Shown here: positions 1 through 64,000 of the stretch, in pieces | How positions within the stretch are numbered: the stretch's first letter is position 1 | How the letters are laid out: each line of letters starts with the position of its first letter | Source of the DNA: a virus | Lineage: Duplodnaviria; Heunggongvirae; Uroviricota; Caudoviricetes | IMG/VR virus record: IMGVR_UViG_3300032167_000002 | Span: 88,286 to 152,285 of that record | Length of the DNA: 64,000 bases | Strand: one strand, 5' to 3' | The notes under the pieces: model-generated | What the model saw: only the letters and a program-made list of their open reading frames with translations | What the model was told of the DNA's origin: nothing | The model's database searches: none | Made by a program: the position numbers and the translations under genes

Positions 1-2892
1 GCCAAAAAAGCTAAAGATAACGGAGAGATAACTCAAGAAGAATATCAAAAGTTATTTGATGAGCTTTATGCTAAAGAGCAAGAGAAAAAATACTATGCAA
101 TGACTACATTAAAAACTGCTAGTATTGGAAGAGGTTTCTCTATTAATGACAAAGATTATGAATTAACCATAGAACAATATAATGCTATTTTAAATGAATT
201 AGATGAATATATTTTAGCAGAAACTTATGATGGTGAATTAAAAACTGATGCTGAAGGTAGAAAATTTAATTATAAGAGTAGATATGGTACTCTTTCTAAA
301 GCTTTACAAGAGTTTGAGGCTCAAGGTCATAAAGTTCTTGGAGATTCAGAAGAAGCTAGTGATGTTACTTTAACTGAAGTTGAGGTTACAAATCAAAGTC
401 ATATTCGTTTAGATGTTAAATCTCCTTATTTCTATATTATTAGCGAATAGGGTAAACGTATTTTAAATATTGGTGATGGCACTGGATTTGACTTTGAAGA
501 TTATCCATATTTACAATATTCAATTGAAAAGTTCCAGCGAGATAAAGATGGAACAATTCTTTTAGTTAATTTAACTGATGAAACTGGTTCAACTATTAAA
601 ATTGAAGATATAGATGAGGCTAAAGAATTATTAAATTCTGAATGTTCAATTTTAAGAAGTGATGCTTATAATCGTTTTTAGATAAAAAAGAGCATTACTC
701 AAAAAGATTATGATAATATTTGTTTAGATATTGAGGATTATCGTACTAAGAAATTAGCATATTTAAATACTTGGACAGAAGAAAATGCTGAAACTTTTAT
801 TGATAAGACTTATGAAGTTGAATATATTCAAAAAACTGGTTTTATTGGTACTGGTACACAAAAAACGAATTGGCTTGAACCTTATGGAAGAAACCTTTCT
901 AAAGGTTATTATTTAAAATCTAATGATTTTACTTATACTGCTTTTAGTAAAGAGGATGGTATTGCAAGCGGTCAAGGTTCAGGCTTTTTACTTGATTTAA
1001 CAAATGGACACATTAATGCAGCAAATTTAAGCATTGCTTCAAAAAATGTATTTATTGATTCTGGTAAAAATGCTGACCCATTTTTTATTATTAAAGATAA
1101 TGATGGATGTAATTTAATTTATGCTGGACAATAGGATTTTTATATTCAATCTCATACATATTCAAGATATGCTCTTGGAGATAGGCTAACTGATGATAAT
1201 GGTAAACAATATTATTATCCAGGTATGAAAATTGATACTGATGGAAATAATTTTTTATTTGATATTAGAGGTAATTATCAATCAATAGTAAATATTAATA
1301 AGGATGAATTTTTCCTGCAAACTGATAATTATAAAATTCGAGAATATATTACTATAACAAAGTGTTATAATCAAGATTATAGTATGAGTTTTGATATACA
1401 GGTCGGTAAAGCTGAAAAAGGACATATTATTTATACTGCACCAAATTTTAATAAAAAAAGTGAAAATGTTACGACTGAAGAACATACTTCTATTACTTTA
1501 TATGAAAGTAAAAAAATTGATGGAATAATGTGGTATAAAATTAACACTGAGCAATGGATACCAGCATTATCTTTTGAATCGATTGAGGTAAATGATGAAG
1601 GTATTGGTACTGGTATAACTTATTTAAACCAAATTATTTATAGCGATTCTGATTATAATTCTATTAAAGTTGGTTTTACCAAAGATTCTCATGTTGCAGG
1701 TGTTAATATTTAGGCAACTAGAGCAGTTGATGGAGTAGAGTGGTATGCTATTGAAGTACTTGAAGTTGAACATTGGCTACCTGATTATTCTATTAAAACT
1801 GGTTCTTATGGTTCTGGTATTAGATTGGATTTGTAGGGTGGCTATATTGATGCTTATGATTTTATTATTCGAGGTGAATCTAGCACAGACCCCACTGCAG
1901 GTTCTTATTTATTATTAGATAGTTAGACTCCGCAATTTGTAGTTCATTTAACTACTCCAGACAGTGATGGTATAATTGATTTAGATTTAATTAAAATTTC
2001 TCCAGATGAATTTTATTTACATTCTGCAAATTGGTTAGAAACTACTACTCAAGTCACCACTTAGCGGACAGCTAAGATGGACGGCGGCTGGAATATTAGA
2101 AGCGGTCCTGGTATGGATTATTCTATTATCGGTTATTCTTCAAGTGGAAAAAGAGTGGTTGTATATGAAAAGCAGGGAGATTGGTACTGTATCGGAGAAG
2201 ACTAGTGGATTTGGTATGAAGGTTTAACTGATTTTCAAGAAGGTGGAACCGCAAATAAAACTTATGGCACTGGCATGGAAATTGATTTAAATGATGGTCG
2301 TATTACTGCATACAATGCCAATAATGCGGGTAAAGAATTATTAATTAATTCATTACATGATACATATCCAATTTAGCTAGGAGAAATTGGAGATTATAAT
2401 TTCCAAATTGGTTGGGATGGTAGTTTAAAGGGCGGTAGTATTTATGGTTGGAGTATTGATGCAAGTGGTACTGCTACGTTTAATCGTTTGAATGCTAATG
2501 GTGGTGTTTTAAGTTGGATGTCTATCGGCAGTGCTAATATTTATGATGTTGATATTACTTCTGGCACAATTGCAGGTATGGACTTCACTACTGGAGGCAT
2601 TACTGCAGGAGATTGGAATTTTAGTTCTAATGGATTAAGTCATAATGGAAAAGCAATGGAAAAGAAAACTTATGATTCAGTGCGCTATATGTCTTTATGG
2701 ACAAAAAAAATACCAGTAAGTGTTAGCGGTAGTTGCTCAATCGAAATTGATGGAGCTACTTATTATGGCTCATGCTCTGCTAGTGGAAATACTACTGAAG
2801 ATGTAGGTTATAGAATTGGTTATGTAAAAATGATTTATAATGGATATGGAGAAGAAGGTCAAGAGTCTGCAGTTGTATTTACACCAGCATAA
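1..2892 (+). CDS. 5'-partial tail-associated protein (at least 963 aa) with a bacterial SH3 (SH3b) cell-wall-binding-like domain (NIRSGPGMDYSIIGYSSSGKRVVVYEKQGDWYCI). Nine in-frame TAG codons at 448, 679, 1132, 1711, 1834, 1924, 2062, 2203 and 2374 are read as sense. Stop is TAA at 2890.
   Basis: Frame 1 checked codon by codon from 1 to 2892. It contains no TAA or TGA, only 9 TAG. The three same-frame track ORFs (100..450, 1225..1713, 2488..2892) are pieces of one gene. SH3b motif recognised by eye. Confidence 0.7.
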
Positions 2893-2901
2893 GGAGGATT
2901 T

Positions 2902-3270
2902 ATGACAAATTTAGAAATTTTAAATTTTAATGAATTATATAAACAAAATTTTCAAGAATTTGATGAATTATTACCAGCAAAAATTTTGTTTTATATTTAT
3001 AAAAATTTATCATTAATTGAAATATCATTACATCATATTGAAAATACTAGAAATAGTATTATTCGTAAATATGGTTTAATTGATGAATCAAAAGATACTA
3101 TTCAAATTCCTCCAGAATTAGTAAATGAAGCTAATAAGGAATTAGAAGAAGTTTTAAAAATGGAATAGGAAATTAATTTTTTTTTAATTCCTCTTTCATG
3201 GTTTGATAATATCAATCTTAATCCAAAGCATATGAAATTATTATGGATTATGATTGATGAAAATAAATAA
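2902..3270 (+). CDS. Small hypothetical protein (122 aa with TAG at 3166 read through), paralogue of the following gene.
   Basis: RBS AAGGAGGA upstream. Frame 1 continues past TAG 3166 to TAA 3268. The extended C-terminus (LLWIMIDENK) matches the paralogue C-terminus (ALMFMID). The TAG aligns to CAG (Gln) in the paralogue. Confidence 0.6.
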
Positions 3271-3284
3271 AGGAGAAAAAGGTT

Positions 3285-3653
3285 ATGACTATGACAAACT
3301 TTGAAATTTACAATATCGCTAAAGCTATGAGTGACGCCTTCCAGGATGGCACTCAGTATCTACCCGTTAAAGTAAATTTTTTCATTCAGAAGAATAAAGC
3401 TACTTTAATGTCTTTAGCACAAGATATTGATAATTCTCGTATTGAGATTGTTAAGAATTATGGTACTATGGATGAAGAATCCAATCAGTTTATTGTACCA
3501 GAAGATAAGATTGAAGCTGCTAACGCAGAGTTGATGGACCTGTTTAATATTGAGCAGGAAGTTGATATTCGTAAGGTAAGCATTGATTCTTTCCCCGAAG
3601 ATATTAATCTAACCACTGCTCAAATGGAAGCTTTAATGTTTATGATTGACTAA
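3285..3653 (+). CDS. Small hypothetical protein (122 aa), paralogue of 2902..3270.
   Basis: Intact ORF with RBS AAAGGAGAAAAAGG. N-terminal MTNxEIxN and C-terminal AN.EL... similarity to the upstream gene. Confidence 0.65.
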   Translation: MTMTNFEIYNIAKAMSDAFQDGTQYLPVKVNFFIQKNKATLMSLAQDIDNSRIEIVKNYGTMDEESNQFIVPEDKIEAANAELMDLFNIEQEVDIRKVSIDSFPEDINLTTAQMEALMFMID

Positions 3654-3693
3654 TAAATATTAGGCCAGGTAAATTCTTACCTGGCCTAACTTA

Positions 3694-6678
3694 TTGCAGA
3701 GAGAAAGGAGATTAATGATGTCAACTACTAAGTTATACCCTCCTTATGTGGATGCCGCAGTTCCTGCGCAGTTGGTTCCCGATGAAAGTACATCAGAAAC
3801 AACTGTAACACTTACTATTCCATTTCAATTAAATAAGGCAGTAAGTTGGGTAGATTTAAAATCAAAAAATAATATCGCTTTGATTTTGAAAACGGTATCA
3901 ACAGGAAAAGTTTTATTAGATTGTTATAAAGGAAACGTTTTAACTCATTATGAACCTACTGGAACACCTGCCGCAGAATTTGAAATTCCTAAAACTACTT
4001 TTAATCCTGTTGCAGGATAGTTTTATAAAGCTCAAATCGCTTTCATAGATTCTGATGATACTATTGGATATTTTTCAGATGTGACTATTGTAAAATTTAC
4101 TGCAATTCCTGTTATAGGTATTGCCGATTTAGCAAGTGGAACAAATGCTGCTCAATATGTTTATACAGGTACATTTTCAACTACTGATGTTACTGAAAAA
4201 GTATACTCATATGAATTTAATATTTATGATTGTGAAACTGGTATTTTGCATGACACAAGCGGAGTTATGATTCATAATAGTAGCACAGATGTTGAACGAG
4301 GAAAATCTTTTGACACTTGGACATCTTATAAAACTTTAATTAATGAGCGTCAATATTCTATATGTTATAAAATCACTACTATTAATGGTTTAGTGATGGA
4401 AACTCCAGCTTATGGAATAATGGCAGTTGAAACTTTAGATTTAGTTTCTAGAAACACAGAATTTATTGCAACATTATATAGTGATGATGCTTATATTCAT
4501 GTTCATATTATGCCAAAAGATATTGATGCAAATATTAAAGCAATTACTGGTAATTTTATTTTAGTTAGAGCATCCAGTGAAGATGGATTTGGTAGCTGGA
4601 ATGAAATTTATCGTTTCACTTTGATTAATAACTATCCTTTAATGACACTGTGGAAAGATTTTACGGTGCAACAAGGATATTCATATAAATATGCTGTACA
4701 AGCCTATAATTCTAAAGGTGTTTATTCTAATCGATTAGAATGTAAATATTATGCTAGTGAATTTGATGAGCGCAATGATGACATTAACCGTTAGAATTGG
4801 AACGCAGAAGCAAAAGACCCTATTGAAAATACTAACTTAAATTGGAATTATTTACAAGAAATTGATGGGTCTCCAACTCAAAGCGGATTGCCAGTAGATT
4901 TTGAAGATGCTTTTCTTTATGATGGAAAACGCCAATTGAGAATTAGATATAATCCAAAAATTAGTTCTTTTAAATCAACTGTGCTTGAAACTAAAATGGA
5001 TACTATTGGAGGTAAATATCCTTTTATTTTCCGTAACGGAAATGTTGAATATAAAGAATTCCCAATTTCTGGTTTAATTACAATGATTAGCGATGAAAAT
5101 GCTTTATTTATGGAGTATTCCAAAGAGAATCCAAAAGCTCGTCAGTACAGTACACATCCGCCATATGGTAATGATAATGCGGATTGGTGGGTCAGCCGAA
5201 CTGGTATGACGGAGTATGAAGTTCGTAAGACCCAAGAAAAAGAGTTAAGTGGTTCTCCCACAGCATTAACCGCTAGCAACTTCCGCAAAGAGCGTGAATT
5301 TAAAATGGAAGTGTTGGATTGGTTAACAAATGGACAACCAAAGCTATTCCGTTCTCCAAGTGAAGGTAATTTTATTGTTCGTTTAATGAATACATCATTA
5401 ACTCCAAATGATTAGCTTGGACGATTATTACATACTTTCCAATGTACTGCATATGAAATTGCGGAATGTAATTATGAAAATTTGGAAAAATATAAATTTA
5501 TTCATGCTCTCGATACTAGTTATTAGGAATTGAAATTTAAAATGCTTGATTGCAATAATACTTTTGCTGACATTCATAATAGACAAATTATTATTGAGGG
5601 TGGTGCTTATTACTTTGCAGTAATAGACCAATGGAGTTATTTGGCATTGAGAATTACTTATGTAAATGGTACATCACAAGTTATTGATGTTGGTAACTCT
5701 ACTGGACAATATTTGTTTGACAGAGAAGCATTAAAAAATAACCCAATTGTTTCAGTAACTTATCAAGAAGGTGCGCCAGATGTTGGTAGTAAAATTCTTT
5801 ATGGATATTATGATACATCAGATATTGCTTTCTCTTTGATTGCAAGTGTTACAAGAGAAACAGTAGTAGACCAAATTATCGGTCATCCGCAAACTTCTTA
5901 CCGTATAGATAGTTTTAAAATTAATTATGTTCCAACTATTTTAAATGGCATTGGATATAGAGACTTGGCTACAGATTTACAAAAGGTTTATGGCGAAGAT
6001 GAAATTCCTCGTTGTACTCTTGGTAAATTTTATTACTTAAAAGCTGAACCCAGAGAGATTACTTTCGTTTATAAAAAAGAAAATAAATATTATGAAACTT
6101 CAAAATGTGATTATGAGGTTCGTCAATGGGATGATACTTATATTTATAAAGTTTTCGAAGAAAGTGATGGCACTTGGGAACCTACGAATCAATATAGTGG
6201 ACGTCCTTCAAATAATATCTTATTACCAGAGCCAAGTTATCTCATTAAATTAAATGCAAAACCCAATAATGGTATTGACCCTGCTCAAGAAGAGTTTGTG
6301 GATTTAAGTTTAAAGGGCGGTAGCGGAGGTAATGCTCCTATTACTACTGGACGATATGAACTTTATTTTGATTTGGATAAAGTAGAAAGTTTATATATTG
6401 GCTCAGGAGTTGTATGTGAAATTTGTTATAATTTAAATACAATTCATTATGAAGCTGAAGATAATATTCAATATAGTGAATTGGTTGATAGATATAATAC
6501 TTGGCAAAATCAGCAACGTCAATATAAGAGTATGTTAAAAGCTGGATATAGTAGATTTAGTGCTGATGTCGAACGCGCTCGTATGAATATGGAACAAAGT
6601 TATCATTAGTATTTAAATCAGTTAGAATATATTCTAAATAAGTTGCAAATGGATGGTGAGACTTATTATGCTTTATGA
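3694..6678 (+). CDS. Large tail/baseplate structural protein (about 994 aa). Five in-frame TAG codons at 4018, 4792, 5413, 5524 and 6607. Stop is TGA at 6676.
   Basis: Five same-frame (frame 1) track ORFs (3694..4020, 4081..4794, 4888..5415, 5530..6609) are contiguous through TAG only. Codons verified manually across every junction. RBS AGAGAAAGGAG upstream of 3694. Confidence 0.65.
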
Positions 6679-9310
6679 TAAAGAATTTTTGAAAGAATTA
6701 GACAAAACAAAAAATAAAATTGTCTATGCAAAAGTTACTGCATTAACAGTAGAGGAGTCCCCCATTGAAAGCATTGAAGGTCGTGTAACCCAGGGCTCCA
6801 TCAACTTAGATGGAGCTTCTGCGGTTCGTCGTTCTTGTTCTTTATCAATTGTAGCAGAGAATTTTGATTATTCAGATTATTTATGGGGAATGAATACAAA
6901 ATTTAAGTTAGAAGTTGGTTTACAAAATGATATAAATGATAATTTTCCCAAGATTATTTGGTTTAACCAGGGAATTTATATCATAACATCTTTTAATACA
7001 TCTAGAACTACCAATAACTTTACTATTACTATTCAAGGAAAAGATAAGATGTGTCTTTTGAATGGAGAAGTAAGTGGTACTATTGGAGTACAAACAGATT
7101 TTGGTACAATTGAAGAAGAAGATAATGAAGGAACTTGGACTATTAGACAAATTCCTATTCCTGAAATTATCCGTAATATGGTTCATGCATATGGCGGAGA
7201 GCCTTATCATAATATTATTATTAAAGATTTGGATACTTTAGGCTTAGAGCTTTTAGAATATCGATATGAAAATATGCCTTTAGTTATGTATCGTAAAGCT
7301 GAAAGTAATACATATACAAATATTGCTTTTTTAGATAGTGATATGTATTTATATGCTAATAAAAATGATGTCGGAAATGTAGATAGACGAGTATATTTAA
7401 AAGATATTCCCGATACACATTTTGAACAATTAATTGATGGTATTCATACAAGTGACCCTATTGTATATTATGATGATGATAAAGTTGGTTATAAATTAAC
7501 TAAGCTTCAATACGGAGATACCGCAGGTTATCGAACAACTGAATTAACATATGCTGGAGACTTGATTGCAAACGTAGGTGAATCAATTACTTCAGTTCTT
7601 GATAAAATTAAAAATATGCTTGTTGAATTTGAATATTTTTATGATGTTGATGGACGTTTTATATTCCAGAAGAAACAATCTTATACTCAGACTCTATGGT
7701 CTCCAAGTGGTGATGGAGAAGAGGGAATCACAGAAGGTTTGTTATGGAGTGATGCAGCCGCATATACTTTTAGTGGCAGCGAATTAATCACTGGTTTTAA
7801 TAATAATCCTAATCTTTTGAATTTAAGAAATGATTTTTCAATTTGGGGTGAGCGCACAGGCATTAGCGGCGCGCAGATTCCCATTCATTTAAGATATGCC
7901 ATTGATGAAAAACCAACTGCTTATACAACTATTTCTTTAACTGATTTTGATAAGAATGAAGTGGATGAATATAATTTAAAATATGGAACTAATTTAAATA
8001 ATAATCCTACTTCAATTACTTATTCTATTCACCCAAATATAAGTAGAGCTAAGAATTATGTTTATGTAACCGATTGGCGAGAAGTATTGTTCCAAATGGC
8101 AAAAGATTATTTTAGATATAATACTTTAAGTGATTTTGAAATTCGTGTGCGCGAAGCTAATCCAACGCTCTATCCCTCTGGCCGCACAGGCTATGAACAA
8201 TATTATACTGATATTCAAGTTTGCTGGCGTTAGCTATATAATCCTGAATTACGAAATAAAATTGCGGATTATACAGAAGAAGTTGCGGCATTAACGAATG
8301 AAGTGACTCAATTAGATAAAGAAATTAAAGATATTGAGAATAGAATTATTGAGTTGAATAATCAATTAAATACTGCTACAACTCAGAGTTCAATTGATAG
8401 TATTGTTTTATCAATTTTATCAGAGCAACAATCTCGCACTGATAAAAAAGCATTAAAATCTCAAAAAGAATATCTTATCGAACAAAAATAGGAAAGCTTA
8501 GATTCTTATAATGAAGATATTTTAAATTATTATCAAGCTCAAGAATTAATAGAATTAGATGTAAATTTATTTACTACTCAATTCCCCTTATCTGACAGTT
8601 AGATTACTATTGATATTTTAGATAGATTTAGAGTTCCAAAAAATTTAATTGATGAACTTTTAGATGAGAAAACCGGTGAACCAATTGCTATTAAAGTTAG
8701 TGATATCCTTTACTTTAAAGAAGATGATAGTTATTTTTCTGTTATTAATAGTTTTGATGATTATGTAATAATTGCATATTATGATAAATCTCGTCTACAT
8801 TGGCATAAAAATGTTTTTGAGAATCCTGGCAATTTAAATTATTGGTTTGACTTTTTAGATACCGCAGGAGAGCTAAGCCAATATAGCGTACGAGCTATTG
8901 GAGCACGGACGAAAGCTATTAATGAAAATACCGTAAAATCCATTTATTTTAGGGAAACTCCACCAGTTATTTTCGCACCAGATATTACTGATGACGAAAA
9001 AATGAGTGGTTATAAATATATTCAAATTCCAGAATTTGAAATGGATAAAATGTTTAGTATTAGTGCGCAAGGTAAATCCGCAAAAGAGCGCTTAGATGAA
9101 CTTCTTTACAATCATGGTTATTGTACAGAAAGTGCAACTATTACAACAATTCCAGTATATTATTTACAACCAAACACTCGTATTAAAGTATCTGATGAAA
9201 AAACTAAAATTGATGGAGAATACATTGTAAGTAAACTTACAATTCCTTTAGCACATAACGGAACTATGTAGTTAACTACAACGAAAGCTGCATAGACACT
9301 ATTCTTTTAA
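6653..9310 (+). CDS. Tail structural protein (about 885 aa), possibly a siphovirus-type distal-tail/endopeptidase-tail-like protein. TAG at 8231, 8489, 8600, 9269 and 9293 read through. Stop is TAA at 9308. Start is either ATG 6653 or ATG 6668.
   Basis: Frame 2 ORFs 6653..8233, 8303..8491 and 9002..9271 are joined by TAG-only gaps, verified codon by codon. Overlaps the stop of the upstream gene. Confidence 0.6.
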
Positions 9311-9322
9311 GAGAGGAGAGGT

Positions 9323-9661
9323 TTGATGAAAAAGATATATCAATATCGTTATTATGGTAATTCTGATAAGAATTATCCGAAAACTCTAAATGCAGTACAA
9401 TTAACCAATGGTGAAATTTTTAATCAAACCAGTAAGGGTTCCATTACTCATTTGGGTTTACAAGCTTCTCCAGGGACTACATTTTTTTTGAATCGTTGTG
9501 ATAATCCAATTCAAATTGGAAAAACTGGCATCTACGAGATAGATGTTACTGGTTATGGTTATATTACAAGCATTATGTTTAGTGATGATACACTAGCATT
9601 AGTAAATGAAGATAATGGAATTATTATTGATATTATATATGAAGGAGGTACTATCGAATGA
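9323..9661 (+). CDS. Hypothetical protein (112 aa).
   Basis: Intact ORF with RBS AGAGGAGAGG and TGA stop. No amber codons. Confidence 0.6.
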   Translation: MMKKIYQYRYYGNSDKNYPKTLNAVQLTNGEIFNQTSKGSITHLGLQASPGTTFFLNRCDNPIQIGKTGIYEIDVTGYGYITSIMFSDDTLALVNEDNGIIIDIIYEGGTIE

Positions 9662-10845
9662 GCAGCTTTTATGGTTAGATGCGATGGCAAGATTTTCAAT
9701 AGTTCTTCTTAAATTTCACTCTTGAGAATAAACATTTCTCAATTGATAATATTTTTAACACTTCCCCTCCATATGAAAATCAAATGACAATTGATTCGAC
9801 TATGAAGGCATATATTCAACCCAATGAAGATTTTGCCACATTTAGATTTAATGCAGCAAATCATTGGATTAAATTTGCGCCAATTGATTCTTAGGGGGAT
9901 GAAAAAACAACTTATGTTGGTTTTTCAATTTTTCATAATAAACCAAGCTTGGAAAACACCTATACTCTCCCAATTTTTGAAATAACAGTTCCACCTCAAG
10001 GCGCAACAATTGAAACCCTTGAGAGTGGAGAATGCTTTAAGATTGCTTGTCCTGCCTTTGATTAGGCAGGACATTTCGTAGGTGAGGACCATATAGAGCC
10101 AACCTATTTTAAAATGCCAGAGCAATTGATTCAAATTAATCAATCTGGTAATGACTTAGTTCTAACAGCTGAAAAGAAATTCCATTTTGCGAACACAGAT
10201 GGTTTAATTGAACTATTATTAAATGACGCAAAAAATAAATTAACTTTTTAGCATAAAACAAACTTCAATGACAACGAAGAGCCTGACTTTACTCCATTTT
10301 TATACGAAGGTAGTAAAGATGGTACTCAATATGAAGTTGAAATTGTATTGCAACCTGGTGATTTTATTTCAACTTATCATACGGTTTACGATAAAGCGGG
10401 TCATTTAACTACATTAGAAAAAATTTATTATCAATTACCAATTAGTGAAGTTGATTCTCGTATTGAAGTATTAGAAAATACTGTTGCTGAAATTCAAGGC
10501 GACCTTGAAAATATGGCAGGAGATATTGAGACTTTAACTGAAGATTTAGAAGATGCTATAAAAGATGTACAAAGAGCAAATGAAATGGTTGGTACTGATG
10601 CTGAGTTTGGTAGAGGAGACCAAGCCGCAAAAGAAGATTCTTTTAATGCTTGGGTTAAGGCTTTTACAGGAACAACTCAAAATTATCAATCTTTATCAGG
10701 AGCTCTTTCTGCAGTACTTGAAAAATTATCTTCTAATAATACTGATTTAGATAATGAAATGCGTAACTTCTATTCTCGTATTATTGCTATTGAAGATTAT
10801 TTAGATGGTAAGTTTACCGATTATGAGCCTCCAAAGAGAAGCTAA
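9658..10845 (+). CDS. Coiled-coil virion protein (395 aa) with TAG at 9676, 9700, 9892, 10063 and 10249 read through. C-terminal heptad-like region (EVLENTVAEIQGDLENMAGDIETLTEDLEDAIKD).
   Basis: ATG 9658 overlaps the TGA of the upstream gene (ATGA) and is preceded by GAAGGAGG at the proper spacing. Frame 1 is open to TAA 10843 with only TAG interruptions, translated manually. The track shows only the last 165 aa. Confidence 0.6.
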
Positions 10846-10910
10846 TATGCGTAATTTCTTTCTTTTAAGAAATTAAGATATAATATACTTTTAAGAAAGG
10901 AGAGAATATT

Positions 10911-12392
10911 TTGGCAAATTATGTAAAATTTATGCGTGGTACTCCAAAAGCCTATGAAATGCTTTTAGCCAGTCCAGAGAAACCAAATGTTGATACTCTG
11001 TATTTTATTTCCGAAGCAGATTCAACTAATGCGGTTTTATATTTGGGTGAAAAGCTAATTGCGGGCGGAGGGGGAGCCGCAGGTAAAATTAGTTTAAGTG
11101 AATTAACTGATATTGCTTTAAGTACAGATTTAGCTGATAAGTCTATTTTAGTATATGATACTGCTTCTGGTAAATGGGTTGATTCTACATTAGAACAAGC
11201 TATTTCTGTTTTTATCGGTGCTAGTAAAGATGCCGCAGGTACAGCTGGACTTGTTCCTGCTCCTGGATATGGAGAAACCAATAAGTTTTTACGTAGTGAC
11301 GGCACTTGGGTATCTATTGACAGTTCAGAAGCAACTATTATCACTATTGAAAATGAAGATAGTGAAGTCATGCATCAAGAGTTAATTGACCAAACCACAC
11401 AAGGATGGTTGCCATGTGCTGGTGATATTATCATTATTAAAGATATTATTATCAATGATAAATGGCAATATACTTCTTATGTATATAATGGTTCTACATG
11501 GGCAGCCATGGATGGAAACTATAATGCTGAAAATGTGTATTTTGATTCTGATTTCACATTTACAACTCCAGTTGGTACAGTCACTATTCCTTCTACTGGT
11601 AGTAAAGTAGTGGATGCCGCAGGAATGAATATTAAGGATTTCTTAGCAAGTATTTTTGCAGAAGAACAAAATCCTACTACGACAAAACCCTCTATTGCTT
11701 TCACTAAACCTTCTAGTGATGCTTCTTATGAAGTTGGAACTAAAGTAACTCCAGAATATGCATTAAGTTTCAATAGCGGCTCTTATACTTATAATACAAG
11801 CACTGGTGTTACTGCTACTGGATGGAATGTTAGTGATGGAACAACCACTCGTACTACTCAAAGTGGTACAATGGAAGAAATTCAAGTTATTGATAATATG
11901 AATTATAAAATGACTGCAACAGCTACTTATTCAGATGGTATTATTCCTTCTACCAATTTAGGCAAGGAATATGCTGATGGACAAATTAAAGCTGGAACCA
12001 CCAGTTCTAAAACTTCTAAATCCATTACTGGATATAGACAATGTTTCGCTGGTGGAGATTCTACTGGAAGTGAATTAACTTCTGCTTTTATCCGAGACAA
12101 TTTAGCTGGAAAAGGCAACGGCGCTTCTAATAGAACTATTACTTGGGCCGCAAGTGATTTAGCTGGTATGAAGCGTTATATTATTGCGCTTCCTGTGAGC
12201 GGTGGTAAGAGCGTTACATCTGCAATTATTACTTCAAGTATGAATGCAGATGCTACTGCAGATTATGTAAAACAAACCGCAACTGTTGAGGTTGAAGGTG
12301 CAAATGGATATACTGCAGTCGATTATAATATTTGGATTTATGCACCTGCTTCTATTGCAAGTACAGAAGTGCATAGTGTTACAATTGGATAA
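10911..12392 (+). CDS. Tail fibre/structural protein (493 aa) with no amber codons. Contains the FLRSDGTWVSI motif common in phage fibre proteins.
   Basis: Intact ORF with RBS AAAGGAGAG and TAA stop. Confidence 0.6.
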   Translation: MANYVKFMRGTPKAYEMLLASPEKPNVDTLYFISEADSTNAVLYLGEKLIAGGGGAAGKISLSELTDIALSTDLADKSILVYDTASGKWVDSTLEQAISVFIGASKDAAGTAGLVPAPGYGETNKFLRSDGTWVSIDSSEATIITIENEDSEVMHQELIDQTTQGWLPCAGDIIIIKDIIINDKWQYTSYVYNGSTWAAMDGNYNAENVYFDSDFTFTTPVGTVTIPSTGSKVVDAAGMNIKDFLASIFAEEQNPTTTKPSIAFTKPSSDASYEVGTKVTPEYALSFNSGSYTYNTSTGVTATGWNVSDGTTTRTTQSGTMEEIQVIDNMNYKMTATATYSDGIIPSTNLGKEYADGQIKAGTTSSKTSKSITGYRQCFAGGDSTGSELTSAFIRDNLAGKGNGASNRTITWAASDLAGMKRYIIALPVSGGKSVTSAIITSSMNADATADYVKQTATVEVEGANGYTAVDYNIWIYAPASIASTEVHSVTIG

Positions 12393-12406
12393 GGAGGACC
12401 TGAGAT

Positions 12407-13924
12407 ATGGCTGTAATTAAAAAAGACGGCAACTTCATGGGCCTTCCTATGAATGTTGCGAGAGGTAATCCAATTCCTCTTGATAAAAGTGAAATTTGGT
12501 ACTCTTATGATGCAATGGAATTATATGCGCAAACCGACCCTGTCGCATATGTAGGTCAGATTCTAGGTTTAGTAGACGAGGCCGCAGGCACCGCTACTGC
12601 GTATATCATTCTAAATACCGCAGGTGAACTCCAAGAGATTGGAGCATCTGTTGATATTCCATCTTTAAAAGGAGATAATTCTTCTATTGTTATTAGCAAT
12701 GAAATTATTGCCTTAAAGAACTGGGGTGTGCAATATTATAAATATGTTGCCGCAACTGAAACTACTGAAGCTGAATATGTCCTTCAAGTCGTTGACGATG
12801 AGAATCCTTGGATTAGTGGTTTAGAGCCAAAAGTCGCCAGCGAAAATGGACAAATGGTATTAGCTTGGTATCAACCAAACCCAACTACCATTGAAGGTTT
12901 AGGCAGTTAGTTATCTTCTTTACAAACTTCTGTAAGCGATTTACAAAAGAATACTTATACTAAAACTGAAGTTGATGAGAAGATTGCGGATGCTGGTCAT
13001 TTAAAGCGAATTATCGTTAATTCTGTGGATGATATTAATGTTAATGCCGCAGATGCTGACCAATATATTTATATGGTATTAACTTCTCCTGAGGATGAAG
13101 CTGACAAGTATGATGAATACATGGTTATTATCTATGAGGATGAAACTGGTACAGAAGTTCGTTATGCTGAAAAAGTTGGTTCTTGGGAAGTTGATTTAAG
13201 TAATTATGTTACTAAAAATGCGCTACAAACCGAACTTAATAAGAAAGTTGATGCTGAAGAAGGCTATTCTTTAATTTCTGATGAAGAGAAAGCTAAATTA
13301 GAAGGCATTTAGGAAGGCGCGCAAAAGAATTATATTACATCTGTTGATTCTACAAATTTTGCAGTTGAAGCTGGTAAGCTTTTATTGCAAGGAATTACTG
13401 TTGCACAAGTTCAAAATTTACAATCACTTTTGGACGCGAAGGTAAATAAAGAAGAGGGTAAAGGATTATCTTCTAATGATTTCACAGATGAACATATTCA
13501 AATTATTCAAGGTAATACTGCTAATATTCAAACTCAAGGTAATAAAATTATTACCATTGAAAATGTATTGAATGATACAGAGATTGATGGTATTGTTACT
13601 CCTGGTTTGATTACTAAAGTAAATAATTTAAGTGTTGCTGTTCAAACTAACACTGATAATATTTCAACTAATGCAGGAAAAATTTTAACCTTAGAAGGTA
13701 CGGTAGCAACGTAGGGTAATGCTATTACTTTATTGCAAAAAGATGTTAGTGATTTAAAAACTAAGGTAAATGCAATTGATTTAACTAAATATGTTACTAC
13801 TGAAATTTTCCAAGCTACAGTTGGTAACCTTGAAGAATTACAACAAAATCAAAAGACACTTCACACTCAGGTAAAAGAAATTCAAGAAGCTATTACTTGG
13901 GGTGAAATTAAAATTAATGCTTAA
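12407..13924 (+). CDS. Tail-fibre protein with coiled-coil and fibre repeats (about 505 aa). TAG at 12908, 13310 and 13712 read through. Contains a GKGLSSNDFTDE tail-fibre-repeat-like motif.
   Basis: Four frame-2 track ORFs (12407..12910, 13025..13312, 13385..13714, 13733..13924) are joined through TAG only. The real stop is TAA at 13922. RBS AAGGAGGA. Confidence 0.65.
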
Positions 13925-13941
13925 GAAAGGGGAAAACTATA

Positions 13942-15663
13942 ATGGCAGATACTAATGTTATCACTATTGCTGATAATTCTCAGATTAAGTTTTTACATGG
14001 TTTACAAACCGCATTAGATGCTAAGAGAACCGCCCGTTCTGGCGAAAGCGGCACTTTCTACTTAACCAATGATACTCATAGATTATATGTTGGTTTAAGT
14101 GATGGTAGCATCGAAGCTGTTAATGAAGGTATTACTACTTACGCTACCGTGGAGGTCTTACCAACTGCAACTGCTTTAAATGCTGGTCAATTCGTTTATA
14201 TTACAGCTGATTCTATTTTAGCTGTTTCCAATGGTCAAAATTGGGTTCAAATTAATGCCAATACAGATACCAATTATACTTATGGCGGTCTAGTCACAGG
14301 AGAGCAGACAGGAACTGTTACTGTAACAACTACTTTAACAGAAATTGGTGAAGGTAATAGAAAACCTTCTTTCGCTTTCTCTTTAACTGGTAAAAATGGT
14401 ATTACTATTGTTGAAGGTACAACAGATGGTACTATTGAAGTATATGGTACTAAATTAGCCAGCGAAAATATGGCTCAAGATAATGCTGCAAAGATTAAGT
14501 TAGTTAATGAAGCTGGCGTACAGCAAAGTGCAGTTGTTATTCAGGGTGGTACCAATGTTACTGTTAGCGAAGATAATGGCGTAATTGGAATCACTGCTGC
14601 TGACACTAAATTAGATGGTAACACTCATACAGCAACCGCTCATGCTTGGGACCCCAAAGATGAGACCAATAAGCCTGGTGGATTTACTGTAACAGTTAAA
14701 GATACTGCTAATAGAAGTTCTAGTAGCACATTTAATCCTGCAATTAAATATGGTGGTAGTGGCACTTCTACTGCTAAGTTCAGCAATGGTACTGCGACTT
14801 TAGATGTATATACTAAAGCAGAAGTTGATGCTTTAAGAGCAGACTTTGACGCAATGGAATATCAGGGTGTTGTTAATAGCATTCCTACTGGTTCCATTAA
14901 GAAAGGTTATACTTATAAAGTTGGTCAAGCTTTTGATGTAACAGTTAAAACCGATACTGGTACTGAAGAGATTACAGTACAGCCTGGTGACTTATTGATT
15001 GCAGAAGGCACTGAAGGTACCAATGGATTCTTAACTACTGTACAATGGGGTTATGTTCCTTCTGGTAATGAAGATACCACTTACTCTGTTGGTTTATTGA
15101 CTCCAGCAAATGGTGGTGGTATTCAATTATTAGAAAAGAAAACTGGCACTACTACTGGTACTAATGCTGGCTCTATTTCTGTATTAAGTGGAAATTGTAT
15201 TACTGTAAGTCCAAGTTCAGACACTGCTTCTAAGGCAATGTCACTGACTATTAATCATAATGCGGTAAGTACTACTGACCCAGCTAGAGATACCACTGGT
15301 ACTTTAAATAATCCTACTCTTGGCACCGATTATGTTGCTAAGTCAGAAGATATTGTTATTATTGATGCCTCTAAGGGCGAAAATGGTATTGATAGAGACA
15401 ATTATGGTCATGTACAGAAAGTATATACCAAGACCGTTAAAGTCTATGATACTAATGCTCGTTTAACTGGAATGACTTCCAGTGTATCTAGTGACACTGC
15501 TAAGACTAAGGCTACTGTTTCTATTAAGGGTCAAGTAACTGGCTCTAAGAATCAAAAGAGTGAGCAAACTGCTACTTTCTATGTTGAGTCTACTCATAGT
15601 AACTTGCAGGTAAGTAGCTCTGGCTCTAGCGTTCAGATGTCTCTGGTTTGGGGCACTTTCTAA
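13942..15663 (+). CDS. Virion structural protein (573 aa, Thr/Gly-rich) with no amber codons, followed by a strong terminator. Possibly an abundant tail or fibre component.
   Basis: Intact ORF with RBS AAGAAAGGGGAAAA and TAA stop. Terminator hairpin about 70 nt downstream. Confidence 0.55.
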   Translation: MADTNVITIADNSQIKFLHGLQTALDAKRTARSGESGTFYLTNDTHRLYVGLSDGSIEAVNEGITTYATVEVLPTATALNAGQFVYITADSILAVSNGQNWVQINANTDTNYTYGGLVTGEQTGTVTVTTTLTEIGEGNRKPSFAFSLTGKNGITIVEGTTDGTIEVYGTKLASENMAQDNAAKIKLVNEAGVQQSAVVIQGGTNVTVSEDNGVIGITAADTKLDGNTHTATAHAWDPKDETNKPGGFTVTVKDTANRSSSSTFNPAIKYGGSGTSTAKFSNGTATLDVYTKAEVDALRADFDAMEYQGVVNSIPTGSIKKGYTYKVGQAFDVTVKTDTGTEEITVQPGDLLIAEGTEGTNGFLTTVQWGYVPSGNEDTTYSVGLLTPANGGGIQLLEKKTGTTTGTNAGSISVLSGNCITVSPSSDTASKAMSLTINHNAVSTTDPARDTTGTLNNPTLGTDYVAKSEDIVIIDASKGENGIDRDNYGHVQKVYTKTVKVYDTNARLTGMTSSVSSDTAKTKATVSIKGQVTGSKNQKSEQTATFYVESTHSNLQVSSSGSSVQMSLVWGTF

Positions 15664-15728
15664 TTTGAGGACAAAAGGTATTAAGAAGATTATTTCGATT
15701 TTTAATTAAAAATAGAGGATAATCTAAT

Positions 15729-15767
15729 AGGTGGGAAGAAGATTATTCTTCTCACCTATTTTTTTGT
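15729..15767 (+). terminator. Rho-independent terminator: AGGTGGGAAGAAG / CTTCTCACCT stem followed by a T-run.
   Basis: Inverted repeat followed by ATTTTTTTG, read directly. Confidence 0.6.
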
Positions 15768-15796
15768 TTATAAAGGAAAGAAAGGAGTTTAAATAA

Positions 15797-18700
15797 ATGA
15801 GTGAAAATTATGGCGTAAAATTTATTCCCGTCCGTGGTTATGACAGTAAGATTCAGCGTGCTGAAGTAAAAGATGGATGGATTTATTTTGCTACTGACTC
15901 AGGTAAGATTTATGTCGATAGCCAGGGCCAAAGAACTATTATGGGTTCTGCGGGCGCCGCAATTTACTATGGTGAAGTTGAGAAACCAGAAGTAAATGAA
16001 GATACGGGCTATGCAACACTTCCTAAGAGCGCTGTTAAAGGCGACCCTAAGAAAGGCGACCTAATCTTAAATTCCGATGGCGGTTTCTATAAAGTTGAAT
16101 TAATTGGTGAAGAAAACTATACTTGTGAATTGCTTTCTATTAGCGGCACAGGCGGTGGTCCCGGTGTTTCTACTACTACTCGTCCATCAATCACTTTAAC
16201 TCTTGACAATACTAACTTCATTAATGGTCAAGAGGCTTATTTCCATATCCATGCAGAGTCTGCTTTAGAGGCAGATGGTGTGACTCCTGTAGATACTACA
16301 TTGAATGTTGTATATTCTTTGGGTACTCGTATTTCCGACGAGGTTATTGATAACTATACTACTCAAACTCGTACTTATAAGACTGGTGAATCTGACTATG
16401 AGGGCGTTCCCGGTATTATTGATGACTATATTGAAATTGGTTCTCTATTAAGAGAGTCCTCTTCTAGTGTGTTGTCTGTTTATGTTCAAGGTGCAAATCA
16501 TGACGAAAAGAGCCGTACTAGAACTGTTGACTTATCAACTTCTGCATTAAAGTTATCTCAAGTTTCCGGTTATAACCCAGCTACTAGATATCCTACTTCT
16601 GGATTCCAAATTAAGTGCGGAGTTGTTGGTTCTTTATCTAAGGTCTTAGATTTCTACTATGATGATATGAATACTCCTGCTGAAACTCGTGTTATCGAGG
16701 CTAACGTAGCTAATAGTACTCAGACATTTACAGTAGGTACAGACAAAGCAACTCACGGATATCACACTGTTCGTATTGAGCTGTGGCAGAACACTGGTAC
16801 TTCCAGTAATCCTAAGAGAGGCTTAGGAGTTGCTCCACTACAGTACGAAATCGCAGTTATTGAAACAAGTAACGCAAATGCTAAACCAGTAATTTGGTTG
16901 GGTGATTATAAGGCTGAATATTATAATTACGATACTATTCAAATCCCATTCTTAGTATGGGACCCCGCAAATACCAACTCTACTAAAGTGCATTTGTATA
17001 AAAATAATATTGAATTAGAAAGCTCTCCTCGTGAAGTTAAGGATTTCTCTAAATTTGATTATTGGGAAATCGCTGATGCAGAAATGAATGCTTTAAATAG
17101 CTATCAAATTTCTTGCGGCGAGACTGATGAAAAATTTGTAAAGAGAGAAATTGAGTTTAAGGTTGTTAAAGACCCTAATCGTGATATGACTGTTGAGCAA
17201 GCAGGATTGTTATTAGACTTCTCTGCTACTGGACGTTCTAATTCTGAGTCCGCAGCTAAGAGACAGTTGTGGAGCTACACTTTGAATGGTGAAAAGAAAA
17301 ACGCCATTTTCGAAAACTTTAACTGGTATAATAACGGTTGGATGATGGATTCAAGCATTAACCAGTCTTGTTTAAGAATTAGTAATGGTGCTAGATTAAC
17401 TATTCCATTCCAGCAGATGGTATTTGCTGCCGGTGTTAGTGGACAAGAGTCTCACACTGTTGAAATGCAATTCCGCATTCGCAATGTTCAAAAATATGAT
17501 AATTTAATTACCAATATTACTCGTTATCAAGGTGACGGTGTTTGGTATGAAGCTTTTAAAGCTCAAAAAGATACTGGCTATTCTAACTATGATGCTTACT
17601 TACAAGCAACTTTAGACCCAGACACTTATGATAATTTAAAATTCCAAACTGTTGAAAAGAATATTAACATTACTAATGTTGCCGCAGGTCTATATGATTA
17701 TGATGCAACCAATGTTAAAGCTACTGGTTTCTGCGTAGGCACTCAGGACGCTTTCTTCTCAAACGGTGAAAATACTGTTAACGTAAACTTCGTTGAAGAT
17801 GAGTTAATTAATTTAAGTTTTGTATATCAAGATAGCTTAAAATATTTATATATCTATATCAATGGTGTTATTACTGGTGTTATTAAGTCTACTGACCCTG
17901 ACGCCTTTACAATTAATAGTGGAAACTTTGTTTTTGATTCTAGTAATTGTGACATTGATTTATATAAATTGAGAATTTATAATTCTGATTTAAATGTTAA
18001 TCAGATTGTACAAAATTTCTCTGTTGACCGCAAGAACGTAAAAATCTTTGACCAAAGTAATGCTTATGCATTGGCTGAGGAGAATAATAACTTGAAAGAG
18101 TTCCAGTTCTCTTATGAAGCTATGCTAAGATATAATGAAGCTCATCCTAATGAACCTTTGATGCCTTATATCATTTACGATACTGGTAATGCTACTTTAC
18201 CATATAGTAAAGACGATACTAAATACATTAGTGTTGAATTTGTTAATACCAATTTGGAAAGAGCATATGCTAATGGTGAATTAGAGACTTTGGCTCGTGC
18301 CGATGGCTTAATCGCAGAAGGCGAAACTGATAGTGATAAAATTAAAGAAGGCGTTCGCTTGTACTACAAGCATCATTGCCCATCTTGGATTTCCACTATG
18401 ACTTCTGGAGATAAGGTTGAATTTGCTGTTCAGGGTACTTCTTCTGAGTTCTATCCTCGTCGTAATTACAAGATTAAGACTAAGGTAGAAGGAGAATTTA
18501 ACTGGAAACCAATCGCAGACTTTACCGATAAGGAGAAGGCTGAATTAAAACCAGAAGAGCTTGAAAAATTAAATGCTGAGAGCGGTTTATATATGGAAGA
18601 AGATTCTTTAAATATCTTCTTAAACCGTGGACCTTATGCTGAAGTTTTCGTTTCTGATAAAGCTAAGTTAGCACAAGATAGTAAATATCTTGGACATGAA

Positions 18701-21700
18701 GAGTGTCGTTGTGCTGATGGTTGGTATATGAATAACTATACTAACGGAACTGATAGATGGACTATGAAAGTTGACTATATGGAATCTTCTGGTTCTTATA
18801 ATGCAGGTTTCGCATCTATGGTTGGTAATGGTTATACTAAGCATCCTTTACAAGACTATTTAGCTTTATTAAATAATACCAATAAATTGGAACCTGTTGT
18901 TGATAGCTCTGTAATTAAGGGTATTCAATGGGGCGATTATCGTACTTCTCTATTGGGCTTCCCAGTTATGGCTTTCCAAAAGACTGGTTCTGGTGATAAT
19001 GCTAAGTACACTTTCATCGGTTTTTATCGTATGCTATTGGATAAGAGCTCTACTCAGGTCTTAGGATTTAAACCTAGTAAGAAAGTTACTAATAAGTTAT
19101 TCCCTAAGGGTTTAAATGATGAAGGTAAAATGGAATATAAGGCAGTACGAGACGTAGCAGAATGTTGGGAGTTCTCTAACAATGCTCGTGGTTATTGCTC
19201 TTATCGTGACCCATGGAGCCGTGTTGAATTAAGTTTCACACCTCCTACTAATTCCACTGTATCTAATGGTGGTTACAATGCTAATGAAGCTCCTGTTGTG
19301 GCTAATAGCTTTGAATATCGCTATCACAGCAAGGATGATTATATTGATATTCTTTACAACTTTAAGCAAGCTACTCAAGGTGAACTTGATGAAGTTGCTG
19401 AAGAGTTAGGAACTGGTACAATTCCTAAGGGCGATTTAGAGGCCGGTGCTAAGGCATTGCTATCTACTCATACTAACTGGGAAAAAGTATGTAAATGGTT
19501 GTGGAGTACTAATCTTGATGCAGTTGTTTCTCAAGGTACTTACTCTAAAGTTCCTGTCGGTGATACCGCATATGAGCCTGGTGTTTACTATGTAGTTGAT
19601 GGTGATTCTTACGCTATTAGTAATGCCGACTTTGATGAAAACACTACCTACTATGTAAAGAGTGAAGTCAACTATGATGTTATCTCTTTAACTGCAGAGA
19701 CTTATATTTCTGGTAAATATTACATCTTAAATGCTGATGGTGAATATGTAATTGATGCAAGCACTTTTGATGCAAATAAGATTTATTATGAGCAGGTTAT
19801 TGAAGACCGCTACATTCCAGTTAATGTATGTCCTGCTGAGTATGTATATGTAAAAGGTAAGTTCTATGTATTAACTGCTGGTGGAAACACTGTAAGCACT
19901 ACTGATGATGTTTATGCATTATCTAATGAAGAATTTGCTGGTGGTACTACTTACTACGAATTTAAAGATGATACTCTAGACACTCTAAATTCTCGTTTTG
20001 ACTTACTGATTGCTCCAGTAGATATTGAGAATGCTACTTATGATGCTAATACTCAGTATTATACTTGGCATGGTATGGACTATGATATGAACGACGCTGC
20101 TAATGGTGTTGTTATTAACCCAGGTCATCCAACCGGTGCAGTCCGCGCGGTCGAAACTCCTTCTCAAGAGGATTGGGCTAAGGGATTATATTATGTAGCA
20201 GCTCCAAAAGAATATGCTGGTAAGGTTTATACTCACGATACTAAAGAATATCGTGCTGCTAAATTTACTAATGAATTTGAAGACCACTTCGACCCTGAGT
20301 ACGTTGCTACTTACTTCGTAATGACTGAAGTTATGGAGTTATACGACTCTCGTGGTAAGAACTGTATGATGGCCTCTTGGGGTCCTCATGAAGCTGGTGG
20401 AGAGTACATCTGGTATCCAATCTTCTATGATATTGATACTCAGTTAGGTATTAACAATACTGGTATTCCTTCATTCGAATTCAATGTTGATGCTACTGAA
20501 GCAGGTAACTTCTCTACTTCTGATAGTATCTTGTGGAACAACTTCTATAAGTTCTTTAAAGACACTTGGATTGTTCCTAAATATAGAAACTTAAGAGGTA
20601 ATGATACTCCTAAGTTTGCTAAATTATTAAATGCAGACGGAACTAGTAAAGCTCCTTTACAGTCTGTTGATTATATTGAAAAGTGGTATACTTTTAATCC
20701 TGATGCAACTAATAATATTGCTTGTGAAGGCGAGCGTCCATTATTAGCTACTAATTTGGATATGTACTTTAAGTATATTACTATTTGTAACCCCAAAGCA
20801 AAAGAAGAGGGCGTTGCTCACTTGGGCGGCGAAGGTTCTGGTGGTGCGTTCGCTGAACCAGACACCGGCACTTACTTCTATGCTTTACAAGGTGACCGTT
20901 CTCAATCTCGTCAGCAGTTCGTTGGAAATCGTCTTGAGTACATTGACTCTTGGTTGACCCAAGGTAACTATGCTCGTGGTGGTGCGAACCGTCTATGGGG
21001 TCGTATTTCTGCTAACAACAGAAGTGACCTTGACTCTGATATTACTGATGTTCACTCTGATAAATGGACCAATAGCGTTGATGACCCATATTGGGTAAAC
21101 AATGTACCTTTTGGAACCAAGACTCACGAGTTTGACTCTGAATATTGGATTGAACCTACTCCAATTCGAAGCGCATATGTTACTGCTGGTGATGACAGTA
21201 TGAACTATCCTTCTAAGAAATATGATGGTATCCATAAGATGCAATTCGTATTAAATGAATTGGAAAATGGTATTAAAAATAGTGACAACTATCCTGAACA
21301 GTTGTTATATATTTATGGTACTAACCAAATGTCTGATTTCGGTGACTTAAGTAAGATGTATTGGACTGAGTTTAAACTTGAGGGTAAGGCTGATAAGCTA
21401 ACTCGCTTGAAGCTTGGTCATGATGGTACTACCATTGACTATAAAGATAGTAATGCAAGTACTAAGACTGAAATTGGTTGGTATAATAAGAAGTTAAATG
21501 GTATTACAGTACCTACTTCACTACCTCTATTAAAAGAAGTTAACTTCTGTAATATTGGTCTAGTAAATGAAACTGCTCTTGATTTTAGCTCTTCTGAAAA
21601 GATGGAAAACTTCAGAGCTACTGGTGCAAGTAACTTAACTTCTGTTACATTTGCAGATGGTGTTGCGTTAAATACTTTGTATTTGCCTGCATCCGTTGGT

Positions 21701-23848
21701 TCTTTGGCCTTAACTCAAGCTAACTTGTTAACTGAATTAATTGGCCATGATGAAGACCATGCATATGAAATTCCCACTTTAAATGTTACTACCGATGAAT
21801 TAGAAGCAAATCCTGGATTATACTTAGAAGGTTTCTTCGAGGGTAGTTCCAAGATGAATACAGTTAAATTTATTGGCGGTAAATTAGGTTATAATAGTTA
21901 CATCATTCTAAAGCAATTGTATACTTTAAATAATAATGCTGGTAATGCCAATGTAACCATGACTGATGTTGAATGGTGTCCTTATACTCATTTAACTGAA
22001 GGTGACGTATTTGATGCTTCTAAGAAGTATTACATTGATAATGGTCACTATGGATTTACTCTGTATAATCCTGATGGTTATGTCTATAATGAAAAGCAGT
22101 TCAATATTGATGTATTGAGTGGTGGCTTGTATCGTGACGATGGACATGGCGGCCGCACTGAGGCTGGCGAATTTGCAGCAGACATTACTAATGTTGCCGA
22201 TGATGCAATTACTATGTTAACCAATTTGTATAGTAATCCTCGCTTCAAGGATGCTAGTGGTCTAAATAGACCTAATATTACTGGTGTAATTTATATCAAT
22301 AATACTACTCCTATTGAAGAAAGTTCTATTCAGGATACTTTACAGATGTATTATCCTAACTTAACATTCTTCTTTGCTAACGTTACTCCTGCATACTCTG
22401 CTAAATTCGTTTTAGTAGATAAAGATACTGGTGCAGAAGGATTCGTTGATTACTTAAGTTCTGATGGATATGGACCTAGTGTTCAGAAGATTAGTCAAGA
22501 AGCTATGGCTGGGGATTCCACTTTGTGGTTTACTAACCCATATAGCTTGTATAAAGTAGAAAGAGCCCACTGGGATTTCTATGGTTGGTCTACTTCTTCC
22601 AATGCCGCAGACAAGAGTAAAATTATTTATGGTGATATCAACGATGATATGACTGACGCAGAAAAGATTGCTGCTCATAATGTAGCTTGGATGGCTGCAA
22701 AATCTAAGCTGTTCGCAGCTGATAAGTTTGACTATCCTTTCTATGCTATTTTAACTGAGCATGAATACGAAGCAGTCTTCTTAGATTACTTCGACCCAAC
22801 ATATAGACAAGTAGCTAAGGTTGCTTACAGTGATAAGGGTTCTTATATGAATGATAATGTTCCCGCACCTGTAAACCTAACTGCCGATGATTTGTATATG
22901 CGTAATGCATTTAAGGGCTGGACTAATGACATTGAAAAGGCTAAAGTTATTTACGGTGAAAATGTTCCTGATGAAGAACTTCCTTTAATCAATGTTTCTA
23001 TGTATCCTGCAACCAGAGATTATACATTCTATGCGGTATATAAGAAGGAAAGTGTTTTTGCAAATGTAACTGACCCAGTGAAATACTTTAATTACACTGT
23101 AGGTTCTAGTTATACTGACGCATATGGTGAAGGCGGAACTTATGATTATTCTAATGGATACATTTTATCTTTGAAGCCTGAATATAAGAATGGCTTCTTG
23201 AAAGGTAAGATTACTTTACCAACTCGAACTCCTTCTGGCATTGATGGTGTAACCGCTGGACAACCAATCTATGAATATCGTGGATTCACTGAAGATGAGT
23301 ATATTACTCATATCTTCTTTGATAGTGCAGCTACTTGTGAAGTTCGTATTATTTACAACAATTTCTTTGCTCGTATGAAAGCTTTGAAATATGTTGACTT
23401 CCCCGCAATGAAGAAGTTGAGAGTTATTAATAATGGCGCTTTTGAAAGCTGTCCTTACTTTAGTAACTTTACATTCTGCGACCCATTAGTATTGATTCAA
23501 ACTTACGCTTTCTCTGCTACTGGTAACTTAGCTGAACCTGTTGATTGCGTATTGAATCCAATGCTAAGAGATATTTTAGGTGGAGCAATTTCTTGGGGTA
23601 TTGCATTGAAAACCTTAACTATTGGTGCAGAAAATTCTCCTTCTCAGTTAACTCAAGAAAAATGGTTAAAGAACAAGAGAGATGTCGCTTGTATCGAAAA
23701 TGGTCAAGGCTCTAGACCTTCTGTCGTAACTATTTATTGTCCATCTGGTATGGAAACCACTTGGAATGATTGGATTGTTGGTGGAGCTAATGGTCAACCA
23801 TTCGTAACCGTTGACAGTATTGATAATATCTCTATTGTCGGAAAATAA
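15797..23848 (+). CDS. Giant virion/tail-associated protein (2683 aa), Asn/Tyr/Thr/Asp-rich and predicted beta-rich, containing no TAG codons.
   Basis: Single uninterrupted ORF. RBS GAAAGGAG 9 nt upstream. Double stop TAATAA. Confidence 0.7.
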   Translation: MSENYGVKFIPVRGYDSKIQRAEVKDGWIYFATDSGKIYVDSQGQRTIMGSAGAAIYYGEVEKPEVNEDTGYATLPKSAVKGDPKKGDLILNSDGGFYKVELIGEENYTCELLSISGTGGGPGVSTTTRPSITLTLDNTNFINGQEAYFHIHAESALEADGVTPVDTTLNVVYSLGTRISDEVIDNYTTQTRTYKTGESDYEGVPGIIDDYIEIGSLLRESSSSVLSVYVQGANHDEKSRTRTVDLSTSALKLSQVSGYNPATRYPTSGFQIKCGVVGSLSKVLDFYYDDMNTPAETRVIEANVANSTQTFTVGTDKATHGYHTVRIELWQNTGTSSNPKRGLGVAPLQYEIAVIETSNANAKPVIWLGDYKAEYYNYDTIQIPFLVWDPANTNSTKVHLYKNNIELESSPREVKDFSKFDYWEIADAEMNALNSYQISCGETDEKFVKREIEFKVVKDPNRDMTVEQAGLLLDFSATGRSNSESAAKRQLWSYTLNGEKKNAIFENFNWYNNGWMMDSSINQSCLRISNGARLTIPFQQMVFAAGVSGQESHTVEMQFRIRNVQKYDNLITNITRYQGDGVWYEAFKAQKDTGYSNYDAYLQATLDPDTYDNLKFQTVEKNINITNVAAGLYDYDATNVKATGFCVGTQDAFFSNGENTVNVNFVEDELINLSFVYQDSLKYLYIYINGVITGVIKSTDPDAFTINSGNFVFDSSNCDIDLYKLRIYNSDLNVNQIVQNFSVDRKNVKIFDQSNAYALAEENNNLKEFQFSYEAMLRYNEAHPNEPLMPYIIYDTGNATLPYSKDDTKYISVEFVNTNLERAYANGELETLARADGLIAEGETDSDKIKEGVRLYYKHHCPSWISTMTSGDKVEFAVQGTSSEFYPRRNYKIKTKVEGEFNWKPIADFTDKEKAELKPEELEKLNAESGLYMEEDSLNIFLNRGPYAEVFVSDKAKLAQDSKYLGHEECRCADGWYMNNYTNGTDRWTMKVDYMESSGSYNAGFASMVGNGYTKHPLQDYLALLNNTNKLEPVVDSSVIKGIQWGDYRTSLLGFPVMAFQKTGSGDNAKYTFIGFYRMLLDKSSTQVLGFKPSKKVTNKLFPKGLNDEGKMEYKAVRDVAECWEFSNNARGYCSYRDPWSRVELSFTPPTNSTVSNGGYNANEAPVVANSFEYRYHSKDDYIDILYNFKQATQGELDEVAEELGTGTIPKGDLEAGAKALLSTHTNWEKVCKWLWSTNLDAVVSQGTYSKVPVGDTAYEPGVYYVVDGDSYAISNADFDENTTYYVKSEVNYDVISLTAETYISGKYYILNADGEYVIDASTFDANKIYYEQVIEDRYIPVNVCPAEYVYVKGKFYVLTAGGNTVSTTDDVYALSNEEFAGGTTYYEFKDDTLDTLNSRFDLLIAPVDIENATYDANTQYYTWHGMDYDMNDAANGVVINPGHPTGAVRAVETPSQEDWAKGLYYVAAPKEYAGKVYTHDTKEYRAAKFTNEFEDHFDPEYVATYFVMTEVMELYDSRGKNCMMASWGPHEAGGEYIWYPIFYDIDTQLGINNTGIPSFEFNVDATEAGNFSTSDSILWNNFYKFFKDTWIVPKYRNLRGNDTPKFAKLLNADGTSKAPLQSVDYIEKWYTFNPDATNNIACEGERPLLATNLDMYFKYITICNPKAKEEGVAHLGGEGSGGAFAEPDTGTYFYALQGDRSQSRQQFVGNRLEYIDSWLTQGNYARGGANRLWGRISANNRSDLDSDITDVHSDKWTNSVDDPYWVNNVPFGTKTHEFDSEYWIEPTPIRSAYVTAGDDSMNYPSKKYDGIHKMQFVLNELENGIKNSDNYPEQLLYIYGTNQMSDFGDLSKMYWTEFKLEGKADKLTRLKLGHDGTTIDYKDSNASTKTEIGWYNKKLNGITVPTSLPLLKEVNFCNIGLVNETALDFSSSEKMENFRATGASNLTSVTFADGVALNTLYLPASVGSLALTQANLLTELIGHDEDHAYEIPTLNVTTDELEANPGLYLEGFFEGSSKMNTVKFIGGKLGYNSYIILKQLYTLNNNAGNANVTMTDVEWCPYTHLTEGDVFDASKKYYIDNGHYGFTLYNPDGYVYNEKQFNIDVLSGGLYRDDGHGGRTEAGEFAADITNVADDAITMLTNLYSNPRFKDASGLNRPNITGVIYINNTTPIEESSIQDTLQMYYPNLTFFFANVTPAYSAKFVLVDKDTGAEGFVDYLSSDGYGPSVQKISQEAMAGDSTLWFTNPYSLYKVERAHWDFYGWSTSSNAADKSKIIYGDINDDMTDAEKIAAHNVAWMAAKSKLFAADKFDYPFYAILTEHEYEAVFLDYFDPTYRQVAKVAYSDKGSYMNDNVPAPVNLTADDLYMRNAFKGWTNDIEKAKVIYGENVPDEELPLINVSMYPATRDYTFYAVYKKESVFANVTDPVKYFNYTVGSSYTDAYGEGGTYDYSNGYILSLKPEYKNGFLKGKITLPTRTPSGIDGVTAGQPIYEYRGFTEDEYITHIFFDSAATCEVRIIYNNFFARMKALKYVDFPAMKKLRVINNGAFESCPYFSNFTFCDPLVLIQTYAFSATGNLAEPVDCVLNPMLRDILGGAISWGIALKTLTIGAENSPSQLTQEKWLKNKRDVACIENGQGSRPSVVTIYCPSGMETTWNDWIVGGANGQPFVTVDSIDNISIVGK

Positions 23849-23864
23849 TAAAGGAGGATAAAAA

Positions 23865-24074
23865 ATGACTAAACAAGTTTTATATACTTACTTAGGTACT
23901 AATGGTACTATTTGTTCTCCTGTGCATTTAGAAGATGTTTATTATATTAGAAAATATCGTCTAACTGCAGACCAGGGTAAGCGTTTGACTTGCGATGGCA
24001 AGACTTACCATGATACCGTAGTAATTCCAGAAGCTGACCTTCCTCTTTGGAAAGAAGTTGCTGGACAGAAATAA
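23865..24074 (+). CDS. Small hypothetical protein (69 aa).
   Basis: RBS AAAGGAGGA and TAA stop. Confidence 0.5.
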   Translation: MTKQVLYTYLGTNGTICSPVHLEDVYYIRKYRLTADQGKRLTCDGKTYHDTVVIPEADLPLWKEVAGQK

Positions 24075-24107
24075 TTTAATTATTTAATTAAATTATCAAA
24101 ATAATAG

Positions 24108-24130
24108 AGGGAGAGAGTAATCTCTCCCTC
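24108..24130 (+). other. Perfect 10-bp stem hairpin (GAGGGAGAGA-GTAA-TCTCTCCCTC) without a T-tract. Possible transcript-stability or attenuator element between genes.
   Basis: Read directly from the sequence. Confidence 0.4.
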
Positions 24131-24160
24131 GCAAATTTAAAGAAAGGATGATATTTAGAA

Positions 24161-26092
24161 ATGATTACTTCTATTAAAAATGCAGATTATTCATTCCTTT
24201 TTGCAGATGCTGGAAAGCTACTGTTAGAGCTGGATAGCCAGGGAAAATTGAAGACTCCTCTGCAGCAAGCTGAAAAAGACGAATTAAATCAATTCGATCG
24301 TTTCTCTTCTTTGGAGAAGTATTTTACCCGTTTGGGAGACTTGGTCGATAATGCTGATAACCCAATTAAATATTTAATGTTGCCTTTAGATGAACCTTGT
24401 TTAGAGGTAAATGCTAATACTAGAATTATTACTATTCCTGATGGTTTCAAGAAATACGGCGCTGGCGTTCAAGGTGACGTAATTGCCGAGACTTTGTTCT
24501 TACGCATTGACCGCTTCTTCGATTCTATGGACTTCATGATGACTGAGCCTTATATTCAGTGGAAGCTGAAAAATGGTGAGCAGGGCGCAACTCCTATTCC
24601 TTATATGGATTATGAGAGCGAGCATCATTTAGGTAAGTTGATTTTGGTATGGCCTTTAACTGGTGCAGTTACCGCACAAGAAGGTCCTGTTGAATTCTCT
24701 TTACGTTTCTTAAAGAGAGATGGCGACAAGGTTGTTTATAGCTGGAACTCTGTTCCTGCAACTATCACTATTAAGCAGGCATTAAAGCCCGTAGTTGATT
24801 ATGTTGAATATGATGATGCTGCTTCTTTATTTAAGCTAGCAATTGAAAATAGTGAGCATACTTCTGATAGTGATACTGTAGACCCACCTTCCTTCGATGC
24901 TCCTGGCTATTCTATTGGTTTTGAAAACAATGTTATTCATTTGGATAAGAATAACGCTGTAACTTTGGCTGGTCAAGCTTGGGTTGAAGGTCAGGGACAT
25001 TTGTCTTATGATTGGGAGTACAGTAACTTAACTGGCAATATTGTCGTTGCTGGTATCAATGTTCAAGGTGCTGAAACTACAGCTTTCAAGGAAACTGAAG
25101 ATGATGCTCCAGTTGAGTATAAGGTTTACTATGTACAAAACGCAAGTGCTACTCCTTATGGATATGAGGAATTGCCTCATAATCAGTTCGAAACCACTAA
25201 GGAAGAGAATATCGCTATTTATGAGCGTTATGCCATTTATAGAATTACTGAAAGCATTAGTCCTGCTGCTGATGCTCCTGGTGTTGTAACTGGTACTTAC
25301 AAGCTAATTGCTAAACATAAGCTAGGATTCCCTTCTGCTTCTAAGTCTTTGAGTGTTACTATTCCTGGTCCCGAGGTTTTGGAATTCGTTTCTGGTGATA
25401 AAGACGCTGATGAAAAAGCTTTAGGATTGCCTGCAAATGGTATTTTACTAGATGAAAATGATGGCTTAACATTGAATGTTGAAGTTAAGAATGATGGTGC
25501 GCCTGCTGCAGCTTATCAGTCTATGACTTATTTGTGGAAGAAGAATGTTAACGATGACAAAGAAGATGGCATGGTTGATGTTATTTCTCACACTTATGAT
25601 AATAATACCGAGGGTAAGATTGGTAAAGTCACTGATGATTTGACTTTAGAGACTGCTGAACCCGGCTGGTATAAGGTTTATGTTACTTCTATGTTGAACC
25701 GCGATGATATTGCTATTGAGAGTAATGTTGCTCGTGTGACTAGAGCTCCAGAAGCTCCAGTCTTGAAATATCCTGCTTCTTCTGAATATTCTAAGCAGCT
25801 TGAGGCTCAAGCATTCCCCAACCGCTTAGTTGAAATTGTGATTGAGCATGAGGCTTTTGATGAGCCTGTAGCTTTACACTCTGATAGACTAATCTATGAG
25901 TGGTACGATGAAGATAAGCTATTGACTCAGGACACTCCTGGTGTTAGCTTTGATGGCAATAAGCTATTGATTGATGGTAGTAACATTCATGGTGACGTTA
26001 TGTTCATCCATTGCTATGTAACTAATGAATTAAATGGTGCCTACTCCGCAAGAGAAGATGCTCACTCTGGTAACTTTGTTGTAAGTTTCTAA
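24161..26092 (+). CDS. Baseplate/tail structural protein (643 aa) with no amber codons. Its N-terminal domain is paralogous to the next gene (RIDRFFDSMDFMM versus KVDRFFDYMDL).
   Basis: Intact ORF with RBS AAAGAAAGGATG and TAATAA stop. Confidence 0.55.
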   Translation: MITSIKNADYSFLFADAGKLLLELDSQGKLKTPLQQAEKDELNQFDRFSSLEKYFTRLGDLVDNADNPIKYLMLPLDEPCLEVNANTRIITIPDGFKKYGAGVQGDVIAETLFLRIDRFFDSMDFMMTEPYIQWKLKNGEQGATPIPYMDYESEHHLGKLILVWPLTGAVTAQEGPVEFSLRFLKRDGDKVVYSWNSVPATITIKQALKPVVDYVEYDDAASLFKLAIENSEHTSDSDTVDPPSFDAPGYSIGFENNVIHLDKNNAVTLAGQAWVEGQGHLSYDWEYSNLTGNIVVAGINVQGAETTAFKETEDDAPVEYKVYYVQNASATPYGYEELPHNQFETTKEENIAIYERYAIYRITESISPAADAPGVVTGTYKLIAKHKLGFPSASKSLSVTIPGPEVLEFVSGDKDADEKALGLPANGILLDENDGLTLNVEVKNDGAPAAAYQSMTYLWKKNVNDDKEDGMVDVISHTYDNNTEGKIGKVTDDLTLETAEPGWYKVYVTSMLNRDDIAIESNVARVTRAPEAPVLKYPASSEYSKQLEAQAFPNRLVEIVIEHEAFDEPVALHSDRLIYEWYDEDKLLTQDTPGVSFDGNKLLIDGSNIHGDVMFIHCYVTNELNGAYSAREDAHSGNFVVSF

Positions 26093-26113
26093 TAACTTGA
26101 AAGGAGAGGTAAA

Positions 26114-26701
26114 ATGATTATTTCAACCGAAGAATATTATAAGTATCTTGCTTATATTCAATCAAACAATCGGCCAACAATTGCTATTTTACCTTCGTCT
26201 GAAAAAGTCTACAATATTGACTTAAAAACTCGTCAAATTGAAACGCCAGAGTATCTGAGTGTTGAACATGACCATAAATCTGAAACGGTCTATTTTAAAG
26301 TAGACCGTTTCTTTGATTATATGGACTTGTCACAAACAGTATGCATCGTTCAATATGTAACCGCAGATAATAAGGCTCGCATTTATGCAGTACCTTTTTA
26401 TGATGTTACTTCTTATGCTGACGAGGAAAAAATGTTGATTCCTTGGTGTATTGATGGCGGTGCAACTGCGGTCGCAGGTACAGTCCAATATTCAATTCGA
26501 TTCTACAAGGTTGATGAAGTAGGACAGCAATTTATTTATAACTTAAACACTCGTCCAACAAAGAGTAAAGTATTATATGGTATGGATGTTCAAAAAATTA
26601 ATCATGATTATGATTTAGCTCCTACTGTATATGATGAAATTATCCAAAAGTTGGATGAATTTAGTGAAGCTTTAGGTAGCTTCTGGGAAGAGTTATATTG
26701 A
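26114..26701 (+). CDS. Baseplate/tail protein (195 aa), paralogous to the N-terminus of 24161..26092.
   Basis: Intact ORF with RBS AAAGGAGAGG and TGA stop followed by a terminator. Confidence 0.55.
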   Translation: MIISTEEYYKYLAYIQSNNRPTIAILPSSEKVYNIDLKTRQIETPEYLSVEHDHKSETVYFKVDRFFDYMDLSQTVCIVQYVTADNKARIYAVPFYDVTSYADEEKMLIPWCIDGGATAVAGTVQYSIRFYKVDEVGQQFIYNLNTRPTKSKVLYGMDVQKINHDYDLAPTVYDEIIQKLDEFSEALGSFWEELY

Positions 26702-26709
26702 TAGTTTTA

Positions 26710-26741
26710 GGGAGAGATTTTATATCTCTCCCTTTTTTTTA
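26710..26741 (+). terminator. Rho-independent terminator (GGGAGAGAT...ATCTCTCCC plus T8).
   Basis: Hairpin plus TTTTTTTT, read directly. Confidence 0.65.
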
Positions 26742-26819
26742 TTTGGCCCAAAAGGGAAAAATAGATTATTTTAAATCTCAGTATTAATAGAACAAATTAG
26801 AGGGAAAGGAGGCAGTTTC

Positions 26820-27704
26820 GTGGCTGATTTAGCTTTACAGTTTAAGTAGGGTCAATATGCTTCAGGTAAGTTTGATAATTCAAATGCAAATCATTTGAAA
26901 CACGAAGCTGGTACCCTTTATCTTGCAACTAATGAAGATTATTCTGCTTATTTATTATTTGATGATGGCGTTAACTTTTTGAATATTATTCCATAGATGT
27001 TAGGTTATCACCACGGTGGTACTGGTGTTGATTTATCAAAGAATACTCCCGCAAATGCAGTTTTAATTCAGAATACTACTTTAAATGGTATTGCTAGTGT
27101 TGCAAGTGCAAAAGGTGCTTTTTATTCTACTGGAACAAATTTAACACCTCAATTTGGAACATTGCCTGTCAATGTTGGTGGTACCGGTATTACTACTGCA
27201 ACAGCTGGTGGTATTTTATATGGTAATGGAACTAATGCTTTCAAAGTAACGGCAAAAGGCGCAAAATCTGCTATCTTAGTCGGTGGTAATGGAACTCCCG
27301 CATTTGCGGCTCCCGCAGTTTCTTGGATTGCAGGTACAACTGCAGGTCCCACATTTAGATTTGCATTAAATGGAACAAATTTTGATGCAGTTATTCCTTC
27401 TGCTTCAACTACTGCTTCTGGTATTATTACTAATGATATTCAAACCATTGGAGGCCATAAAACTTTCAATGATGGTCTTACTATTAATGGTACTGCAAAA
27501 TTTAATGGTGGATTTTAGATTGTTGGTGGTATTGATGCATATTATAATTCTTCTAGTGACCAATCTGTCGGTTCATTAGAAGTTATTGGTGGTATTACCG
27601 CCACAATGAATATGCGTGTTGACGGAGGAGCTATTCAATTTAAAAAAGCTGGTAAAATTCAATATGATGATACAAAAGAATGTTTTAATTTTGTATTCGC
27701 ATAA
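26820..27704 (+). CDS. Tail-fibre protein (about 294 aa), Gly/Thr-rich. GTG start. TAG at 26847, 26994 and 27516 read through. Contains IQTIGGHKTFNDGLTING.
   Basis: RBS GAGGGAAAGGAGG 9 nt before GTG 26820. Frame 3 is open to TAA 27702 apart from 3 TAG. The track ORF 26997..27518 is the middle piece. Confidence 0.55.
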
Positions 27705-27716
27705 GGTGGTGGCAAT

Positions 27717-30134
27717 ATGAGTTTACAAGTATGGTTACCATTAAATAATCATATTAATAACCAAGGATTAAATACTATTCGTTTTAAAAGCTCAAATGTT
27801 TCTTACACTCAAGGTAAGTTGGGCTATTGCGCTAGTGGCACCATTCAAGGAACTGCCGCAGAATTAAATTCAACAGATGGTTTTTGTTGTAGTTTCTGGT
27901 GGAATATTGCCAATGGAGATAGCTATAATATTAAATTTCCTATTACTAACACAGGTATTGATGATATTTTTAATATGGCAAAAATGGATTATACTTCCAA
28001 TTATGCTATTAAATTACATTGCAATAATAACAAACCTCAAATGATTTGGATTTATGATACTCGTTCTACTTCTGGAGTATGGGAGCTTGGAACCTGGAAT
28101 CATTATGTTATTAATGTTAATAATGGAGATTTCGGTGTATAGGTAAAAGTATTTGTAAATGGAGCTTTAAAACATCAATACAATAGCGCTGATTATAATT
28201 TTACATTACGCCCTGGTACCATTAGTATTAGTGGAACAGCAAAAATGAATGATTTTAGATTATATGACCATCCACTTTGTCTAAAAGAAATTGATGAATT
28301 AAGTAGAGGTCTAATGCTTCATTATCCTTTACGAGATAGTACTTTACAAAGCACAACTAATTATTTATTGTATCCAACCCCTGGTAGTAGAGTAAGTGCT
28401 GGATGGGACTCTTCTTTACATCCAAATGCTATTAATGTATCTGGATTTACTGCAGGGTATAACAGTGGTGTTGATTCACCAACAATTGGTTATCATGCCT
28501 ATTGGAATGTTATAGATGACGTGCCTACAATGGTGTTTCCAAATTTAAATTCAGCATATAATTATAAAGGCCGTTGGTTAGGAATTTCTTCATGGGGTAC
28601 TGTTAATTTAGCGTAGGCGATTGGTAAAGGTAATAAATATACTATTTCTTTTGAAGCTAAAAGTGATATAAAAGGTAAAACAGTACAGTTTGGTTTATAT
28701 TATAGAAAAAATGGAGCAACTTCAAATAACTTCCATGATGGACAACATTAGTAGAGCTTAACTACAACTTGGAAAAAATATTCATACACTTGGACTCTTG
28801 GACAAGACGGTGATAGTTCTAATGTGGGAGCAGTATATATGTATGGTCATTATGGTATTGAAGGAACTGCTTATGTAAGAAATATTTAGTTAGAAATTAA
28901 TGACCATGCAACAGATTATGTTTCTGGTAGTAGAGAAGCTTCTAAGGTCTATGACTGTTCGGGTTTTGGACATCACGGTCGTGTAGTAGGAGCAGTATCG
29001 ATGATGCCAGATTCTAGTCGCAATAAATATTCTGCATACATCACAGATGGTCGTAGTAATTATATTGCAAGTGATACTATGATATTTCCAAAAGATAGTA
29101 TAACTATGAGTTGCTGGGTTAAAGGTAGTAACGCAGGATATAGTAATTATCATATTCCATTAAGCTTTGGTAGTGCTAATTATGAATTTTCATTGGAGGG
29201 AACGACTGGTAAATTCCGCGCTGGATATGTTATTAGTGGAACTCGCTAGTGCGTAACAACAAATGGTACTACTATTGATGGGAAATGGCATATGATTACA
29301 TCTACATTTGATGGAACAACTATTCGTAGATATGTTGATGGAATACCTTTAACATCTACTGCGGCCGCAGGTACTTTATCCGGTGGTACTGGTAATTTAT
29401 TGGTTGGTAATTATAATGGTACTACATATGGTAATAGTAAATTATATACTAGTGATGTTAGAATTTATGCTACAGCACTAGATGAACTATAGATTAAAGA
29501 ATTATATTTAAATGGTGCCACTGTAGATAATGGTGGTAATGTTTATGCTTATGAGTTCACTGAAGAGGGCGACAACTCAGTCTTTAAAGAAGGAGTAGTT
29601 GACTTTGAGAATTTTATTGAGTATAATATTAATAAGATAATGAGATATGATGGTGATTTGTGGGTACAAATTTTACATCATAATAATAGAGCTGGTACTA
29701 AGTATTTTACACCATCTAATGCCGCCAATCATACAGAAGAAGACTTATATAGTAGGCTTTATTTAACTGAATAGTTAAGAGGAGCTGATGGTGCATTTGA
29801 ATTTTTAGTTTTGCAACCTGATGATGATGCAGGTACTGTATATAGATGGATTCAAACAAATAATCCAAACAATACAACTTCTGTAACAGGATTTAAAAAC
29901 ATTTCTAATATGAGTGGAGGATTAGTAAAATGCTCGGGTAATACTCATTGGGCAATTTCAACCTCTACTGGAAATTGGTGGAATGCAGTGGGATGCTGGA
30001 CCGCTTATAATGGAGGCATTCCTGGATTTGGTAAAAAAACTATTAAAGGGTCTTTAGATGTGTATGTAAAGTTAGATAAAAGAACAAGCTTTTTAATCGA
30101 CTCTATTGAAACTCAAAACTATTATGAATTTTAA
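27717..30134 (+). CDS. Large tail-fibre/receptor-binding protein with LamG-like (concanavalin-type lectin) domains, about 805 aa. Eight in-frame TAG at 28140, 28614, 28749, 28752 (adjacent TAG-TAG), 28887, 29247, 29490 and 29772. Paralogue of 32793..35219.
   Basis: Frame-3 ORFs 27717..28142, 28245..28616, 29001..29249, 29292..29492 and 29811..30134 are joined through TAG only. The 28617..29000 and 29493..29810 gaps were verified codon by codon. LamG signature DFRLYDHPLCLKEIDEL / DVRIYATALDEL. TAA stop at 30132. Confidence 0.65.
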
Positions 30135-30223
30135 CTTGGACTAATAAGATTAAAGTTCATGAAATAAACATCATTATTATTGAGAATAAATCTCAAAATT
30201 GAATTGAAAAGGAGATTACAATT

Positions 30224-30445
30224 ATGTTAAGAATGGACAATATGAATGTCAACTTTAATGGCGCTAGCGTAGTTGACGATGTTGTAGTCGCAAATATGAG
30301 CGCAAGTTATTCTGGTGCTGAGGTATATTTCAACATGACTATTATTGACTTGGATGGTTATAATGGTAACAAAGAAGTTGTTGAATTAGACTTTGATAAT
30401 TTCAAGGATAAAGCCTTAGAGGGCATCAACGGAATTGCACTCTAA
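30224..30445 (+). CDS. Small protein (73 aa). Possible fibre assembly or accessory protein.
   Basis: RBS AAAAGGAGA. TAA stop followed immediately by a terminator. Confidence 0.45.
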   Translation: MLRMDNMNVNFNGASVVDDVVVANMSASYSGAEVYFNMTIIDLDGYNGNKEVVELDFDNFKDKALEGINGIAL

Positions 30446-30453
30446 TAATTCAT

Positions 30454-30490
30454 AGGGGTGAGGATTTATCCTCACCCCTATTTTTTTTTG
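30454..30490 (+). terminator. Rho-independent terminator (AGGGGTGAGGA...TCCTCACCCCT plus T9).
   Basis: Read directly from the sequence. Confidence 0.7.
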
Positions 30491-30524
30491 ATATATAGAT
30501 TTTGAAGAAAAGGAGTGAAAAATT

Positions 30525-32777
30525 GTGGCACAATTAAGAGATTTAATTGTTAATGGGCCTTCTCGTTTTCTTGGAGTATCTACATATAATGAAGATGTAC
30601 TTCTAAATAAAGGTGCAATTGCTTATGATGTTATTATACCAGGAGAAACCTTAACCTATAATTTAGGTACAGCAGATAACGCTTGGTTAAATATATATGG
30701 TGCAAACCTAAGAGCATCAACAGCAGTTATTGTTACTGGCAGTGCAGAAGCGACAGCCGCAAGTTCTGGAGCAATTCAAGTAACTGGCGGTATTTATGTA
30801 GCTAAAAAATCTTTGTTTGGTAGTGATATTTATTTAGGCTCAACATCTTATTATTTAAATGGCACAACAAGTAAACTAAATGGCTTAACAACTGCCAGTA
30901 CTATTACTTCTGGCGGTAATGTTGTTCCAAGTGAGACTAACAAAAAGAGCCTTGGTACTTCTAGTTTGCGTTGGGCTAACTTATATATTGTAAATGGTAA
31001 CGCTTCTGGCTCACTATCTGTGTCTGGAACTGTAACTTCTACTGGCGGTTTTATTGGAAATTTAACTGGCAATGTTGTTGGTAATGTAACTGGTGATGTT
31101 ACAGGTAATCTAATTGGTGTTGCTGATAAAGCTAATCGTTTAACCAAATCAGGTGGTAGTACTGATAGACCAGTTTATTTTACTACTGATGGAATTCCAT
31201 AGCCTACTACTTATCGTATGGCTGGCACTAATGTAACAGCTACAACAGGAATTGCGATTGGCAGTGCCACTAATACTGGTATTTGGTATGTTAATGATAC
31301 TTCTGGTATTCTTGGTATTAGTGATGGTGTAGCTATTGTAAATAAATATAACGACTCTTGGATTACTCAAATTTATCAAGACTATCGCACTGGTCAACTT
31401 GCGGTTCGTGGTAAAAATAATGGTACTTGGCAAGATTGGAGAGTTATTCTTGATGAAGATAATTTTACTAATTATCTTGATGGTCATTATAATGGTAAAT
31501 ATGTTTTAAAAACAGGCGATACCATGTCTGGCCCTCTAGTTATTCAAACCAGTGAAAATAAATTAACAATGAATACTAGTGGAAGTATTACTACTGAAGT
31601 TACAAAAAGCGGTGGATGGGCACGATATATTGATTGGAAATAGAAAAATACATCTAGTGATACTGCAAGCGTAAAAGCAGAAATGGGTGCCTATGGCGCA
31701 GGAGGAACTTTAAATTATTGGTATGTTGGTACTGGTTGGGAAGAAGAAAATACTTGGTTATAGGTTAATGCAACTGGCACCACTGTAAAAGGAATTCTAA
31801 ATGCAAAAGGTCATGTTTATTTAACAGGCTCTCACGCTAGTTCTAGTACTGGTAATACAACTCAATTAGTGTTTGGTACACCAAGTGAAAATCATGTCGT
31901 ATTATCTTCTAATGATAATGCATTAGTTATTAATCCAACTACTTCTTCCACCACAAATTAGATTGTTTTATATTTAAATAGTAAATCTAAATTCCCTAGT
32001 GGCTTAGACGTAGGCACAGCTTCTTCTTTTGCTTCTGATGTGAATATCGGTGGTAATTTACAAGTTACTGGCTCTATTAAAGGATTAAGTACTTTAGCCA
32101 TTACTGGCGCCACAACTTTAAGTAATACTTTATCTGTAACTGGAGCTGCTTCATTATCAAATACTTTAACTGTATCAAAAGTTACTACCCTAAACGGAGG
32201 TCTTATCGTTAGTGGTAGACCTTATGGCTCTGGTGATGATGAAGGTATTGTTGTTGCACCTGCAGCTAACGGATATGCAGGTATTACTTTAGGTAGTGCT
32301 TCTGGTATTAGAAGTACTCTATATTTAACACCAGCTGATAGAACACATAGAGCAGTTTGGCGTTACTATAATGGTACAACCAATTATGATGTTACGCATC
32401 CTGAAACTAGTGGTGAATTGGTGGTACATACCGCTGATACAGCCGCAGGTAATGCTAGTGTTCCCGTTTATATTGCTGCTTCTGGTGTCGCGACCGCAAT
32501 TACCTGTCTTGAACCTTCAAAAGGTGGTACTGGTAATACCAACTTAGTGAGTGGACGTTTGGTTTATACTGAGGCTTACAACGGTTCAGTCAGAATGACT
32601 TCTGGCGGCAATCATTATGCAAATGCTACTAAGGTTGCTATTAATTCAACTGCTGCCCCCACAGGAGCTTTCCATGTGCAAGGTGATACATCTATCAACG
32701 GAGCGATTACAGTTGACTCTAAGGTAAAATTTGTGTATAATAGTACCGATGAAAGTTTAGATTTTATATTTATTTAA
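30525..32777 (+). CDS. Tail-fibre shaft protein (about 750 aa). GTG start. TAG at 31200, 31641, 31761 and 31959. N-terminus (MAQLRDLIVNGPSRFLG) is paralogous to the N-terminus of 35239..38766.
   Basis: RBS AAAAGGAGTG. Frame-3 ORFs 30525..31202, 31218..31643 and 32040..32777 plus two sub-60-aa segments are joined through TAG. TAA stop at 32775. Confidence 0.6.
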
Positions 32778-32792
32778 GGAGGAGATTAATAT

Positions 32793-35219
32793 ATGAGTTT
32801 ATTAATATGGTTACCATTACATGGTAATTTAGAAAACTATGGTTCTTCTCCAATAAAATTTAGTTTAAATACTACTGGTGGCGGTGTTGCAGCTGCCACC
32901 AGTGGTGGAAAAACAGATATGCGCTGTTATCAACGAACAGCTATTAATACAGTTTCTCATATTACTAGTGATTCCACAATTGATTTAAATAAAGATTTTA
33001 CTATGGCATGTTGGTGTTATCCAACCACTCCTGGTAATGCTACTTCTGCAAATGGAATTCTAACGAATCATAATCATTCTCATAATAGTGATAAAGGTAG
33101 TGGTTCAGGAATTACTTTAAAATATAGTGGTAATACAACTTGTTATATGAGTTGTAATACTTCTTCTTCTACTGGAAGAACATATTATTCATATTATGGA
33201 ACTACAAACATCTATGGAGCTTGGCATCACTTATGTTTAACCTATAAGAAATCTACTAAAACTTATCGTTTATTTGTAGATGGTATTTGCGAAAAGGAAT
33301 TTACTTGCGAGAATGTATCTGCTGCAAATAAATTTAATATATTTGATTGGTCTGTCGGGCATTCAAATAATGGGTCATATAGACCCGCCTGTAAAATTAA
33401 TGATGTGCGAGTATATGATGAATGTTTATCCAAAAGAGAAGTGAAATTATTAAGTCAAGGTTTAGTTTTACATTATAAATTAGATGGCGGAAATGCGAAT
33501 AATTTATTAACTAATTCTTATACGATTGGAAATAGACAAACCTCTTTTGATAAGGTCTATGGATTTCCTGTCTGTAGTGCAGATAATAGTGCAGGCACTG
33601 GATATAAAGATTTTGCTTCTTGGGGAGGACACTCTGTTTCTATAAATGAAGTATATACAGCAAGTTTCTTTGCTAAATCATCTACTTCAAGTACTTTAAC
33701 TATGTACTTTTATAATAATACATCTGGCGTGGTTCAAGTTTCTAATATTAAATCATCTGAAGGACATAATAAAAGCGGCAGTGATGGCAATTGTCCTCTA
33801 TCATTAACTCCTCAATGGAAAAAATATACAGTAACTTGGACTTTTGCAGCAAGCGGAACAACTACAAATAAAACCTTGCTATTTAGACTTGCGGCAGGTG
33901 GTAAATGTGATATAGCTTTACCAAAATTAGAAAAAGGTTCGATTGCTACCCCTTATTGCCCAGCATTAAGTGAAACATTTTTTAATGCTGCTGATGATTG
34001 TAGTGGATATGGTCGTAATGGCACAACAGTTGGTAATATTACTTTTAGCTCTGATACTCCACGCTATGCGGCAAGCTCTGTGTTTGATGGTTCAACCACA
34101 GGCATTAATTTACCAATTAAAGATTTAATGAAAGCAGTATTGAGTGATAAGTGTACTATTAATTTTTGGGTAAAAGAATCAAATACATCAAGTAGAAGTA
34201 TTTACTTTGGCGGTTATAGTGGTAGTAATTTTAATATTGAACAAAATGTAACATCTTTCCGAGTATATTGGAATGGTAGTCCAGATTTATCAGTAGGTAC
34301 AATTACTAATAACGAATGGGCTATGTGGACTGTTACAACAGATATTGCTACTGGTATTAAAATATATAAAAATGCAACTTTAGTAAAAACTCATACGGGT
34401 GCTCTTACTAATATTGCTTCAAGTTTTACAAGAGATTTTAATATTGGTAAAGATAGTAGAACTGATGATACAATGATGGAAGGTAAAATGTCAGATTTTA
34501 GAATTTATGCTTCTGTATTGTCTGCTACTGATATTAAAGACTTATATCAAACTGCAGCGTCAATAACTAAAGAGGGTTCTGTATAGGCTTATGAATTTAT
34601 TGAAGAGCCTGATAGTTTTGATATTAAAATGACTAAATAGGGTATGTTAAAAGCTGCTGACATTTCTGAAATTGGATATATTGGCGGTATGAAAGTTAAA
34701 GTGCTATCCGACAATAGTGCTTGGGCACGTATTCATTGGCTTGACGTGACTACGGATAAAACTTGGTTTACTGCTAGCGAAGTTGCCTTTTGCAATTAGG
34801 CTAATCGTTTTAGTCGAATGGGTTTAGTAGACCATTTTAAAGTAGATGGTAAATATGAGTTTATGTTAACTTATCCGTCTTTGTCAAATTCTTTATATAA
34901 TAGATGGACACAAACAAGCTCTCCAAATGCAAGTACTGTAACTGGTTTTACTGCTATTACAACAGCATGGAATAATCATAATGCAGGCATTCGTAAACAT
35001 GGTTCAGCTTGCGTCTATAACTGTGACACTGGCTCAACTTGGTTTGCTCCTATTGGACAGAAATCTGCTTGGGATAGTACTAAATTTATTCCTGCCGCAG
35101 ATGGCACTTCACAAACTGAAACAGAATTGTGGGTAAGAATTGATACATTACCCAACTTAACAAAAACTAGTATGCTTGATAAAGAATATTTACAAGCATT
35201 TAAGATATATGAAATTTAA
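32793..35219 (+). CDS. LamG-domain tail-fibre/receptor-binding protein (about 808 aa), paralogue of 27717..30134 (MSLLIWLPL... N-terminus, NDVRVYDECLSKREVKLL and DFRIYASVLSATDIKDLY LamG signatures). TAG at 34584, 34638 and 34797.
   Basis: RBS TAAGGAGGAG. Frame 3 ORFs 32793..34586 and 34818..35219 are joined via TAG-only segments. TAA stop at 35217. Confidence 0.65.
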
Positions 35220-35238
35220 GAGAGAAAGGAGTATTTAA

Positions 35239-38200
35239 ATGGCACAAGTAAATGATTTACTCGTCCTTGGAAAAGCTAATTTTTTAAATGAGATAACTTC
35301 TTCTCAATTATTAAGAGCCTTTGGCGGTATTGCAGTAGATAGTTCAACTGAAGAATCTACATCTTTACCTTATTTTTTAGGTATTAAAGCTTTTGCTGAT
35401 GGTGGCAATGTTGTTTGGTCTAGTCCCACGAATACAGCTAATGTAATTAGACTTAATGCTTCTGGAACTTGGCCTATTAGTATTAGTGGTCTTGCCGCAA
35501 AAGCAACCGCTGATGCAAATGGAAGTACTATCACTTCTACTTATGCGAAGTTAAAATCTTATAATGATATGATTCATTCTACAAATGAATATACATTTGC
35601 ATCTCCGGCTTATTCTGGAGCCATTTGGATTAACTATCGAACTGCAAGTGGAGCAACTGATGGTAATATTACTACTTATAATTTTGGTAATGGTAAAGGC
35701 GGAACTGCAGGAGTTACTCTTGTGGCAACAACTTTTAATGGCAATGCTACCAGCGCTAATTATGCAACTTCTGCTGGTAATGCAAACACTTTAGATAATA
35801 TTGATTCTACTGGATTCTTAAGATATTACAATAGTAATACTGCAATATCATCTACTGAAGTTGTTAATACTCCATCTTATGTACATACGGTTAGTACAAC
35901 AGGTGGAAATATTACAACATCTGTGAAACCCTCTGGCATGAACAATGCATGGGGACTTATTCACTTACATACTCATACTGGTAATTACGCTACCTAGTTA
36001 GGTTTCGGTGGCACAACTGGAAATTTATATATGCGCAATGCTTATAATTCTGCAACTTTTGGTAGTTGGAAAACTATTCTTGATTCTGGAAACTGGACAA
36101 GCATTGTCGATGGAAGATATTTAAAATTATCAGGCGGAACAATGACTGGCTTAGTGTCATATAAAACCACAAATTATACTTCTACTCCAATGGCAATATA
36201 TGATGACGGAACAAATTATGGACATAGCTTAGTTATTGGTGCTGGCGGCACTACTTATATTGGAGCTGGTGAGGCTGCTAGTACTTTATATTCAACAAAA
36301 CTAAAAGTTACTTCTACTGAGGATTTAATTCTCGGTGCAGACAGTAATATTAGATTTCATACGAATGCAGATAATGCAACCACCACGAATGGAGTAACTC
36401 TTAATACCTCCAATTATTTTTATCCATAGACAACTAACACTGGTAGTGTTGGTACTTCTGGTAATAAATGGGGTTCCATGTATGCCACAACCTTTTATGG
36501 AGCTTTAAGTGGTAATGCTACAACAGCTAGTGCTTTAACTCCGATTACTACAAATGATTTAGCTTCTAGTAGTACGACTAAAAGACGCATTTGGTTTTGT
36601 TATGATAATAATACAACAGGTCGACCTGCTTATGATGATAGATTTACAATTCAAACTTCTACTGGAACATTATTTGCTCCAATTTTTAGTGGTAATTTAA
36701 GTGGTAATGCAACAACAGCAACTACTGCCAATGCCTTAGCAAGTACTGGTTATGGTAATGGTAATTTTACTTGGTTTCAAACTTCTGGAGAGTTCGCTGG
36801 CAATAGCGGATGGGCATCTTATTTAGTTTCTAATCATGGAGATGGCTCTAGTTATTATCATTAGATTATTGCTATACCATTTTGGGATCCTCCAAAATAT
36901 CGCCGCATGGAGGGTAATACTAGTACCGTTAAAGGCTGGTATGATTTTATTACTGATGAAAATTATACTACCAAGTTAGATGCTCGATATTACACCGAAG
37001 CAGAAGCCGATAGCCGTTTTGTAAATGTAACTGGCGATTCCATGAGTGGAACGTTAAGTTGGAGCGGAAATATTTCAAGTTTAAATTTCCGCACTGGACA
37101 TAGTGATTATGATGGTGTAATTAGTTATCAAACAAGTGGTAATGAAGCTATGTTATTTACTACTAAAAACGTAGTTACGAGTTTTATGTTTGTTAATGGT
37201 GAAGACACTATTACTAATATGGCTGCTGATAGATGGACTAAAATAACTCCCGGTTTACAAATTAAAAATAATTGTGTTGCGATTGGTAAATTAATTGCTA
37301 ATGGTAGTACTCCCAGTTATAAACTAGAAGTAGCTGGAATGACATATTCTTCAGGTCGTTACTTATCTGAAACAGTACCTTCTTCTTGGATTGATGGTTA
37401 GCGTTATAATAACGGTGCTTATAATGTAAATACTTATTCTAATGATGGCAGCTATAATCCTTGGATACGTGCAACTAATAGTCATGCTAATGTTGCTAAG
37501 TGGTTTAGTTTTGGTACATTAGGCAAACAATTTTATTGGATTGGTTCTACTACGAGTCGTACTGAAAATAGTTATGATAAAGGTATGTCATTTAATGTTG
37601 AATCTGGTTTATTATATGCTCCAATTGTTGGTGGCGATAGAATTTATACTGGCTATGATGCTGGAGTAACTGGCTCTGTATCTTGTTCTAATTGGTTCCG
37701 TTCAAGTGGCGCAACAGGTTGGTATAATGCTTCTTATGGTAATCATTTATACCCAAATACTGTAACAGGTTATGGCGGTTTTATGATGTATGGTAATGTT
37801 AGAGGTGGATATGAAGGCATTATTCTTGGTAATAGTACTAGTTATATGACATTGATGTCAAGTGACCCTCATCAAGGATTGTATAATGAAGCAAAAGGAC
37901 GTTGGATTATTTATTATAATAAAACTAATAATCAAACTTCTGTAAATGGCGCTTAGACTTCAGCAACAGCTTTTCCATTTACTATTTTTGGTGCAACTTA
38001 TATTGATGGTCGTTTGGTTGTAAAAGGCAATGGTTCTTCTTATAATGAAGGTATTCGTGTTTTACCTGCATCAAATGGATGGTCTAACTTATTCTTCTCT
38101 GGAACGAATACTGTAGAAGGCACTCATGATGGCGGTTGGTTAATCGGTCGTAGGGGAACAGCTGGAAGTACTTATGGTGCAGTTGGAGATTTCTGTATTG

Positions 38201-38766
38201 AAAATAATAATAGTGTTGGAAGTAATTTAACGTTAACTAAAGCTGGTATTTTAGTTAATATTGGACCAATCTTTGGCTATAGATATAAACAAACTAGTAA
38301 TGGCGCTGCTTTTATGTGGGATAAACCTGGTAGTAATTACACTGGTATGGGCGCTAATGATTCTAGTGACACTATTCAATTTAGAGCTTGCGATATCGCT
38401 GGTAATTGGGTAGATTATAAACAACATTGGAATTTCTATGGTGATTTATTTGCTTATGGCGCAAGATTTGCAAATAGAGGTACTTCAACATCTACTTCTG
38501 CTTATAGTGATTCAGCAGTTGAAATTCGTGAATACGGTTTTGGCGGCGCTCAATCTGATACTTGGGGAGTTGCTCCTCGTTTAAGTTTCCATTGGAGTGG
38601 ACGTGTTGCAGCGCAAATAGGTCTTGCTTCTAACGGTAAATTATATATCAATAATAATACTCAAGGAAGTACTACATTCTTACAAATTGTCGGTATGACT
38701 GGCTATGGTACTGCAGCCCCATCTGGTGCAGCTCCTGCTGGTTCAGTTTATTTTAAATATAGTTAA
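35239..38766 (+). CDS. Very large tail-fibre protein (about 1175 aa). TAG at 35995, 36427, 36862, 37399 and 37954. N-terminus is paralogous to 30525..32777.
   Basis: RBS AGAGAAAGGAG. Six frame-1 track ORFs (35239..35997, 36031..36429, 36478..36864, 36907..37401, 37585..37956, 38014..38766) are contiguous through TAG only. TAA stop at 38764, then a terminator. Confidence 0.65.
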
Positions 38767-38779
38767 CTAATTAATTGTA

Positions 38780-38824
38780 TACCTGAAAGATGCTTAAAAA
38801 AGTATCTTTCAGGTATTTTTTTTT
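38780..38824 (+). terminator. Rho-independent terminator (TACCTGAAAGAT...ATCTTTCAGGTA plus T9) closing the tail-fibre operon.
   Basis: 12-bp inverted repeat followed by TTTTTTTTT. Confidence 0.75.
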
Positions 38825-38854
38825 GACTTTTTTCTTCCTATTTCCCGCCAATAG

Positions 38855-38992
38855 AGGTCCTCAAAAAGAATTGTCCCAACACAAAAATAATCTTTATTCC
38901 CTCCTAAAATGGCATTCTCGAGGTCCTAGTGGGAACTCGTCTCGGTCCCCGGTTGGTCAATTTAGATTAATTTTTCGGTCCTAATTTTCACT
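38855..38992. promoter_or_regulatory. Intergenic region with four direct copies of an [A/C]GGTCC motif at 38855, 38921, 38943 and 38986 (CTCGAGGTCC / CTCGGTCC variants), upstream of the 39048 cassette. Candidate regulator-binding or promoter region.
   Basis: Repeats seen directly. There is no ORF and no tRNA-like structure in the region. Confidence 0.3.
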
Positions 38993-39047
38993 ATACTATG
39001 AGGGGATGGATAATGAAAATTTTTTGTATGGAAAGGAGACCTTACAT

Positions 39048-39488
39048 ATGTATTCCAACTATAATTATTATCCACAGCAACCTACACAGACTCCACAAGT
39101 CACCCAATAGCAATCAATGTACTAGATGCCCTATTTACGACAGGCGCCGCCGCAAACAGGACTGAAAGGCCGTTTGGTTAGTTCATTGGAAGAGGCCCGT
39201 GCAACCTCTATTGACTTCGATGGTTCTGTATTCTATTTTCCAGATTTGGCGAACAAACGAATCTACACAAAACAAATAAATATGGATGGTACCGCTACAT
39301 TATGTATGTATGAATTAAGGGAATTACCCATTGAAAAAGAAGAGAGCGCTGTATTGCCATCCGTTGAGAAATTTGTAACGAGAGAAGAGTTTGAGCGGGT
39401 CTTGGAGTATATTAAATCACTTCAAAAGCCAACCGAGCCGGCCGCACCCGCCCCGCAGAAACAGAAAGTAGAAATTTTATCATTCTAA
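39048..39488 (+). CDS. Hypothetical protein (about 146 aa) with a Gln/Pro-rich N-terminal extension containing TAG at 39108 and 39123. The core (from the internal ATG at 39126) has KGRLVSSLEEARA...DFDGSVFYFPD.
   Basis: RBS GAAAGGAGA plus ATG 39048. Frame 3 is open to TAA 39486 with two TAG in a QVTQ-QSMY- context. The track called only 39126..39488. Confidence 0.5.
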
Positions 39489-39498
39489 GGAGGTATGA

Positions 39499-39753
39499 AT
39501 GATGTATCCAGTAGACCCAAATGTTTTAATTCAAATGATTAAATCCGGGCGGAATCCTCAACAGTTGATGTTATCAATTTTACAAGGACAAGCCTATAAC
39601 AATCCCCTCGGAAAAAATCTCCTAAATTTAGCTCAACAAGGTCGAACCGACGAACTAGAGAAAGTAGTTCGTAATATTTACGCTCAATAGGGCGGTTCTA
39701 ATTTCGACCAGGAGTTCGAAGCCTTTAAACGTGCATTAGGCTATCAAAATTAA
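39499..39753 (+). CDS. Small hypothetical protein (84 aa) with TAG at 39688 read through.
   Basis: RBS TAAGGAGGT. Frame 1 continues past TAG to TAA 39751. Confidence 0.5.
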
Positions 39754-39773
39754 AATTTAAGGAGGACACAATT

Positions 39774-40496
39774 ATGTTTAATGGAAAAGGTTACAATTTA
39801 TCTGATATCGCTGCTGTAACTGGTAATCGCAATGGCGATGGTATGTGGGGCGATAATGGCTGGTGGATTATCCTGTTATTCTTGTTCGCAGGATGGGGCC
39901 GCGGCGGATTTGGCGGCTTTGGTGGCGGCTATGAAGCACCTTGTGCTACCCAAGCTGATGTCCGTGCCGCAGTTGACCAGCAAACTTTAATTTCTAAATT
40001 AGACAACCAGACTTATGGTTTGGCAGATTCTACTTACGCATTAAATAACTCTATTATGAGTGGTTTCCATGGAGTAGATACTGCTGTTTGCACTCTTGGC
40101 TACAATATTCAGAGTGGCTTTAACACTTTAGGTCACCAGATTAGTGATTGTTGCTGCGAGACTGGCCGTGCAATTGAGCGTGGCTTTGCAGAGACTAACT
40201 ATAATATGGCAACTCAGGCTTGCGACACTCGTCGCGCAATCGCAGACAGCACCCGTGACATTATTGATGCTAATAATGCTGGTGTTCGTTCTATCTTAGA
40301 CTTCTTGACTAATGATAAGATTGCTACTTTGACTGCTGATAACCAATCTTTGAAGTTCCAGGCTTCCCAGGCCGCACAGAACGCTTACTTGGTAAATCAG
40401 TTACGTCCATGCCCAGTTCCCGCTTATACCGTTCCTAATCCCTACTGCTGCAATACCTACTTTGGTGGATGCGGCAATGGTTTCGGTACTTTCTAA
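39774..40496 (+). CDS. Membrane-anchored protein (240 aa) with an N-terminal TM helix (WWIILLFLFAGW), a Gly-rich linker, and a Cys-rich C-terminal domain (CCCETG...PCPVPAYTVPNPYCCNTYFGGCGNGFGTF).
   Basis: Intact ORF with RBS AAGGAGGA. Hydrophobic segment and cysteine clusters seen by eye. Confidence 0.55.
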   Translation: MFNGKGYNLSDIAAVTGNRNGDGMWGDNGWWIILLFLFAGWGRGGFGGFGGGYEAPCATQADVRAAVDQQTLISKLDNQTYGLADSTYALNNSIMSGFHGVDTAVCTLGYNIQSGFNTLGHQISDCCCETGRAIERGFAETNYNMATQACDTRRAIADSTRDIIDANNAGVRSILDFLTNDKIATLTADNQSLKFQASQAAQNAYLVNQLRPCPVPAYTVPNPYCCNTYFGGCGNGFGTF

Positions 40497-40515
40497 TCTA
40501 AAGGGGGTTTAATTT

Positions 40516-40935
40516 ATGGAAATTATTGCTAATGCTCTTCAGACAGTTCCAGCAAATCAAAATGTTTATTTCACTGATACTGTGATTTGTGGTAATGCTA
40601 CGATTGGTCATCGTGATGATAGTGGTTTAGTTACTCTAAGAGGTTTAACCGACCAATGCCGGGCTAGATTCCGTGTTTCTTTTGGAGCTAACATTGGACT
40701 ACCAGCGGACGGAACAGTTGGCCCAATTTCTTTAGTTATTGCTATCAATGGTGAGCCTGTACGTGCTACTACTATGACAGTAACCCCAGCGGCAGTTGAG
40801 CAATTTTTCAATGTATATGCTTCTTTATATGTCGATGTTCCTCGTGGATGCTGTGTAACTATTAGTGTTCAGAATATTACAACTGATGATGTTGATGTTC
40901 AAAATGCTAATTTAATTGTTGACCGCACCGCTTGA
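40516..40935 (+). CDS. Small beta-rich protein (139 aa), possibly a C1q/TNF-like (BclA C-terminal-domain-like) trimer-forming module.
   Basis: Intact ORF with RBS AAAGGGGG. The resemblance is impressionistic. Confidence 0.4.
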   Translation: MEIIANALQTVPANQNVYFTDTVICGNATIGHRDDSGLVTLRGLTDQCRARFRVSFGANIGLPADGTVGPISLVIAINGEPVRATTMTVTPAAVEQFFNVYASLYVDVPRGCCVTISVQNITTDDVDVQNANLIVDRTA

Positions 40936-40949
40936 AAGGAGGAATAAAT

Positions 40950-41585
40950 ATGCATGAAGAAAGATTAAAGCATATGAAAGAAACTCTAATGTGTGCTGTT
41001 GAAATGCAGCTATGTGATTTAGGTGAGGTAGATACCAAAGAGCTTGGAGAAGCTATTGATATGATTAAAGATTTAGAGGAGGCAATCTACTATTGCACCG
41101 TCACTGAAGCTATGAAAGGCAATGGCTCAGAAATGGAGTTTGAAATGAAAAAAGGCGGCCATCACCAAGAGGAAAATGGTGACAGCCGCATGTATTATAG
41201 TGGCTCTCGCTATCCAATGATGTACGCCGACGAGGGACGTCGTCGTAGAGCTGATGGAACCTTCTATAATGACCCAATGTATATGGACGGCGGGTCTGGA
41301 AATGGTACCAGTTATATGGATAACGGAACTAGTCATATGGACCGTGGAAACGGAACCATGTATCGCGATGAGCGTGAGGGCCGCAGCTACAATAGCCGCA
41401 GAATGTATATGGAAGCCAAAGATATGAAGAGAGATAAAGCTACTCAACTTCGTGAGTTAGAGAAGTATATGCAAGAGCTATCTCAAGACATCACTGAAAT
41501 GATTGCGGACGCATCTCCAGAGGAGAAAGCATATCTTGAAAAGAAGATTACCGCATTGGCTTCTAAAATCGGTCAAATGAAATGA
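40950..41585 (+). CDS. Hypothetical protein (about 211 aa) with a low-complexity Met/Tyr/Gly/Asn-rich repeat region (YMDGGSGNGTSYMDNGTSHMDRGNGTMYRDE) flanked by helical ends.
   Basis: RBS AAGGAGGAATAAAT plus ATG 40950 (the track starts at 40932). TGA stop overlaps the next start. Confidence 0.5.
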   Translation: MHEERLKHMKETLMCAVEMQLCDLGEVDTKELGEAIDMIKDLEEAIYYCTVTEAMKGNGSEMEFEMKKGGHHQEENGDSRMYYSGSRYPMMYADEGRRRRADGTFYNDPMYMDGGSGNGTSYMDNGTSHMDRGNGTMYRDEREGRSYNSRRMYMEAKDMKRDKATQLRELEKYMQELSQDITEMIADASPEEKAYLEKKITALASKIGQMK

Positions 41586-41893
41586 TTATCAATGGAGTGA
41601 GATGGCGAGTCCGAATGGTCTCGCCATCTCATCCAATGCTACTAACCCCTTGGATGACTCATGCTCTTGGAGTTTGTGATAAAGTTACGCAAACTATTTA
41701 CATAGACAAGACGCTCAAACCAGCTAAGGTTAAAGAAGTGCTATGCCACGAAATTGTTCATGCTTGTATGTTTAGCTACGCAGTAGATTTATCATACGAT
41801 GAAGAGGAAATGGTAGCAGAATTAATGTCTAAATATGGAGACGAGATAATCAAATGGTCGAATAGAATTTATAATGGAATTAAAATGAAATAA
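41582..41893 (+). CDS. Small putative zinc metallopeptidase (103 aa) with an HExxH motif (CHEIVHACMF). Minimal ImmA/IrrE- or SprT-like protein.
   Basis: HEIVH motif seen directly. ATGA overlap with the upstream gene. TAA stop, then terminator. Confidence 0.45.
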   Translation: MIINGVRWRVRMVSPSHPMLLTPWMTHALGVCDKVTQTIYIDKTLKPAKVKEVLCHEIVHACMFSYAVDLSYDEEEMVAELMSKYGDEIIKWSNRIYNGIKMK

Positions 41894-41940
41894 AAAAAGG
41901 GTCGTATATGATTTATTCATATACGACCCTTTATTTTTTT
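41893..41940. terminator. Bidirectional rho-independent terminator (A7-GGGTCGTATATG...ATATACGACCC-T-rich) separating the + late module from the - module.
   Basis: Perfect 11-12 bp stem flanked by an A-run on one side and a T-run on the other. Confidence 0.75.
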
Positions 41941-42538
41941 ATGTGCAAATAGCCCACCCAGTAGATGTACCATCTTTGTTAATATATGGAATAGCAACTT
42001 TCCATCCATTAGCAGTTCCATCAACATTGACATATGGTATTGCACTCTTCCATCCATTGGCAGTTCCATCAATATTAATGCGAACTAATCCTCCACCATT
42101 AATCACTGTACCTCCATAAGTAGAGCTATCTCCTCGGTTTCTGATAATAACAATAGTAGGATTTGATTTACGAACAAAATGAAATCTAAAAGTTACTGTT
42201 GACCCAGCGGCTACATATACTCCTCCAAATGTAAAAGTTTTTTGTTCCGTATTATAATAGTTTCCTCCGCTAGTTTTATTGCTTACAGTAATTGTATTGG
42301 ACGTATGCGATGTTCCGTTAGAATCAGTAACAGTTACATAAACATCATATGCATATCCATATCCAGTAACAGTATCTCCCTAATTGTATGTTCCATTACC
42401 TGAAGCAAGACCTATTCTGCATGCAGTTATTAGTTGAGGTGTAGAACCAGTATTTTTATATTTGAGTAAATTTCTACTATAAGTAGCATCTATGCCCTAA
42501 TAAGAAAAACTCCAATCACTATGAGTACTCCATCCCAT
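41939..42538 (-). CDS. Hypothetical protein (199 aa) with two TAG read through. C-terminal tandem repeats of about 13 aa (DGTANGWKSAIPYVN / DGTANGWKVAIPYIN / DGTSTGWAI), possibly a wall-binding module.
   Basis: Not in the track because it is split by TAG. Translated manually from the reverse complement. ATG at rc(42536-42538) and TAA at rc(41939-41941), 600 nt in frame. Confidence 0.5.
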
Positions 42539-42616
42539 TATCTTTTCTCCTTTATCTCTTTTTTAATAAAAAATTTGGTGAAGTAAAAATATAAAATTAC
42601 TTCACCAAATTATGGT

Positions 42617-43087
42617 TTAGACAGGAACCTCATCGTCAGTCTTTAAAGGTAAAGCAATTGCCTTATTATAATAAGTTTCAGCTTGACCATTTCCACCTAA
42701 GCCTTTATATAATTTATAGAATTCCATTAATTGTTCCATCTGGGATTCAGTAATGTATTCTTGGCGTAAAAATCCTTTGCACAATTGGATTAAACGGAAA
42801 CGGTAAGAAGCAACAATTAAGTTCATATGAGATTTCTCTAAGTTCTCATTGTCGCGGCAATACTTTCTTAAATCTTCTAATTCTTGATAAATTGGTTCTA
42901 ATTCAACTTCAATGTGAGTACCAATTCTTTCATCAAGCTTTTGTTCTGCAATAATACGAGCATTTTCTTCGGCTTGGAGTTTTTCTTTCTTTAATTTATC
43001 ACCATGCCATTTTGCCCAACCCATTACAATAGCACTAATTAGACCGAACAAAATTTCTGTTCCCCACTCTGCTAAAAGAGCTTCCAT
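42617..43087 (-). CDS. Hypothetical protein (156 aa) with an N-terminal transmembrane helix (ILFGLISAIVMGWAKW). Possible holin-like or membrane protein.
   Basis: Track ORF. Hydrophobic N-terminus seen by eye. Confidence 0.5.
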   Translation of the reverse strand: MEALLAEWGTEILFGLISAIVMGWAKWHGDKLKKEKLQAEENARIIAEQKLDERIGTHIEVELEPIYQELEDLRKYCRDNENLEKSHMNLIVASYRFRLIQLCKGFLRQEYITESQMEQLMEFYKLYKGLGGNGQAETYYNKAIALPLKTDDEVPV

Positions 43088-43154
43088 AATAAAAGTTTTC
43101 CCCCTTTCAACTTCTCTATTGGATAATAAAAGAAGTGAAAGAGGGATTATCTAG

Positions 43155-43640
43155 TTAAGACCAATCGAATACTTCGACTTTATTATTTACATAGTGAGCA
43201 CCAATACAAATAGCATCACACTCATCTTGAGTAGGTTTTACACCATAAGTTTTTTCAACCCAAGCCTATGCGGCTTTCTTCTGGGCTGGACGGTCTTTAC
43301 CCTTAATACCAAGAGTAGATTTCCAAACGGTTGAAAGAACTGCGGTTCGAGGCATCTTTAATGTTACAAATAATTCATATAAAACACCAAAGACTTCTGC
43401 TAATGCTTTAAAAGTTTGAACATTGTTTGCAACATTGCCTTGAAGCTAAATATCTTCAAAAACAACTTCATCAATATCATATTCATTAATGAGTTGATTT
43501 ACTTTACTCCGAATAAAGTGAAGTCTATCTCCAACATCAGAATGGTCAGCAGTAAACTTACCATATTTTAGAAGCTTACCATCTTCAAATATGGCCCAGC
43601 CGCTTGTTCGGCTTGCCTAGTCTAATGCTAAAAGACGCAT
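43155..43640 (-). CDS. RuvC-like Holliday-junction resolvase (161 aa) with three in-frame TAG read as sense.
   Basis: Reverse-complement translation gives MRLLALD-ASRTSGWAIFEDGKLL...DEVVFEDI-LQG...CDAICIGAHY, a RuvC-family signature. Only TAG interrupts. ATG overlaps the dUTPase stop (TAATG). Confidence 0.65.
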
Positions 43641-44179
43641 TACTTAGATGTGGAGCCAAAACCGCCAGTGCGCTCTCCACCTGCGACGTCATCTTCAGTA
43701 ACGCCATAGGGAAGAATAATAGCCTGACCAATGGCCTCTCCCTTTTTAATCTGAATATTAAATGGAGATAGATTATAAATCTGGAAGAAAATTTCTCCTT
43801 CATTATCGGGATTGTTATAATAGTCAGCATCAATAACGCCGATACCATTACCCATCATTAACCAATATTTTAGAGGAGAAGAGCTACGAACACTCAACTG
43901 TAACCAAGTAGTCGGGTCAAGTTTGCATTTCATTCCAGTAGAAACAAGAGTTGGCTTGAAACCAGTCTCTTTTGTAAATTTAGACATAAGGTCCATAGTT
44001 ACGAACTCATCATCGCCTACAGGCCATAATTCTTTAGCTTCTGCAACCATTTGCCATACAGAAGGAATTATATAATCCTCTGCGGCAACCATATCATATC
44101 CTGCGGACTGTGCAGTCTTTCTGACCGGCATAGCGATGTCCACATCTATATATTTAGAAACTTTTTCAAAAATAGCCAT
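43640..44179 (-). CDS. dut: dUTPase (dUTP diphosphatase), 179 aa.
   Basis: Motifs AGYDM, VRSSS and GVIDADYYN seen in the track translation. Confidence 0.75.
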   Translation of the reverse strand: MAIFEKVSKYIDVDIAMPVRKTAQSAGYDMVAAEDYIIPSVWQMVAEAKELWPVGDDEFVTMDLMSKFTKETGFKPTLVSTGMKCKLDPTTWLQLSVRSSSPLKYWLMMGNGIGVIDADYYNNPDNEGEIFFQIYNLSPFNIQIKKGEAIGQAIILPYGVTEDDVAGGERTGGFGSTSK

Positions 44180-44184
44180 TTTTA

Positions 44185-44427
44185 TTAACCCCTTTCATAA
44201 GACACAACAAACATATCTTCGGGGTCTTTTTCTGCAGTAAACTGCTTAGTAGCTTGAACTACCATATATTCTTCAACCACTTGACCCTTAGCCTTAATCT
44301 GCTTTACTTTATAGCTAAAGCCAACTAAATCAAAACAAGGGTCATTTAAAAGCTCTTCATGTAAAGCTTCAACTGCGGCCTCATCGGGCACTCTATAAGT
44401 ATCAACAGCTTTTAACAAATATCTCAT
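44185..44427 (-). CDS. Hypothetical protein (80 aa).
   Basis: Track ORF, overlapping arrangement within the operon. Confidence 0.45.
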   Translation of the reverse strand: MRYLLKAVDTYRVPDEAAVEALHEELLNDPCFDLVGFSYKVKQIKAKGQVVEEYMVVQATKQFTAEKDPEDMFVVSYERG

Positions 44428-44678
44428 TTTATTACCTCTACTTTATAATTATATTCACTGACCATTAACATATCAAGTAACATATAGCACATATTAATAT
44501 TGCCAGATATTTTAATATTATTTATTAAGTATTTTTCACATAGCAATATAATATCTTCTGTTATTTGCTAAATATTATTGGTATTATTAGTTTTATCCAT
44601 AATTAAAATTTCATTTTCATATATACAAGTTTGGTAATTATTATTATCTATGAAAAAAATATATAAATATTTATCCAT
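44424..44678 (-). CDS. Candidate small protein (84 aa) containing one TAG. AT-rich and low confidence.
   Basis: Manual translation of the reverse complement gives MDKYLYIFFIDNNNYQTCIYENEILIMDKTNNTNNI-QITEDIILLCEKYL... ending in TGA. TAATG/ATGA coupling to both neighbours. Confidence 0.3.
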
Positions 44679-44956
44679 TATTTAATTACCTCTACTTCAA
44701 TATTATTCCAATTATAATGTTTCTTTGAATAAGCAAGAATGTCCTCAGACACAGCTGCTCCATAAACACTATTGCCAGCAAGAGTTACTTTATATACTTT
44801 TCTTGCATCACAAATAGCACTAATTACTTCTGGTAGCTCTTCCAAAGTGGTAATTGCTACACACTCTTTGTCACCAGTACTTGGATTTACAACATAAACA
44901 TTCTGATGTAAATCAAACATATGAATTTCGCAATATACTCTTTTCATTTCATTCAC
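44678..44956 (-). CDS. Hypothetical protein (92 aa).
   Basis: Track ORF. Confidence 0.45.
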   Translation of the reverse strand: MNEMKRVYCEIHMFDLHQNVYVVNPSTGDKECVAITTLEELPEVISAICDARKVYKVTLAGNSVYGAAVSEDILAYSKKHYNWNNIEVEVIK

Positions 44957-45443
44957 CTACCTGAACAATTCCACTATCATAGGGGAATAAGTATAAACAA
45001 GTTGGTTCACCGTCTTGAGGCTGAACCCAAATCTCAACGGCATCGCCAGCCGCAGTCAAATCCATAGCTTTAACTAAACCAACATTTAAACAGCAATCAA
45101 GAACATCTTCACCAAGATATTGAGGTTCAATAATCTTAAATACTGTGAAATAAGAAATTTCTTTACCATACAACATAAAATATTTATTATGGTAAGTTTC
45201 ATATAAGGTCCAAATATCATCCATCGCCTTACTAAAATCTTCAAGAATAGGCAATTGAGAAATGATTTGTTTATTCATATCATATAGACCCATATTAATA
45301 CCGCCGCTCTCCATCTTGATTTCATTCCAGGCACCTTCGTGCCAAATCATATATTTACCTTCAGGAGTCTGAACTAACTCACCTTCGGTAGGAGTGTAGC
45401 GGATTTGAGAAGGGTCAATCTTCTTGATTTTTAGGTCACCCAT
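44949..45443 (-). CDS. Hypothetical protein (164 aa).
   Basis: Track ORF. Confidence 0.5.
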   Translation of the reverse strand: MGDLKIKKIDPSQIRYTPTEGELVQTPEGKYMIWHEGAWNEIKMESGGINMGLYDMNKQIISQLPILEDFSKAMDDIWTLYETYHNKYFMLYGKEISYFTVFKIIEPQYLGEDVLDCCLNVGLVKAMDLTAAGDAVEIWVQPQDGEPTCLYLFPYDSGIVQVGE

Positions 45444-45482
45444 ATCAAATCTCTCCTTTATCTCATTTATACTAATATTATA

Positions 45483-45965
45483 TCAATTTTTTTTAGATAA
45501 GTCAATTATTCTCTGATTACGTGAACCTCTCATTTCAAGAGTAATATCACGCTCTTCTTCAATATAAGGACCATCAATTAGGTAATCCGCAAGCTCTAGC
45601 GCATGCCGCACTTGAGGATGACTTGCGTGTTGTAGTTGTTCATATGTATAACCACTCCAGATATATATCTTTGCTCCTGGAACTTTCTCTTTAACCTCTT
45701 TGACTACCAAATAGGTAAGGAAAGCATTTTCGTCACAAAGAGGTTCACCGCCCATGATACACAAATTTCTCTGTATACCCTGGGCGGTCAGTCCGGAAAT
45801 AATCTCATTTAAAGTCCCAGTAGTAAATTCTTTTCCTCGGTTGAAATCCCAAGTTTCTGGATTATGGCAGCCTTTACATCTATGCGGACAGCCTTGTGTA
45901 AAAAAGCTCACACAAAGACCGGGGGCCGCAGAAATATCATTTAAAATTAAACCACTATAATTCAA
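45483..45965 (-). CDS. nrdG: Anaerobic ribonucleotide reductase activating protein (radical SAM, CPHRCKGCHN).
   Basis: CxxxCxxC motif near the N-terminus. Adjacent to nrdD. Confidence 0.8.
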   Translation of the reverse strand: MNYSGLILNDISAAPGLCVSFFTQGCPHRCKGCHNPETWDFNRGKEFTTGTLNEIISGLTAQGIQRNLCIMGGEPLCDENAFLTYLVVKEVKEKVPGAKIYIWSGYTYEQLQHASHPQVRHALELADYLIDGPYIEEERDITLEMRGSRNQRIIDLSKKN

Positions 45966-45989
45966 GGGAATTTACTCCTTTCGTATGAG

Positions 45990-46014
45990 CGTAGCTAACT
46001 TGTAGTTAGCTACG
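45990..46014. other. Perfect 11-bp palindrome hairpin (CGTAGCTAACT-TGT-AGTTAGCTACG) between nrdD and nrdG. Possible RNA processing or regulatory element.
   Basis: Read directly. No adjacent T-tract on the coding (-) strand. Confidence 0.35.
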
Positions 46015-46015
46015 A

Positions 46016-48223
46016 TTAACTAAATTTACTATGTTTGATGCGGTGTTCAACCTCTGACTGTTTTCCTTTGTTAAAATGATGATAGTCAGTAGTTAAATAA
46101 CCAGTAACACGACGCAGCTGTTGAATGTTCTCACTGCCGCACTCGGGACAAGCATCATTGAACTCGCCCTGGTAGCCGCAATCTAAACAAGAGTCGATTG
46201 GGAAATTAAAAGCTAAATAAGGAATATTTAGTTCTTTAAATGCGTAGTCAATAATCTGCTCAATAGCCTTGGTATTCTTTACAAATGTAGAATCTAATTC
46301 AACATAAGTAATGCATCCGCCAGTAGGATACTTACAGAAAGGAGACTCAACAGCTAATTTCTCAAAGATACCAATTTCATACCATACAGGAACATGGTGA
46401 CTATTGGTTAAGAACTCATGGTCAGTAACATTAGGAATAATACCATACTGCTGACGCAAAGCCTTTAATGCGGTATGACATAAACCTTCGGCGGGAGTTG
46501 CATAGCAAGAGAAGTTTAAGTCATGGCGCTCAGAAGCTTCTTTAGCGTATTCGTTAATTCTCTTAACAACTTTCAAAGCGAACTCGCGCACATTCTCATC
46601 TTCAGCATGATTCTTGCCGAATAGAGCCTGACACATTTCTGCGATACCAATATAACCCATAGCCAAAGTACCATGCTTCAAAGCCTCATAGTTAGATACT
46701 CGGCAGCTTTGAGAATCCTTCATTGTACCATTCTGATACATAAAAGGTGCGGCCTCGGGTGGCTGATTAACCATAATATCGAAACGCTCCAAAAGACCTT
46801 GCTCACAAAGCATCAATAAATCCTCGAATGCAGACCAGAAGCCGTCTAAATCCGGGGTCTCACGCTTGCCTAAACAAATTCCGTATTCAATACCTAATTT
46901 GGGCAAAATCATAGTATCAGGAACAAGGTTTCCACGACCGACACGATTATAAGAATCACTATGTCTGTCATAACCAAGCATTGTGCGGCAACCCATAGTT
47001 GCGAAATATGTGTCTGGATTACTTAAATCTTCATGTGCTTCAGAATAATCACAATTGACAAAGTTAGGATAAATGCGCTTACTCAAAGACTCAATAGCTA
47101 ATTTCTTTAAATCATAGTTAGGGTCTTCGGGATTAGCATTGCAGCCCTGCTTATATTGGAAAATACTAATTGGGAAAATAGGAGTTAAGTGATGTTTACC
47201 AATACCAGCCAAAGAAGCCTTTAACATATGTTCACTTACAAAGCGACCCTCAGTAGAAGTATCACGACCGAAGTTAATAGAAGTGAAAGGAACCTGGCTG
47301 CCCGCACGGGACTCCAAAGTATTTAAGTTATGATACATAGCCTCAGAAGCTTGAGTTCCCTCACGCTCTAACTGCTTCAACGCATAGGTGAAAGCCGCAG
47401 GCATCTCTTCTCTTAGCTTATGATTATCCATAACGATAGGACCATGCTGACCAAGAATAATATCTGCATTTTCATCAGTCTGACCTTCAACATCAGTTAG
47501 ATAATTGTGCATATGCTTACGGAAGCTCTTGGCTACAAAAGGTGCTAAGTCATAGTCTGCGTGAACAGTTCCAACACCGCCGAACTGAACCTGAGACTGA
47601 CACTGATAAACAACTGCATATTGCTGACAAGCAGTAGAGTAAGATGCGGGTGGACGAATATCGCCGTTACGAGTTACGAAACCATCTTTAAATACTTTAC
47701 CAAAATCAACAAACAAACAGTTATGTTCACCAATATTTGTCTTTTCCATATCATGCTGATATAATAGCATATCTTTGTGAGCAGAAGCTACTTCTGGAGA
47801 TAAAGTATAATCCAAAGCGATAATCTTCTGAATGTCAGCAGAAGCTTCCTTCTCACGACCTGAGAAGCTCTTTTCATCAACATTTGCATTTGCATTTTCA
47901 ACAGCAGTAGCGTCAATACGCTTCATAACTGCTTTGATTAATTTACTGCGACGAGTGCGCTCTTTACTGCGCTGGTCACGATAAATAATATATGATTTGG
48001 CTACTTCTGGATATTCACTCTTCATTAAGTAGCCTTCTACTAAATCTTGAATTTGTTCGACAGTCATATCGACCCCGCGACTACCAATCAAATCTGCAAT
48101 TTCCTCTGCAGTGTCGGATTCATACACGGAGCCATATGCACTGACCATTGCTTTGTTAATGGCACGGACAATCTTGTTAGGGTCAAACAAAACGCGAGTG
48201 CCGTCTCTCTTAATTACATGCAT
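46016..48223 (-). CDS. nrdD: Anaerobic (class III) ribonucleoside-triphosphate reductase, 735 aa.
   Basis: N-terminal ATP-cone-like start MHVIKRDGTRVLFDPNKI. C-terminal Zn ribbon CLDCGYQGEFNDACPECG. Glycyl-radical motif RRVTGYL. Confidence 0.85.
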   Translation of the reverse strand: MHVIKRDGTRVLFDPNKIVRAINKAMVSAYGSVYESDTAEEIADLIGSRGVDMTVEQIQDLVEGYLMKSEYPEVAKSYIIYRDQRSKERTRRSKLIKAVMKRIDATAVENANANVDEKSFSGREKEASADIQKIIALDYTLSPEVASAHKDMLLYQHDMEKTNIGEHNCLFVDFGKVFKDGFVTRNGDIRPPASYSTACQQYAVVYQCQSQVQFGGVGTVHADYDLAPFVAKSFRKHMHNYLTDVEGQTDENADIILGQHGPIVMDNHKLREEMPAAFTYALKQLEREGTQASEAMYHNLNTLESRAGSQVPFTSINFGRDTSTEGRFVSEHMLKASLAGIGKHHLTPIFPISIFQYKQGCNANPEDPNYDLKKLAIESLSKRIYPNFVNCDYSEAHEDLSNPDTYFATMGCRTMLGYDRHSDSYNRVGRGNLVPDTMILPKLGIEYGICLGKRETPDLDGFWSAFEDLLMLCEQGLLERFDIMVNQPPEAAPFMYQNGTMKDSQSCRVSNYEALKHGTLAMGYIGIAEMCQALFGKNHAEDENVREFALKVVKRINEYAKEASERHDLNFSCYATPAEGLCHTALKALRQQYGIIPNVTDHEFLTNSHHVPVWYEIGIFEKLAVESPFCKYPTGGCITYVELDSTFVKNTKAIEQIIDYAFKELNIPYLAFNFPIDSCLDCGYQGEFNDACPECGSENIQQLRRVTGYLTTDYHHFNKGKQSEVEHRIKHSKFS

Positions 48224-48308
48224 AATAAAACCTCCATTTAAAAAACTATATTTTGTGTGGGCGTAAAAAACCTCTTACTAAATATAGTGTTTGTGCTTAA
48301 TCAATTAA

Positions 48309-48878
48309 TTACTTTTGTCCTTGAGCGAATCTGCGTCCGCTCTGGACCAAAATCTCCTTGACGTTGTCTTCTAAGTCGCCTTCAGTATTGTTGATAAGAC
48401 CGATATAACTAAAATCAATATCTTCAAAATCATTGTAATCAGCCTAAAAACGTCTTACAACTTCTCTAACGTCAGGGTCTTCTTCTCTGTTTAACTGGCG
48501 CAATAAACGAATCTTGTCATTGGTTTGAATCCAAAAGACAATTACATCACAATCCGGACGAGCCAAGAGAGACTCAACGCCTGTGGGATTGAATACGCCA
48601 ATATTGATTACTCCATCGCTGCGGACGGAGTCATAGCTGGTGCCATAGAACCAGTCGTTGAAAACGGTACACTCTAGCATCTCTCCATCAAGAACTTTCT
48701 ATCCAAATTTTTCTGGAGTATAATAAAAATAATTGACACCATGTGCCTCACCCTAGCGCATAGGGCGAGTGGTACAGCTAATAATTTCATGGAGGTCAGG
48801 GTTGGCTTCTATTACCGCCTACATTGTACGGTCTTTGCCAGACCCAGCTTCGCCCATTAAGGCAATAATTTTGTACAT
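48309..48878 (-). CDS. gmk: Guanylate kinase-like protein (189 aa) with four in-frame TAG read as sense.
   Basis: Reverse-complement translation: MYKIIALMGEAGSGKD (P-loop)...TTRPMR-GEAHGVNYFYY...FNDWFYGTS, matching Gmk signatures TTRxxRxGE, DY.F and NYYGT. Only TAG interrupts. The track shows only a 78-aa piece. Confidence 0.65.
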
Positions 48879-49102
48879 ATGTCAACTTCCTCCTCAAATT
48901 CGTATTCTAATTTGCCGGGAAGTTCACCCTCCCAGAATGTTGCATGACCATCGCAATCGGGATTCTCACACTTATAAGGATATTGTGCTGGATAAGTAGT
49001 GAGACAAATGCCAGTGGGGATTAACTCCCCACCGCACTTATCACAAATTGCTCTGGTTGTATAAATATTTTTTACCTTATATCGTTTAAGCATCTTCCTC
49101 AA
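48857..49102 (-). CDS. Small zinc-ribbon protein (81 aa; CDKCGG...CENPDCDGH).
   Basis: Track ORF. Cys pairs seen by eye. Confidence 0.5.
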   Translation of the reverse strand: MRKMLKRYKVKNIYTTRAICDKCGGELIPTGICLTTYPAQYPYKCENPDCDGHATFWEGELPGKLEYEFEEEVDICTKLLP

Positions 49103-52100
49103 TGCCTCCTTGATAACGAGAGTCTTTCAAAATCAATTCTCCATTAGGAAGAACTGCATCAATTTTATATAGCTGGTGACCGCCCGTAGAAGCATATTTC
49201 TTAGACACGAAATCATCACCAGAACGAATACCAGTAACCACAATCATATTTCCACGATTAAACCAGGATTTCTCCATAATCTTCTTCGTACCATCTGCTT
49301 GACGCTCAGAAATCTGCTTATCAAACATTGTGAAATATTCTTTTCTAAACTTGACATTTACAACACCTGTTGTAGTCAAAATAGTTACCGTACTCTTTGT
49401 CTTATTCTTTGCAATGCAAGTGCCGCAGATACGATTCAGTTTAAAGATATGAATATCTTTGCCACCCTTTGTAAAAGTCTTTTCAATTACTGGGTCTTCT
49501 GGTAGACTATAAAAGTCTACAAAACCATATCTATCATTATTGATATGCTCCAACTCATGCTCGTGATAATAGAAACATAATACTTCCATTTCCCATGCGG
49601 AAATAGTTCCTTTAGCATATTTCTCCCAATCTTGCATAAAGATTTCAGTATTTAAAGCATCCAAGATAGCTTCCTTATCAGAGGCAATCCACTTTCTAAA
49701 TACATCCATATGCTTCTGGTAGATATTATCCCAAGCCTTGGTTTTTACATACCAAGATAAGTTATCTGTTTCCATAATATCATCACATTCAATTTCATGT
49801 AAGAACGCAATCGCTCTTTCATCAAGACTATACATTCCTGCATATGTATACTTATCAGCTTTTGTAATTGCTTTTAAGTATCTGTTGAACTCATATACTC
49901 TACGAGCCATAATCTGTTCAGGAGTCTTTTCAGGCAGAAGATTATGTCTAATTAAACCACCCATATTCTGCAAAGTGATTCGACTCTTCTTATCACAAGT
50001 CTCCCAAATATACCAGGCCATAGTAAACTTTCTATCTTCCATACTATCAAAGGCTCCACCCTTGATTAGAGAAATCATAGCTTGCTTACCAGGTTTAACC
50101 TTATTCAAGAAGTCCTTGGGTGAACTATATGGTCTATTCGCAATGATTGCCGCAACCACATCATCACCTACATTTAACATACCCTTTAGACCGAATAGAA
50201 TTCGATTGTTTTCAACATCGGGAGCGAAACCGAACTTAGACTTATTAATGTCAGCTAAACTAACCTTAATGCCGGCGGCTTGGATGTCTCCAATCGCCTT
50301 TGCAATCTTACCATAATCGGTTGCCGCAGTTCTACGAATTTTCGCAGACTTATCGGGCAAGTCAATAAACTTAACTCCCTCTGCTAAATCTTGTGCTTCT
50401 GGAGCATAAATATCTACAATCTCTTCTTCACTATTATCTTCCAAAGAACCACTGTTAACAATCAAACAAGCAGTATTCCAATAAATTGGATTGAAATTAA
50501 TAACGAAATAAATAGACTGAATACCTACGAATGAGTAAGGTAGAGAGTGGTTCAAGCTAAATGCATAACCCAACTGAGGTGCAATCGCATTCTCCCAGAA
50601 ATAGTTTGCCACTCGAACGTCATCAAAGTTTCCATATACCTGCTCACGCAATTGAGGAATCTTACTCATTTGTTTCTTACCAACAATCTTTCTTGCATTG
50701 TTAGCTTCACCCAGAGTGAAACTAGCTACATCCATTAGAAGTTCCATCATCTGCTCCTGGAGAGCGCAACATCCCCAATACTGGTCACAATGCTTATGCA
50801 TTAATGCTTTTTGTTCGGGAGTGAAGTTTGCTTTATCCATTTCTCGGTCGAAAACATCCAAACCTTGATGCTGAATACGAACATATCTATCCTGTTGAGA
50901 CTCTTTATCTTTTTCAGACATAAGTCTCATCATAGCGTTCGCCGCAGTCATCTCCATAGGATTTTGAGGCTTTAATTTCTTCGCAATTGCCAAGCCGACG
51001 CCAGTACTGAACTGGAATACATCCAACACATCACCGGCCGCAAGATGGTCCCAAATGCGTTGGTCGCTTGTATCAATCACTTCTGGATGAATATACTTAT
51101 TATAAAGGTCACGCAGACCCATTTTTTCAATTACATTATCTTCAACAAGTAACTCAAAACATTTGATAATCTTATCAGAAATTTCAGTTACCAGGAAGTC
51201 ATACTTGGTATCACCGGCGGCCTCAGCCTTATGCAGGTCATAACAAGTAATTAAATCTCCACTTGGAGTTCTCATAAAACTTGCAGTTTCAAATGGGTCA
51301 TCACCATATAGAATGACACCAGATGCGTGAGAGGAACGCTTATTAACCAATCCTTCAATGGACATAATAATATCCAACAAACCAGGATAGTTGTTTACCT
51401 CACGTATGAACGGAGCCACGGGTCGTCTGTCTTTTTCTTCGTTTCCATAGACGACATCATTGATTGACCAAAGGAATCCTCGTTCCTGTGGCACCAGTGA
51501 AGACATGTATTGTGCGAGGTCGACATCGATTCCATCTGGGTAATCCTCGCTTCTATAACCGCGGCAAGCCGTGAGTATAGCTGATTTCGTACCCTCTGTT
51601 CCGAAGGTTGCAACCTGGACCAAACCAAGTTCTCCACGTTCTCTTCGAATTGCGTCAAAGATTGCGGGTCGCTTTGATGGTGCAAGGTCAATGTCGATGT
51701 CGGGCAATTCGGCTCTTTCCTTGTTAAGGAAACGCCAATAAGGTAAGCCCCATCTAACTGGGTCGAGCTGGGTAATGCCCAAGAGGTAGTTAGACAGAAA
51801 TCCTGTGGCCGAGCCTCGACCTGGGCCAACAATTGAGCCACATTCCCAGAATAGGTCGATATAGTGTTTGAAGGTGTTAAAATAGGCGAACAAGCAGTCA
51901 TCTAATTTCTCTCCAATATCTTTAATAACATCAGCCTCAGTCTCAAGACGAGTTAAGTATTCATCATATAATAATAAACCTTTTTCCTCTAAAGACTTTA
52001 GACACTCATTTATCCAATAACGCTCTTGAATATTATCGCTAGTTAAAAGTTCATTCAGTAATGGATGGCTAGAAAATCTCCATCGTTCATTTGATGCAGG

Positions 52101-53048
52101 ATAATCAGGCAAATCAATCTTAGGAATCATTTGTTTTCTTTCAAGAGAATACTCTTGATATTTTAATCTCAATTGATGAGAATTATTTAGAATTTGCTCT
52201 GCGATTGTGCCATCACCGAAGCAATCCTTTAATAAATCATAAACCTCATCATAGCTCATCAGATGAGCAAACTCATAGAAGCTATCAACCTCACGTTCGC
52301 CGCCTTTTGAATTCAAATAAGATTTATGAACAAATCTATCTGCTTTTGTCAGATAATGAGAGTCAGTGCCCACAATGATTGGAATATCATATGCCATTGC
52401 GATACGATATAACTTGCGATTCGTTGCACACTGGTCTTCCGCAGTTGAAGGCGCACACTCAATATAGAAATCATCACCAAAAATATCTCTACAAAAAGTG
52501 ATGAAATCACAAATCTGGTCATAAAAAACTTTTGCAGAAGCCATATCATTTACAGTTTCCGCACACACCATATTATAGGCGGCCGTAGATAACTCTCCGC
52601 CCATACACGCAGTTGATGCTACTACGTGTCCTTTATACTTGGACATAATTTTTGTCAGTTCCTCTTTAGTAATCGGAACACGTTCCATTCCTCGGTCAAC
52701 ATAAGAATTATACCAGGCGATAGAACTCAATTCACGAAGTGCTTTATGTCCAATAGCATCTTTCGCAGTCAAGATAAAGTGATAATATTTAATACCATTT
52801 TCTCGTTTATCTACTAAATAAACCTCATTGCCAAGAGCGATAATAAAGTCAGGATGTTTCTTTTTAATCTCCTTTGCATATTGATTTACTTCCATATGTG
52901 CAGATAAACACTCATGGTCAGTAATCGCAATGCCAGACAGACCTAACTCAATCGCTTTGTCAATGAGGTCTTTTGGTCTATTGATACAATCGAGCAAACG
53001 GATATTCGAATACATCGTATGATTATGTATGTTGAAATATGTTCCCAT
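49086..53048 (-). CDS. DNA polymerase III alpha subunit-like replicative polymerase (DnaE/PolC family) with an N-terminal PHP domain, 1320 aa, no TAG.
   Basis: PHP motifs HNHTMYS...GIAITDHE at the N-terminus. Size and general architecture fit. Confidence 0.75.
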   Translation of the reverse strand: MGTYFNIHNHTMYSNIRLLDCINRPKDLIDKAIELGLSGIAITDHECLSAHMEVNQYAKEIKKKHPDFIIALGNEVYLVDKRENGIKYYHFILTAKDAIGHKALRELSSIAWYNSYVDRGMERVPITKEELTKIMSKYKGHVVASTACMGGELSTAAYNMVCAETVNDMASAKVFYDQICDFITFCRDIFGDDFYIECAPSTAEDQCATNRKLYRIAMAYDIPIIVGTDSHYLTKADRFVHKSYLNSKGGEREVDSFYEFAHLMSYDEVYDLLKDCFGDGTIAEQILNNSHQLRLKYQEYSLERKQMIPKIDLPDYPASNERWRFSSHPLLNELLTSDNIQERYWINECLKSLEEKGLLLYDEYLTRLETEADVIKDIGEKLDDCLFAYFNTFKHYIDLFWECGSIVGPGRGSATGFLSNYLLGITQLDPVRWGLPYWRFLNKERAELPDIDIDLAPSKRPAIFDAIRRERGELGLVQVATFGTEGTKSAILTACRGYRSEDYPDGIDVDLAQYMSSLVPQERGFLWSINDVVYGNEEKDRRPVAPFIREVNNYPGLLDIIMSIEGLVNKRSSHASGVILYGDDPFETASFMRTPSGDLITCYDLHKAEAAGDTKYDFLVTEISDKIIKCFELLVEDNVIEKMGLRDLYNKYIHPEVIDTSDQRIWDHLAAGDVLDVFQFSTGVGLAIAKKLKPQNPMEMTAANAMMRLMSEKDKESQQDRYVRIQHQGLDVFDREMDKANFTPEQKALMHKHCDQYWGCCALQEQMMELLMDVASFTLGEANNARKIVGKKQMSKIPQLREQVYGNFDDVRVANYFWENAIAPQLGYAFSLNHSLPYSFVGIQSIYFVINFNPIYWNTACLIVNSGSLEDNSEEEIVDIYAPEAQDLAEGVKFIDLPDKSAKIRRTAATDYGKIAKAIGDIQAAGIKVSLADINKSKFGFAPDVENNRILFGLKGMLNVGDDVVAAIIANRPYSSPKDFLNKVKPGKQAMISLIKGGAFDSMEDRKFTMAWYIWETCDKKSRITLQNMGGLIRHNLLPEKTPEQIMARRVYEFNRYLKAITKADKYTYAGMYSLDERAIAFLHEIECDDIMETDNLSWYVKTKAWDNIYQKHMDVFRKWIASDKEAILDALNTEIFMQDWEKYAKGTISAWEMEVLCFYYHEHELEHINNDRYGFVDFYSLPEDPVIEKTFTKGGKDIHIFKLNRICGTCIAKNKTKSTVTILTTTGVVNVKFRKEYFTMFDKQISERQADGTKKIMEKSWFNRGNMIVVTGIRSGDDFVSKKYASTGGHQLYKIDAVLPNGELILKDSRYQGGIEEDA

Positions 53049-53054
53049 ATGAAT

Positions 53055-53095
53055 ATCCTTTCACTTATTTATTATATAATAATTATACCAAAATT
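53055..53095 (-). promoter_or_regulatory. Sigma70-like promoter for - strand transcription: -35 TTGACT (rc 53084..53089), 16-nt spacer, extended -10 TGGTATAAT (rc 53062..53070). Lies upstream of the polymerase gene.
   Basis: Near-consensus hexamers read from the reverse complement. The same motif recurs at 54601 and 61904. Confidence 0.55.
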
Positions 53096-53112
53096 TTTAT
53101 TATAAGTCAACC

Positions 53113-54303
53113 TTACGGTCTCACCCAAACGAGTTTTTCACTGGCACGGGTTGCCGCAGTATATGCCCAGCGTGCATGCTCGGTCTTTTCATAAGGAAAA
53201 CCTTCTTCATAGACCATTACCTTACCCCACTCAGAGCCTTGTGCTTTATGACAAGTAATACCATAGGCATAGGCGAATTCGAATGGAGGGTCAGGACATT
53301 TAGGATTTTTACGCATCTGGAACTCTTGCTTACCAGTTAAGAATTTCTCACCAGTAGTCAAAGAGGTATAATCGACGGGAATATAATTAAATACATCACC
53401 ATTCTCGTCAATCATGTTTGTATATAAAATAGGAATTTTTTTCTCACTAATCCAGAATGGAAGACTCATATCATAACGGTCAGTGCGCTGGATAACTCCA
53501 ATAGTGCCATTAGTTAAAGGAGCTGGGTCTACAACTCCATTAGAGAAGAACTCCCATTGATTTCTCAAACTAATAATCTTATCACCAACTGCGGGTTCGG
53601 GTCCGAATCCTTTAATCTGGCGCATATTCATATTAATCGCATTTCTCTTTGCGTTAGTCGCACAAAGAATTTGGTCTGCCCAATCGTACATTCCAGTTAC
53701 GATTTCTTCTGGCTTTACAAACATTACTTGTTGACCGGATGCAGGGAATTCGTTAAGAGGCTTGCCTTCACGAATCCACATAGAGAAACGAATAATTTCA
53801 CTATCATATGCCTGTCGCATAATTTCATCCAAGAAAATATGCGGATGGTCAAGTACATGATTATCACTATCCTTGTCGATGGGAGGTAACTGGAAGGGGT
53901 CGCCGCACGCAATAACATGAATGCGATGTGACAACAATCTCAACCACATTTCTTTTGGAAGCATAGAAACCTCATCAACAATAATAACTTCCAACCCATC
54001 ATCCAAGGAGGGTTTTGGTTCAAATTTAAAAGTGCCATTTGGCATGGGTTTTGCTTTATAAAGCAATTTGTGAGCAGTAAAAGGATTAGGACACCCCTTC
54101 TGCTTTAACACTTGTGCGGCCTTACCAGTATATGCCACATAACACACTTGCTCGGGTTCTAGACCAAGGGCCGCAATGATAAACTTAATCAATGTAGACT
54201 TACCTGTGCCAGCGTAGCCGGAGATACAAGTGTAGGCTTCATGCGACTTATAACGAGAAACCGCAATCTTTAATCCCTCTTCTTGTTTAGCTGTTAAAAT
54301 CAT
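53113..54303 (-). CDS. SF1 DNA helicase, Dda/RecD-like (AAA_30 / UvrD_C_2 type), 396 aa.
   Basis: Walker A GYAGTGKST, Walker B VIIVDEVSMLP, motif VI ITCHKAQGSEWGKVMV. Confidence 0.75.
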   Translation of the reverse strand: MILTAKQEEGLKIAVSRYKSHEAYTCISGYAGTGKSTLIKFIIAALGLEPEQVCYVAYTGKAAQVLKQKGCPNPFTAHKLLYKAKPMPNGTFKFEPKPSLDDGLEVIIVDEVSMLPKEMWLRLLSHRIHVIACGDPFQLPPIDKDSDNHVLDHPHIFLDEIMRQAYDSEIIRFSMWIREGKPLNEFPASGQQVMFVKPEEIVTGMYDWADQILCATNAKRNAINMNMRQIKGFGPEPAVGDKIISLRNQWEFFSNGVVDPAPLTNGTIGVIQRTDRYDMSLPFWISEKKIPILYTNMIDENGDVFNYIPVDYTSLTTGEKFLTGKQEFQMRKNPKCPDPPFEFAYAYGITCHKAQGSEWGKVMVYEEGFPYEKTEHARWAYTAATRASEKLVWVRP

Positions 54304-54578
54304 TTTATATCATCCTCCTGGTCATGCGCATGAACCAGTTGCTCAAGAGTCATATAGAAATGTTGTTTACGACTATTCATACGACGCTTTTCTTCAATTG
54401 GGTCAGTGCGCTCAACACGAGCCTTATATATGGCTAATTCATCACATACCTCAGCAAATCTGAAGTAAATACTATCAAAGCCAAAATCAAGCCTATCTTT
54501 ACAGACTCGATTTAATTCGTCTCGGTCAACATAAACCTTATTTAATTTTTCTACTAATTTTTGTGCTTCTCTATTCAT
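54300..54578 (-). CDS. Hypothetical protein (92 aa).
   Basis: Track ORF. ATGA overlap with the helicase. Confidence 0.45.
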   Translation of the reverse strand: MNREAQKLVEKLNKVYVDRDELNRVCKDRLDFGFDSIYFRFAEVCDELAIYKARVERTDPIEEKRRMNSRKQHFYMTLEQLVHAHDQEDDIK

Positions 54579-54599
54579 TTACATTCACCTTTTTATTTT

Positions 54600-54630
54600 T
54601 ATTATACCAAAATTTATATTAAAAATCAAC
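54600..54630 (-). promoter_or_regulatory. Sigma70-like promoter (- strand): -35 TTGATT (rc 54624..54629), 17-nt spacer, extended -10 TGGTATAAT (rc 54601..54609).
   Basis: Read from the reverse complement. Identical architecture to the 61904 promoter. Confidence 0.5.
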
Positions 54631-55077
54631 GGTAAAATCCCATAAGGGTCGCTGTTGTATAAAGTCCTCACTATCAAGGTCGACAAAACCAGGTAAAAAT
54701 GGATTTTGCTCAATTTGGGAAAAAATTTCTAAATCCCCTTTTTGATTTGGGTTTTCGGTCTTCTCGTCCAAGGCCGACCGGAGCTCGTCTATTTTTATTT
54801 CATCTATATCAATTATTGCTTGTAATGCAGCATCTCGACTTTCACACTCATATCGCAAATCATGCAAGTCATCTTTAATAGCAGTAATCTCACTACTATG
54901 ATATTCTAGACGAGAAAGAACTTCATTCATTCTTTTAATTGCCTAAGTCATTTCATAAGCCGTAACCCCAGTAGATGACATAGCTCGAGCCAAATCTTGT
55001 ATTTGACTTGAAAATTGATTCATTGATGGTAGTTCATATACGGTGCCATTCACCGCAATTGAATGTAACTGTGACAT
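54619..55077 (-). CDS. Hypothetical protein (152 aa) with one TAG read through. N-terminal 49 aa (MSQLHSIAVNGTVYELPSMNQF...) is missed by standard-code ORF calling.
   Basis: RBS AGGAGAAAATAAG plus ATG at rc(55075..55077). Frame continuous with track ORF 54619..54930 through a single TAG. Confidence 0.5.
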
Positions 55078-55090
55078 CTTATTTTCTCCT

Positions 55091-55132
55091 ATAAATGAAA
55101 ATAATGGGAACATAATATTAAATTATGTTCCC
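55091..55132 (-). terminator. Rho-independent terminator for the upstream (-) gene: GGGAACATAAT-ATTAA-ATTATGTTCCC followed by a T-rich tract on the - strand.
   Basis: Perfect 11-bp inverted repeat read directly. Confidence 0.6.
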
Positions 55133-55140
55133 TATTTATA

Positions 55141-56028
55141 TTAGCCTACGAAATACTCGTAAGCACGTCTTGCGTAATCTCTACGCACCCAACGATGTCC
55201 TTCGCCACAACGCTCATAATAACAAGCGAAAGCATAAGCACAATCTTCAGGAGTTTCTGCATTTATAATCTTATCGAGCTGACTGTCAGTAACCTGCTTA
55301 GTCACTCCATTAGTTCCATATAATTCGTCTTTTACGAAGTCAAGCTGGTTTTCAACACTGGGATTATTTCCATAGATTGAAAATAACTGCTGTTTGCGGC
55401 CGCCTAACCACTGAATCATACCAAAACCACTAGAACTACTTACGTCCCAGTCAAGGTCGGAAGTCCAGCAACCGCCGCATTCTGCCATCATGTTACCCAT
55501 GATACCAGCGCAAACAATATCACTAAAACCAAGTTCATTCTTCATATAGAGCCAAGCTTGAGTGGCGACCGGATATTCCTCTGCGCGCCCTCTCCAATTC
55601 TCTTCCTCTTGGCGAATTAACTGTTGTTCGGTATAATACTCAACATCTGCTTCAGCATTCTCGAAATCAGTTTTAGCCATGACTACCGCCGGGTGTTCTG
55701 TATCATAGCCCAAGAGCAATAATCCTTCATACACTGATTTTGTTGTATCTTTGCGAAAGATGGCATCTTCTAATGCAGTATTAGCCTCGTCTAATGTAGC
55801 AGGTTCGACACGCTCGACCTCTACAACTTCTAATATAATTATCTCTTCTTCTGGTTCGGTTTCAAGAACCGGTTCAGAAGGCTCAGAAGGGATGTAAGCT
55901 TCCGAAATAGTAGCAACTGGTTCAGTTGGTATAGATTGATTTGCACTGGCAGTGATGGCAATCGTAGCAGCCAATCCTGCGAATAACAAGCTCAATATAG
56001 CAACTAAACAAATAATTTTTCTTTTCAT
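55141..56028 (-). CDS. Secreted peptidoglycan hydrolase, phage-type lysozyme-like (295 aa). N-terminal signal peptide/anchor (MKRKIICLVAILSLLFAGLAATIAITASA). C-terminal domain carries CAGIMGNMMAECGG and a Cys-rich tail.
   Basis: Signal peptide and lysozyme-2-like motif recognised by eye. The location inside the replication module is unusual. Confidence 0.5.
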   Translation of the reverse strand: MKRKIICLVAILSLLFAGLAATIAITASANQSIPTEPVATISEAYIPSEPSEPVLETEPEEEIIILEVVEVERVEPATLDEANTALEDAIFRKDTTKSVYEGLLLLGYDTEHPAVVMAKTDFENAEADVEYYTEQQLIRQEEENWRGRAEEYPVATQAWLYMKNELGFSDIVCAGIMGNMMAECGGCWTSDLDWDVSSSSGFGMIQWLGGRKQQLFSIYGNNPSVENQLDFVKDELYGTNGVTKQVTDSQLDKIINAETPEDCAYAFACYYERCGEGHRWVRRDYARRAYEYFVG

Positions 56029-56067
56029 AATTTCCTCCTAATATTTCTATCAGGCCGTCATTATTTA

Positions 56068-57804
56068 TTAGAAATAGTATTTCTGTTCTCCTACGATTTC
56101 GTAATCTTCAATAATAATTTGTGGTGTTACCGTTCCATTCCAAACGTTGCGCTCACATTTACCCACAACGTTGATAGTAATGCATCCGGATTCGGAGCGG
56201 AGTTTTTCATACTCTTCTTGTGACGACTTGAATTTGATTAAACTCGTGCCATTTGGCAAGGTTATCTTCAGAGTCGGACTCTTATCGGGCGACATTAAAA
56301 CTACATTACCTGCATATACATTAATGTATTCAATCGCCACATAAGGTTCATCGACTCCTTGGCCCCATAAAGATTTGAGTTCAGCGATTTCAACAATATC
56401 TTTTCCACGGAAATCAGCACCATTGAAAATGAAATCAACTTTATAACATGGGGTAAAGTCAAATTCTGCGAGTTCTCGATTAGAGTATTCAATAAAGGTT
56501 TTAAATGCTTCATCAGTAATGCCAACACCCAATGCGTTAGCATGGCCTTCGGCATACATGACTAAATCACTTTCCTTTAAGAATTCTCTTAGGTTATCAA
56601 ATTTCGATTTATCGTATCCTCTTCCTGAACCCTCCCAGCCATCTACTGTCTTATTTAGTAGCAGAACTGGTCGTTGATATTTCGCCATTAGTTGGTTTGC
56701 AATCAAACCAGTAAGGTTTCTATCGGCCGCAAAAGTATCTAATTTGACAACCAAAATCTTATTCTCTAACAGATTTTTTTCTTTGATTATGCGTTCAATG
56801 TTCTCCAAGGCTGCGTCTCTTGCTTTTGTCTGTCTATTTTTAATGTTTGTGCAATTACGACAAGCCTGCTCTACTCTTGTCTCCTGCTGACCCTTACATC
56901 CTCTCTTGGTTGATGGGACTAGTTCATATCCCCGATAGTCAAGCATAGACTCGAATAGCATGAGCTTTTCTTCTTGCGTTCCCATTCGAATAGTGGCATT
57001 TACATAGGGAGCAATATAGAAAGCTACTCCAATAGGTGTGATTTCACCTTTCAGCGAATACGCTTGTTTGTCTACCATACCTTTGAAGTATGGATTACGA
57101 ATATTTTCAAGACCGCGTGTAATCAGATGTCTCGTTTCAAAATCTCGTAAGTCCATCATGTCGGCCACCATGCCCAGTGCGACCAAATCCAAATAATCAT
57201 CTGCGTAATCAACATTGAGGAGTTCATCCATATAAGAACAGAACTTATATACCATTCCAACTCCAGACAAAGACTTGGTGGGATAATCACAAAGTTGATT
57301 GTTAATAATCACAGCATTTTCGGAAATTTTATCTGCTTCATGGTGGTCAATTACCAACACATCCACTCCTTTGGACTTCAACTGTTGATGTTCATCATAG
57401 TCATTAGAACTAGAGTCTGGTGCGATAACCAGTTTTACATCATCAGGGATGGTTTCCAAAAGAATTCCGTGTTGTTTCCCCGTATGGATACGATAGTAAA
57501 TATTAGATTGCACAAAGCCGGGGAAAAGACGATTTAAATAGTTGATTAAAGCGGCGGCTGAAGTATAACCATCACAGTCGCTATCAATCTAAATTAGAAC
57601 TTTGTCACCTTGTGCAATGTGTTTCACGAGGACTTTTGCGCCCTCTGCGACATTCATAATCATCTATGGATTAAGAATATCTTCATCTGTTGTGTTTAAA
57701 TAGTGTTCTACATTTTCGGGGTCAATACCTCGATTAAACAGCACCTGTTCGACCGCACTTAATTCTCTAGGCGGGATGCGAGATGCTAAAAGTTGATATT
57801 CCAT
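56068..57804 (-). CDS. RecJ-like DHH-family ssDNA exonuclease/phosphoesterase (578 aa) with two TAG read through. The true N-terminus (97 aa, including DHH motif I IDSDCDGYTS) lies upstream of the track ORF.
   Basis: DHH motif VLVIDHHEA in the track ORF. Reverse-complement translation of 57514..57804 gives MEYQLLASRIPPRELSAVEQVLFNRGIDPENVEHYLNTTDEDILNP-MIMNVAEGAKVLVKHIAQGDKVLI-IDSDCDGYTSAAAL, in frame (1737 nt). RBS AAAGGAGG. Confidence 0.65.
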
Positions 57805-57868
57805 AGAATTCAACCTCCTTTCATGTAGACCACCAACTATTTATTTGAAAAATGTTTCAAATCAATTA

Positions 57869-58186
57869 TCACTCCTTGGCATGAAAAAATTCATAATGTC
57901 GAGGACCGTTATAACAAATCAAGGTTCTTTTAATAACGCAATCGACGAATTCTTCACTGCACCGGGAGTCAATCCAAGCATAATTGGAGCGAATACCTCT
58001 ACTAGACTCGCTAGCACTAGCAACTCTCCATATGTCGCCATTCTCAAACTCAACCCAAGAATTTTGACGAGAATAAACTTCTCTAGTAGGATTAATACCA
58101 GACCAAATATATCTATCTCTGATATATTTTAGTTTTTCAATTCCATCACCCGCTCTATCATAAGACCAGATAACACCTTTCATCAT
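57869..58186 (-). CDS. Hypothetical protein (105 aa).
   Basis: Track ORF with TGA stop. ATGA overlap with the primase. Confidence 0.45.
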   Translation of the reverse strand: MMKGVIWSYDRAGDGIEKLKYIRDRYIWSGINPTREVYSRQNSWVEFENGDIWRVASASESSRGIRSNYAWIDSRCSEEFVDCVIKRTLICYNGPRHYEFFHAKE

Positions 58187-59286
58187 AAAACAATCCTCTC
58201 TTTAAATAGCTTTAAAAATGTATCGGGGCCGCAGTCAATCGGACTGTCCTTATAACCAGTAATCATGTTCTTATCAAAAATAAATGAAATCAAAACAAAG
58301 GTCTTATATTTATCTCTTAATCTTACTAAATTAGTCTTTAAATGTTTAAATTCTTCATCACCGATTTCTTGGAACTGTCTATCAAATGCGACAATAATTT
58401 CTTCGGCGCCAGCTTCTATGAGCATTTGTATCTGGTATGATGACACACTCGACCCGCAGCACGCAACCGAAATATCATTTTCCAATCCAAAATATGATTG
58501 ATATAACAAACAAGATTTTTCACCTTCAAAAATAATCGCTTTCTTCATCAGTTTGATATTATCTTTACTATTGTTGAAATTATATAAATTCATTCCAAGA
58601 GGATGATTATATAACTCACGATTAATTCTCATAGGTCTATACTTGCCGAATCGCTCGCCCTCTTCCGCACATAGTGTTCGCCCACGCAAACCTATAAATC
58701 GACCATCTTTGTCGAAGTGCGGAATTGTGATTTGGTCTCCTCCTGGATAATAACCAATTCTTGCTTGGTCAAGTGCGGCTTGGGTAATACCCTCCCGCAA
58801 CCAGGGACCTATCTTCACAGAGTAGTTGAAGCGTTCCAATATATCATTTTCATATTCTTTTAAGACGACCGTGTTGGTTTTCACAACAACATCTTGAATA
58901 CGCTCGTAGTTAGCAAGGTATTTCCAATCGTCTAATGCTTCATCTTCTGGACGGTCTTCATGGTCGCCAGAAAATCCAAATCGTTGGGCAATCCACCTAA
59001 CTGCGTCATTTAGGTCGAACTCTTTATCCCATTGGATTTTAGCGACCTTAGTAGTTAGTTCGAAAATATCAAAGTAGCTATCACAACCTGTATAACAACG
59101 AAACAACCCAGTATTTTCATAGTAATATAATTTTCTACTTCCTTCACCGGGAGGGTTGTGGCAGATGGTAGTGGAGGTAAACCCGAACACTTCACGTCCA
59201 GGGTCTCCACCCCATTCCTGCAACAAATCGTATATATTTTCGTCTGTTAGAGCTTCTCTGATTTTCGTTTTGTCAAATACTAACAT
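58183..59286 (-). CDS. DNA primase, DnaG-like with a CHC2 zinc finger, 367 aa.
   Basis: CHNPPGEGSRKLYYYENTGLFRCYTGC zinc-binding motif. Located next to the DnaB-like helicase. Confidence 0.7.
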   Translation of the reverse strand: MLVFDKTKIREALTDENIYDLLQEWGGDPGREVFGFTSTTICHNPPGEGSRKLYYYENTGLFRCYTGCDSYFDIFELTTKVAKIQWDKEFDLNDAVRWIAQRFGFSGDHEDRPEDEALDDWKYLANYERIQDVVVKTNTVVLKEYENDILERFNYSVKIGPWLREGITQAALDQARIGYYPGGDQITIPHFDKDGRFIGLRGRTLCAEEGERFGKYRPMRINRELYNHPLGMNLYNFNNSKDNIKLMKKAIIFEGEKSCLLYQSYFGLENDISVACCGSSVSSYQIQMLIEAGAEEIIVAFDRQFQEIGDEEFKHLKTNLVRLRDKYKTFVLISFIFDKNMITGYKDSPIDCGPDTFLKLFKERIVL

Positions 59287-59588
59287 TAATTAATATCAAC
59301 AAGAACCTTGACGCAGAATCCTTTCAAACCGCACTCGCGGTTTACATAATCACACAGAATCTCCTGTGCGGGCTTGGGCAACTTACCGCTCTTAGTCTTG
59401 GCGTCATTGAGAATCTGCTCAGCCATGACCTTGCCCATCTTGTACTCGAAAGTGCCGGCGCAAACATCAGGAGCGGGAATGGTGTCACGCTTCTTGTTAA
59501 AAGCTCCGTCCAAACGAGGTGTATTGTTATTGGGCTTGCGGTTATTGTTTCTCTTGCCGTTATTATTCTTCTTTACAAACTCTGCCAT
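59286..59588 (-). CDS. Small Asn/Lys-rich hypothetical protein. Likely start at the internal Met (about 100 aa), avoiding a 56-nt overlap with the helicase. The track version is 59286..59720.
   Basis: RBS AAAAGGAG upstream of ATG at rc(59586..59588). Confidence 0.4.
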   Translation of the reverse strand: MAEFVKKNNNGKRNNNRKPNNNTPRLDGAFNKKRDTIPAPDVCAGTFEYKMGKVMAEQILNDAKTKSGKLPKPAQEILCDYVNRECGLKGFCVKVLVDIN

Positions 59589-59664
59589 ATCATTAATCTC
59601 CTTTTTATCAATAATTCCAAAATCGGAATCGTGTAACAAATTTAATTTACTTCTTGAGCCACGC

Positions 59665-61206
59665 TCAATCTTCGCACTCGAAAGCTGACTCTTCATCGAT
59701 TCTAATACGAACATCATCAATACTCACCATTTCATAATCATATGTGGTGCAGAACATTGGTTTAATTCGGCAAACACCCAAATCAGCCTTACACCACAAA
59801 ATTACACCCTTGTATCGTCCTCGTCTATTTTTATAAATAGACATCTTAATTGTAGGTCTTTCAAAAATATTAGAGGACAATATATTTTCCAGAGATACCA
59901 AATCATCATCTTTTACAGACAACAAAATAGAACCATAGTCAATCTTATCCGCAATGGCTTTCGCACCACGCAGTAAGTTCTGGTCGGGAGTTTTACTATC
60001 TTGGTAATCACCGTTCAACTGGGTTGCTGACATAATAAACACACCATACTGATTACAAATGTCTTTTAAACGAGTTGACAGCATGAATAGAATATTATCT
60101 TCTCTCAACTTAACGCCACCAGAACGCTTTGTGATTTCTTCCAAGATTTTCAAACTTGTATGAATATAATCGTGGAACACATATTTTACATCATGTTCAC
60201 GAATATTCTTTTTGATTTTATTTTCAACATCCTGTAGAGAGAAGTCAGGCAACTCTTCTACATAAATAGGACTTTCTTTTAATAACTTTGCCGCTTGAAG
60301 AATTCGTTCCTCTTCGCCTTCGCCATATTCGCCATTAAGAATATGTTCCTCGTTAACGTTAGATAAGAACGCAAGCATCATAGTTTGAATTTCTTCAAGT
60401 TCCTGCTCTGTTGTGATGAATAAAACTGGCTCGGCAGGGCCACTACCAATCCATCCAAAAGTTTCATCGTAAATCTTATTACAACCAATATAGCAGCAGT
60501 CCGCAATCATTGAACGAGTTTTACCGATACCGGTTGCCGCAGAACGAAGATAGAATTTCTTCAATCTTGCGCCACGAGTAACTGTATTAATAAGCGGGCC
60601 ATATAGAGGTACACCGACTTCTGGATGCTCTTTGAATTTTTCAATCAAATCAAAAATTCCATCACCGGCTTGCTGTGCTTCTCCAAAAGCGTCATCAACA
60701 TATTGAAGTCGAATATCATCAATCTTTTTATCAACTTTATCAGCAATTTCTTCCAAAGTTGAATTATCTAATTGGTCCTCTTGGAGTTGCTTTTTCTTTG
60801 TATCTAAAATATTATCTGCGTCATAAATATCGGTAACATCAATTCCGCAGTTATCAAATGCACGAAGTAAAGAGAATTTCTTTAATCGTCCATAATAGTA
60901 ATCAAATGCTGATGGCATTGCGTTTTCTGAAATCTTCAGTAACCACTCTTCGCCCTTGCCTTGCTTATATACCGCAGCACTCTTGGGTCTTGACGATAAG
61001 AAATCGGAGATACTCTCCAATGTGATTTTATTCGCACCCAATTCATGGATTTTATAAATCGCACCAAAAACAGTTTTATGGAAAGGGTCTGCGAAATCTT
61101 CATCGACAATTGAATATCTATCAGTCGCTTCCAGAAGCTGAGGGGTATTAAACACGCAGCCAATTACCTGCATAATCGCAGTTGTATCTACATACTTACT
61201 GCCCAT
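59665..61206 (-). CDS. DnaB-like replicative helicase, 513 aa.
   Basis: Walker A SAATGIGKT, Walker B-like VFHDYIH, arginine finger NRRG, DnaB-like N-terminal domain. Confidence 0.7.
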   Translation of the reverse strand: MGSKYVDTTAIMQVIGCVFNTPQLLEATDRYSIVDEDFADPFHKTVFGAIYKIHELGANKITLESISDFLSSRPKSAAVYKQGKGEEWLLKISENAMPSAFDYYYGRLKKFSLLRAFDNCGIDVTDIYDADNILDTKKKQLQEDQLDNSTLEEIADKVDKKIDDIRLQYVDDAFGEAQQAGDGIFDLIEKFKEHPEVGVPLYGPLINTVTRGARLKKFYLRSAATGIGKTRSMIADCCYIGCNKIYDETFGWIGSGPAEPVLFITTEQELEEIQTMMLAFLSNVNEEHILNGEYGEGEEERILQAAKLLKESPIYVEELPDFSLQDVENKIKKNIREHDVKYVFHDYIHTSLKILEEITKRSGGVKLREDNILFMLSTRLKDICNQYGVFIMSATQLNGDYQDSKTPDQNLLRGAKAIADKIDYGSILLSVKDDDLVSLENILSSNIFERPTIKMSIYKNRRGRYKGVILWCKADLGVCRIKPMFCTTYDYEMVSIDDVRIRIDEESAFECED

Positions 61207-61209
61207 TAT

Positions 61210-61869
61210 TTACTCCTCCTCGTCTAAAAATGTGAATAACGGACGCTTTTTAACTTTTCTCTGCGGCCTGGGGATAACAATCTCCTTGACCTTTGGAGTA
61301 TATTGTTCGACTTCAACATCTTTATTTTTCTGCTTGGCAAGCCATAAATTATAATAGTAGTTATAAGCATTTTCATACACATAAGGTACAATACCAATAC
61401 CACCATTTGCTTTTGACTTGTCTCCGCCTTTTATTTCATAATGATATACTAATGCTTTGCGAATGCCCGAATATGTATAATTGAATTCCTCAACATACTT
61501 TTTAATCTGCGCTCTAACTCTTGGGTCAATGTAAGTTGTATTAAATAATTCTTTAATATAATCTTCCAACTGTTCCTTATCAGTTTTTTCACGCTTCTCT
61601 TCAAGCTCTTGACAAGCCTTATGAACATATTTATTATTTCCAATCATAACGCAATCTGCGTCTTTCTTGGACATTGGTTTTTGACAATATGCACACTTAA
61701 CATTATCAAGTGGGTCAATGATTTCTTTCTTTACATAGTTTGGGTCTTTCTCTGCTTCACGAAGCATACAGGCGGCGTGTGCATAGCGACGCGCACCGAT
61801 TAACGCATATTCTTCCTTATCTCTGTCAAACTTCTATTTACAATAAGGACAGAGAACCATATGTGCCAT
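61210..61869 (-). CDS. Tandem zinc-finger protein (219 aa) with one TAG read through. Two repeats of CxxC-(22-23)-HxxC (CPYCK-KF...YAHAAC and CAYCQKP...YVHKAC).
   Basis: Reverse-complement translation of 61768..61869 gives MAHMVLCPYCK-KFDRDKEEYALIGARRYAHAACMLREAEKDPNY, continuous with the track ORF. RBS AAAGGAG. The track shows only the second finger. Confidence 0.55.
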
Positions 61870-61903
61870 ACCTTATGCTCCTTTCTTACATTTCTTATAA
61901 TAT

Positions 61904-61954
61904 ATTATACCATAAAAAATAAAAAAAATCAAGTCGGAGCGGAACGCCCCGACC
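61904..61954 (-). promoter_or_regulatory. Compound element. GC hairpin terminator (61932..61954) for the upstream - gene, overlapping a sigma70-like promoter: -35 TTGATT (rc 61927..61932), 17-nt spacer, extended -10 TGGTATAAT (rc 61904..61912).
   Basis: Read from the reverse complement. Third copy of the TTGAyT-N16/17-TGGTATAAT architecture. Confidence 0.5.
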
Positions 61955-61966
61955 TGATACAAATTC

Positions 61967-62938
61967 TTACATTAGGTCAGACTTAATGTCAGCAACAATC
62001 AAGCTAACGAATTCAGCCTGCTCAGGAGTGGTGTCTCCTACCTTCTTGCCCTTGCCAAGATATCTCTCAACAATAGCAGTAATCTTGGGGCCGTTGGTAG
62101 TACCCTTACTCATTAGCTGACCGACCAAGTCCTGGAATTCAGCCATCAGAGCATCGTAATCATAAGTTACCGCAGTAGGAGCAACAATGCGCTCGCTAGT
62201 TACGAACTGACCAGCAGTTTCAGCGGCTTCCTTGTCAATAGCTTCATTCAAAGCATTAACAAGATTCTTGTAGCTCATAACAATTTCAGTAGGCATATAC
62301 TTGAAACGGCAGCCGCACTCAATAGTACCAGAAGCATCACGCAGAGTCAGAACAGACATCTCACCTGCGGCCTTCTGATGAGCATAACCGTAAATATCAG
62401 CCATACCAGCGATAACAGTCTTGGTGGAGTTGCTTAGAGTAGGACGAATCTTCAAAGTCTTAGTACCATCGGGATTATCAATGGATTCGGGCTTATCGTG
62501 TCCAATGAAGAATACTGCATAACCCAACTGAGTCAAGCCACGGAATACTTCATTAAACTCTTCCTTGAACTTAGTCCAACCTTTACCGTAGCCAAGGTCA
62601 CCTAAGTCCTCAATGCCATTCTGATTGCAGATATACTTCTTACAACGGTCGGCAGCGATGTCAATAGTGTCAATAATAACACAGCGATACATCTCCTGAA
62701 CACGAGGGTCCTTCAACTGACGGTACAGCTGCTTCATTTCGGCCCAGGAAGTAACATCCTGTGCCATAACACCAGGCAATGCGTGATAACCAGGTTCGAA
62801 AGCAACTAGAAGGGCCTTATCCATCTGTACGGCAAGAGTAGTCTTGCCGCACTTAGGAGCGCCGTAAATATATGTGATGTAACCACTTAGGTCACGAGAA
62901 ACTTTATGAGGCTGTAGAGCCAATAAATCAATTGCCAT
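61967..62938 (-). CDS. RecA-like/Sak4-like AAA ATPase (recombination/annealing-associated), 323 aa.
   Basis: Walker A GAPKCGKTT, Walker B CVIIDTID. Position next to the SSB-like gene. Confidence 0.6.
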   Translation of the reverse strand: MAIDLLALQPHKVSRDLSGYITYIYGAPKCGKTTLAVQMDKALLVAFEPGYHALPGVMAQDVTSWAEMKQLYRQLKDPRVQEMYRCVIIDTIDIAADRCKKYICNQNGIEDLGDLGYGKGWTKFKEEFNEVFRGLTQLGYAVFFIGHDKPESIDNPDGTKTLKIRPTLSNSTKTVIAGMADIYGYAHQKAAGEMSVLTLRDASGTIECGCRFKYMPTEIVMSYKNLVNALNEAIDKEAAETAGQFVTSERIVAPTAVTYDYDALMAEFQDLVGQLMSKGTTNGPKITAIVERYLGKGKKVGDTTPEQAEFVSLIVADIKSDLM

Positions 62939-62961
62939 GTTTATGTCCTCCTCAGTTTAAA

Positions 62962-63900
62962 TTAGAAATTAAATCCGCCCTGAGCAGGAGCTGCGGCCTT
63001 AGGAGCAGCGTTACGAGATGCCTTATATTCATCCTGACGCTTCTTCATAGCAGCCAAATCAACCTCACGCTTCTGGATAGCTTCATTCAGCTCAGCAGCA
63101 GTGATAGAACTCTCGTCGTCCCATACGTAAGGCTCCTTAGCTGCGCCAGTGATGACGAAATCACGACGAGTATTCTTAACCTCACGAACCTCGTCCTCAC
63201 CGAATGCGGACTCAGTTACAATCTGACGAACAACGACTTCAGATACCTGACGTCCCCAAACACAAGTGAACACAGGATTCTTCTGAGAAGCCTCAAGACT
63301 CTCAAAATATCTCATAGCGTTAGGATTAGTAGCGCTGAACTCAATAGGAAGCAAACTCTTACGGAAGTCGAAGATAGCACCCTTAACAATGCACTTCTCA
63401 GGCAGGTTCTTCTCATCGTCAGCATCAATATGCTTTACAGAAGTGATAACCATATCAGCCTTGAAAGTGTTACGAACCTTTTCATCTTCGTCCAAGGCAT
63501 CAACCTTATGAACGAAACCGCCTTCGTTACGCTTTGCAGAAACAAGCTCTTCCTTACCATTACGGTCGGTATAGAACTCATTTAGACCCAATGCAGAGTC
63601 AACGCGAAGCTTAACGGCCTTATCAGCACCATCCTTCATATAAGAACCGAAAGTGCCATTAATGATATTACTCAAAGTAGTGAAAGTATCATTGGGCTTG
63701 CCGGAACCGAAAGTTGCAGTCACATAAGTGAAATGAACTGGAACAATATTAGTCATAGCATCATCAGTTGCAATGCTGATAGTACCAGAAATGAACTTGG
63801 TTCCAGGATTCTTGGAGGTCTCTCCAGACTCCTTCAAAGTTAAGTCATGCTCATACAAAATACCCTCAATGTGAGTCTGATTAATCATAGTCTTTTTCAT
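62962..63900 (-). CDS. Putative single-strand DNA-binding/annealing protein (312 aa) with a C-terminal aromatic tail (...GGFNF).
   Basis: Genomic context (upstream of the Sak4-like ATPase) and a C-terminal flexible Ala/Pro-rich tail ending in Phe. Weak. Confidence 0.35.
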   Translation of the reverse strand: MKKTMINQTHIEGILYEHDLTLKESGETSKNPGTKFISGTISIATDDAMTNIVPVHFTYVTATFGSGKPNDTFTTLSNIINGTFGSYMKDGADKAVKLRVDSALGLNEFYTDRNGKEELVSAKRNEGGFVHKVDALDEDEKVRNTFKADMVITSVKHIDADDEKNLPEKCIVKGAIFDFRKSLLPIEFSATNPNAMRYFESLEASQKNPVFTCVWGRQVSEVVVRQIVTESAFGEDEVREVKNTRRDFVITGAAKEPYVWDDESSITAAELNEAIQKREVDLAAMKKRQDEYKASRNAAPKAAAPAQGGFNF

Positions 63901-63917
63901 AATTAAATTAAATCTCC

Positions 63918-64000
63918 TTATTCAATCTCAATATTTTTTCCATTGTCAGTGATAGAGTAGATAACCGGGTCCTGACCAACCTTTTCGACGAAACCATCAG
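63918..64000 (-). CDS. 3' end of a gene continuing beyond the window (...DGFVEKVGQDPVIYSITDNGKNIEIE*).
   Basis: Open - strand frame to the window edge. TAA at rc(63918..63920). Confidence 0.4.
   Translation of the reverse strand, partial: DGFVEKVGQDPVIYSITDNGKNIEIE

Follow-up and report, generated by a model that had tools for sequence, protein, structure and literature searches.

In the T4 long tail fibre, made of gp34 (the proximal trimer), gp35 (a monomeric knee-cap), gp36 and gp37, the order of the genes is also the order in which their products are assembled. The gp34 C-terminus is expected to be the part that touches the knee-cap (PMC5537660). Cronobacter phage S13 carries a comparable cluster, in which the gene for a 'long tail fiber proximal connector' sits between the proximal and distal fibre genes, and the N-terminal 320 amino acids of its product align with T4 gp35 (E 7e-7). 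A different architecture is represented by the branched or adapter-linked systems of multiple receptor-binding proteins (RBPs) in phages CBA120 (TSP1-4), G7C (gp63.1/gp66) and PhiK64-1, where RBPs are joined via conserved N-terminal adapter modules and distal domains are swapped horizontally. The KVP40-like vibriophages have a recombination hotspot in their long-tail-fibre region, with seven or more fibres predicted (PMC12028318).

Reassignment of TAG to glutamine (code 15) is already known among gut phages, for example in the Phass-1 group, whose members resemble the phage described below in genome size, have a giant tape measure and carry two to three suppressor tRNAs (PMC10607447). The RBPs of Phass-1 have been described as pectate-lyase-type (PMC10607447). 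Gut phages that use code 15 also occur among crAss-like and other lineages.

The locus described here lies in a 64,000-nucleotide stretch of viral DNA (hereafter the window, with positions counted from its first letter). Judged by gene content, the source is an uncultured ~130-kb SPbeta/Phass-like gut siphophage. Its tape measure, a 3091-aa PhageMin_Tail protein, is encoded upstream of the window, its DnaE is 38% identical to SPbeta YorL and to the enzymes of Enterococcus EF1-like phages and Phass-1, and precomputed Pfam matches include YorF and Phage_SPbeta_YorH. With the Phass-1 group it shares a ~130-kb genome, a ~3100-aa tape measure, a DnaE-type polymerase, Bacillota/Clostridia-like gene content and in-frame TAG codons in structural and other genes. 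However, the DnaE identity of 38% marks Phass-1 as a distant relative, and a tblastn search of Phass-1 with one of the LamG proteins described below (g32793) gave no match, that is, no detectable LamG connector.

Results

Five fibre and LamG genes are intact when TAG is read as glutamine

An earlier note on this DNA had proposed five consecutive fibre genes totaling about 3800 codons. When TAG is read as sense, five open reading frames (ORFs) are found exactly at 26820-27704 and at the four other positions quoted there, with 294+805+750+808+1175 = 3832 codons. The gene calls were therefore right in their coordinates, but they hold solely under TAG = Gln, and this read-through had gone unmentioned. 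With the standard code none of the five genes is open, as they contain 3, 8, 4, 3 and 5 in-frame TAG codons (23 in sum), and a code 11 reading splits each gene into four to nine pieces. All 23 internal stops are TAG, never TAA or TGA, and all five genes terminate in TAA. The whole window holds 67 in-frame TAG codons in 42 gene models, none of which ends in TAG (verified ends are TAA for 32 and TGA for nine), a tally that serves as a consistency check rather than independent proof because the ORFs were called with TAG as sense.

Comparison with close strains establishes the meaning of the codon. Where one genome has TAG and the other does not (strains L002 and L003, both directions), the counterpart is CAA in 14 cases, CAG in two, AAA in two, GAA in two and TAT in one. 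Because TAG alternates mainly with CAA or CAG, it is read as glutamine, and the genome uses code 15. CAG is nearly absent from the TAG-bearing genes. Pfam domain matches and the LamG family alignment run across in-frame TAGs, and both the Laminin_G_3 and the CBM_4_9 matches of g27717 span such codons. Since TAG is also present in the RecJ-, RuvC- and kinase-like genes of the window, it is a genome-wide feature of the code.

A set of decayed or misassembled genes interrupted by real stop codons would also appear as the four to nine pieces per gene seen under code 11. This reading, to which we give almost no credence, is refuted by the restriction of interruptions to TAG, by the homology and predicted folds that cross these codons, and by the interchange of TAG with CAA and CAG between strains. 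In addition, more than 50 sample blocks yielded the identical sequence in independent assemblies.

Amber suppression by a phage tRNA(CUA), which this genome probably encodes, would be needed to make all five proteins. No tRNA was found in the window, within ~7 kb past its left end or within 10 kb past its right end, and there was no Rfam match. A tRNA with the anticodon CTA is present in the related recoded phage locus L018.

The array alternates fibre segments with LamG proteins

Three fibre segments (294, 750 and 1175 aa) alternate with two LamG proteins (805 and 808 aa), all encoded on the plus strand. An intrinsic terminator at 26709..26733 (a 10-bp G+C stem followed by T8) ends the preceding unit, 3' of the gene at 26114-26701. 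The first fibre segment, g26820 (26820..27704; 294 aa, 3 in-frame TAG), has a GTG start that is backed by AGGAGG 8 nt upstream and by an N-terminal motif of the 'FK.G...G.LY...D' class, which is present also in T4 gp37. Its central 150 amino acids match other fibre proteins, and its C-end, ...DDTKECFNFVFA, carries the junction motif CFNFVFA (27681..27701). The LamG protein g27717 follows (27717..30134; 805 aa, 8 in-frame TAG, N-terminus MSLQVWLPL), and then a 73-aa ORF (30224..30445) that lacks TAG, has a good ribosome binding site and is conserved in strain L003; a Pfam scan of this ORF gave no match.

The second unit begins after a strong intrinsic terminator at 30452..30481 (a 13-bp stem with seven G-C pairs, followed by T9). 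Fibre segment 2, g30525 (30525..32777; 750 aa, GTG start, 4 in-frame TAG), starts with MAQLRDLIVNG and has the C-end ...NSTDESLDFIFI with the junction motif SLDFIFI (32754..32774). The second LamG protein, g32793 (32793..35219; 808 aa, 3 in-frame TAG), starts with MSLLIWLPL. The distal segment 3, g35239 (35239..38766; 1175 aa, 5 in-frame TAG), starts with MAQVNDLLVLG and is without a C-end of the DFIFI type. An intrinsic terminator at 38779..38816 (a 17-bp stem followed by T9) closes the fibre unit.

The pairing of a shaft gene with a LamG gene, as previously suggested, is indeed repeated here and conserved in many phages, but the transcribed units are [26820+27717+73-aa ORF] and [30525+32793+35239], with strong terminators between them. 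The 73-aa ORF and the strong terminator part g27717 from g30525, and therefore the two units could be separate fibres. Such a parallel arsenal was the view of the earlier note: two or more independent fibres would each be anchored separately to the baseplate, with g26820 tipped by g27717, g30525 tipped or branched by g32793 and g35239 forming a further separate fibre, and the LamG proteins would be terminal RBPs that give alternative specificities. We consider this arrangement unlikely, given the gene orders, end motifs and strain comparisons described below.

The LamG proteins are distant paralogues with lectin-like folds

Full-length alignment of g27717 and g32793 by BLAST gives 24% identity (E 4e-38), which bears out the claim that they are full-length paralogues. 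Proteins of other phages are more similar to each of them (37% for g27717 and up to 75% for g32793), and because of this difference the two are true but ancient paralogues rather than products of a recent duplication. The duplicated cassettes proposed before are thus real as paralogy, although not as a recent event.

Both proteins have the order LamG, CBM-like sandwich, LamG, C-terminal domain. In g32793 these regions comprise amino acids 1-230 (32793-33482), 250-385 (33540-33947), 405-590 (34005-34562) and 596-808 (34578-35216), respectively, and the C-terminal domain of g27717 covers about amino acids 596-805 (29502-30131). Pfam Laminin_G_3 (PF13385) matches each protein in two stretches (E 2e-21 for g27717 and 2e-30 for g32793), with scores of 77 and 106.6 bits vs a curated cut-off of 27.6, and g27717 also matches CBM_4_9 (E 1e-6). 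The multiple D[FV]R[LIV]Y signatures that had been noticed before stand at the end of every LamG domain and do not vary across an alignment of 38 family members (D204 R206 Y208 and D568 R570 Y572). An AlphaFold2 model of g32793 (pLDDT 85.9) contains four beta domains, and Foldseek matches it to the botulinum toxin Hc, neurexin LNS and laminin LG domains (probability 1.00), and also to domain 4 of an arabinanase. Structure prediction, which had been suggested as a check, is in agreement with the profile matches, and both proteins are predicted to adopt the jelly-roll beta-sandwich fold of LamG/concanavalin A-like lectins.

The best viral match is a 1152-aa LamG protein of Vibrio phage phi-Grn1. 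The middle domain resembles an extension of the Lactococcus major tail protein and phrog_3791. By analogy, the fold, the CBM_4_9 match and this resemblance suggest that the LamG proteins may bind carbohydrates or other ligands.

Gene order and end motifs recur across distant phages

The array follows a recurring order, in which a fibre gene ending in ..SLDFIFI precedes a LamG gene starting with MSL..WLPL, which precedes a fibre gene starting with MAxL.DL.V.G. About 80 other phage contigs, which use three genetic codes, follow the same strict gene grammar, and so do a Clostridia prophage and T4-like vibriophages. Both order and end motifs match in L013, in L015 (which has three LamG/fibre alternations), in the Vallitalea okinawensis prophage (L017) and in L018. 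C-ends identical or nearly identical to SLDFIFI precede LamG genes in these four loci, in ValKK3 and in many IMG/VR loci.

We counted the end motifs among 743 distinct ORFs from 79 IMG/VR loci plus L013, L015, L017 and L018. The C-end class [LIVMF][DNEKVGS][FL][IVSTKQN][FY]x{1,2}$ is present in 60 of these ORFs. Directly upstream of a LamG gene are 51 of them, and the other nine are separated from a downstream LamG gene by a short gap or a small ORF, as judged by eye rather than computed. Counted from the LamG side, the motif is found in the upstream ORF for 60 of the 87 LamG genes that have one. The LamG1 domain begins at residue 1 in every family protein.

BLAST gives a weak match (41% over 49 aa, E 0.05) between the N-termini of g30525 and g35239, whose resemblance the earlier note had pointed out. 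An ungapped 20-aa BLOSUM62 comparison, however, scores 45 vs -14.8 +/- 10.2 for a null of internal 20-mers from the same two proteins, of which a fraction of 2e-5 reaches this value, and MAx[LV][NKR]DL[LI]VxG starts are found in dozens of otherwise different fibre proteins. For these reasons the shared MAQ..DL.V.G start is a real motif that exceeds compositional bias.

The placement of MAx-type genes bears on how the products may be connected. Thirty-two of 41 ORFs with such a start directly follow a LamG-family ORF and the other nine lie a few kb downstream in the same loci, and g30525, which has this start, itself follows g27717. These adjacencies argue against separately anchored parallel fibres. 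On the other hand, a LamG protein is the last element in L018 (where a holin gene follows), L093 and L095, many MAx-type fibre proteins are known without genomic context, and the branched systems of CBA120 and G7C show that multiple RBPs can be combined in other ways.

LamG genes are directly followed by a MAx-type fibre gene in only about a third of cases, and L063 has several LamG genes in tandem. From the relatives in which LamG is last (L018) or tandem (L063), it follows that LamG proteins can be terminal adhesins.

Comparison with T4-type fibre clusters

The order proximal fibre, connector, distal fibre is common to the window, L013, L015, L017, ValKK3 and S13, and, as in T4 and S13, successive fibre genes have the gene of a non-fibrous protein between them. 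This synteny with T4-like long-tail-fibre clusters is a further point against parallel fibres. Fibre sequences give the same correspondence: residues 390-550 of g30525 resemble T4 gp37 (E 2e-4), its last 80 amino acids resemble tail fibre ORF346 of ValKK3 (E 0.009), and parts of g35239 correspond to ORF348/349, the distal subunits of the long tail fibre in ValKK3 (E about 1e-7), and to the gp34-like protein of S13, so that both share segments with gp37 and distal subunits.

ValKK3 ORF347 belongs to the LamG family (hmmsearch E 7e-87), and its N-terminal domain is 40% identical to g32793. It is encoded between the tail fibre ORF346, whose N-terminus is gp36-like and which ends in ...NSTSESIDFIFS (..SESIDFIFS), and the distal subunit ORF348. 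The cluster ORF346-349 thus places a LamG protein where the window does, although ORF347 (1152 aa) is without the C-terminal domain found in the window proteins, and the Schizotequatrovirus (KVP40-like) phages to which ValKK3 belongs are myoviruses of marine Gammaproteobacteria that use the standard code. No role for ORF347 is described in the literature searched. In the Vallitalea prophage, the gene after a LamG gene starts with MADLRGGTTIGG, like T4 gp36 (MADLKVGSTTGG). The gp36-type N-terminus and gp34-type C-end are clear in this prophage and in ValKK3, whereas the window fibres resemble T4 at the level of motifs only (MAQL.DL.V.G, and ..SLDFIFI vs ..TVKFEWVE of gp34).

The C-terminal domain of the LamG family profile matches the C-terminal 170 amino acids of the S13 connector (hhalign probability 98.6%, E 8e-16), and that of g27717 matches the same gp35-like protein (E 1e-7). 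T4 gp35 itself has no significant similarity to the LamG family profile A1 (hhalign E 0.08, probability 0.7%). The homology is limited to a C-terminal extension of the S13 connector that is absent from T4 gp35, and the LamG/CBM/LamG core of the connector has no detectable relation to gp35. Further differences from T4 are that the unit is iterated (two knees in the window, one to at least three in relatives) and that the source is a siphovirus-type genome of a Gram-positive lineage with amber-recoded genes, not a T4-like myovirus.

Fibre genes are typically followed by chaperone genes, and strict adjacency to a fibre C-end motif would fit a chaperone that recognises that end. Like T4 gp38/gp57 or lambda Tfa, the LamG proteins might thus stay outside the virion and act as chaperones for the assembly of a specific fibre or as factors in adhesin maturation. 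This is quite improbable for proteins of 800 aa with three lectin-type sandwiches, which greatly exceed the known fibre chaperones in size. The vibriophage homologues and phrog_26670 carry the annotation 'virion structural protein', the C-terminal domain is common to a gp35-like structural connector, and the middle domains vary between strains, like exposed receptor-binding parts.

Modules are exchanged between strains

Relative to strain L003, each upstream fibre forms one conserved block with the LamG1 domain that follows it (these two blocks reach nt 28338 and nt 33514), and a further block (35118-35727) joins the last ~33 amino acids of g32793 to the first ~165 of g35239. The parts between these blocks are replaced or deleted. 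A block that unites a LamG C-end with the N-terminus of the next fibre counts against independently anchored fibres. The variants of g35239 diverge after nt 35727-35768, and eight homologues share with it only the first 168-188 amino acids (72-95% identity), such that a constant N-terminal region of ~170-190 aa is followed by a mosaic shaft and tip that vary by strain. The cassette swapping whose search had been recommended is thus found in related strains, and the diversity comes from recombination between strains, which swaps modules at the borders of domains.

The multivalent host-recognition apparatus proposed before is plausible, as is its binding of carbohydrates, but the suggestion that it is switchable finds no support. 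Switching within one genome could involve a diversity-generating retroelement (DGR), an invertible shufflon-type segment or regulated TAG read-through to give alternative fibre lengths; Pfam finds Shufflon_N in variant alleles of g35239 from related strains, and in-frame TAGs could in principle truncate products at low suppression. However, a search of the whole window for repeats of the DGR or invertible type, direct or inverted and at least 30 nt long, detected none. In line with what had been noted, there is no reverse transcriptase or resolvase/invertase domain among 30 window proteins scanned against Pfam (19/20 minus-strand gene models, six plus-strand genes and the five fibre/LamG genes). 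Moreover, the TAGs are scattered through domains, not placed at domain ends, and belong to the genome-wide code. On the evidence of this window, switching of this kind is highly improbable.

Discussion

In T4, gene order is known to be assembly order; here gene order is what we read, and assembly is what we propose. The conserved order and end motifs fit LamG connectors, or knees, better than five parallel fibres in which LamG serves as the sole receptor-binding tip. The region is probably the distal host-recognition module of the phage, whose five products join serially into one T4-like jointed fibre with lectin-bearing 'knees'.

We infer the physical contacts, the stoichiometry and the sugar binding of this serial fibre as follows. 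The five products would assemble head to tail in gene order, like gp34-gp35-gp36-gp37. A fibre segment would use its C-terminal strand (...SLDFIFI or ...CFNFVFA) to dock on the next protein at its N-terminal LamG domain (MSL..WLPL), which is invariant, and the C-terminal part of the LamG protein would hold the N-terminus of the following fibre (MAQ..DL.V.G). With fibre segments of trimeric type and LamG proteins of monomer type, the product would be a single long, twice-jointed fibre, whose knees expose lectin and CBM domains for cell-wall glycans and whose last segment bears the strain-variable tip. Recombination that exchanges middle or distal modules, while leaving each junction pair together, would diversify the host range. 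In contrast to the gp10-like XD domains and baseplate-attached tailspikes of CBA120, G7C and PhiK64-1, the links proposed here are serial and run via the LamG proteins.

The same motif system is common to gut Bacillota siphophages, a Clostridia prophage and T4-like marine myoviruses, across three genetic codes. Tentatively, and as a possibility that we hold with some doubt, these motifs may constitute a portable 'junction code' for phage fibres with two links. In the first, a strand of the form ..[ST].[DE].[SC][LIV][DN]F[IV]F. would plug into an N-terminal LamG domain, and in the second, a separable C-terminal domain of ~200 aa, fused or encoded as its own ORF, would receive an N-terminus of the form MAxL.D..V.G. 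Any number of segments and lectin knees could then be concatenated, and one to at least three units are seen. If true, the junction code would let host range be engineered with a general Lego system, and it would reveal which element takes over the function of the gp35 knee, whose structure is unresolved.

Reading of the fibre module with TAG as a sense codon

An earlier note had placed five fibre genes at 26820-38766 of the window. Its coordinates (by whose start nucleotides we name the genes) proved to be exact, although only when TAG is read as sense, an aspect of the genetic code that it had missed. Under the standard bacterial code, this 12-kb host-range module falls apart into ~30 fragments, with >20 short ORFs across 26820-38766. 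The five genes carry, in order, 3, 8, 4, 3 and 5 in-frame stops, all of them TAG, and TAA is the terminal stop of each. With TAG as sense, they encode proteins of 294, 805, 750, 808 and 1175 amino acids, for a sum of 3832 codons. In-frame TAG is found throughout the window, with 67 such codons spread over 42 gene models that are encoded on either strand. None of these models ends in TAG, and those carrying it include RecJ-, RuvC- and nucleotide-kinase-like genes. We also considered that the five genes might be pseudogenes interrupted by genuine stops, and rejected this reading of the region as unlikely; a phage with the same sequence has been assembled in >50 sample blocks.

The codons facing TAG were collected in both directions between the window and the strain variants L002 (97.7% identity) and L003 (80-90% identity), yielding CAA 14 times, CAG, AAA and GAA twice each, and TAT once. 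These substitutions, which are mostly CAA, indicate that TAG is glutamine in this phage. Two codon-usage classes are present across positions 1-64000: genes bearing TAG use CAA plus TAG and have almost no CAG, whereas TAG-free genes are CAG-rich. The latter include DnaE (49086-53048), NrdD (46016-48223) and the genes at 15797-23848 (2683 aa), 24161-26701 and 39774-41893. Some TAG-free genes lie amid the late structural block, and therefore the absence of TAG is not simply a mark of early genes; they may have been acquired from standard-code phages.

Expression of the five fibre-module proteins would rely on amber suppression, and the phage presumably has a suppressor tRNA. ARAGORN detected no tRNA in the window, nor, on flanking loci, within ~7 kb past its left end or 10 kb past its right end, and Rfam detected no suppressor tRNA or ribozyme in the window. 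A related TAG-recoded 128-kb phage contig (L018) carries a 93-nt tRNA with anticodon CTA at 14772-14864. This amber suppressor, labelled Pyl by ARAGORN, is located just downstream of the LamG gene and holin of that contig, with seven further tRNAs close by. Phages of the Phass-1 group have two or three such tRNAs, and TAG-to-glutamine recoding and SPbeta/Phass-like phages of such size have already been described (PMC10607447). Public JGI calls for the 12-kb module are standard-code fragments, and so surveys of receptor-binding proteins that do not use code 15 miss it.

The phage and its other genes

The window corresponds, in reverse orientation, to bases 3894-67893 of JGI contig Ga0257089_10000596 (129,946 bp). 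It encodes a DnaE-type polymerase, NrdD/NrdG, DnaB, a PIF1/UvrD-type helicase, RecJ, RuvC and a tail lysozyme, and the SPbeta families YorF and YorH are present as precomputed domains in its genes. DnaE is ~38% identical to its counterparts in SPbeta, Enterococcus EF1-like phages and Phass-1, and small neighbouring genes share 55-61% identity with faecal phages and 41% with Butyrivibrio virus Ceridwen. The phage is a large siphovirus-type gut phage whose host is likely to belong to the Bacillota. Megablast of positions 20000-44000 against cultured and deposited phages gave no match, and single-protein IMG/VR scans with g32793 and gene 26114 revealed no close relative.

A 3091-aa tape measure protein and then a 2547-aa SH3-bearing protein are encoded just upstream of the window, and the first window ORF (100-2892, plus strand) is the C-terminal 930 aa of the latter (SH3_3), as seen with locus L010. 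The size of the tape measure usually sets tail length, and 3091 aa implies an exceptionally long tail. Elsewhere, a ~40-nt AT-rich direct repeat (TTATA..ATTATACCAAAATTT.TATTA.AA.TCAAC) occurs at 45467-45506, 53072-53111 and 54591-54630, and two of the three copies closely precede the starts of minus-strand genes (45443 and 53048). The repeat probably serves the replication block as a phage promoter or regulatory box. A minus-strand gene at 41939-42538 encodes a 199-aa protein with two TAGs, three copies of a C-terminal DGTANGWK.AIPY.N motif and no family match, and it adjoins a bidirectional terminator (41896-41932) where two gene blocks converge. The glycine-rich, membrane-like protein encoded at 39774-40496 (plus strand; phrog_16490; GGFGGFGGG, C-rich tail) may be part of a lysis cassette. 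Proteins of this type adjoin fibre or LamG genes in several relatives, as in L018 (9302-9934, close to the holin) and in L078, downstream of the LamG gene.

LamG proteins and fibre proteins

The duplication of LamG proteins claimed in the earlier note is borne out, since g27717 and g32793 align over their entire length (24% identity, E 4e-38) and each has two Laminin_G_3 matches in Pfam, in agreement with the multiple LamG signatures that it had reported. A CBM_4_9 match is also present in g27717. The two are old paralogues: g27717 is 37% and g32793 up to 75% identical to proteins of other phages, versus 24% to each other. A search with g32793 returned 157 homologues, mostly of 780-850 aa, on contigs of 50-340 kb. 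A confident AlphaFold2 model of it (38-homologue alignment; pLDDT 85.9) has four beta domains: LamG1 (residues 1-230), a CBM-like sandwich (250-385), LamG2 (405-590) and a C-terminal domain (596-808). Foldseek matched this model to LamG-type receptor-binding domains such as those of botulinum toxin Hc, neurexin and laminin. The nearest viral structure was a 1152-aa LamG protein of vibriophage phi-Grn1, and the middle sandwich resembles an extension of the Lactococcus major tail protein. PDB sequence searches with g32793, g35239 and g30525 gave no match. LamG domains are common in phage structural proteins, and it is unlikely that the LamG proteins act as chaperones.

The products of g26820, g30525 and g35239 are fibre-like, sharing segments with T4 gp37, with long-tail-fibre distal subunits of vibriophage ValKK3 and with a gp34-like protein of Cronobacter phage S13; none has a Pfam or PHROGs match. 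Their homologues are highly mosaic (650-2000 aa), some with an endosialidase-chaperone domain. The shared MAQ-type N-terminus proposed for g30525 and g35239 is weak by BLAST, yet it scores 45 against a within-protein null of -14.8 +/- 10.2 and recurs in dozens of otherwise different fibre proteins.

Three more fibre-like genes are located upstream on the plus strand (10911-12392, 12407-13924 and 13942-15663), and therefore the host-recognition arsenal reaches well past 26820-38766. Two of them belong to the 'KF.RG / KFLHG ... G.LYF' N-terminal class, as do g26820 and T4 gp37. The TAG-free gene at 15797-23848 (plus strand) has an 'FK.G'-class fibre N-terminus and, towards its C-terminus, a BspA-type leucine-rich repeat (LRR_5). 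Its homologue in L013, at the equivalent position, is a 2543-aa protein with LRR_5, and its counterpart in L018, matched by position only, is a 2760-aa protein ending in ..SLDFIFA. Precomputed Shufflon_N matches (PilV constant region) occur on variant g35239 alleles of related strains (L002 from 20504 to the end, L003 from 18612 to the end, and P0122, P0124, P0130 and P0141), and are absent from the window allele (35239-38766). The L002 allele is split into a 198-aa ORF and a new ORF.

A recurring gene order

In the window, g26820 ends in ..CFNFVFA and is followed by g27717, which starts with MSLQVWLPL. After a 73-aa ORF (30224-30445, plus strand) and a terminator (30452-30481) comes g30525, which starts with MAQLRDLIVNG and ends in ..SLDFIFI. 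Then follow g32793 (MSLLIWLPL) and g35239, which starts with MAQVNDLLVLG and does not have such a C-end. The order can be read as a grammar: a fibre with a C-end motif, a LamG protein, and a fibre with a MAx-type start. The 73-aa ORF is acidic, has no family match, and is kept in L003 and absent from the equivalent junctions in L013 and L015; in L066, a similar N-terminus (MLNINDTNINYNATS) occurs after a C-domain ORF.

Relatives in IMG/VR were reached only with a family alignment, which gathered 79 loci that were scored jointly with the window and loci such as L013, L015 and a Vallitalea okinawensis prophage. Among the distant relatives that show the same order, L013 has one grammar unit, and in L015 three LamG genes alternate with MAQ fibres ending in ..VDLIFI and ..LNFVFV. 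The standard-code prophage has two units beside its amidase; one fibre ends in ..SLDFVYVG, and the gene after LamG has a T4 gp36-like start, MADLRGGTTIGG. Of 87 LamG genes with an ORF upstream, 60 follow a C-end motif. The motif occurs in just 60 of 743 distinct ORFs, of which 51 sit immediately ahead of a LamG gene; the other nine, assessed by eye rather than computed, are separated from the LamG gene that follows by a short gap or a small ORF. Of 41 ORFs with a MAx-type start, 32 come immediately behind a LamG-family ORF, and for each of the remaining nine a LamG gene of that locus lies a few kb upstream. By a coverage heuristic, which is no proof, 52 IMG/VR loci appear to use the standard code, 24 a TAG-sense code and 9 a TGA-sense code. 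An extreme expansion of its LamG part is found in phage L063 (2031-9642), where four tandem LamG paralogues (623, 574, 580 and 558 aa) precede a separate 187-aa C-domain ORF.

The best-supported reading, which we consider reasonably probable, is that the five proteins join in gene order into a single serial fibre with two joints, at which the LamG proteins serve as lectin-bearing knees. The C-end strand of each fibre segment would dock on LamG1 of the next protein, whose C-terminal part would dock the N-terminus of the next fibre. The analysis shows the genetic code, the folds, the paralogy, the gene grammar and the mosaicism; we infer these contacts, the stoichiometry and glycan binding. LamG1 starts at residue 1 in every family protein examined (120 homologues). 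Several phages encode the C-terminal domain on its own, in a ~200-aa ORF that follows the LamG core and precedes the MAQ fibre. No Rosetta-stone fusion of fibre and LamG, or of LamG and MAQ fibre, in one ORF was found among the 120 homologues. The main rival posits at least two independent fibres tipped by LamG proteins, and it draws on the terminator at 30452-30481 and on the terminal position of the LamG protein in some relatives. We regard separate fibres as rather doubtful.

Comparison with T4-type fibres

The C-terminal domain of the family matches the last 170 aa of the S13 'long tail fiber proximal connector' (probability 98.6%, E 8e-16), whose gene is flanked by those of the proximal and the distal fibre and whose first 320 aa align with T4 gp35. 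In contrast, T4 gp35 lacks the S13-type C-terminal domain, and because its profile comparison with the LamG family was negative, the idea that the LamG proteins are gp35 homologues was dropped. In ValKK3, a T4-like vibriophage, the family is represented by ORF347 (E 7e-87), flanked on one side by tail fibre ORF346, which has a gp36-like start and ends in ..SESIDFIFS, and on the other by distal subunit ORF348. In T4 itself, the C-terminus of gp34 is expected to touch gp35, the monomeric knee-cap, at a junction that still lacks a solved structure (PMC5537660).

Mosaicism among strains

Relative to L003, conservation in the window extends from the upstream region across LamG1 of g27717 as far as nt 28338; the L003 allele lacks the CBM region (612 versus 805 aa). 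Conservation returns at nt 29057 and covers g30525 and the LamG1 portion of g32793, up to nt 33514. Similarity is then lost until nt 35118, from where the last ~33 aa of g32793 and the first ~165 aa of g35239 are conserved before it is lost again. Divergence from L002 occurs past nt 35768, and eight database proteins match g35239 over its first 168-188 aa only (72-95% identity). These patterns show that each putative junction pair travels together, with the middle and distal parts being exchanged. The earlier note had also raised a switchable apparatus. Neither DGR-type nor invertible-segment repeats were found in the window, and switching within one genome is unlikely.

Implications

In the searchable literature, we found no description of an iterated fibre-LamG-fibre grammar with defined end motifs, or of its tie to the T4-type knee position. 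If the LamG proteins are lectin-bearing knees, the end motifs would provide a simple sequence rule that predicts which phage proteins share one fibre and the number of its segments. The same motifs would mark sites where modules can be swapped while sparing assembly, which would help to predict host range and to engineer phages that target Gram-positive gut bacteria. The LamG family would then also give comparative studies a tractable way into the fibre 'knee' junction, whose structure has yet to be resolved, even in T4 (PMC5537660).

Follow-up and report, generated by a model that had tools for sequence, protein, structure and literature searches.

The two adjacent TAG codons at positions 28749–28754 (+ strand) of the window, i.e., of the complete 64,000-nucleotide stretch of tailed-phage DNA analysed here, in all likelihood represent a chance, unconserved Gln-Gln dipeptide (residues 345–346) without a function of its own, in a phage that uses genetic code 15. 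TAG-to-Gln recoding of late phage genes is a known phenomenon, and the tandem is an ordinary instance of it.

The tandem TAG site and the gene that contains it

Direct reading of the window at 28740–28760 (+) gives GGA CAA CAT TAG TAG AGC TTA, and the TAG pair occupies codons 345 and 346 of a frame that runs from an ATG at 27717 to a TAA at 30132–30134 (the translation around the pair is ...FHDGQH-TAG-TAG-SLTTTWKKY..., and the protein segment covering the Gln-Gln pair is ...FHDGQHQQSLTTTWK...). TAGTAG recurs at this site in L001, L002, and L239, which were assembled independently from other samples, and is thus not a sequencing or assembly error; the two consecutive in-frame TAG codons reported in the initial annotation are confirmed by the sequence, by its translation, and by these assemblies. 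The gene (27717..30134, + strand) encodes a lectin-like virion protein of 805 aa, a putative tail fibre or receptor-binding protein, and contains eight in-frame TAG codons (starting at 28140, 28614, 28749, 28752, 28887, 29247, 29490, and 29772) ahead of its TAA terminator; all eight internal stops of the 805-codon frame are TAG, and none is TAA or TGA. TAG makes up 8 of the 22 Gln-type codons of this gene, the highest TAG share in the window, and the product contains only one Q-Q dipeptide. The public protein collection contains an exact match to the 805-aa product, in which each TAG is rendered as Q (P0001); this protein occurs on several contigs and has 815 more homologues in that collection; the JGI/IMG standard-code annotation of the same DNA contains only fragments of 66–123 aa (P0121–P0124). 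Relatives of the gene were drawn from the protein collection and from contig look-ups; a nucleotide search with this gene and an 8-kb ORF against GenBank phages yielded no match, and no relative was found when the fibre protein was searched against IMG/VR.

Sequence comparisons and a structural model identify the product of 27717..30134 as a multi-domain lectin/CBM-type virion protein, with a putative role as tail fibre or in receptor binding. Pfam domains assigned to the product include Laminin_G_3 (2.2e-21) and, at residues 301–367, CBM_4_9 (1.1e-06); the product also matches PHROG 26670 ("virion structural protein"), and remote tblastn matches are to virion structural proteins of Vibrio jumbo phages, with identity to annotated phage proteins of ≤33%. 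The AlphaFold model of the 805-aa protein (mean pLDDT 84.6) presents a chain of all-beta, beta-sandwich domains, for which Foldseek matches include LNS/laminin-G domains, botulinum-toxin receptor-binding domains, and CBM22. The ConA-like and CBM-like beta-sandwich folds are shared with lectin/CBM-type phage receptor-binding proteins. The gene is located in the tail gene block, among fibre-like ORFs and downstream of the tape-measure gene. The designation of 27717..30134 as a tail-fibre gene holds as far as a lectin/CBM-type virion protein encoded in the tail gene block is concerned; the tail-fibre label proper is plausible.

In the model, the pair is located in a short beta strand (residues 344–347) of the CBM-like domain, in a block with a mean pLDDT of about 90, and is flanked by modelled strands at 307–316 and 322–329 on one side and at 353–360, 372–376, and 383–393 on the other. 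Because strands of the same domain are found on both sides of the pair, a product stopping at residue 344 would contain a broken, incomplete domain. A second gene in the window (32793..35219, + strand; 808 aa, three in-frame TAG codons) encodes a paralogous lectin-like virion protein (BLASTP, 24% identity over the full length, E = 9e-39); this paralogue presents Cys-Pro opposite TAG-TAG (BLASTP alignment ...DGNCPLSLTPQWKKY / ...DGQHQQSLTTTWKKY).

Distribution and reading of TAG codons

The window derives from a large tailed phage of the gut type, and contigs that carry identical proteins are 130–160 kb long. A structural (late) gene block occupies 1..39488 on the + strand; 12 of its 18 ORFs contain a total of 53 in-frame TAG codons, with no internal TAA or TGA and with CAG depleted, and reading TAG as a sense codon merges fragments into long + strand ORFs from position 1 to about 39.5 kb. 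The tape-measure gene of the same phage is located just upstream of the window (L010). A replication and nucleotide-metabolism block on the − strand (41939..63921) encodes NrdD, a DnaE-type polymerase, a YorF-like protein, and two helicases, one Dda-like and one DnaB-like; most genes of this block, including the large ones such as those for NrdD, the polymerase, and the two helicases, contain no TAG and can be read in the standard code. There are exceptions on both sides, i.e., a few ORFs of the replication block with one to four TAGs and several large structural ORFs (e.g., at 15797–23848) without any. With its DnaE-type polymerase and its YorF- and YorH-like proteins, the replication module is of the SPbeta-like type, and the polymerase is 38% identical both to those of Bacillus SPbeta-like phages and to that of phAss-1.

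Several comparisons support the reading of TAG in the late, structural genes of the window as glutamine (code 15), an identity taken from codon interchange. When the window was compared codon by codon with L003, six of seven well-aligned TAG changes were between TAG and CAA or between TAG and CAG, and when six alleles of the gene were aligned, the columns with TAG contained 80 other codons, of which 39 specified Gln and no more than 8 any other residue. Codon usage points in the same direction. The recoded ORFs (n = 12) contain 53 TAG, 186 CAA, and 25 CAG codons, as compared to 94 CAA and 63 CAG codons in the TAG-free + strand ORFs (n = 9, including three at 39729–41585); this depletion of CAG in TAG-bearing ORFs is what would be expected if TAG arises mostly from CAG through C-to-T transitions. 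Within the gene itself, third codon positions account for 47 of 66 nucleotide differences from L239 and for 49 of 75 from L003, and synonymous changes dominate in the strain comparison in the segments both before and after the tandem. The third-position excess on both sides of the tandem indicates purifying selection, and thus translation of the whole 805-codon frame, which is kept over its full length in hundreds of homologues.

The TAG codons outside the tandem show individual patterns of exchange. Codon 142 (28140..28142, + strand), the first TAG in the gene, is AAA (Lys) in L004, L006, and L240, while codon 300 (28614..28616, +), the second and likewise upstream of the tandem, is CAA in L004 and L006. 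Downstream of the tandem, codon 391 (28887..28889, +) falls in a column of alignment A1 in which all 41 homologues have Gln, and is CAA in L006; codon 511 (29247..29249, +) is CAA in L004, L006, and L240; codon 592 (29490..29492, +) is CAA in L003; and codon 686 (29772..29774, +) is also TAG in L003 and L239.

The tandem itself (28749..28754, +), read as Gln-Gln, is kept in the window, L001, L002, and L239, the last of which has 97.3% nucleotide identity. In L003 (96.9%), the two codons are TAG-CAG, and codon 343, which is CAA in the window, is TAG. At about 70% amino-acid identity, codons 345–346 are CAA-GAA in L004/L005, GGT-CAA in L006, and GGT-TAG in L240; across 41 homologues both columns are highly variable and lie between the conserved motifs FHDG and LTTxWK(K/R)YS. 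The special role that had been proposed for the double TAG does not survive this comparison, as related genomes present a sense codon at one or both of the two positions, which the initial annotation itself had named as the outcome that would speak for an ordinary QQ dipeptide.

Frequency and context of tandem TAG codons, and alternative explanations

The occurrence of one adjacent pair in the window is compatible with chance. Under two null models (Gln-codon identities shuffled within the 12 recoded + strand ORFs, and TAGs placed at random), the expected number of adjacent pairs in the 12 recoded ORFs was 0.31–0.32, and the probability of at least one pair was 0.27. The hexamer TAGTAG occurs 52 times on both strands of the window, as compared to 34 ± 5 expected, and the copy at 28749–28754 is the only one of these that is in frame in a coding ORF. 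In related phages, for which all loci fetched were used (300 distinct recoded ORFs with 235,001 codons, 4,116 in-frame TAGs, and 727 Q-Q dipeptides), 75 in-frame TAG-TAG pairs were found, as compared to 87–104 expected; this slight deficit could reflect mild selection against tandems, i.e., some kinetic cost, with no significance assignable to it among ORFs that are phylogenetically related. For the tandem itself, the residual possibility is limited to a small kinetic cost or benefit.

In the explanation that we favour, the second TAG of the pair (codon 346) would have arisen in a very recent lineage by a single C-to-T transition, for which we infer the direction CAG to TAG, and the pair would be translated like the other 51 in-frame TAGs in the + strand ORFs of the window. 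Following the published model for such phages (Borges et al., bioRxiv 10.1101/2021.08.26.457843; Peters et al., PMC9523058), in which standard-code early genes supply a phage suppressor tRNA(CUA) that the GlnRS of the host charges, a Gln-charged suppressor tRNA with anticodon CUA would decode TAG late in infection, and the TAGs as a whole set would together delay translation of the late genes.

The initial annotation had also raised the possibility of a regulatory choke point that prevents synthesis of any full-length fibre until suppressor tRNA is abundant. In a more specific form, this explanation would make the tandem a selected kinetic checkpoint, at which the need for two consecutive suppressor-tRNA bindings delays completion of the receptor-binding protein beyond that of all others and ties it to high tRNA levels. 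In its favour are the general code-switch model proposed for late genes, the share of TAG among the Gln-type codons of this gene (8/22), which is the highest in the window, and the persistence of the TAG-TAG allele in several samples. However, the tandem is lost in the 96.9%-identical allele (TAG-CAG) and absent at about 70% identity, and adjacency fits chance, with no enrichment of tandems in the 300 related recoded ORFs. Furthermore, TAG is also present upstream, at codons 142 and 300, both of which must be decoded before translation arrives at codon 345, so that the pair cannot gate the gene. No special sequence or structure context was found either; the RNA over the 120 nt from the pair onward folds no better than shuffled sequences (z = −0.24), and the base following in-frame TAGs shows no bias (G18, A16, T11, and C8, like overall first-base codon usage). 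The choke point is therefore not upheld, and a selected checkpoint at this site appears very unlikely. The accompanying claim that tandem stops require very efficient suppression is correct insofar as TAGs must be read through efficiently, given the purifying selection on the frame before and after the pair, but this need is set by the total number of TAGs and not by their adjacency. There are eight TAGs in this gene, 17 in a neighbouring gene of the same phage, and 41–108 in the tape-measure genes of relatives; with 41 TAGs and 95% read-through per codon, the yield would be about 12%. With so many TAGs per gene, near-complete decoding is required whether they are adjacent or not.

Two further explanations concern the meaning of TAG rather than its pairing. 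If TAG were a true stop, the region would consist of fragments or a pseudogene, or would yield a protein cut short at 344 residues, in which case the tandem would serve as a fail-safe double terminator, and both the short JGI/IMG standard-code calls (P0121–P0124) and the failure to find a suppressor tRNA in the window or its flanks agree with this. Yet the frames are broken by TAG alone and never by TAA or TGA, the 805-codon frame is conserved in hundreds of homologues, differences between strains fall mostly on third positions before and after each TAG, and TAG interchanges with CAA and CAG; in addition, the TAGs at codons 142 and 300 would terminate translation long before residue 344, and a beta-sandwich domain is predicted by the model to span the site. 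The pseudogene and true-stop readings were accordingly rejected on the evidence for selection and codon interchange, and we regard a terminating function as barely credible. Decoding of TAG in this lineage as an amino acid other than Gln (e.g., Tyr, Trp, Lys, or pyrrolysine) could draw on CTA-anticodon tRNAs of more distant relatives (see below), which ARAGORN labels "tRNA-Pyl" from the anticodon alone and which are not clearly closest to phage tRNA-Gln genes, as well as on isolated alignment columns in which TAG exchanges with TAT, TGG, or AAA. Against this, Gln represents 39 of 80 non-TAG partners with the next residues at eight or fewer, six of the seven changes between near-identical strains lead to CAA or CAG, TAG fills an invariant Gln column at codon 391, and it is precisely the genes with TAG that are short of CAG; the cases of TAG recoding in phages described in the published sources considered here (Borges et al.; Babkin et al.; PMC9523058) are also Gln. 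A non-Gln assignment is thus highly improbable, and Gln-Gln remains the preferred reading of the pair.

Decoding of TAG and comparison with known recoded phages

In the 64-kb window, ARAGORN and Rfam (at gathering and E-value thresholds) identified no tRNA gene. ARAGORN, which was run on every locus, likewise gave none in the 10 kb and 6.7 kb of the same phage beyond the window ends (L007 and L010) or, together with Rfam, along the nearest IMG/VR relative, of whose 132 kb about 126 were covered and whose tape-measure ORF holds 41 TAGs; the search thus covered all but about 50–78 kb of the studied phage and about 6 kb of this relative. A metagenome scan for the last 6 kb of the relative returned an unrelated short contig as its sole match. 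No release factor or tRNA synthetase genes were seen in the sequence examined. More distant relatives carry tRNA arrays, and three of them (L115, L140, and L141) include a CTA-anticodon tRNA, the "tRNA-Pyl" label and the similarity comparison of which were considered above. Suppressor tRNAs (CUA) have been found in only 35–40% of recoded phages (Borges et al., bioRxiv 10.1101/2021.08.26.457843). It is conceivable, though we judge it unlikely, that this heavily recoded lineage with an SPbeta-like module lacks a conventional suppressor tRNA and relies on a host factor or an unrecognised RNA for its TAGs; if so, dozens of TAGs per gene, tandems included, would be decoded without a phage tRNA gene. 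Only the failure to detect a suppressor tRNA in the portion of the lineage that was covered merits follow-up.

According to Borges et al. (bioRxiv 10.1101/2021.08.26.457843), gut phages recode TAG to Gln mainly in their late and lytic genes, and Peters et al. (PMC9523058) report validation of code 15 recoding by proteomics in crAss-like phages. The phage studied here shares with code 15 gut phages that TAG is the only in-frame stop, that TAG is equivalent to CAA and CAG in alignments, that TAGs are found in structural genes while large replication genes use the standard code, and that standard annotation fragments the genes. It differs from them in its SPbeta-like replication module, in that no gene for a suppressor tRNA, a release factor, or a tRNA synthetase turned up in the examined sequence, and in that some of its large structural genes (e.g., 15797–23848) are entirely TAG-free. 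A parallel in size and gene content is provided by phAss-1 and the proposed Phassvirus group (Babkin et al., PMC10607447; OQ749652), also gut phages of about 130–160 kb, in which TAG specifies Gln inside tape-measure, tail-fibre, and other genes and in which a DnaE-type polymerase is present. However, the phAss-1 polymerase is only 38% identical, no closer than those of Bacillus SPbeta-like phages, and there is no match at the nucleotide level; phAss-1 also carries 36 tRNA genes, including three tRNA-Sup-CTA (PMC10607447), whereas none was found in the examined sequence of the studied phage.

The turnover of TAG codons observed here also has a published counterpart. Lou et al. (bioRxiv 10.1101/2023.08.07.552389) describe persisting recoded gut phages whose structural genes gained and lost in-frame TAGs by synonymous change within a few years, and comparison of the window with L003 and L239 likewise shows TAG turnover at codons 343, 346, and 592. 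Unlike that time series, the present comparison is between samples, and a change from CAG to TAG at codon 346 is the likely rather than the observed direction.

For annotation, these findings imply that the window needs code 15, as the standard code breaks the gene into pieces of 66–123 aa, and that the tandem TAG should not be annotated as a gene end or as a regulatory element. Tandem TAGs are common in the recoded ORFs of related phages (75 in 300 ORFs) without being enriched, which argues that late amber decoding in these phages is near complete and not a leaky read-through.

TAG decoding and tRNA gene content

Tape-measure ORFs of related phages (L212 from the nearest IMG/VR relative, and loci L214–L237) show an extreme density of recoding; each ORF, with a length of approximately 2,750–3,300 codons, contains 41–108 in-frame TAGs and, therefore, near-complete decoding of TAG is implied. 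No tRNA genes were found in the window (1–64000) or in the two flanks from the same phage (L007 and L010), and the six loci of the nearest IMG/VR relative (L011, L033, L071, L130, L135, and L212) contained zero tRNA genes over approximately 126 of 132 kb; both of these phages show heavy TAG recoding. tRNA arrays are present in more distant relatives, three of which (L115, L140, and L141) encode a tRNA with a CTA anticodon.

The hexamer TAGTAG was found 52 times on the two strands of the window, as compared to 34 ± 5 copies expected from dinucleotide-preserving shuffles. Within the called ORFs, only the copy at 28749, inside the fibre gene (27717–30134, plus strand), is read in frame as a TAG pair; the excess is, therefore, probably a codon-usage effect. 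Codon 62 of the fibre-gene homologue in L004, which aligns to window positions 27900–27902, departs from the TAG/Gln pattern; this codon is TAG in L004 and TGG (Trp) in the other five alleles, and it adjoins an invariant Trp column. It may represent either a true Trp-to-Gln change or an error.

Distribution of TAG between the structural and replication blocks

Five large ORFs in the structural block are TAG-free (10884–12392, 13918–15663, 15797–23848, 24152–26092, and 26096–26701) and lie between recoded genes. CAG is used freely across these ORFs, including 26 CAG codons in the longest one (2,684 codons), and they lie in the part of the block with the higher G+C content (0.34–0.39 in 2-kb windows, versus 0.28–0.32 over the recoded ORFs at 1–10 kb). 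These ORFs could have been recently acquired from a standard-code phage; alternatively, they could be expressed earlier. A division into early standard-code and late recoded genes is not clean, as a few replication-block ORFs on the minus strand (48309–48881, 56068–57840, and 41939–43643) contain one to four in-frame TAGs; the TAG-bearing ORFs include a RecJ-like gene, with TAG at codons 58 and 83. Approximately 3 kb past the right end of the window, the replication block also includes a GIY-YIG (homing-endonuclease-type) ORF (L007, 6855–7880) with nine in-frame TAGs in 341 codons, a density far above that of its TAG-free neighbours.

Lectin-like paralogues and long contigs

The tail block contains paralogous lectin-like genes of the Laminin_G_3 type in two to three copies (27717–30134 and 32793–35219 in the window; 838–2844, 4653–7037, and 9368–11728 in L004), which are interleaved with fibre-like genes. 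Both the copy number and the size of these paralogues vary among relatives (665–805 aa), and this variation suggests that receptor-binding modules are swapped in a cassette-like manner.

Proteins of the window phage (the cluster of the fibre protein P0001, and a YorF-like protein) were also found on some contigs of 0.2–1 Mb (longest, 406,409 bp, JGI), which are far longer than the contigs of 130–160 kb. These contigs may represent either concatemer assemblies or a prophage inside a host contig; if the latter is true, the host of the window phage would be identified.

Follow-up and report, generated by a model that had tools for sequence, protein, structure and literature searches.

A conserved six-gene module of unknown function in gut phages

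A run of six unusual genes lies between two terminators in a viral genome (IMGVR_UViG_3300032167_000002:88286-152285), and none of them resembles standard lysis or morphogenesis genes by eye. Do these genes form a functional unit, and if so, what does it do? A preliminary description proposed an undescribed system, possibly an envelope-remodelling, superinfection-exclusion, or secreted/virion-surface module with its own protease, and likened some of its proteins to spore-coat/exosporium or surface-layer material. To evaluate these proposals, we examined the genes in the 64,000-nucleotide stretch of DNA analysed here (the window), together with their relatives in other phages. All the features of that description were found where it placed them, so the observation is confirmed. 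Its interpretation is only partly supported, as detailed below.

A six-gene cassette between two terminators

The cassette is bounded upstream by a terminator-like hairpin on the + strand at 38779-38816 (17-bp stem followed by a T-run) and downstream by a bidirectional terminator at 41896-41932 (16-bp stem with T-runs on both strands), which also closes the convergent minus-strand block. The upstream hairpin insulates the cassette. Its sequence travels with the cassette in two of the related lineages that we compared (numbered with the prefix L), namely L003 and L004, although the gene preceding it differs, being a holin in L004 and a large fibre-like gene in the window; L008 has a different hairpin at this position. 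The preliminary description assigned the preceding genes to a fibre operon. This is likely but rests on weak evidence, since upstream proteins carry Laminin_G_3/CBM domains, yet the 1175-aa neighbour has no PHROG hit.

The leader (38817-39047, + strand) contains four GGTCC repeats on the + strand, at 38856, 38922, 38944, and 38977 (AGGTCC, AGGTCC, CGGTCC, and CGGTCC). The window has only 34 GGTCC on both strands, against 42 +/- 7 expected, and the leader is the only place where two lie 15 to 40 nt apart; a search for the repeats elsewhere, which had been suggested in advance, thus found no other cluster in the window, and the leader motif does not recur there either. The Poisson chance of 4 or more + strand copies in 126 nt is about 5e-8 per such window, or about 3e-5 after correcting for the number of windows. 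Yet the repeats did not pass the conservation criterion set for them beforehand: four occur in L004, two in L008, and none in L003, where the flanks are conserved and the sites are point mutated, and none occur in more distant relatives. They are at most a lineage-specific operator. In contrast, a promoter-proximal/5'-UTR block (about 38960-39047; TAATTTTCA...GAGGGGA...ATTTTTTGTATGGA(A)GGAGACCTTACATATG) is conserved in four lineages. A sigma-70-like match, TTCACT-16-GATAAT, lies at 38987-39014 but agrees at only 9 of 12 positions. A search of the leader against Rfam identified no family; two weak trpB-motif hits fall on the terminator hairpin below the gathering score, and we treat them as chance matches.

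The six genes are all on the + strand, with TAG read as Gln. Spacers are 10 to 20 nt with GGAGG-type ribosome-binding sites, and the last two genes overlap by ATGA. The first gene, g1 (39048-39488), encodes 146 aa with 9.6% Q and 8.9% P and in-frame TAG at codons 21 and 26. An N-terminal extension of g1 from an ATG at 39006 was rejected because its frame is not conserved in L008. The second, g2 (39499-39753), encodes 84 aa and has one TAG, at codon 64, that the preliminary description did not mention; this TAG is conserved in four lineages and aligns with R/K/Q in homologues. These are followed by g3 (39774-40496; 240 aa, 12.5% G and 4.2% C), g4 (40516-40935; 139 aa), g5 (40950-41585; 211 aa, 10.4% M), and g6 (41582-41893; 103 aa, with the motif HEIVH).

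Sequence and predicted structure of the encoded proteins

We searched all six proteins, and 20 proteins from variant modules, against Pfam, PHROGs, NCBIfam, and PADLOC. Only PHROGs of unknown function and subthreshold zincin hits were returned. PDB sequence and profile searches with g1, g3, g4, and the Cys-His-Asp enzyme described below gave nothing credible. Clear homology to ordinary tail-assembly chaperones or lysis proteins, which had been named as an outcome that would overturn the proposal, was therefore not found. No cassette protein has a holin hit in Pfam or PHROGs, no lipobox gene is present in the cassette, and none of the six proteins matches a PADLOC model at an E value of ≤1.

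The g1 protein has a Q/P/Y-rich disordered N terminus, a small conserved beta-rich core, and a C-terminal helix (alignment A7). It belongs to phrog_21718 (unknown function; E value, 3e-10), and homologues lie upstream of g3 in most variants, including those of Clostridium perfringens phages. The g2 protein is small, helical, and Q/N/M rich; the form found in one variant of the module (variant B) matches phrog_22984, also of unknown function. The g5 protein has helical N- and C-terminal parts flanking an M/Y/G/R/D low-complexity region, of which the 85-aa central stretch holds 11 M, 10 Y, 12 G, and 12 R. Positional and sequence homologues of g5 with R/G/S/Y-rich middles occur in variants A and B.

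The signature protein of the module is g3 (phrog_16490; E value, 6e-51), which forms at least 2,651 clusters at 50% identity and has no Pfam family. It comprises a short N-terminal helix, a hydrophobic core (WWIILLFLFAGWG), a Gly-rich linker, a helix of about 140 residues with a CCC motif, and a Pro/Cys-rich tail. These secondary structures come from an AlphaFold2 model of low confidence (pLDDT 45), on which no fold search was run, and neither topology nor oligomeric state can be read from it. The most conserved positions are the hydrophobic/Gly segment, CCC126-128, C150, and the PxPxP...CG tail. The preliminary description called g3 a single-pass membrane protein, which is plausible but not shown. 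In 107 of 112 copies the strictly hydrophobic run spans 10 to 13 residues and is followed by GWG, and the maximal Kyte-Doolittle mean over 15 residues is 1.57. This run is shorter than the 18 to 21 residues of a typical transmembrane helix, and it may be either a short anchor or the core of a signal peptide, so the observation does not choose between the two.

The C1q/BclA-like character ascribed to g4 was confirmed by structure: the predicted monomer is a compact jelly-roll beta sandwich superposable on the BclA C-terminal domain, C1q, and TNF, and the fold matches include F-BclA, ExsFA, and TNF-like lectins. Homotrimer formation was not examined, as only monomers were modelled. Sequence membership in a curated family (BclA_C, C1q, or TNF) is not supported, since no Pfam or NCBIfam hit was obtained at an E value of ≤1 and no PDB sequence hit was found. 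The protein consists of the domain only, with conserved Cys48 and Cys112-113 (the latter pair 97 to 99% conserved), and none of 118 locus copies (127 to 175 aa) carries a collagen-like stalk. No g3-g4 fusion that would prove an interaction was found, and a test of Cys covariation between the g3 tail and g4 was uninformative because the g4 Cys pair is almost invariant.

The g6 protein is a minimal zincin, translationally coupled to g5, with HExxH plus a downstream EE. H56, E57, H60, and E75 are invariant in 24 of 24 sequences, and E76 is present in 23 of 24, in agreement with a conserved third zinc ligand. It belongs to phrog_1233 (E value, 2.6e-15), but its scores for Peptidase_M78 (ImmA/IrrE), SprT-like, and DUF6782 are below the curated Pfam thresholds (22.2 bits against a cutoff of 27, 18.1 against 22, and 16.8 against 25.6). 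In most modules g6 is replaced by an unrelated Cys-His-Asp enzyme (pep128 of variant B, not found in the window). Its residues D16, C17, H92, and D103 are invariant in 12 diverse sequences; with no Pfam or PDB match, this pattern leaves its assignment to the papain-like, NlpC-P60, or transglutaminase-like enzymes, and the type of reaction, undecided. Profile-profile comparison found no relation between g6 and this enzyme, between g1 and a 168-aa protein of Bacteroides phages, or between g4 and other small beta proteins that follow g3 (c040, a crAss 136-aa protein, and a Bacteroides 180-aa protein). The comparison of g6 with the Bacteroides zincin gave a probability of only 12%.

Distribution and genomic context

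The cassette itself, in contrast to its repeats, met the expectation of conservation in related phages. All six genes are syntenic at 40 to 90% identity in L003 to L010, L015, L092, L094, L095, L098, L099, and L135, and the module is found in thousands of gut phages. In over 110 loci, g3 is followed within 14 to 160 nt by g4 or another small beta protein. A peptidase-like gene lies in 90 of 103 modules and comes from at least two unrelated families. Carriers include temperate and virulent phages of the dominant gut phyla, with Gram-positive, Gram-negative, wall-less, and archaeal hosts, among them crAss-like phages, phages of Bacteroides, Selenomonadaceae, and wall-less Bacilli, and viruses assigned to Methanomassiliicoccales. 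All carriers found come from gut, rumen, or faecal sources, although this restriction may reflect database sampling and the limited extent of the pattern scan.

The module is repeatedly linked to lysis genes. A holin (phrog_13712; E value, 2.5e-34) sits directly upstream in seven lineages, and endolysin or holin genes lie upstream in Butyrivibrio phage Ceridwen, Dulem 33, C. perfringens phage CPD1, cr116_1, and the Vescimonas prophage. They are also the main annotated function among upstream open reading frames of 56 nonredundant loci. Yet the window departs from this pattern, since the cassette follows fibre-like genes there and no holin was found in the 64 kb, and in Bacteroides uniformis phage C3_41T2LP the module lies among recombination genes. 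The in-frame TAG codons of g1 and g2 imply translation only once suppression is on, which is a late-gene signature in recoded phages (10.1101/2021.08.26.457843).

A tentative model

We interpret the cassette as an autonomous, horizontally mobile, late-expressed accessory module of gut phages. In this view, g3 would be anchored or exported through its N-terminal hydrophobic segment and would present a flexible Gly linker, a rod about 20 nm long, and a Pro/Cys tail. The g4 protein, always encoded directly after g3 and probably a trimer, would cap the g3 tail, so that both would form a “split” version of the anchor-stalk-head design of BclA, C1q, and TNF ligands. The low-complexity proteins g1, g2, and g5 would be partners or substrates, and g6 would be the dedicated maturation protease. 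The assembly would work on the cell envelope at the end of infection, together with the holin-endolysin system. Lacking signal peptides, the soluble proteins would reach g3 the way endolysins reach the wall, through holin lesions. The role would be in egress or in treating the envelope debris, for example, by binding or masking surface glycans. The range of hosts makes it plausible that the common target is the membrane or envelope in general.

This model is tentative. Our analysis establishes the gene structure, the conservation and synteny, the g4 fold, the g6 active-site motif, the recurrent link to lysis genes, and the markers of late expression, whereas the topology of g3, its binding to g4, the substrates of the protease, and the role in the envelope or egress are inferences from these. 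No experimental datum exists for any member of the family. Moreover, holin plus endolysin suffice for lysis of Gram-positive cells, nothing in known lysis systems resembles g1, g2, g5, or g6, and the module is a separate transcription unit behind a terminator. In its broadest form, which we consider rather unlikely, the model describes a previously unrecognised accessory system of the gut virome that works across very different cell envelopes. At lysis, a Cys-stabilised g3 stalk anchored in the membrane and capped by the g4 head, assembled with the three low-complexity proteins and matured by the dedicated protease, would complete egress or condition the envelope debris, with the same design used by phages of Gram-positive, Gram-negative, and wall-less bacteria and of methanogenic archaea.

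Literature searches for the module, for crAss spanins, and for phage BclA/C1q-like proteins found no description of it, and every component is annotated as hypothetical or mislabelled “spike protein.” A module kept by such different phages must serve a general step of the phage life cycle in the gut, and its repeated placement next to holin and endolysin genes suggests that the textbook two-component picture of lysis in Gram-positive hosts may be incomplete. It also supplies a stand-alone BclA/C1q/TNF-like protein family in phages and an apparent case of one protease family being replaced by an unrelated one inside an otherwise fixed gene order. Since cultured carriers exist (Ceridwen, C. perfringens phages, and C3_41T2LP), the question is open to direct testing.

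Alternative explanations

Our results support the preliminary proposal of an undescribed, conserved functional unit with its own peptidase, but they did not discriminate among its envelope, secreted, and virion-surface readings. The alternative closest in weight to our model, though still doubtful, is that of moron-type cargo acting in superinfection exclusion, antiphage defence, or lysogenic conversion, with g3 as a membrane effector or blocker and the protease and soluble partners as sensor or activator. The module sits in the classic moron position, between the lysis genes and the prophage end or integrase, and has its own promoter region and flanking terminators. Its GC content (0.416 against 0.344) and GC3 are atypical, the latter differing from that of the late genes, as in morons. 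It is exchanged between unrelated phages, g3 is mosaic with a hypervariable segment, homing endonucleases lie nearby, and a small sigma-r4/LuxR-type regulator of its own lies upstream in many variants. Yet it is present in virulent phages, namely crAss-like phages and Ceridwen, which is lytic in vitro; the TAG codons argue for late translation; PADLOC returned no hit; and three abundant low-complexity proteins are unusual for defence systems. Superinfection exclusion in particular fits poorly with the in-frame TAG, the position after holin or endolysin, and the presence in virulent phages.

Somewhat less likely is a virion-associated accessory fibre or decoration, in which a g3 coiled-coil stalk with a g4 knob would be assembled with the help of g1, g2, and g5 and trimmed by g6. 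The cassette directly follows large fibre-like genes on the late strand of the window, crAss-like homologues were annotated “spike protein” or “viral fiber,” and Cys cross-links would suit an extracellular fibre. However, the most conserved part of g3 is a hydrophobic/Gly segment rather than a docking domain, the same module occurs in podo-, sipho-, and large phages and in an archaeal virus, which have unrelated tails, and it lies after the lysis genes and behind a terminator rather than inside structural operons. It is also possible, but improbable, that the Cys-, Tyr-, Met-, Gly-, and Gln-rich proteins are released at lysis and become cross-linked or sticky, forming a protective or adhesive matrix or a glycan-binding lectin; at the extreme, g4 could be a TNF/C1q-like ligand aimed at the animal host. 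The composition resembles cross-linked structural materials, the gut origin of the carriers and the TNF-like lectins among the fold matches would agree with this, and the Cys-His-Asp enzyme of variant B could equally be a transglutaminase-like cross-linker. Yet this argument is purely compositional, no homology supports it, and it does not explain the g3 anchor segment. The spore-coat/exosporium flavour suggested initially cannot be the function, and a module that alters host sporulation or spores is very unlikely: although the g4 fold matches BclA, F-BclA, and ExsFA and many carriers are Clostridia, the core genes also occur in crAss-like and Bacteroides phages and in viruses assigned to Methanomassiliicoccales, whose hosts do not sporulate, as well as in phages of Selenomonadaceae and wall-less Bacilli, and no sequence relation to any coat or exosporium family was found.

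Relation to known systems

The closest structural relatives of g4 are the BclA C-terminal domain, the F-BclA tip fibrillum, and ExsFA/BxpB of the Bacillus exosporium and endospore appendages. They share only 12 to 15% identity with g4, which has no collagen-like stalk in the same chain, is encoded by phages, including those of nonsporulating hosts, and carries Cys48 and Cys112-113, without known counterparts in BclA, although this last difference was not tested here. To the minimal zincin peptidases of mobile elements (ImmA/IrrE M78, SprT-like, DUF6782, and “PolyVal” metallopeptidase), g6 shows weak profile similarity, and the homologous module of the Bacteroides phage ends with a gene annotated as a PolyVal metallopeptidase; yet no repressor-type substrate gene is adjacent.

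Among lysis proteins, g3 resembles an i-spanin such as lambda Rz in outline, with an N-terminal hydrophobic anchor, long helices of periplasm-spanning length, and conserved Cys, while its Pro-rich, Cys-containing tail recalls the o-spanin Rz1; proximity to holin and endolysin genes and late expression are also shared with this third component of Gram-negative phage lysis. The criteria for spanins are nevertheless not fulfilled, since there is no sequence relation and no lipoprotein partner, five extra soluble proteins are present, and most carriers infect Firmicutes, wall-less, or archaeal hosts, with no outer membrane to fuse in Gram-positive or wall-less cells. The T4 holin T, with its regulators RI and RIII, is likewise a protein of about 220 to 240 aa with one N-terminal hydrophobic segment and a large Cys-containing C-terminal domain that works with small accessory proteins at the lysis step. 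However, there is no homology, carriers already encode ordinary holins as separate genes, and the C-terminal domain of g3 is a predicted rod rather than a globular domain. Finally, the module shares with morons and lysogenic-conversion cassettes at prophage ends its own promoter and terminators, its atypical composition, its position between the lysis genes and the attachment site, and its exchange between unrelated phages, but it is also a regular component of virulent phages and uses late-type recoded codons.

Genomic setting and codon usage

The plus strand of the window (1-41893) carries large structural and tail-type genes of what is part of a large phage genome, whereas the minus strand (41939-64000) carries replication and nucleotide-metabolism genes, namely, those for PolIII alpha, NrdD/NrdG, dUTPase, and a RuvC-like protein. 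Treating TAG as a sense codon fuses many fragmented reading frames into long ones, for example, 1-2892 with nine TAG codons and 35239-38766 with five. TAG is used as a sense codon in many late genes and in some minus-strand genes (further examples are 3673-6678 and 27705-30134), and almost no gene ends in TAG. Since TAG aligns with Q in homologs, the phage reads it as an amino acid, most likely Gln, although no tRNA (suppressor or other) is encoded in the 64 kb. The exact g3 protein, the third product of the cassette, occurs on 22 or more metagenomic contigs of up to 406 kb, and related proteins occur on many contigs of about 200 kb.

Organization of the cassette

A strong terminator-like hairpin at 38779-38816 is followed by about 230 nt without a credible gene. 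Six genes follow on the plus strand, and a bidirectional terminator at 41896-41932 closes the unit. Weak Rfam matches to the trpB motif at 41832-41967 (33 and 27 bits, against a gathering score of 59) fall on this second hairpin, and we judge them to be chance. GGTCC occurs on the plus strand at 38856, 38922, 38944, and 38977. The window holds 34 copies on both strands, where 42 were expected, and no other pair lies within 15-40 nt; the corrected Poisson probability of such a cluster is about 3e-5.

With TAG read as Q, the genes are g1 (39048-39488, 146 aa), g2 (39499-39753, 84 aa), g3 (39774-40496, 240 aa), g4 (40516-40935, 139 aa), g5 (40950-41585, 211 aa), and g6 (41582-41893, 103 aa). The spacers are 10-20 nt long with GGAGG-like ribosome-binding sites, and g5 and g6 overlap by ATGA. 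The observation made in the preliminary description, a cassette of six compositionally unusual genes behind a GGTCC-repeat region, therefore holds, and the compositions match those it described. g1 contains two in-frame TAG codons and g2 contains one. The latter (39688-39690, codon 64) is conserved as TAG in four lineages (this window and the related loci L003, L004, and L008, from the relatives introduced below), while adjacent synonymous sites vary, and homologs have R, K, or Q there followed by a conserved C-terminal segment. It is therefore read through and may be a deliberately kept amber, for example, a translational gate for the operon.

Features of the encoded proteins

None of the proteins matches a family of known function. 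g1, g3, g4, and g6 match PHROGs of unknown function: phrog_21718, phrog_16490 (E 6e-51), phrog_20016 (E 1.5e-53), and phrog_1233, respectively. Pfam gives only subthreshold zincin hits, for g6, and searches of NCBIfam, PADLOC, and PDB sequences returned nothing. In the viral structure library, the nearest neighbors of g4 are stand-alone proteins of 130-143 aa from gut sipho-, podo-, and myovirus genomes, some of them automatically named "BclA protein." Cys112-113 of g4 is conserved in 97-99% of 72 distinct copies, and Cys48 is conserved in 88%. g6 keeps H56, E57, H60, and E75 in all 24 distinct copies and E76 in 23 of them; it is a minimal zincin.

g3 could not be modeled with confidence (pLDDT 45). 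Yet all five models and the family alignment agree on its layout: a short N-terminal helix; a strictly hydrophobic run of only 10-13 residues, flanked by WW and GWG; a Gly-rich linker; one helix of about 140 residues carrying a CCC motif (109 of 112 copies); a PxPxP...GCGC tail; and a median of 11 Cys per protein. These putative anchor and Cys positions are the most conserved in the family. g1, g2, and g5 combine short conserved helical or beta cores with low-complexity regions rich in Q/P/Y, Q/N/M, and M/Y/G/R, respectively.

Conservation and distribution of the module

Conservation of the cassette had been named beforehand as a condition that the initial reading must satisfy, and we examined it by a pattern scan of IMG/VR with g4, which returned 198 relatives. 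In the closest of these (loci labeled L003-L010 and L015), all six genes are present in the same order at 40-93% identity, and in about 65 phages of roughly 40 kb the g3-g4 pair is present. Adding 69 loci from bacterial genomes and MAGs, plus annotated phages, shows four variants of one module. Variant A has the order g1-g2-g3-g4-g5-g6, as in this window. Variant B has a Cys-His-Asp enzyme, then g1-g2-g3-g4-g5 and a further small protein. Variant C, which occurs in Clostridium perfringens phages and the Anaerotruncus prophage, has g1-g2-g3 followed by a different small beta protein with a Cys-rich N terminus. Variant D, in crAss-like and Bacteroides phages, has g3, then a small beta protein, a 170-aa protein, a small R/D/E/Y-rich protein, and an HExxH peptidase.

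g3 is directly followed by the small beta protein in more than 110 loci, with gaps of mostly 14-160 nt, and the two are never fused. A peptidase-like gene accompanies 90 of the 103 modules with enough flanking sequence: 64 have the Cys-His-Asp type, 24 the g6 type, and 2 other HExxH types. The Cys-His-Asp enzyme has invariant D16, C17, H92, and D103. A full HMMER scan found at least 2651 g3 clusters at 50% identity (1281 at E<=1e-10), of which the best 150 are all 116-340 aa long and show no added domains.

The carriers include cultured phages (Butyrivibrio phage Ceridwen, six C. perfringens phages, and B. uniformis phage C3_41T2LP), crAss-like phages, viruses assigned to Methanomassiliicoccales, prophages in Anaerotruncus colihominis, Agathobaculum, Muriventricola, Vescimonas, and Selenomonas, and MAGs of Lachnospiraceae, Christensenellales, wall-less Bacilli, and Prevotella/Muribaculaceae. 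Assignments of phage contigs to MAGs can be wrong, but the isolate genomes and cultured phages already span Gram-positive and Gram-negative hosts. The g3 homologs (phrog_16490) in viruses assigned to Methanomassiliicoccales are those of Caudoviricetes sp. vir215 (locus L089, 4878-5759) and vir335; the vir215 copy lacks the Pro/Cys tail and is not followed by a small beta protein.

Genomic context, regulation, and exchange

In seven lineages of variant A, the gene immediately upstream of the cassette's terminator is a holin (phrog_13712, E 2.5e-34). In Ceridwen, Dulem virus 33, C. perfringens phage CPD1, cr116_1, and the Vescimonas prophage, the module lies 0.5-4 kb downstream of endolysin and/or holin genes, and in temperate phages it lies at the prophage end before the integrase or host genes. 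Among the three ORFs upstream of the module in 56 nonredundant loci, the recurring annotated functions are holins, endolysins or amidases, small sigma-region-4/LuxR-type HTH proteins, anti-repressors, and homing endonucleases. In this window, by contrast, the upstream neighbor is a 1175-aa fiber-like protein, and no holin homolog was found in the 64 kb. A 156-aa minus-strand protein (42617-43087) with an N-terminal hydrophobic segment and a helical C-terminal part matches only unknown PHROGs (4105 and 4257); it was examined as a possible holin, but this was not supported.

A small sigma-70 region 4/LuxR(GerE)-type HTH gene sits just upstream of the module in many 40-kb phages (L011 552-800, L016 3660-3908, and other variant B loci). 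It may be a dedicated regulator, although no counterpart was seen next to the cassette in this window. Homing-type endonucleases (HNH, I-HmuI-like) are inserted inside or directly beside the module in C. perfringens phage CPD1, Dulem virus 33, and Bacteroides phage C3_41T2LP (L001 4185-4808; L002 4073-4624, minus strand; L084 2892-3512), and NUMOD, HNH, and GIY-YIG domains also appear among upstream ORFs.

The upstream terminator hairpin (shared with L003 and L004) and the last 90 nt or so of the leader (shared with L003, L004, and L008) are conserved although the upstream genes differ; the insulated unit therefore moves as a whole. Conservation of the GGTCC repeats had likewise been set in advance as a test, and here the outcome was negative: L004 has four sites, L008 has two, and L003 has none (GGTTT, GGTTC, and CATCC in otherwise conserved flanks), and distant relatives have none. 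The composition of the cassette (39048-41893) looks foreign, with a GC of 0.416 and a GC3 of 0.33-0.41 in five of six genes (g4 is the exception at 0.19), against 0.344 and 0.205 +/- 0.07 for the late genes. In addition, g3 is mosaic. Against L004/L007 it is 75% identical in residues 1-45, 21% in residues 46-125 (39909-40148), and 65% in residues 126-210, while g1, g2, g5, and g6 are 76-87% identical. The divergent stretch, the membrane-proximal half of the predicted rod, looks like an allelic swap or a hypervariable segment.

Possible functions

Our results establish that the unit is a discrete operon, that it is ancient and widely exchanged, that it has a constant core (g3 plus a small beta protein) with low-complexity partners and a replaceable peptidase, and that it is recurrently linked to lysis genes. 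Late expression is inferred from the position at the distal end of late operons, from the in-frame TAG codons, which mark late and lysis genes in recoded phages (10.1101/2021.08.26.457843), and from the presence of the module in virulent phages. The anchor-stalk-head reading is inferred from architecture: the g4 fold is what BclA, C1q, and TNF ligands carry at the end of a trimeric stalk attached to a surface, and in this view g3 supplies an anchor and a stalk but no head. The conserved Cys residues in the g3 tail and in g4 are candidates for disulfide or metal bridges.

None of the soluble proteins has a signal peptide. They could meet an exported g3 only after holin action, which is the route used by canonical endolysins, and this fits the genomic placement. 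We therefore tentatively favor a lysis-coupled envelope function, without being able to separate egress proper from debris or receptor masking. Moron-type exclusion or defense is possible but somewhat less likely, and a virion fiber or decoration less likely again; extracellular cross-linked or adhesive material, or a host-directed ligand, is doubtful, and a spore-related function is very unlikely. These alternatives leave room for an explanation not considered here. The interpretation offered in the preliminary description, an undescribed functional system possibly acting in envelope remodeling, superinfection exclusion, or as a secreted or virion-surface module, is supported only in part.

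g4 is a structural member of the TNF/C1q/BclA superfamily but not of any curated sequence family. g6 is a zincin by motif but falls below threshold for M78, SprT, and DUF6782. g3 resembles an i-spanin or the T4 holin T only in outline. Clear homology to ordinary lysis or tail-assembly proteins would have counted against the initial reading; the module as a whole matches no described lysis, defense, morphogenesis, or sporulation system, and we found no paper describing it. On this basis, we regard it as a real and abundant, but functionally unassigned, kind of phage module.

Two further features of the window lie outside the cassette. The first gene of the convergent minus-strand block (41939-42562) encodes a 199-aa protein with two TAG codons that has no family hit and ends in three DGTANGWK-type repeats. 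At 15797-23848, a 2683-aa ORF without a single TAG lies in the middle of a TAG-rich late region.

Follow-up and report, generated by a model that had tools for sequence, protein, structure and literature searches.

The 64,000-nt stretch of DNA analysed here (the window) very probably belongs to an uncultured gut phage of ~155 kb that uses genetic code 15, with TAG specifying glutamine, in which three flagged genes, encoding a RecJ-like exonuclease, a YorH-family zinc-finger protein and a 152-residue protein, are each single full-length genes, with decoding of TAG by a suppressor tRNA being likely. Under this reading, TAG would be translated as glutamine rather than terminate synthesis, and the guanylate kinase gene, like the three flagged genes, would be one uninterrupted gene. 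In ENA, the window has a 100% identical counterpart, a gut-metagenome contig from a large phage whose replication module is SPbeta-like. Recoding of TAG is an established phenomenon, handled by current recoding-aware tools. The features discussed below are the following:

48309..48878, minus strand: guanylate kinase gene with TAG at codons 20, 42, 60 and 145 (Pfam Guanylate_kin on the called product)
54619..55077, minus strand: 152-codon gene with no assigned function (translation)
54943..54945, minus strand: TAG at codon 45 of the 152-codon gene, a variable position
56068..57804, minus strand: predicted RecJ-like ssDNA exonuclease gene, homologue of SPbeta yorK, 578 codons with TAG as Gln (translation, Pfam, PHROG, PDB, YorK)
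57559..57588, minus strand: DHH motif I, IDSDCDGYTS, codons 73-82, missing from the standard-code call
57589..57591, minus strand: TAG at RecJ codon 72, directly before motif I (orthologue codons; Gln in YorK)
57664..57666, minus strand: TAG at RecJ codon 47, a variable position (GCA, AAA, TCN, TAT and others in orthologues)
57814..57821, minus strand: RecJ Shine-Dalgarno AAAGGAGG, 9 nt upstream of the ATG at 57802..57804 (read from the sequence)
58183..61206, minus strand: TAG-free genes located between those for RecJ and YorH (primase-like gene, small ORF, helicase)
58183..59286, minus strand: primase-like gene in the YorJ position, TAG-free
59286..59720, minus strand: small ORF, TAG-free
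59665..61206, minus strand: DnaB-type helicase gene, TAG-free
61210..61869, minus strand: YorH-family double zinc-finger gene, 219 codons with TAG as Gln (translation; PF26927, PHROG 4680)
61834..61836, minus strand: TAG at YorH codon 12, within the first CxxC...HxxC finger (CAG/CAA in relatives)

The original prediction held that standard-code calling truncates recoded replication genes, and all three genes were indeed found with in-frame TAG codons at the places indicated. Re-annotation of the whole window with the alternative code, which had been proposed as a check, bore this out: with our own simple gene finder, coding coverage rose from 85.9% under code 11 to 95.1% under code 15 and the median gene lengthened from 372 to 618 nt, whereas table 4 brought no gain (coverage 87.2%, median gene length 394 nt). 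The number of genes called in the window was 83 with table 11 and 52 with table 15, reflecting the merging of ORFs throughout the window under code 15. In total, 67 in-frame TAG codons are spread over 20 of 49 window genes, including those for RecJ, YorH, the 152-residue protein and guanylate kinase. TAG is dense in the plus-strand structural genes and sporadic in the minus-strand block for replication and nucleotide metabolism. In the 49-gene map, for which TAA and TGA were by definition the only terminators, 38 genes end with TAA and 11 with TGA. In the 753-codon gene at 7049..9310, TAG codons lie near the C-terminus (for instance, codons 741 and 749).

The interruptions in the flagged genes consist of TAG alone, with neither TAA, TGA nor frameshifts, and identical TAGs are present in independent ENA and JGI assemblies. 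Shine-Dalgarno sites precede the full-length start of each of the three flagged genes and are absent at the standard-code starts. The pattern exceeds what chance would produce, since the frames upstream show homology to full-length proteins. Together with their TAG-free neighbours, the RecJ and YorH genes follow the gene order of SPbeta yorF-yorL.

The gene at 56068..57804 can be assigned to the RecJ/DHH phosphoesterase superfamily, with its product predicted to be a YorK-like exonuclease. Pfam DHH matches residues 68-212 (7e-18; 65.5 bits at a cut-off of 28.1), RecJ_OB reaches 27.0 at a cut-off of 27.0, DHHA1 stays at 17.5, under its cut-off of 25.9, and motif III is present as VIDHHE. The protein matches PHROG 2484 (1.5e-158) and, among known structures, RecJ 8y30_A (2.5e-27) over residues 18-570, so that the N-terminus is covered and IDSDCDG is aligned with GDYDADG; further RecJ matches include 1ir6, 2zxo and 5f54. 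SPbeta YorK is 36% identical over residues 1-571, and an identical 578-aa protein (P0001) is present in the public collection. Of 124 full-length representatives, 122 span 70 or more of the first 97 residues, and D74, D76, D78 and G79 show no variation among the 124 homologues.

Under the standard code, the RecJ ORF begins at the GTG at 57511..57513 (codon 98), which is not preceded by a Shine-Dalgarno sequence, and yields 481 aa; motif I is lost since there is no start codon between TAG72 and this GTG. The predicted loss of 97 residues and the presence of two TAGs are therefore correct, but motif I, which had been placed upstream of the TAGs, lies just after TAG72. The ribosome-binding site, in turn, had been put at 57805..57812, an interval that corresponds to the spacer, with the Shine-Dalgarno sequence itself located at 57814..57821. 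The N-terminus hidden by the standard code is under purifying selection: dN/dS is 0.10-0.21 for codons 1-97 and low on either side of the TAGs. Codon 72 is TAG in 29, CAA in 33 and AAA in 2 of the fetched loci, and the corresponding residue of SPbeta YorK is Gln (LFVQVDSDVDG). Codon 47 is called as Q, K, R or E in close homologues.

The product of 61210..61869 belongs, as judged by its predicted sequence, to the SPbeta YorH family, characterized by one CxxC...HxxC finger and a C-terminal domain. PF26927 (Phage_SPbeta_YorH) is precomputed on homologues and on the identical called product, and PHROG 4680 matches residues 56-210 (2.4e-27). SPbeta YorH (156 aa, one finger) aligns to residues 56-172 only (35% identity, E 7e-17), and the extra N-terminal finger (residues 1-55), which falls outside the family model, is a lineage-specific duplication. 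Standard-code calling starts at the ATG at 61765..61767 (M35), giving 185 aa without any part of the first finger (C7..C34), as had been anticipated; however, this finger is not upstream of the TAG, which is instead located between its CxxC and HxxC halves. All 119 full-length close homologues retain the finger. At 93-100% identity, codon 12 is TAG or CAG, with CAG in the 93%-identity relatives L010 and L006; the L019 clade has either CAG or CAA, and GCT, AAA and others occur elsewhere.

For the 152-residue protein, which has no Pfam or PHROG assignment, the expected gain of 49 residues is exact, as the standard-code ORF encodes 103 aa versus 152 codons with TAG as sense. The public collection includes the full-length protein, whereas the version cut to 103 aa is in JGI/IMG. 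Codon 45 is TAG, GAA, AAT or AGT in orthologues, and those without TAG have uninterrupted ORFs. Homologue alignment had been suggested as a further test of the extended proteins; homologues carry the N-terminal segments, including the standard-code YorK, but SPbeta YorH and PHROG 4680 do not have the first finger. The recurrence of the N-terminal segments in homologues, standard-code ones included, supports the extended RecJ, YorH and 152-aa proteins as probable gene products.

The assignment of TAG to glutamine follows from its alternation with CAA and CAG in close relatives. For instance, ~91%-identity relatives have CAA or CAG at each of the four TAG sites in the guanylate kinase gene. Furthermore, across 35 distinct RecJ orthologues, glutamine accounts for 25% of the residues opposite the TAG columns compared to a background of 3.8%, a 6.7-fold enrichment, and CAG is depleted in TAG-containing genes (0.16 versus 0.46; Fisher p = 7.5e-16). 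Two TAGs, at codon 47 in RecJ and at codon 45 in the gene for the 152-residue protein, are uninformative in this respect because both occupy variable positions. The sporadic TAGs of the replication block appear to derive from CAG-to-TAG substitutions, presumably tolerated because the suppressor is available at translation.

A phage-encoded amber suppressor tRNA of the glutamine type most likely decodes TAG, as judged from the relatives. ARAGORN and Rfam identified no tRNA and no Rfam family in the window, its 10-kb flanks and ~63 kb of a 96% relative (IMGVR_UViG_3300045988_079139, walked in four 10-kb steps), with ~125 kb of this phage and the relative covered and an estimated 32 kb of the source contig lying outside the search; the replication-module loci examined in 35 relatives were likewise devoid of hits. 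By contrast, relatives at 76-85% identity carry a syntenic tRNA array that includes a Gln-like tRNA(CUA) and heads the same long gene block, in which the replication genes are found; in those with 85% identity in the flanking gene, the array reads Thr-Ser-Sup(CUA)-Leu-Gly-Lys-Lys-Met-Cys and is co-oriented with the block. Its Met and Cys end is seen in the 96% relative. A weak 1:72 pair and G73 are classic identity elements of bacterial tRNA-Gln. Among 19 suppressors with an encoded CCA end, 17 have U1 without a G-C partner at position 72 (U:U in 9, U:C in 6 and U:A in 2) and all 19 have G73, whereas other isotypes of the same arrays have G1:C72. The suppressors of the nearest relatives are 75 nt long and, as in tRNA-Gln, combine U1 mismatched to N72 with G73. 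A long extra arm resembling class II tRNAs is found in 7 of 28 suppressors of relatives. A suppressor tRNA (CUA) has been reported in 52.4% of predicted code-15 phages (PMC11210395).

If TAG were a true stop, the 481-, 185- and 103-aa ORFs would be genuine products of internal starts, and the upstream frames untranslated leaders. This reading draws on the fact that the 185-aa YorH from M35 keeps all that SPbeta YorH and PHROG 4680 contain and that some public pipelines annotate precisely these short forms. We nevertheless consider it highly improbable, given that Shine-Dalgarno sequences are strong at the long-form starts and absent at the internal ones, that a 481-aa RecJ would be devoid of the invariant DxDxDG metal-binding motif, that the upstream codons are under purifying selection and the upstream segments match standard-code proteins from residue 1, and that relatives have CAA or CAG at the TAG positions. 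Pseudogenization, or assembly or sequencing errors, is almost certainly not the explanation: premature stops in conserved genes are the customary signature of decay, but here they are always TAG, never TAA or TGA, without a single frameshift, they are the same in the independent assemblies and recur across clades that are ~30% diverged in protein sequence, dN/dS is low on both sides of them, and the pattern is the same for all 67 in-frame TAGs in 20 window genes.

Translation of TAG as an amino acid other than glutamine (e.g., Trp, Tyr, Ser, Leu or Lys) appears very improbable. In its favour, two of the four TAGs of the flagged genes occupy variable positions, residues frequently seen opposite TAG columns also include Glu, Lys and Asn, some phage suppressors have been predicted in the literature to be of non-Gln isotypes (PMC10879173), and the class II-like extra arm of the 7 suppressors mentioned above would fit a different isotype. 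Against this, the conserved columns (RecJ 72, YorH 12 and all four guanylate kinase sites) exchange TAG specifically for CAA or CAG, Gln is the residue enriched opposite TAG, CAG is specifically the codon depleted in TAG-rich genes, and the nearest-relative suppressors have the 75-nt length, U1-N72 mismatch and G73.

Among known systems, the window resembles Phass-1 of the proposed Phassvirus (Babkin et al., 2023, PMC10607447; OQ749652, 'Caudoviricetes code 15 clade'), a human-gut siphovirus-type phage of >130 kb in which TAG encodes Gln. The likeness extends to a giant tape measure protein, a RecJ-like gene, NrdD, tRNA arrays with tRNA-Sup-CTA and the presence of non-structural genes among the recoded ORFs; GenBank splits the RecJ region of Phass-1 into three CDS labelled 'hypothetical protein', an artefact of annotation like the one described here. 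However, the two RecJ proteins are only ~36% identical and have no TAG positions in common, and the Phass-1 suppressor tRNAs adjoin nrdD, where the present lineage has no tRNA, its array being at the far head of the block. TAG is similarly reassigned in phages of standard-code hosts in the recoded gut clades of Borges et al. (10.1101/2021.08.26.457843), in which structural and lysis genes are heavily and replication genes 'variably' recoded, and in code-15 crAss-like phages, for which there is metaproteomic validation (PMC9523058). As here, a suppressor tRNA is the presumed mechanism, but the present lineage is distinct, with an SPbeta-like DnaE/DnaB/YorK module. A crAss-like identity, initially guessed from AT-richness, TAG recoding and a 2,683-aa ORF, was dropped in view of this module and the DnaE-type polymerase.

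SPbeta itself (NC_001884) encodes in the same order YorF, Sak4-like YorG, YorH, the DnaB helicase YorI, YorJ (the position of the primase-like gene in the window), RecJ-like YorK and the DnaE-type polymerase YorL. It differs in using the standard code and in its one-finger YorH of 156 aa, and the window module has an additional lysozyme, the 152-aa gene and a PIF1-like helicase inserted. Megablast of 54600..61900 against the phage collection produced no nucleotide match, and the relatives were reached by tblastn. A protein-homology search with a tape-measure fragment recovered contig-truncated fragments only, and the matching scan of viral contigs yielded no relative; a metagenome scan recovered relatives, the identical JGI contig not being among them.

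The forecast that automated annotations would be systematically truncated is borne out by public records. The JGI calls for contig L067 split RecJ into 46 and 481 aa, contain YorH as 185 aa and split the 152-aa gene into 44 and 103 aa, and the 185-aa YorH is also in MGnify, flagged as full-length. The exact predicted forms thus occur in JGI/IMG and MGnify, whereas the output of recoding-aware callers in the same collection already includes the proteins at full length. A standard-code caller would halt at TAG and restart at the next ATG or GTG, with RecJ motif I and the first YorH finger lost as a consequence. Table 11 also splits or shatters the DHFR and guanylate kinase genes and a homing endonuclease gene. 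Users of table 11 who work on this phage group obtain damaged proteins, namely RecJ without its catalytic motif I and YorH minus a finger, and such truncated entries distort protein-family catalogues and functional inference. The same practical message comes from prodigal-gv/Pharokka-gv (Cook et al., 2024, PMC11210395): table 11 fragments code-15 genes and table 15 restores their length and function assignment, with median gene length in the survey increasing from 287 to 481 bp as coding capacity went from 66.8% to 90.0%. That survey is general, without specific treatment of the present lineage or genes.

The present phage adds a large SPbeta-like gut lineage to the code-15 phages and provides clean comparisons of TAG with CAA/CAG in replication genes, which bear on suppressor timing during infection. 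That TAG-bearing genes include early or middle ones, as originally stated, we infer only from gene function and position. One could speculate, although we regard this as unlikely, that the few 5'-proximal TAGs in certain genes of the replication block are not neutral but act as a translational timer, such that RecJ activity and two-finger YorH would appear only after the suppressor tRNA builds up; if true, such genes would form a 'middle' expression class, preceded by TAG-free early genes and followed by TAG-rich late ones. It is conceivable that a short, one-finger, SPbeta-like YorH isoform would be produced from M35 before suppression, which would be consistent with such a timer. Likewise consistent, RecJ TAG72, which directly precedes the catalytic motif, has remained TAG in two clades ~30% diverged in protein sequence, and in the 96% relative no TAG-bearing gene occurs within the first ~30 kb of genes past the tRNA array, with sporadic TAGs appearing further on.

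Re-annotation of the window with a simple gene finder yielded fewer and longer genes, and a higher coverage, when TAG was read as glutamine (code 15) than under the other two codes. With TAA and TGA as the sole stops, neighbouring same-frame ORFs fuse across the window.

Gene calls over the whole window under three genetic codes
Code 15 (TAG sense): 52 genes, coverage 95.1%, median 618 nt
Code 11 (standard): 83 genes, coverage 85.9%, median 372 nt
Code 4 (TGA sense): 82 genes, coverage 87.2%, median 394 nt

The plus-strand structural block contains 53 in-frame TAGs in 13 of its 27 genes, and the minus-strand block for replication and nucleotide metabolism contains 14 in 7 of 22 genes, namely, those for RecJ, the YorH-family zinc-finger protein, a 152-aa protein and guanylate kinase, and three small ORFs. 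The minus-strand genes for the DnaE-type polymerase, PIF1-like helicase, DnaB, primase-like protein, Sak4-like YorG, YorF, NrdD and lysozyme are free of TAG. The lysozyme gene (55141..56028, minus strand; Pfam Phage_lysozyme2, 3e-20; hydrophobic N-terminus) lies between those for RecJ and the 152-aa protein, and its lack of TAG runs against the expectation from a model of recoded lysis genes. There is also a TAG-free run (15797..26701, plus strand) inside the TAG-rich plus-strand block, consisting of a 2,683-aa ORF, for which the sole match is PHROG 14959 of unknown function, followed by ORFs of 69, 643 and 195 aa. Some TAGs fall close to the ends of long plus-strand ORFs and could be either sense codons or genuine stops (codons 741 and 749 of 753 in 7049..9310; codon 965 of 987 in 3715..6678).

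Every gene in 41939..64000 is oriented on the minus strand. When the three flagged genes are translated from upstream ATGs, the frames are open except for TAG, and a good Shine-Dalgarno site, as read from the sequence, precedes each long-form ATG, whereas none comparable was found before the three starts called under the standard code (table 11).

Frames, Shine-Dalgarno sites and table-11 starts of the flagged genes (all minus strand)
56068..57804, RecJ-like gene, 578 codons, TAG at codons 47 and 72
57814..57821, RecJ Shine-Dalgarno site AAAGGAGG, 9 nt from the ATG
57511..57513, table-11 start of RecJ, GTG, 481 aa
61210..61869, YorH zinc-finger gene, 219 codons, TAG at codon 12
upstream of 61869, YorH Shine-Dalgarno site AAAGGAG
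61765..61767, table-11 start of YorH, ATG, 185 aa
54619..55077, 152-codon gene, TAG at codon 45
upstream of 55077, Shine-Dalgarno site AGGAG of the 152-aa gene
54928..54930, table-11 start of the 152-aa gene, ATG, 103 aa

The strong RecJ ribosome-binding site had been placed at 57805..57812; the site exists, but its true position is about 9 nt further upstream. Two other details require correction. RecJ motif I was said to lie upstream of the TAGs, but occupies codons 73-82, directly after the TAG at codon 72, and is missing from the table-11 call because there is no start codon before codon 98. Likewise, the YorH TAG does not follow the first zinc finger but sits within it.

The central claim, that the hidden N-termini are real protein, is borne out by homologues, which carry both the RecJ N-terminus and the first YorH finger, and by TAG-free orthologues of the 152-aa gene, which have GAA, AAT or AGT at codon 45 and are uninterrupted 152-aa ORFs. 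In RecJ, the Pfam DHH match spans residues 68-212 from profile position 1 and includes the codon 72 TAG (predicted peptide VLIQIDSDCDGYTSAAALINYLNR, with Q at that position), the PHROG 2484 match covers residues 14-575, and the alignments with RecJ structure 8y30_A and with YorK of the standard-code Bacillus phage SPbeta start from residues 18 and 1, respectively. Across 124 full-length representatives, D74, D76, D78 and G79 are invariant, and 122 of these proteins extend over 70 or more of the first 97 residues; dN/dS over codons 1-97 is 0.10-0.21 against eight relatives. In YorH, the motif MxHxVxCxYC...RRYAHAxC forms the N-terminus of all 119 full-length close homologues, where position 12 is variable (T, Q, I, A, G or another residue). 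Because SPbeta YorH and PHROG 4680 match only from residue 56 onward, the first finger (residues 1-55; 61705..61869, minus strand) appears to have arisen within this lineage by duplication of the second, judging by eye from the two sequences (CPYCKQKFDRDKEEYALIGARRYAHAAC and CAYCQKPMSKKDADCVMIGNNKYVHKAC, respectively). The product starting at M35, the standard-code call, would fit the canonical one-finger architecture.

To assign TAG, orthologous DNA was compared codon by codon across 55 IMG/VR loci together with ENA and JGI loci. At RecJ codon 72, 29 loci have TAG, 33 have CAA and 2 have AAA, and the SPbeta YorK residue in this column is Gln. At YorH codon 12, the closest relatives share the TAG, those at 93% identity (L010, L006) have CAG, and a more distant clade has either CAG or CAA. 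For all four guanylate kinase TAGs (48309..48878, minus strand), relatives at 91% identity have CAA or CAG. The TAGs at RecJ codon 47 and at codon 45 of the 152-aa gene occupy positions that simply vary. Over every RecJ column with a TAG in any orthologue, Gln accounts for 25% of the cells of other orthologues versus a 3.8% background, followed by Glu, Lys and Asn. Read from these codon comparisons, TAG means glutamine in this phage. In other lineages, RecJ orthologues contain between one and nine TAGs, at positions different from these; thus, recoding of RecJ is common in the group.

The TAG-containing genes of the window use CAG for a smaller share of CAA and CAG codons than the TAG-free genes (0.16 versus 0.46; Fisher p = 7.5e-16) and have a GC3 of 0.20 versus 0.31. 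Examples of the CAG-poor class are 100..2892, 9658..10845 and 35239..38766, and of the CAG-using class 49086..53048, 46016..48223 and 61967..62938. These two compositional classes fit the derivation of TAG from CAG, differing translational regimes or both. Given that the flagged replication genes share the composition of their own block (GC3 0.28-0.42), their TAGs look like occasional CAG-to-TAG transitions, unlike the wholesale recoding of the structural genes. In the replication block of the 96% relative (IMGVR_UViG_3300045988_079139), a GIY-YIG, homing-endonuclease-like gene contains 10 in-frame TAGs in 330 codons, a density far above that of neighbouring genes (L066:6888-7880, about 2.1-3.1 kb beyond base 64000; 46429..47421 in the composite of this relative).

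Searches for tRNA and Rfam families found none in the window with 10 kb on each side or in 63 kb of the 96% relative, walked in four steps. About 125 kb of this phage and its 96% relative contain no tRNA. On its upstream side, the contig of the 96% relative stops 1.8 kb from the gene for a 303-aa protein; upstream of the orthologous gene, relatives carry arrays of up to 32 tRNA genes.

tRNA arrays in relatives (9 to 32 genes, including tRNA-CUA)
L252:696-6549
L251:547-1104, Met and Cys end of the array
L181:192-8762

A tRNA with the anticodon CUA is present in 27 of 80 metagenome loci. In a 96% relative (L251), tRNA-Met and tRNA-Cys lie upstream of the orthologue of the 303-aa gene, 3.6 kb away, and three 85% relatives (L252, L254, L255) have the order Thr, Ser, Sup(CUA), Leu, Gly, Lys, Lys, Met, Cys, co-oriented with this orthologue. 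In this phage, the array, with a suppressor that would decode the TAGs, is predicted to lie beyond the window, elsewhere in the source contig (at roughly 25-35 kb if that contig is circularly permuted). A weak or unpaired 1:72 pair and G73 are recognised identity features of bacterial tRNA-Gln. All 19 suppressors whose CCA end is encoded have G73, and in 17 of them position 1 is U and the 1:72 pair is not G-C (U:U in 9, U:C in 6, U:A in 2), whereas other isotypes from the same arrays have G1:C72.

In this lineage, the array heads, in the same orientation, a co-directional block of about 90 kb with the replication genes at its end. In the 96% relative, no plus-strand gene carries TAG in the first ~30 kb past the array, and sporadic TAGs appear further on. 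This pattern is consistent with a scheme in which early genes would be TAG-free, replication genes would carry occasional TAGs and structural genes would be TAG-dense. In a more novel but unlikely reading, TAGs near the N-termini would restrict RecJ and the long form of YorH to a middle phase of infection.

Suppressors of 88-98 nt, in which an extra arm separates the anticodon arm from the T arm, account for 7 of 28 in relatives (L182, L192, L202, L207, L212, L217, L229), and the second Sup tRNA of Phass-1, a described code-15 gut phage, is of the same kind (L009:1102-1192). No description of a Gln-like extra arm was found in a full-text search or, by terms, in PMC10879173. The loop of the arm (CUCUGAA, UUCUGAG or CUUUGAA) resembles a tRNA-Gln anticodon loop showing CUG or UUG, and its short stem covaries (GCC/GGC, UGC/GCA, CGC/GCG, CCC/GGG). 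The arm may mimic the Gln anticodon, so that the tRNA continues to be charged even though its true anticodon recognises UAG.

The window matches bases 65526..129525 of ENA contig ERZ27248314 k141_63026 (155,655 bp) at 100% identity. Its replication module has the order YorF, AAA_24/Sak4 (YorG), YorH, DnaB (YorI), primase-like (YorJ position), RecJ-like (YorK) and DnaE (YorL), the same as yorF-yorL of SPbeta. The tblastn matches of the RecJ-like protein are in phages of Bacillus, Staphylococcus, Lactococcus, Enterococcus and Enterocloster, all below 60% identity, pointing to a likely Bacillota host. No nucleotide-level relative was found in the curated phage collection; the lineage is that of a large SPbeta-like phage, and no close relative has been described. 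Among described recoded phages, Phass-1 is the nearest: it is 36% identical in RecJ, its two tRNA-Sup-CTA genes adjoin nrdD (PMC10607447), and its GenBank record cuts the RecJ region into three hypothetical CDS. TAG-to-Gln recoding in gut phages, its concentration in late genes and its variable extent in replication genes have all been published, as have the part played by suppressor tRNAs and the resulting damage to annotations (10.1101/2021.08.26.457843; PMC10607447; PMC11210395; PMC9523058). The original prediction correctly reads a phenomenon that is already known; specific to this case are the lineage and the clean evidence, at codon level, from its replication genes.

The predicted systematic truncation in automated annotations holds for standard-code pipelines, as seen in JGI/IMG and MGnify entries. 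JGI contig Ga0257089_10000596 (L067) is 99-100% identical in protein to the window for these genes.

Table-11 calls on this JGI contig
RecJ: 46 + 481 aa
YorH: 185 aa
152-aa gene: 44 + 103 aa
DHFR: 65 + 92 aa
GIY-YIG endonuclease: four pieces

By exact look-up, the 185-aa YorH is recorded on 21 JGI/IMG contigs and as MGnify MGYP005610346695, flagged FL=1, and the 103-aa form in JGI/IMG and Logan. ENA and Logan gene calls also include the full-length proteins of 578, 219 and 152 aa, with Q at the TAG positions; truncation is already solved by code-15-aware calling, the remedy also advocated for truncated genes in PMC11210395. Both truncated proteins (185 and 103 aa) occur on a 406,409-bp JGI contig, which is roughly 2.6 times as long as the contig of this phage and may represent a concatemer, a mis-join or an integrated copy.
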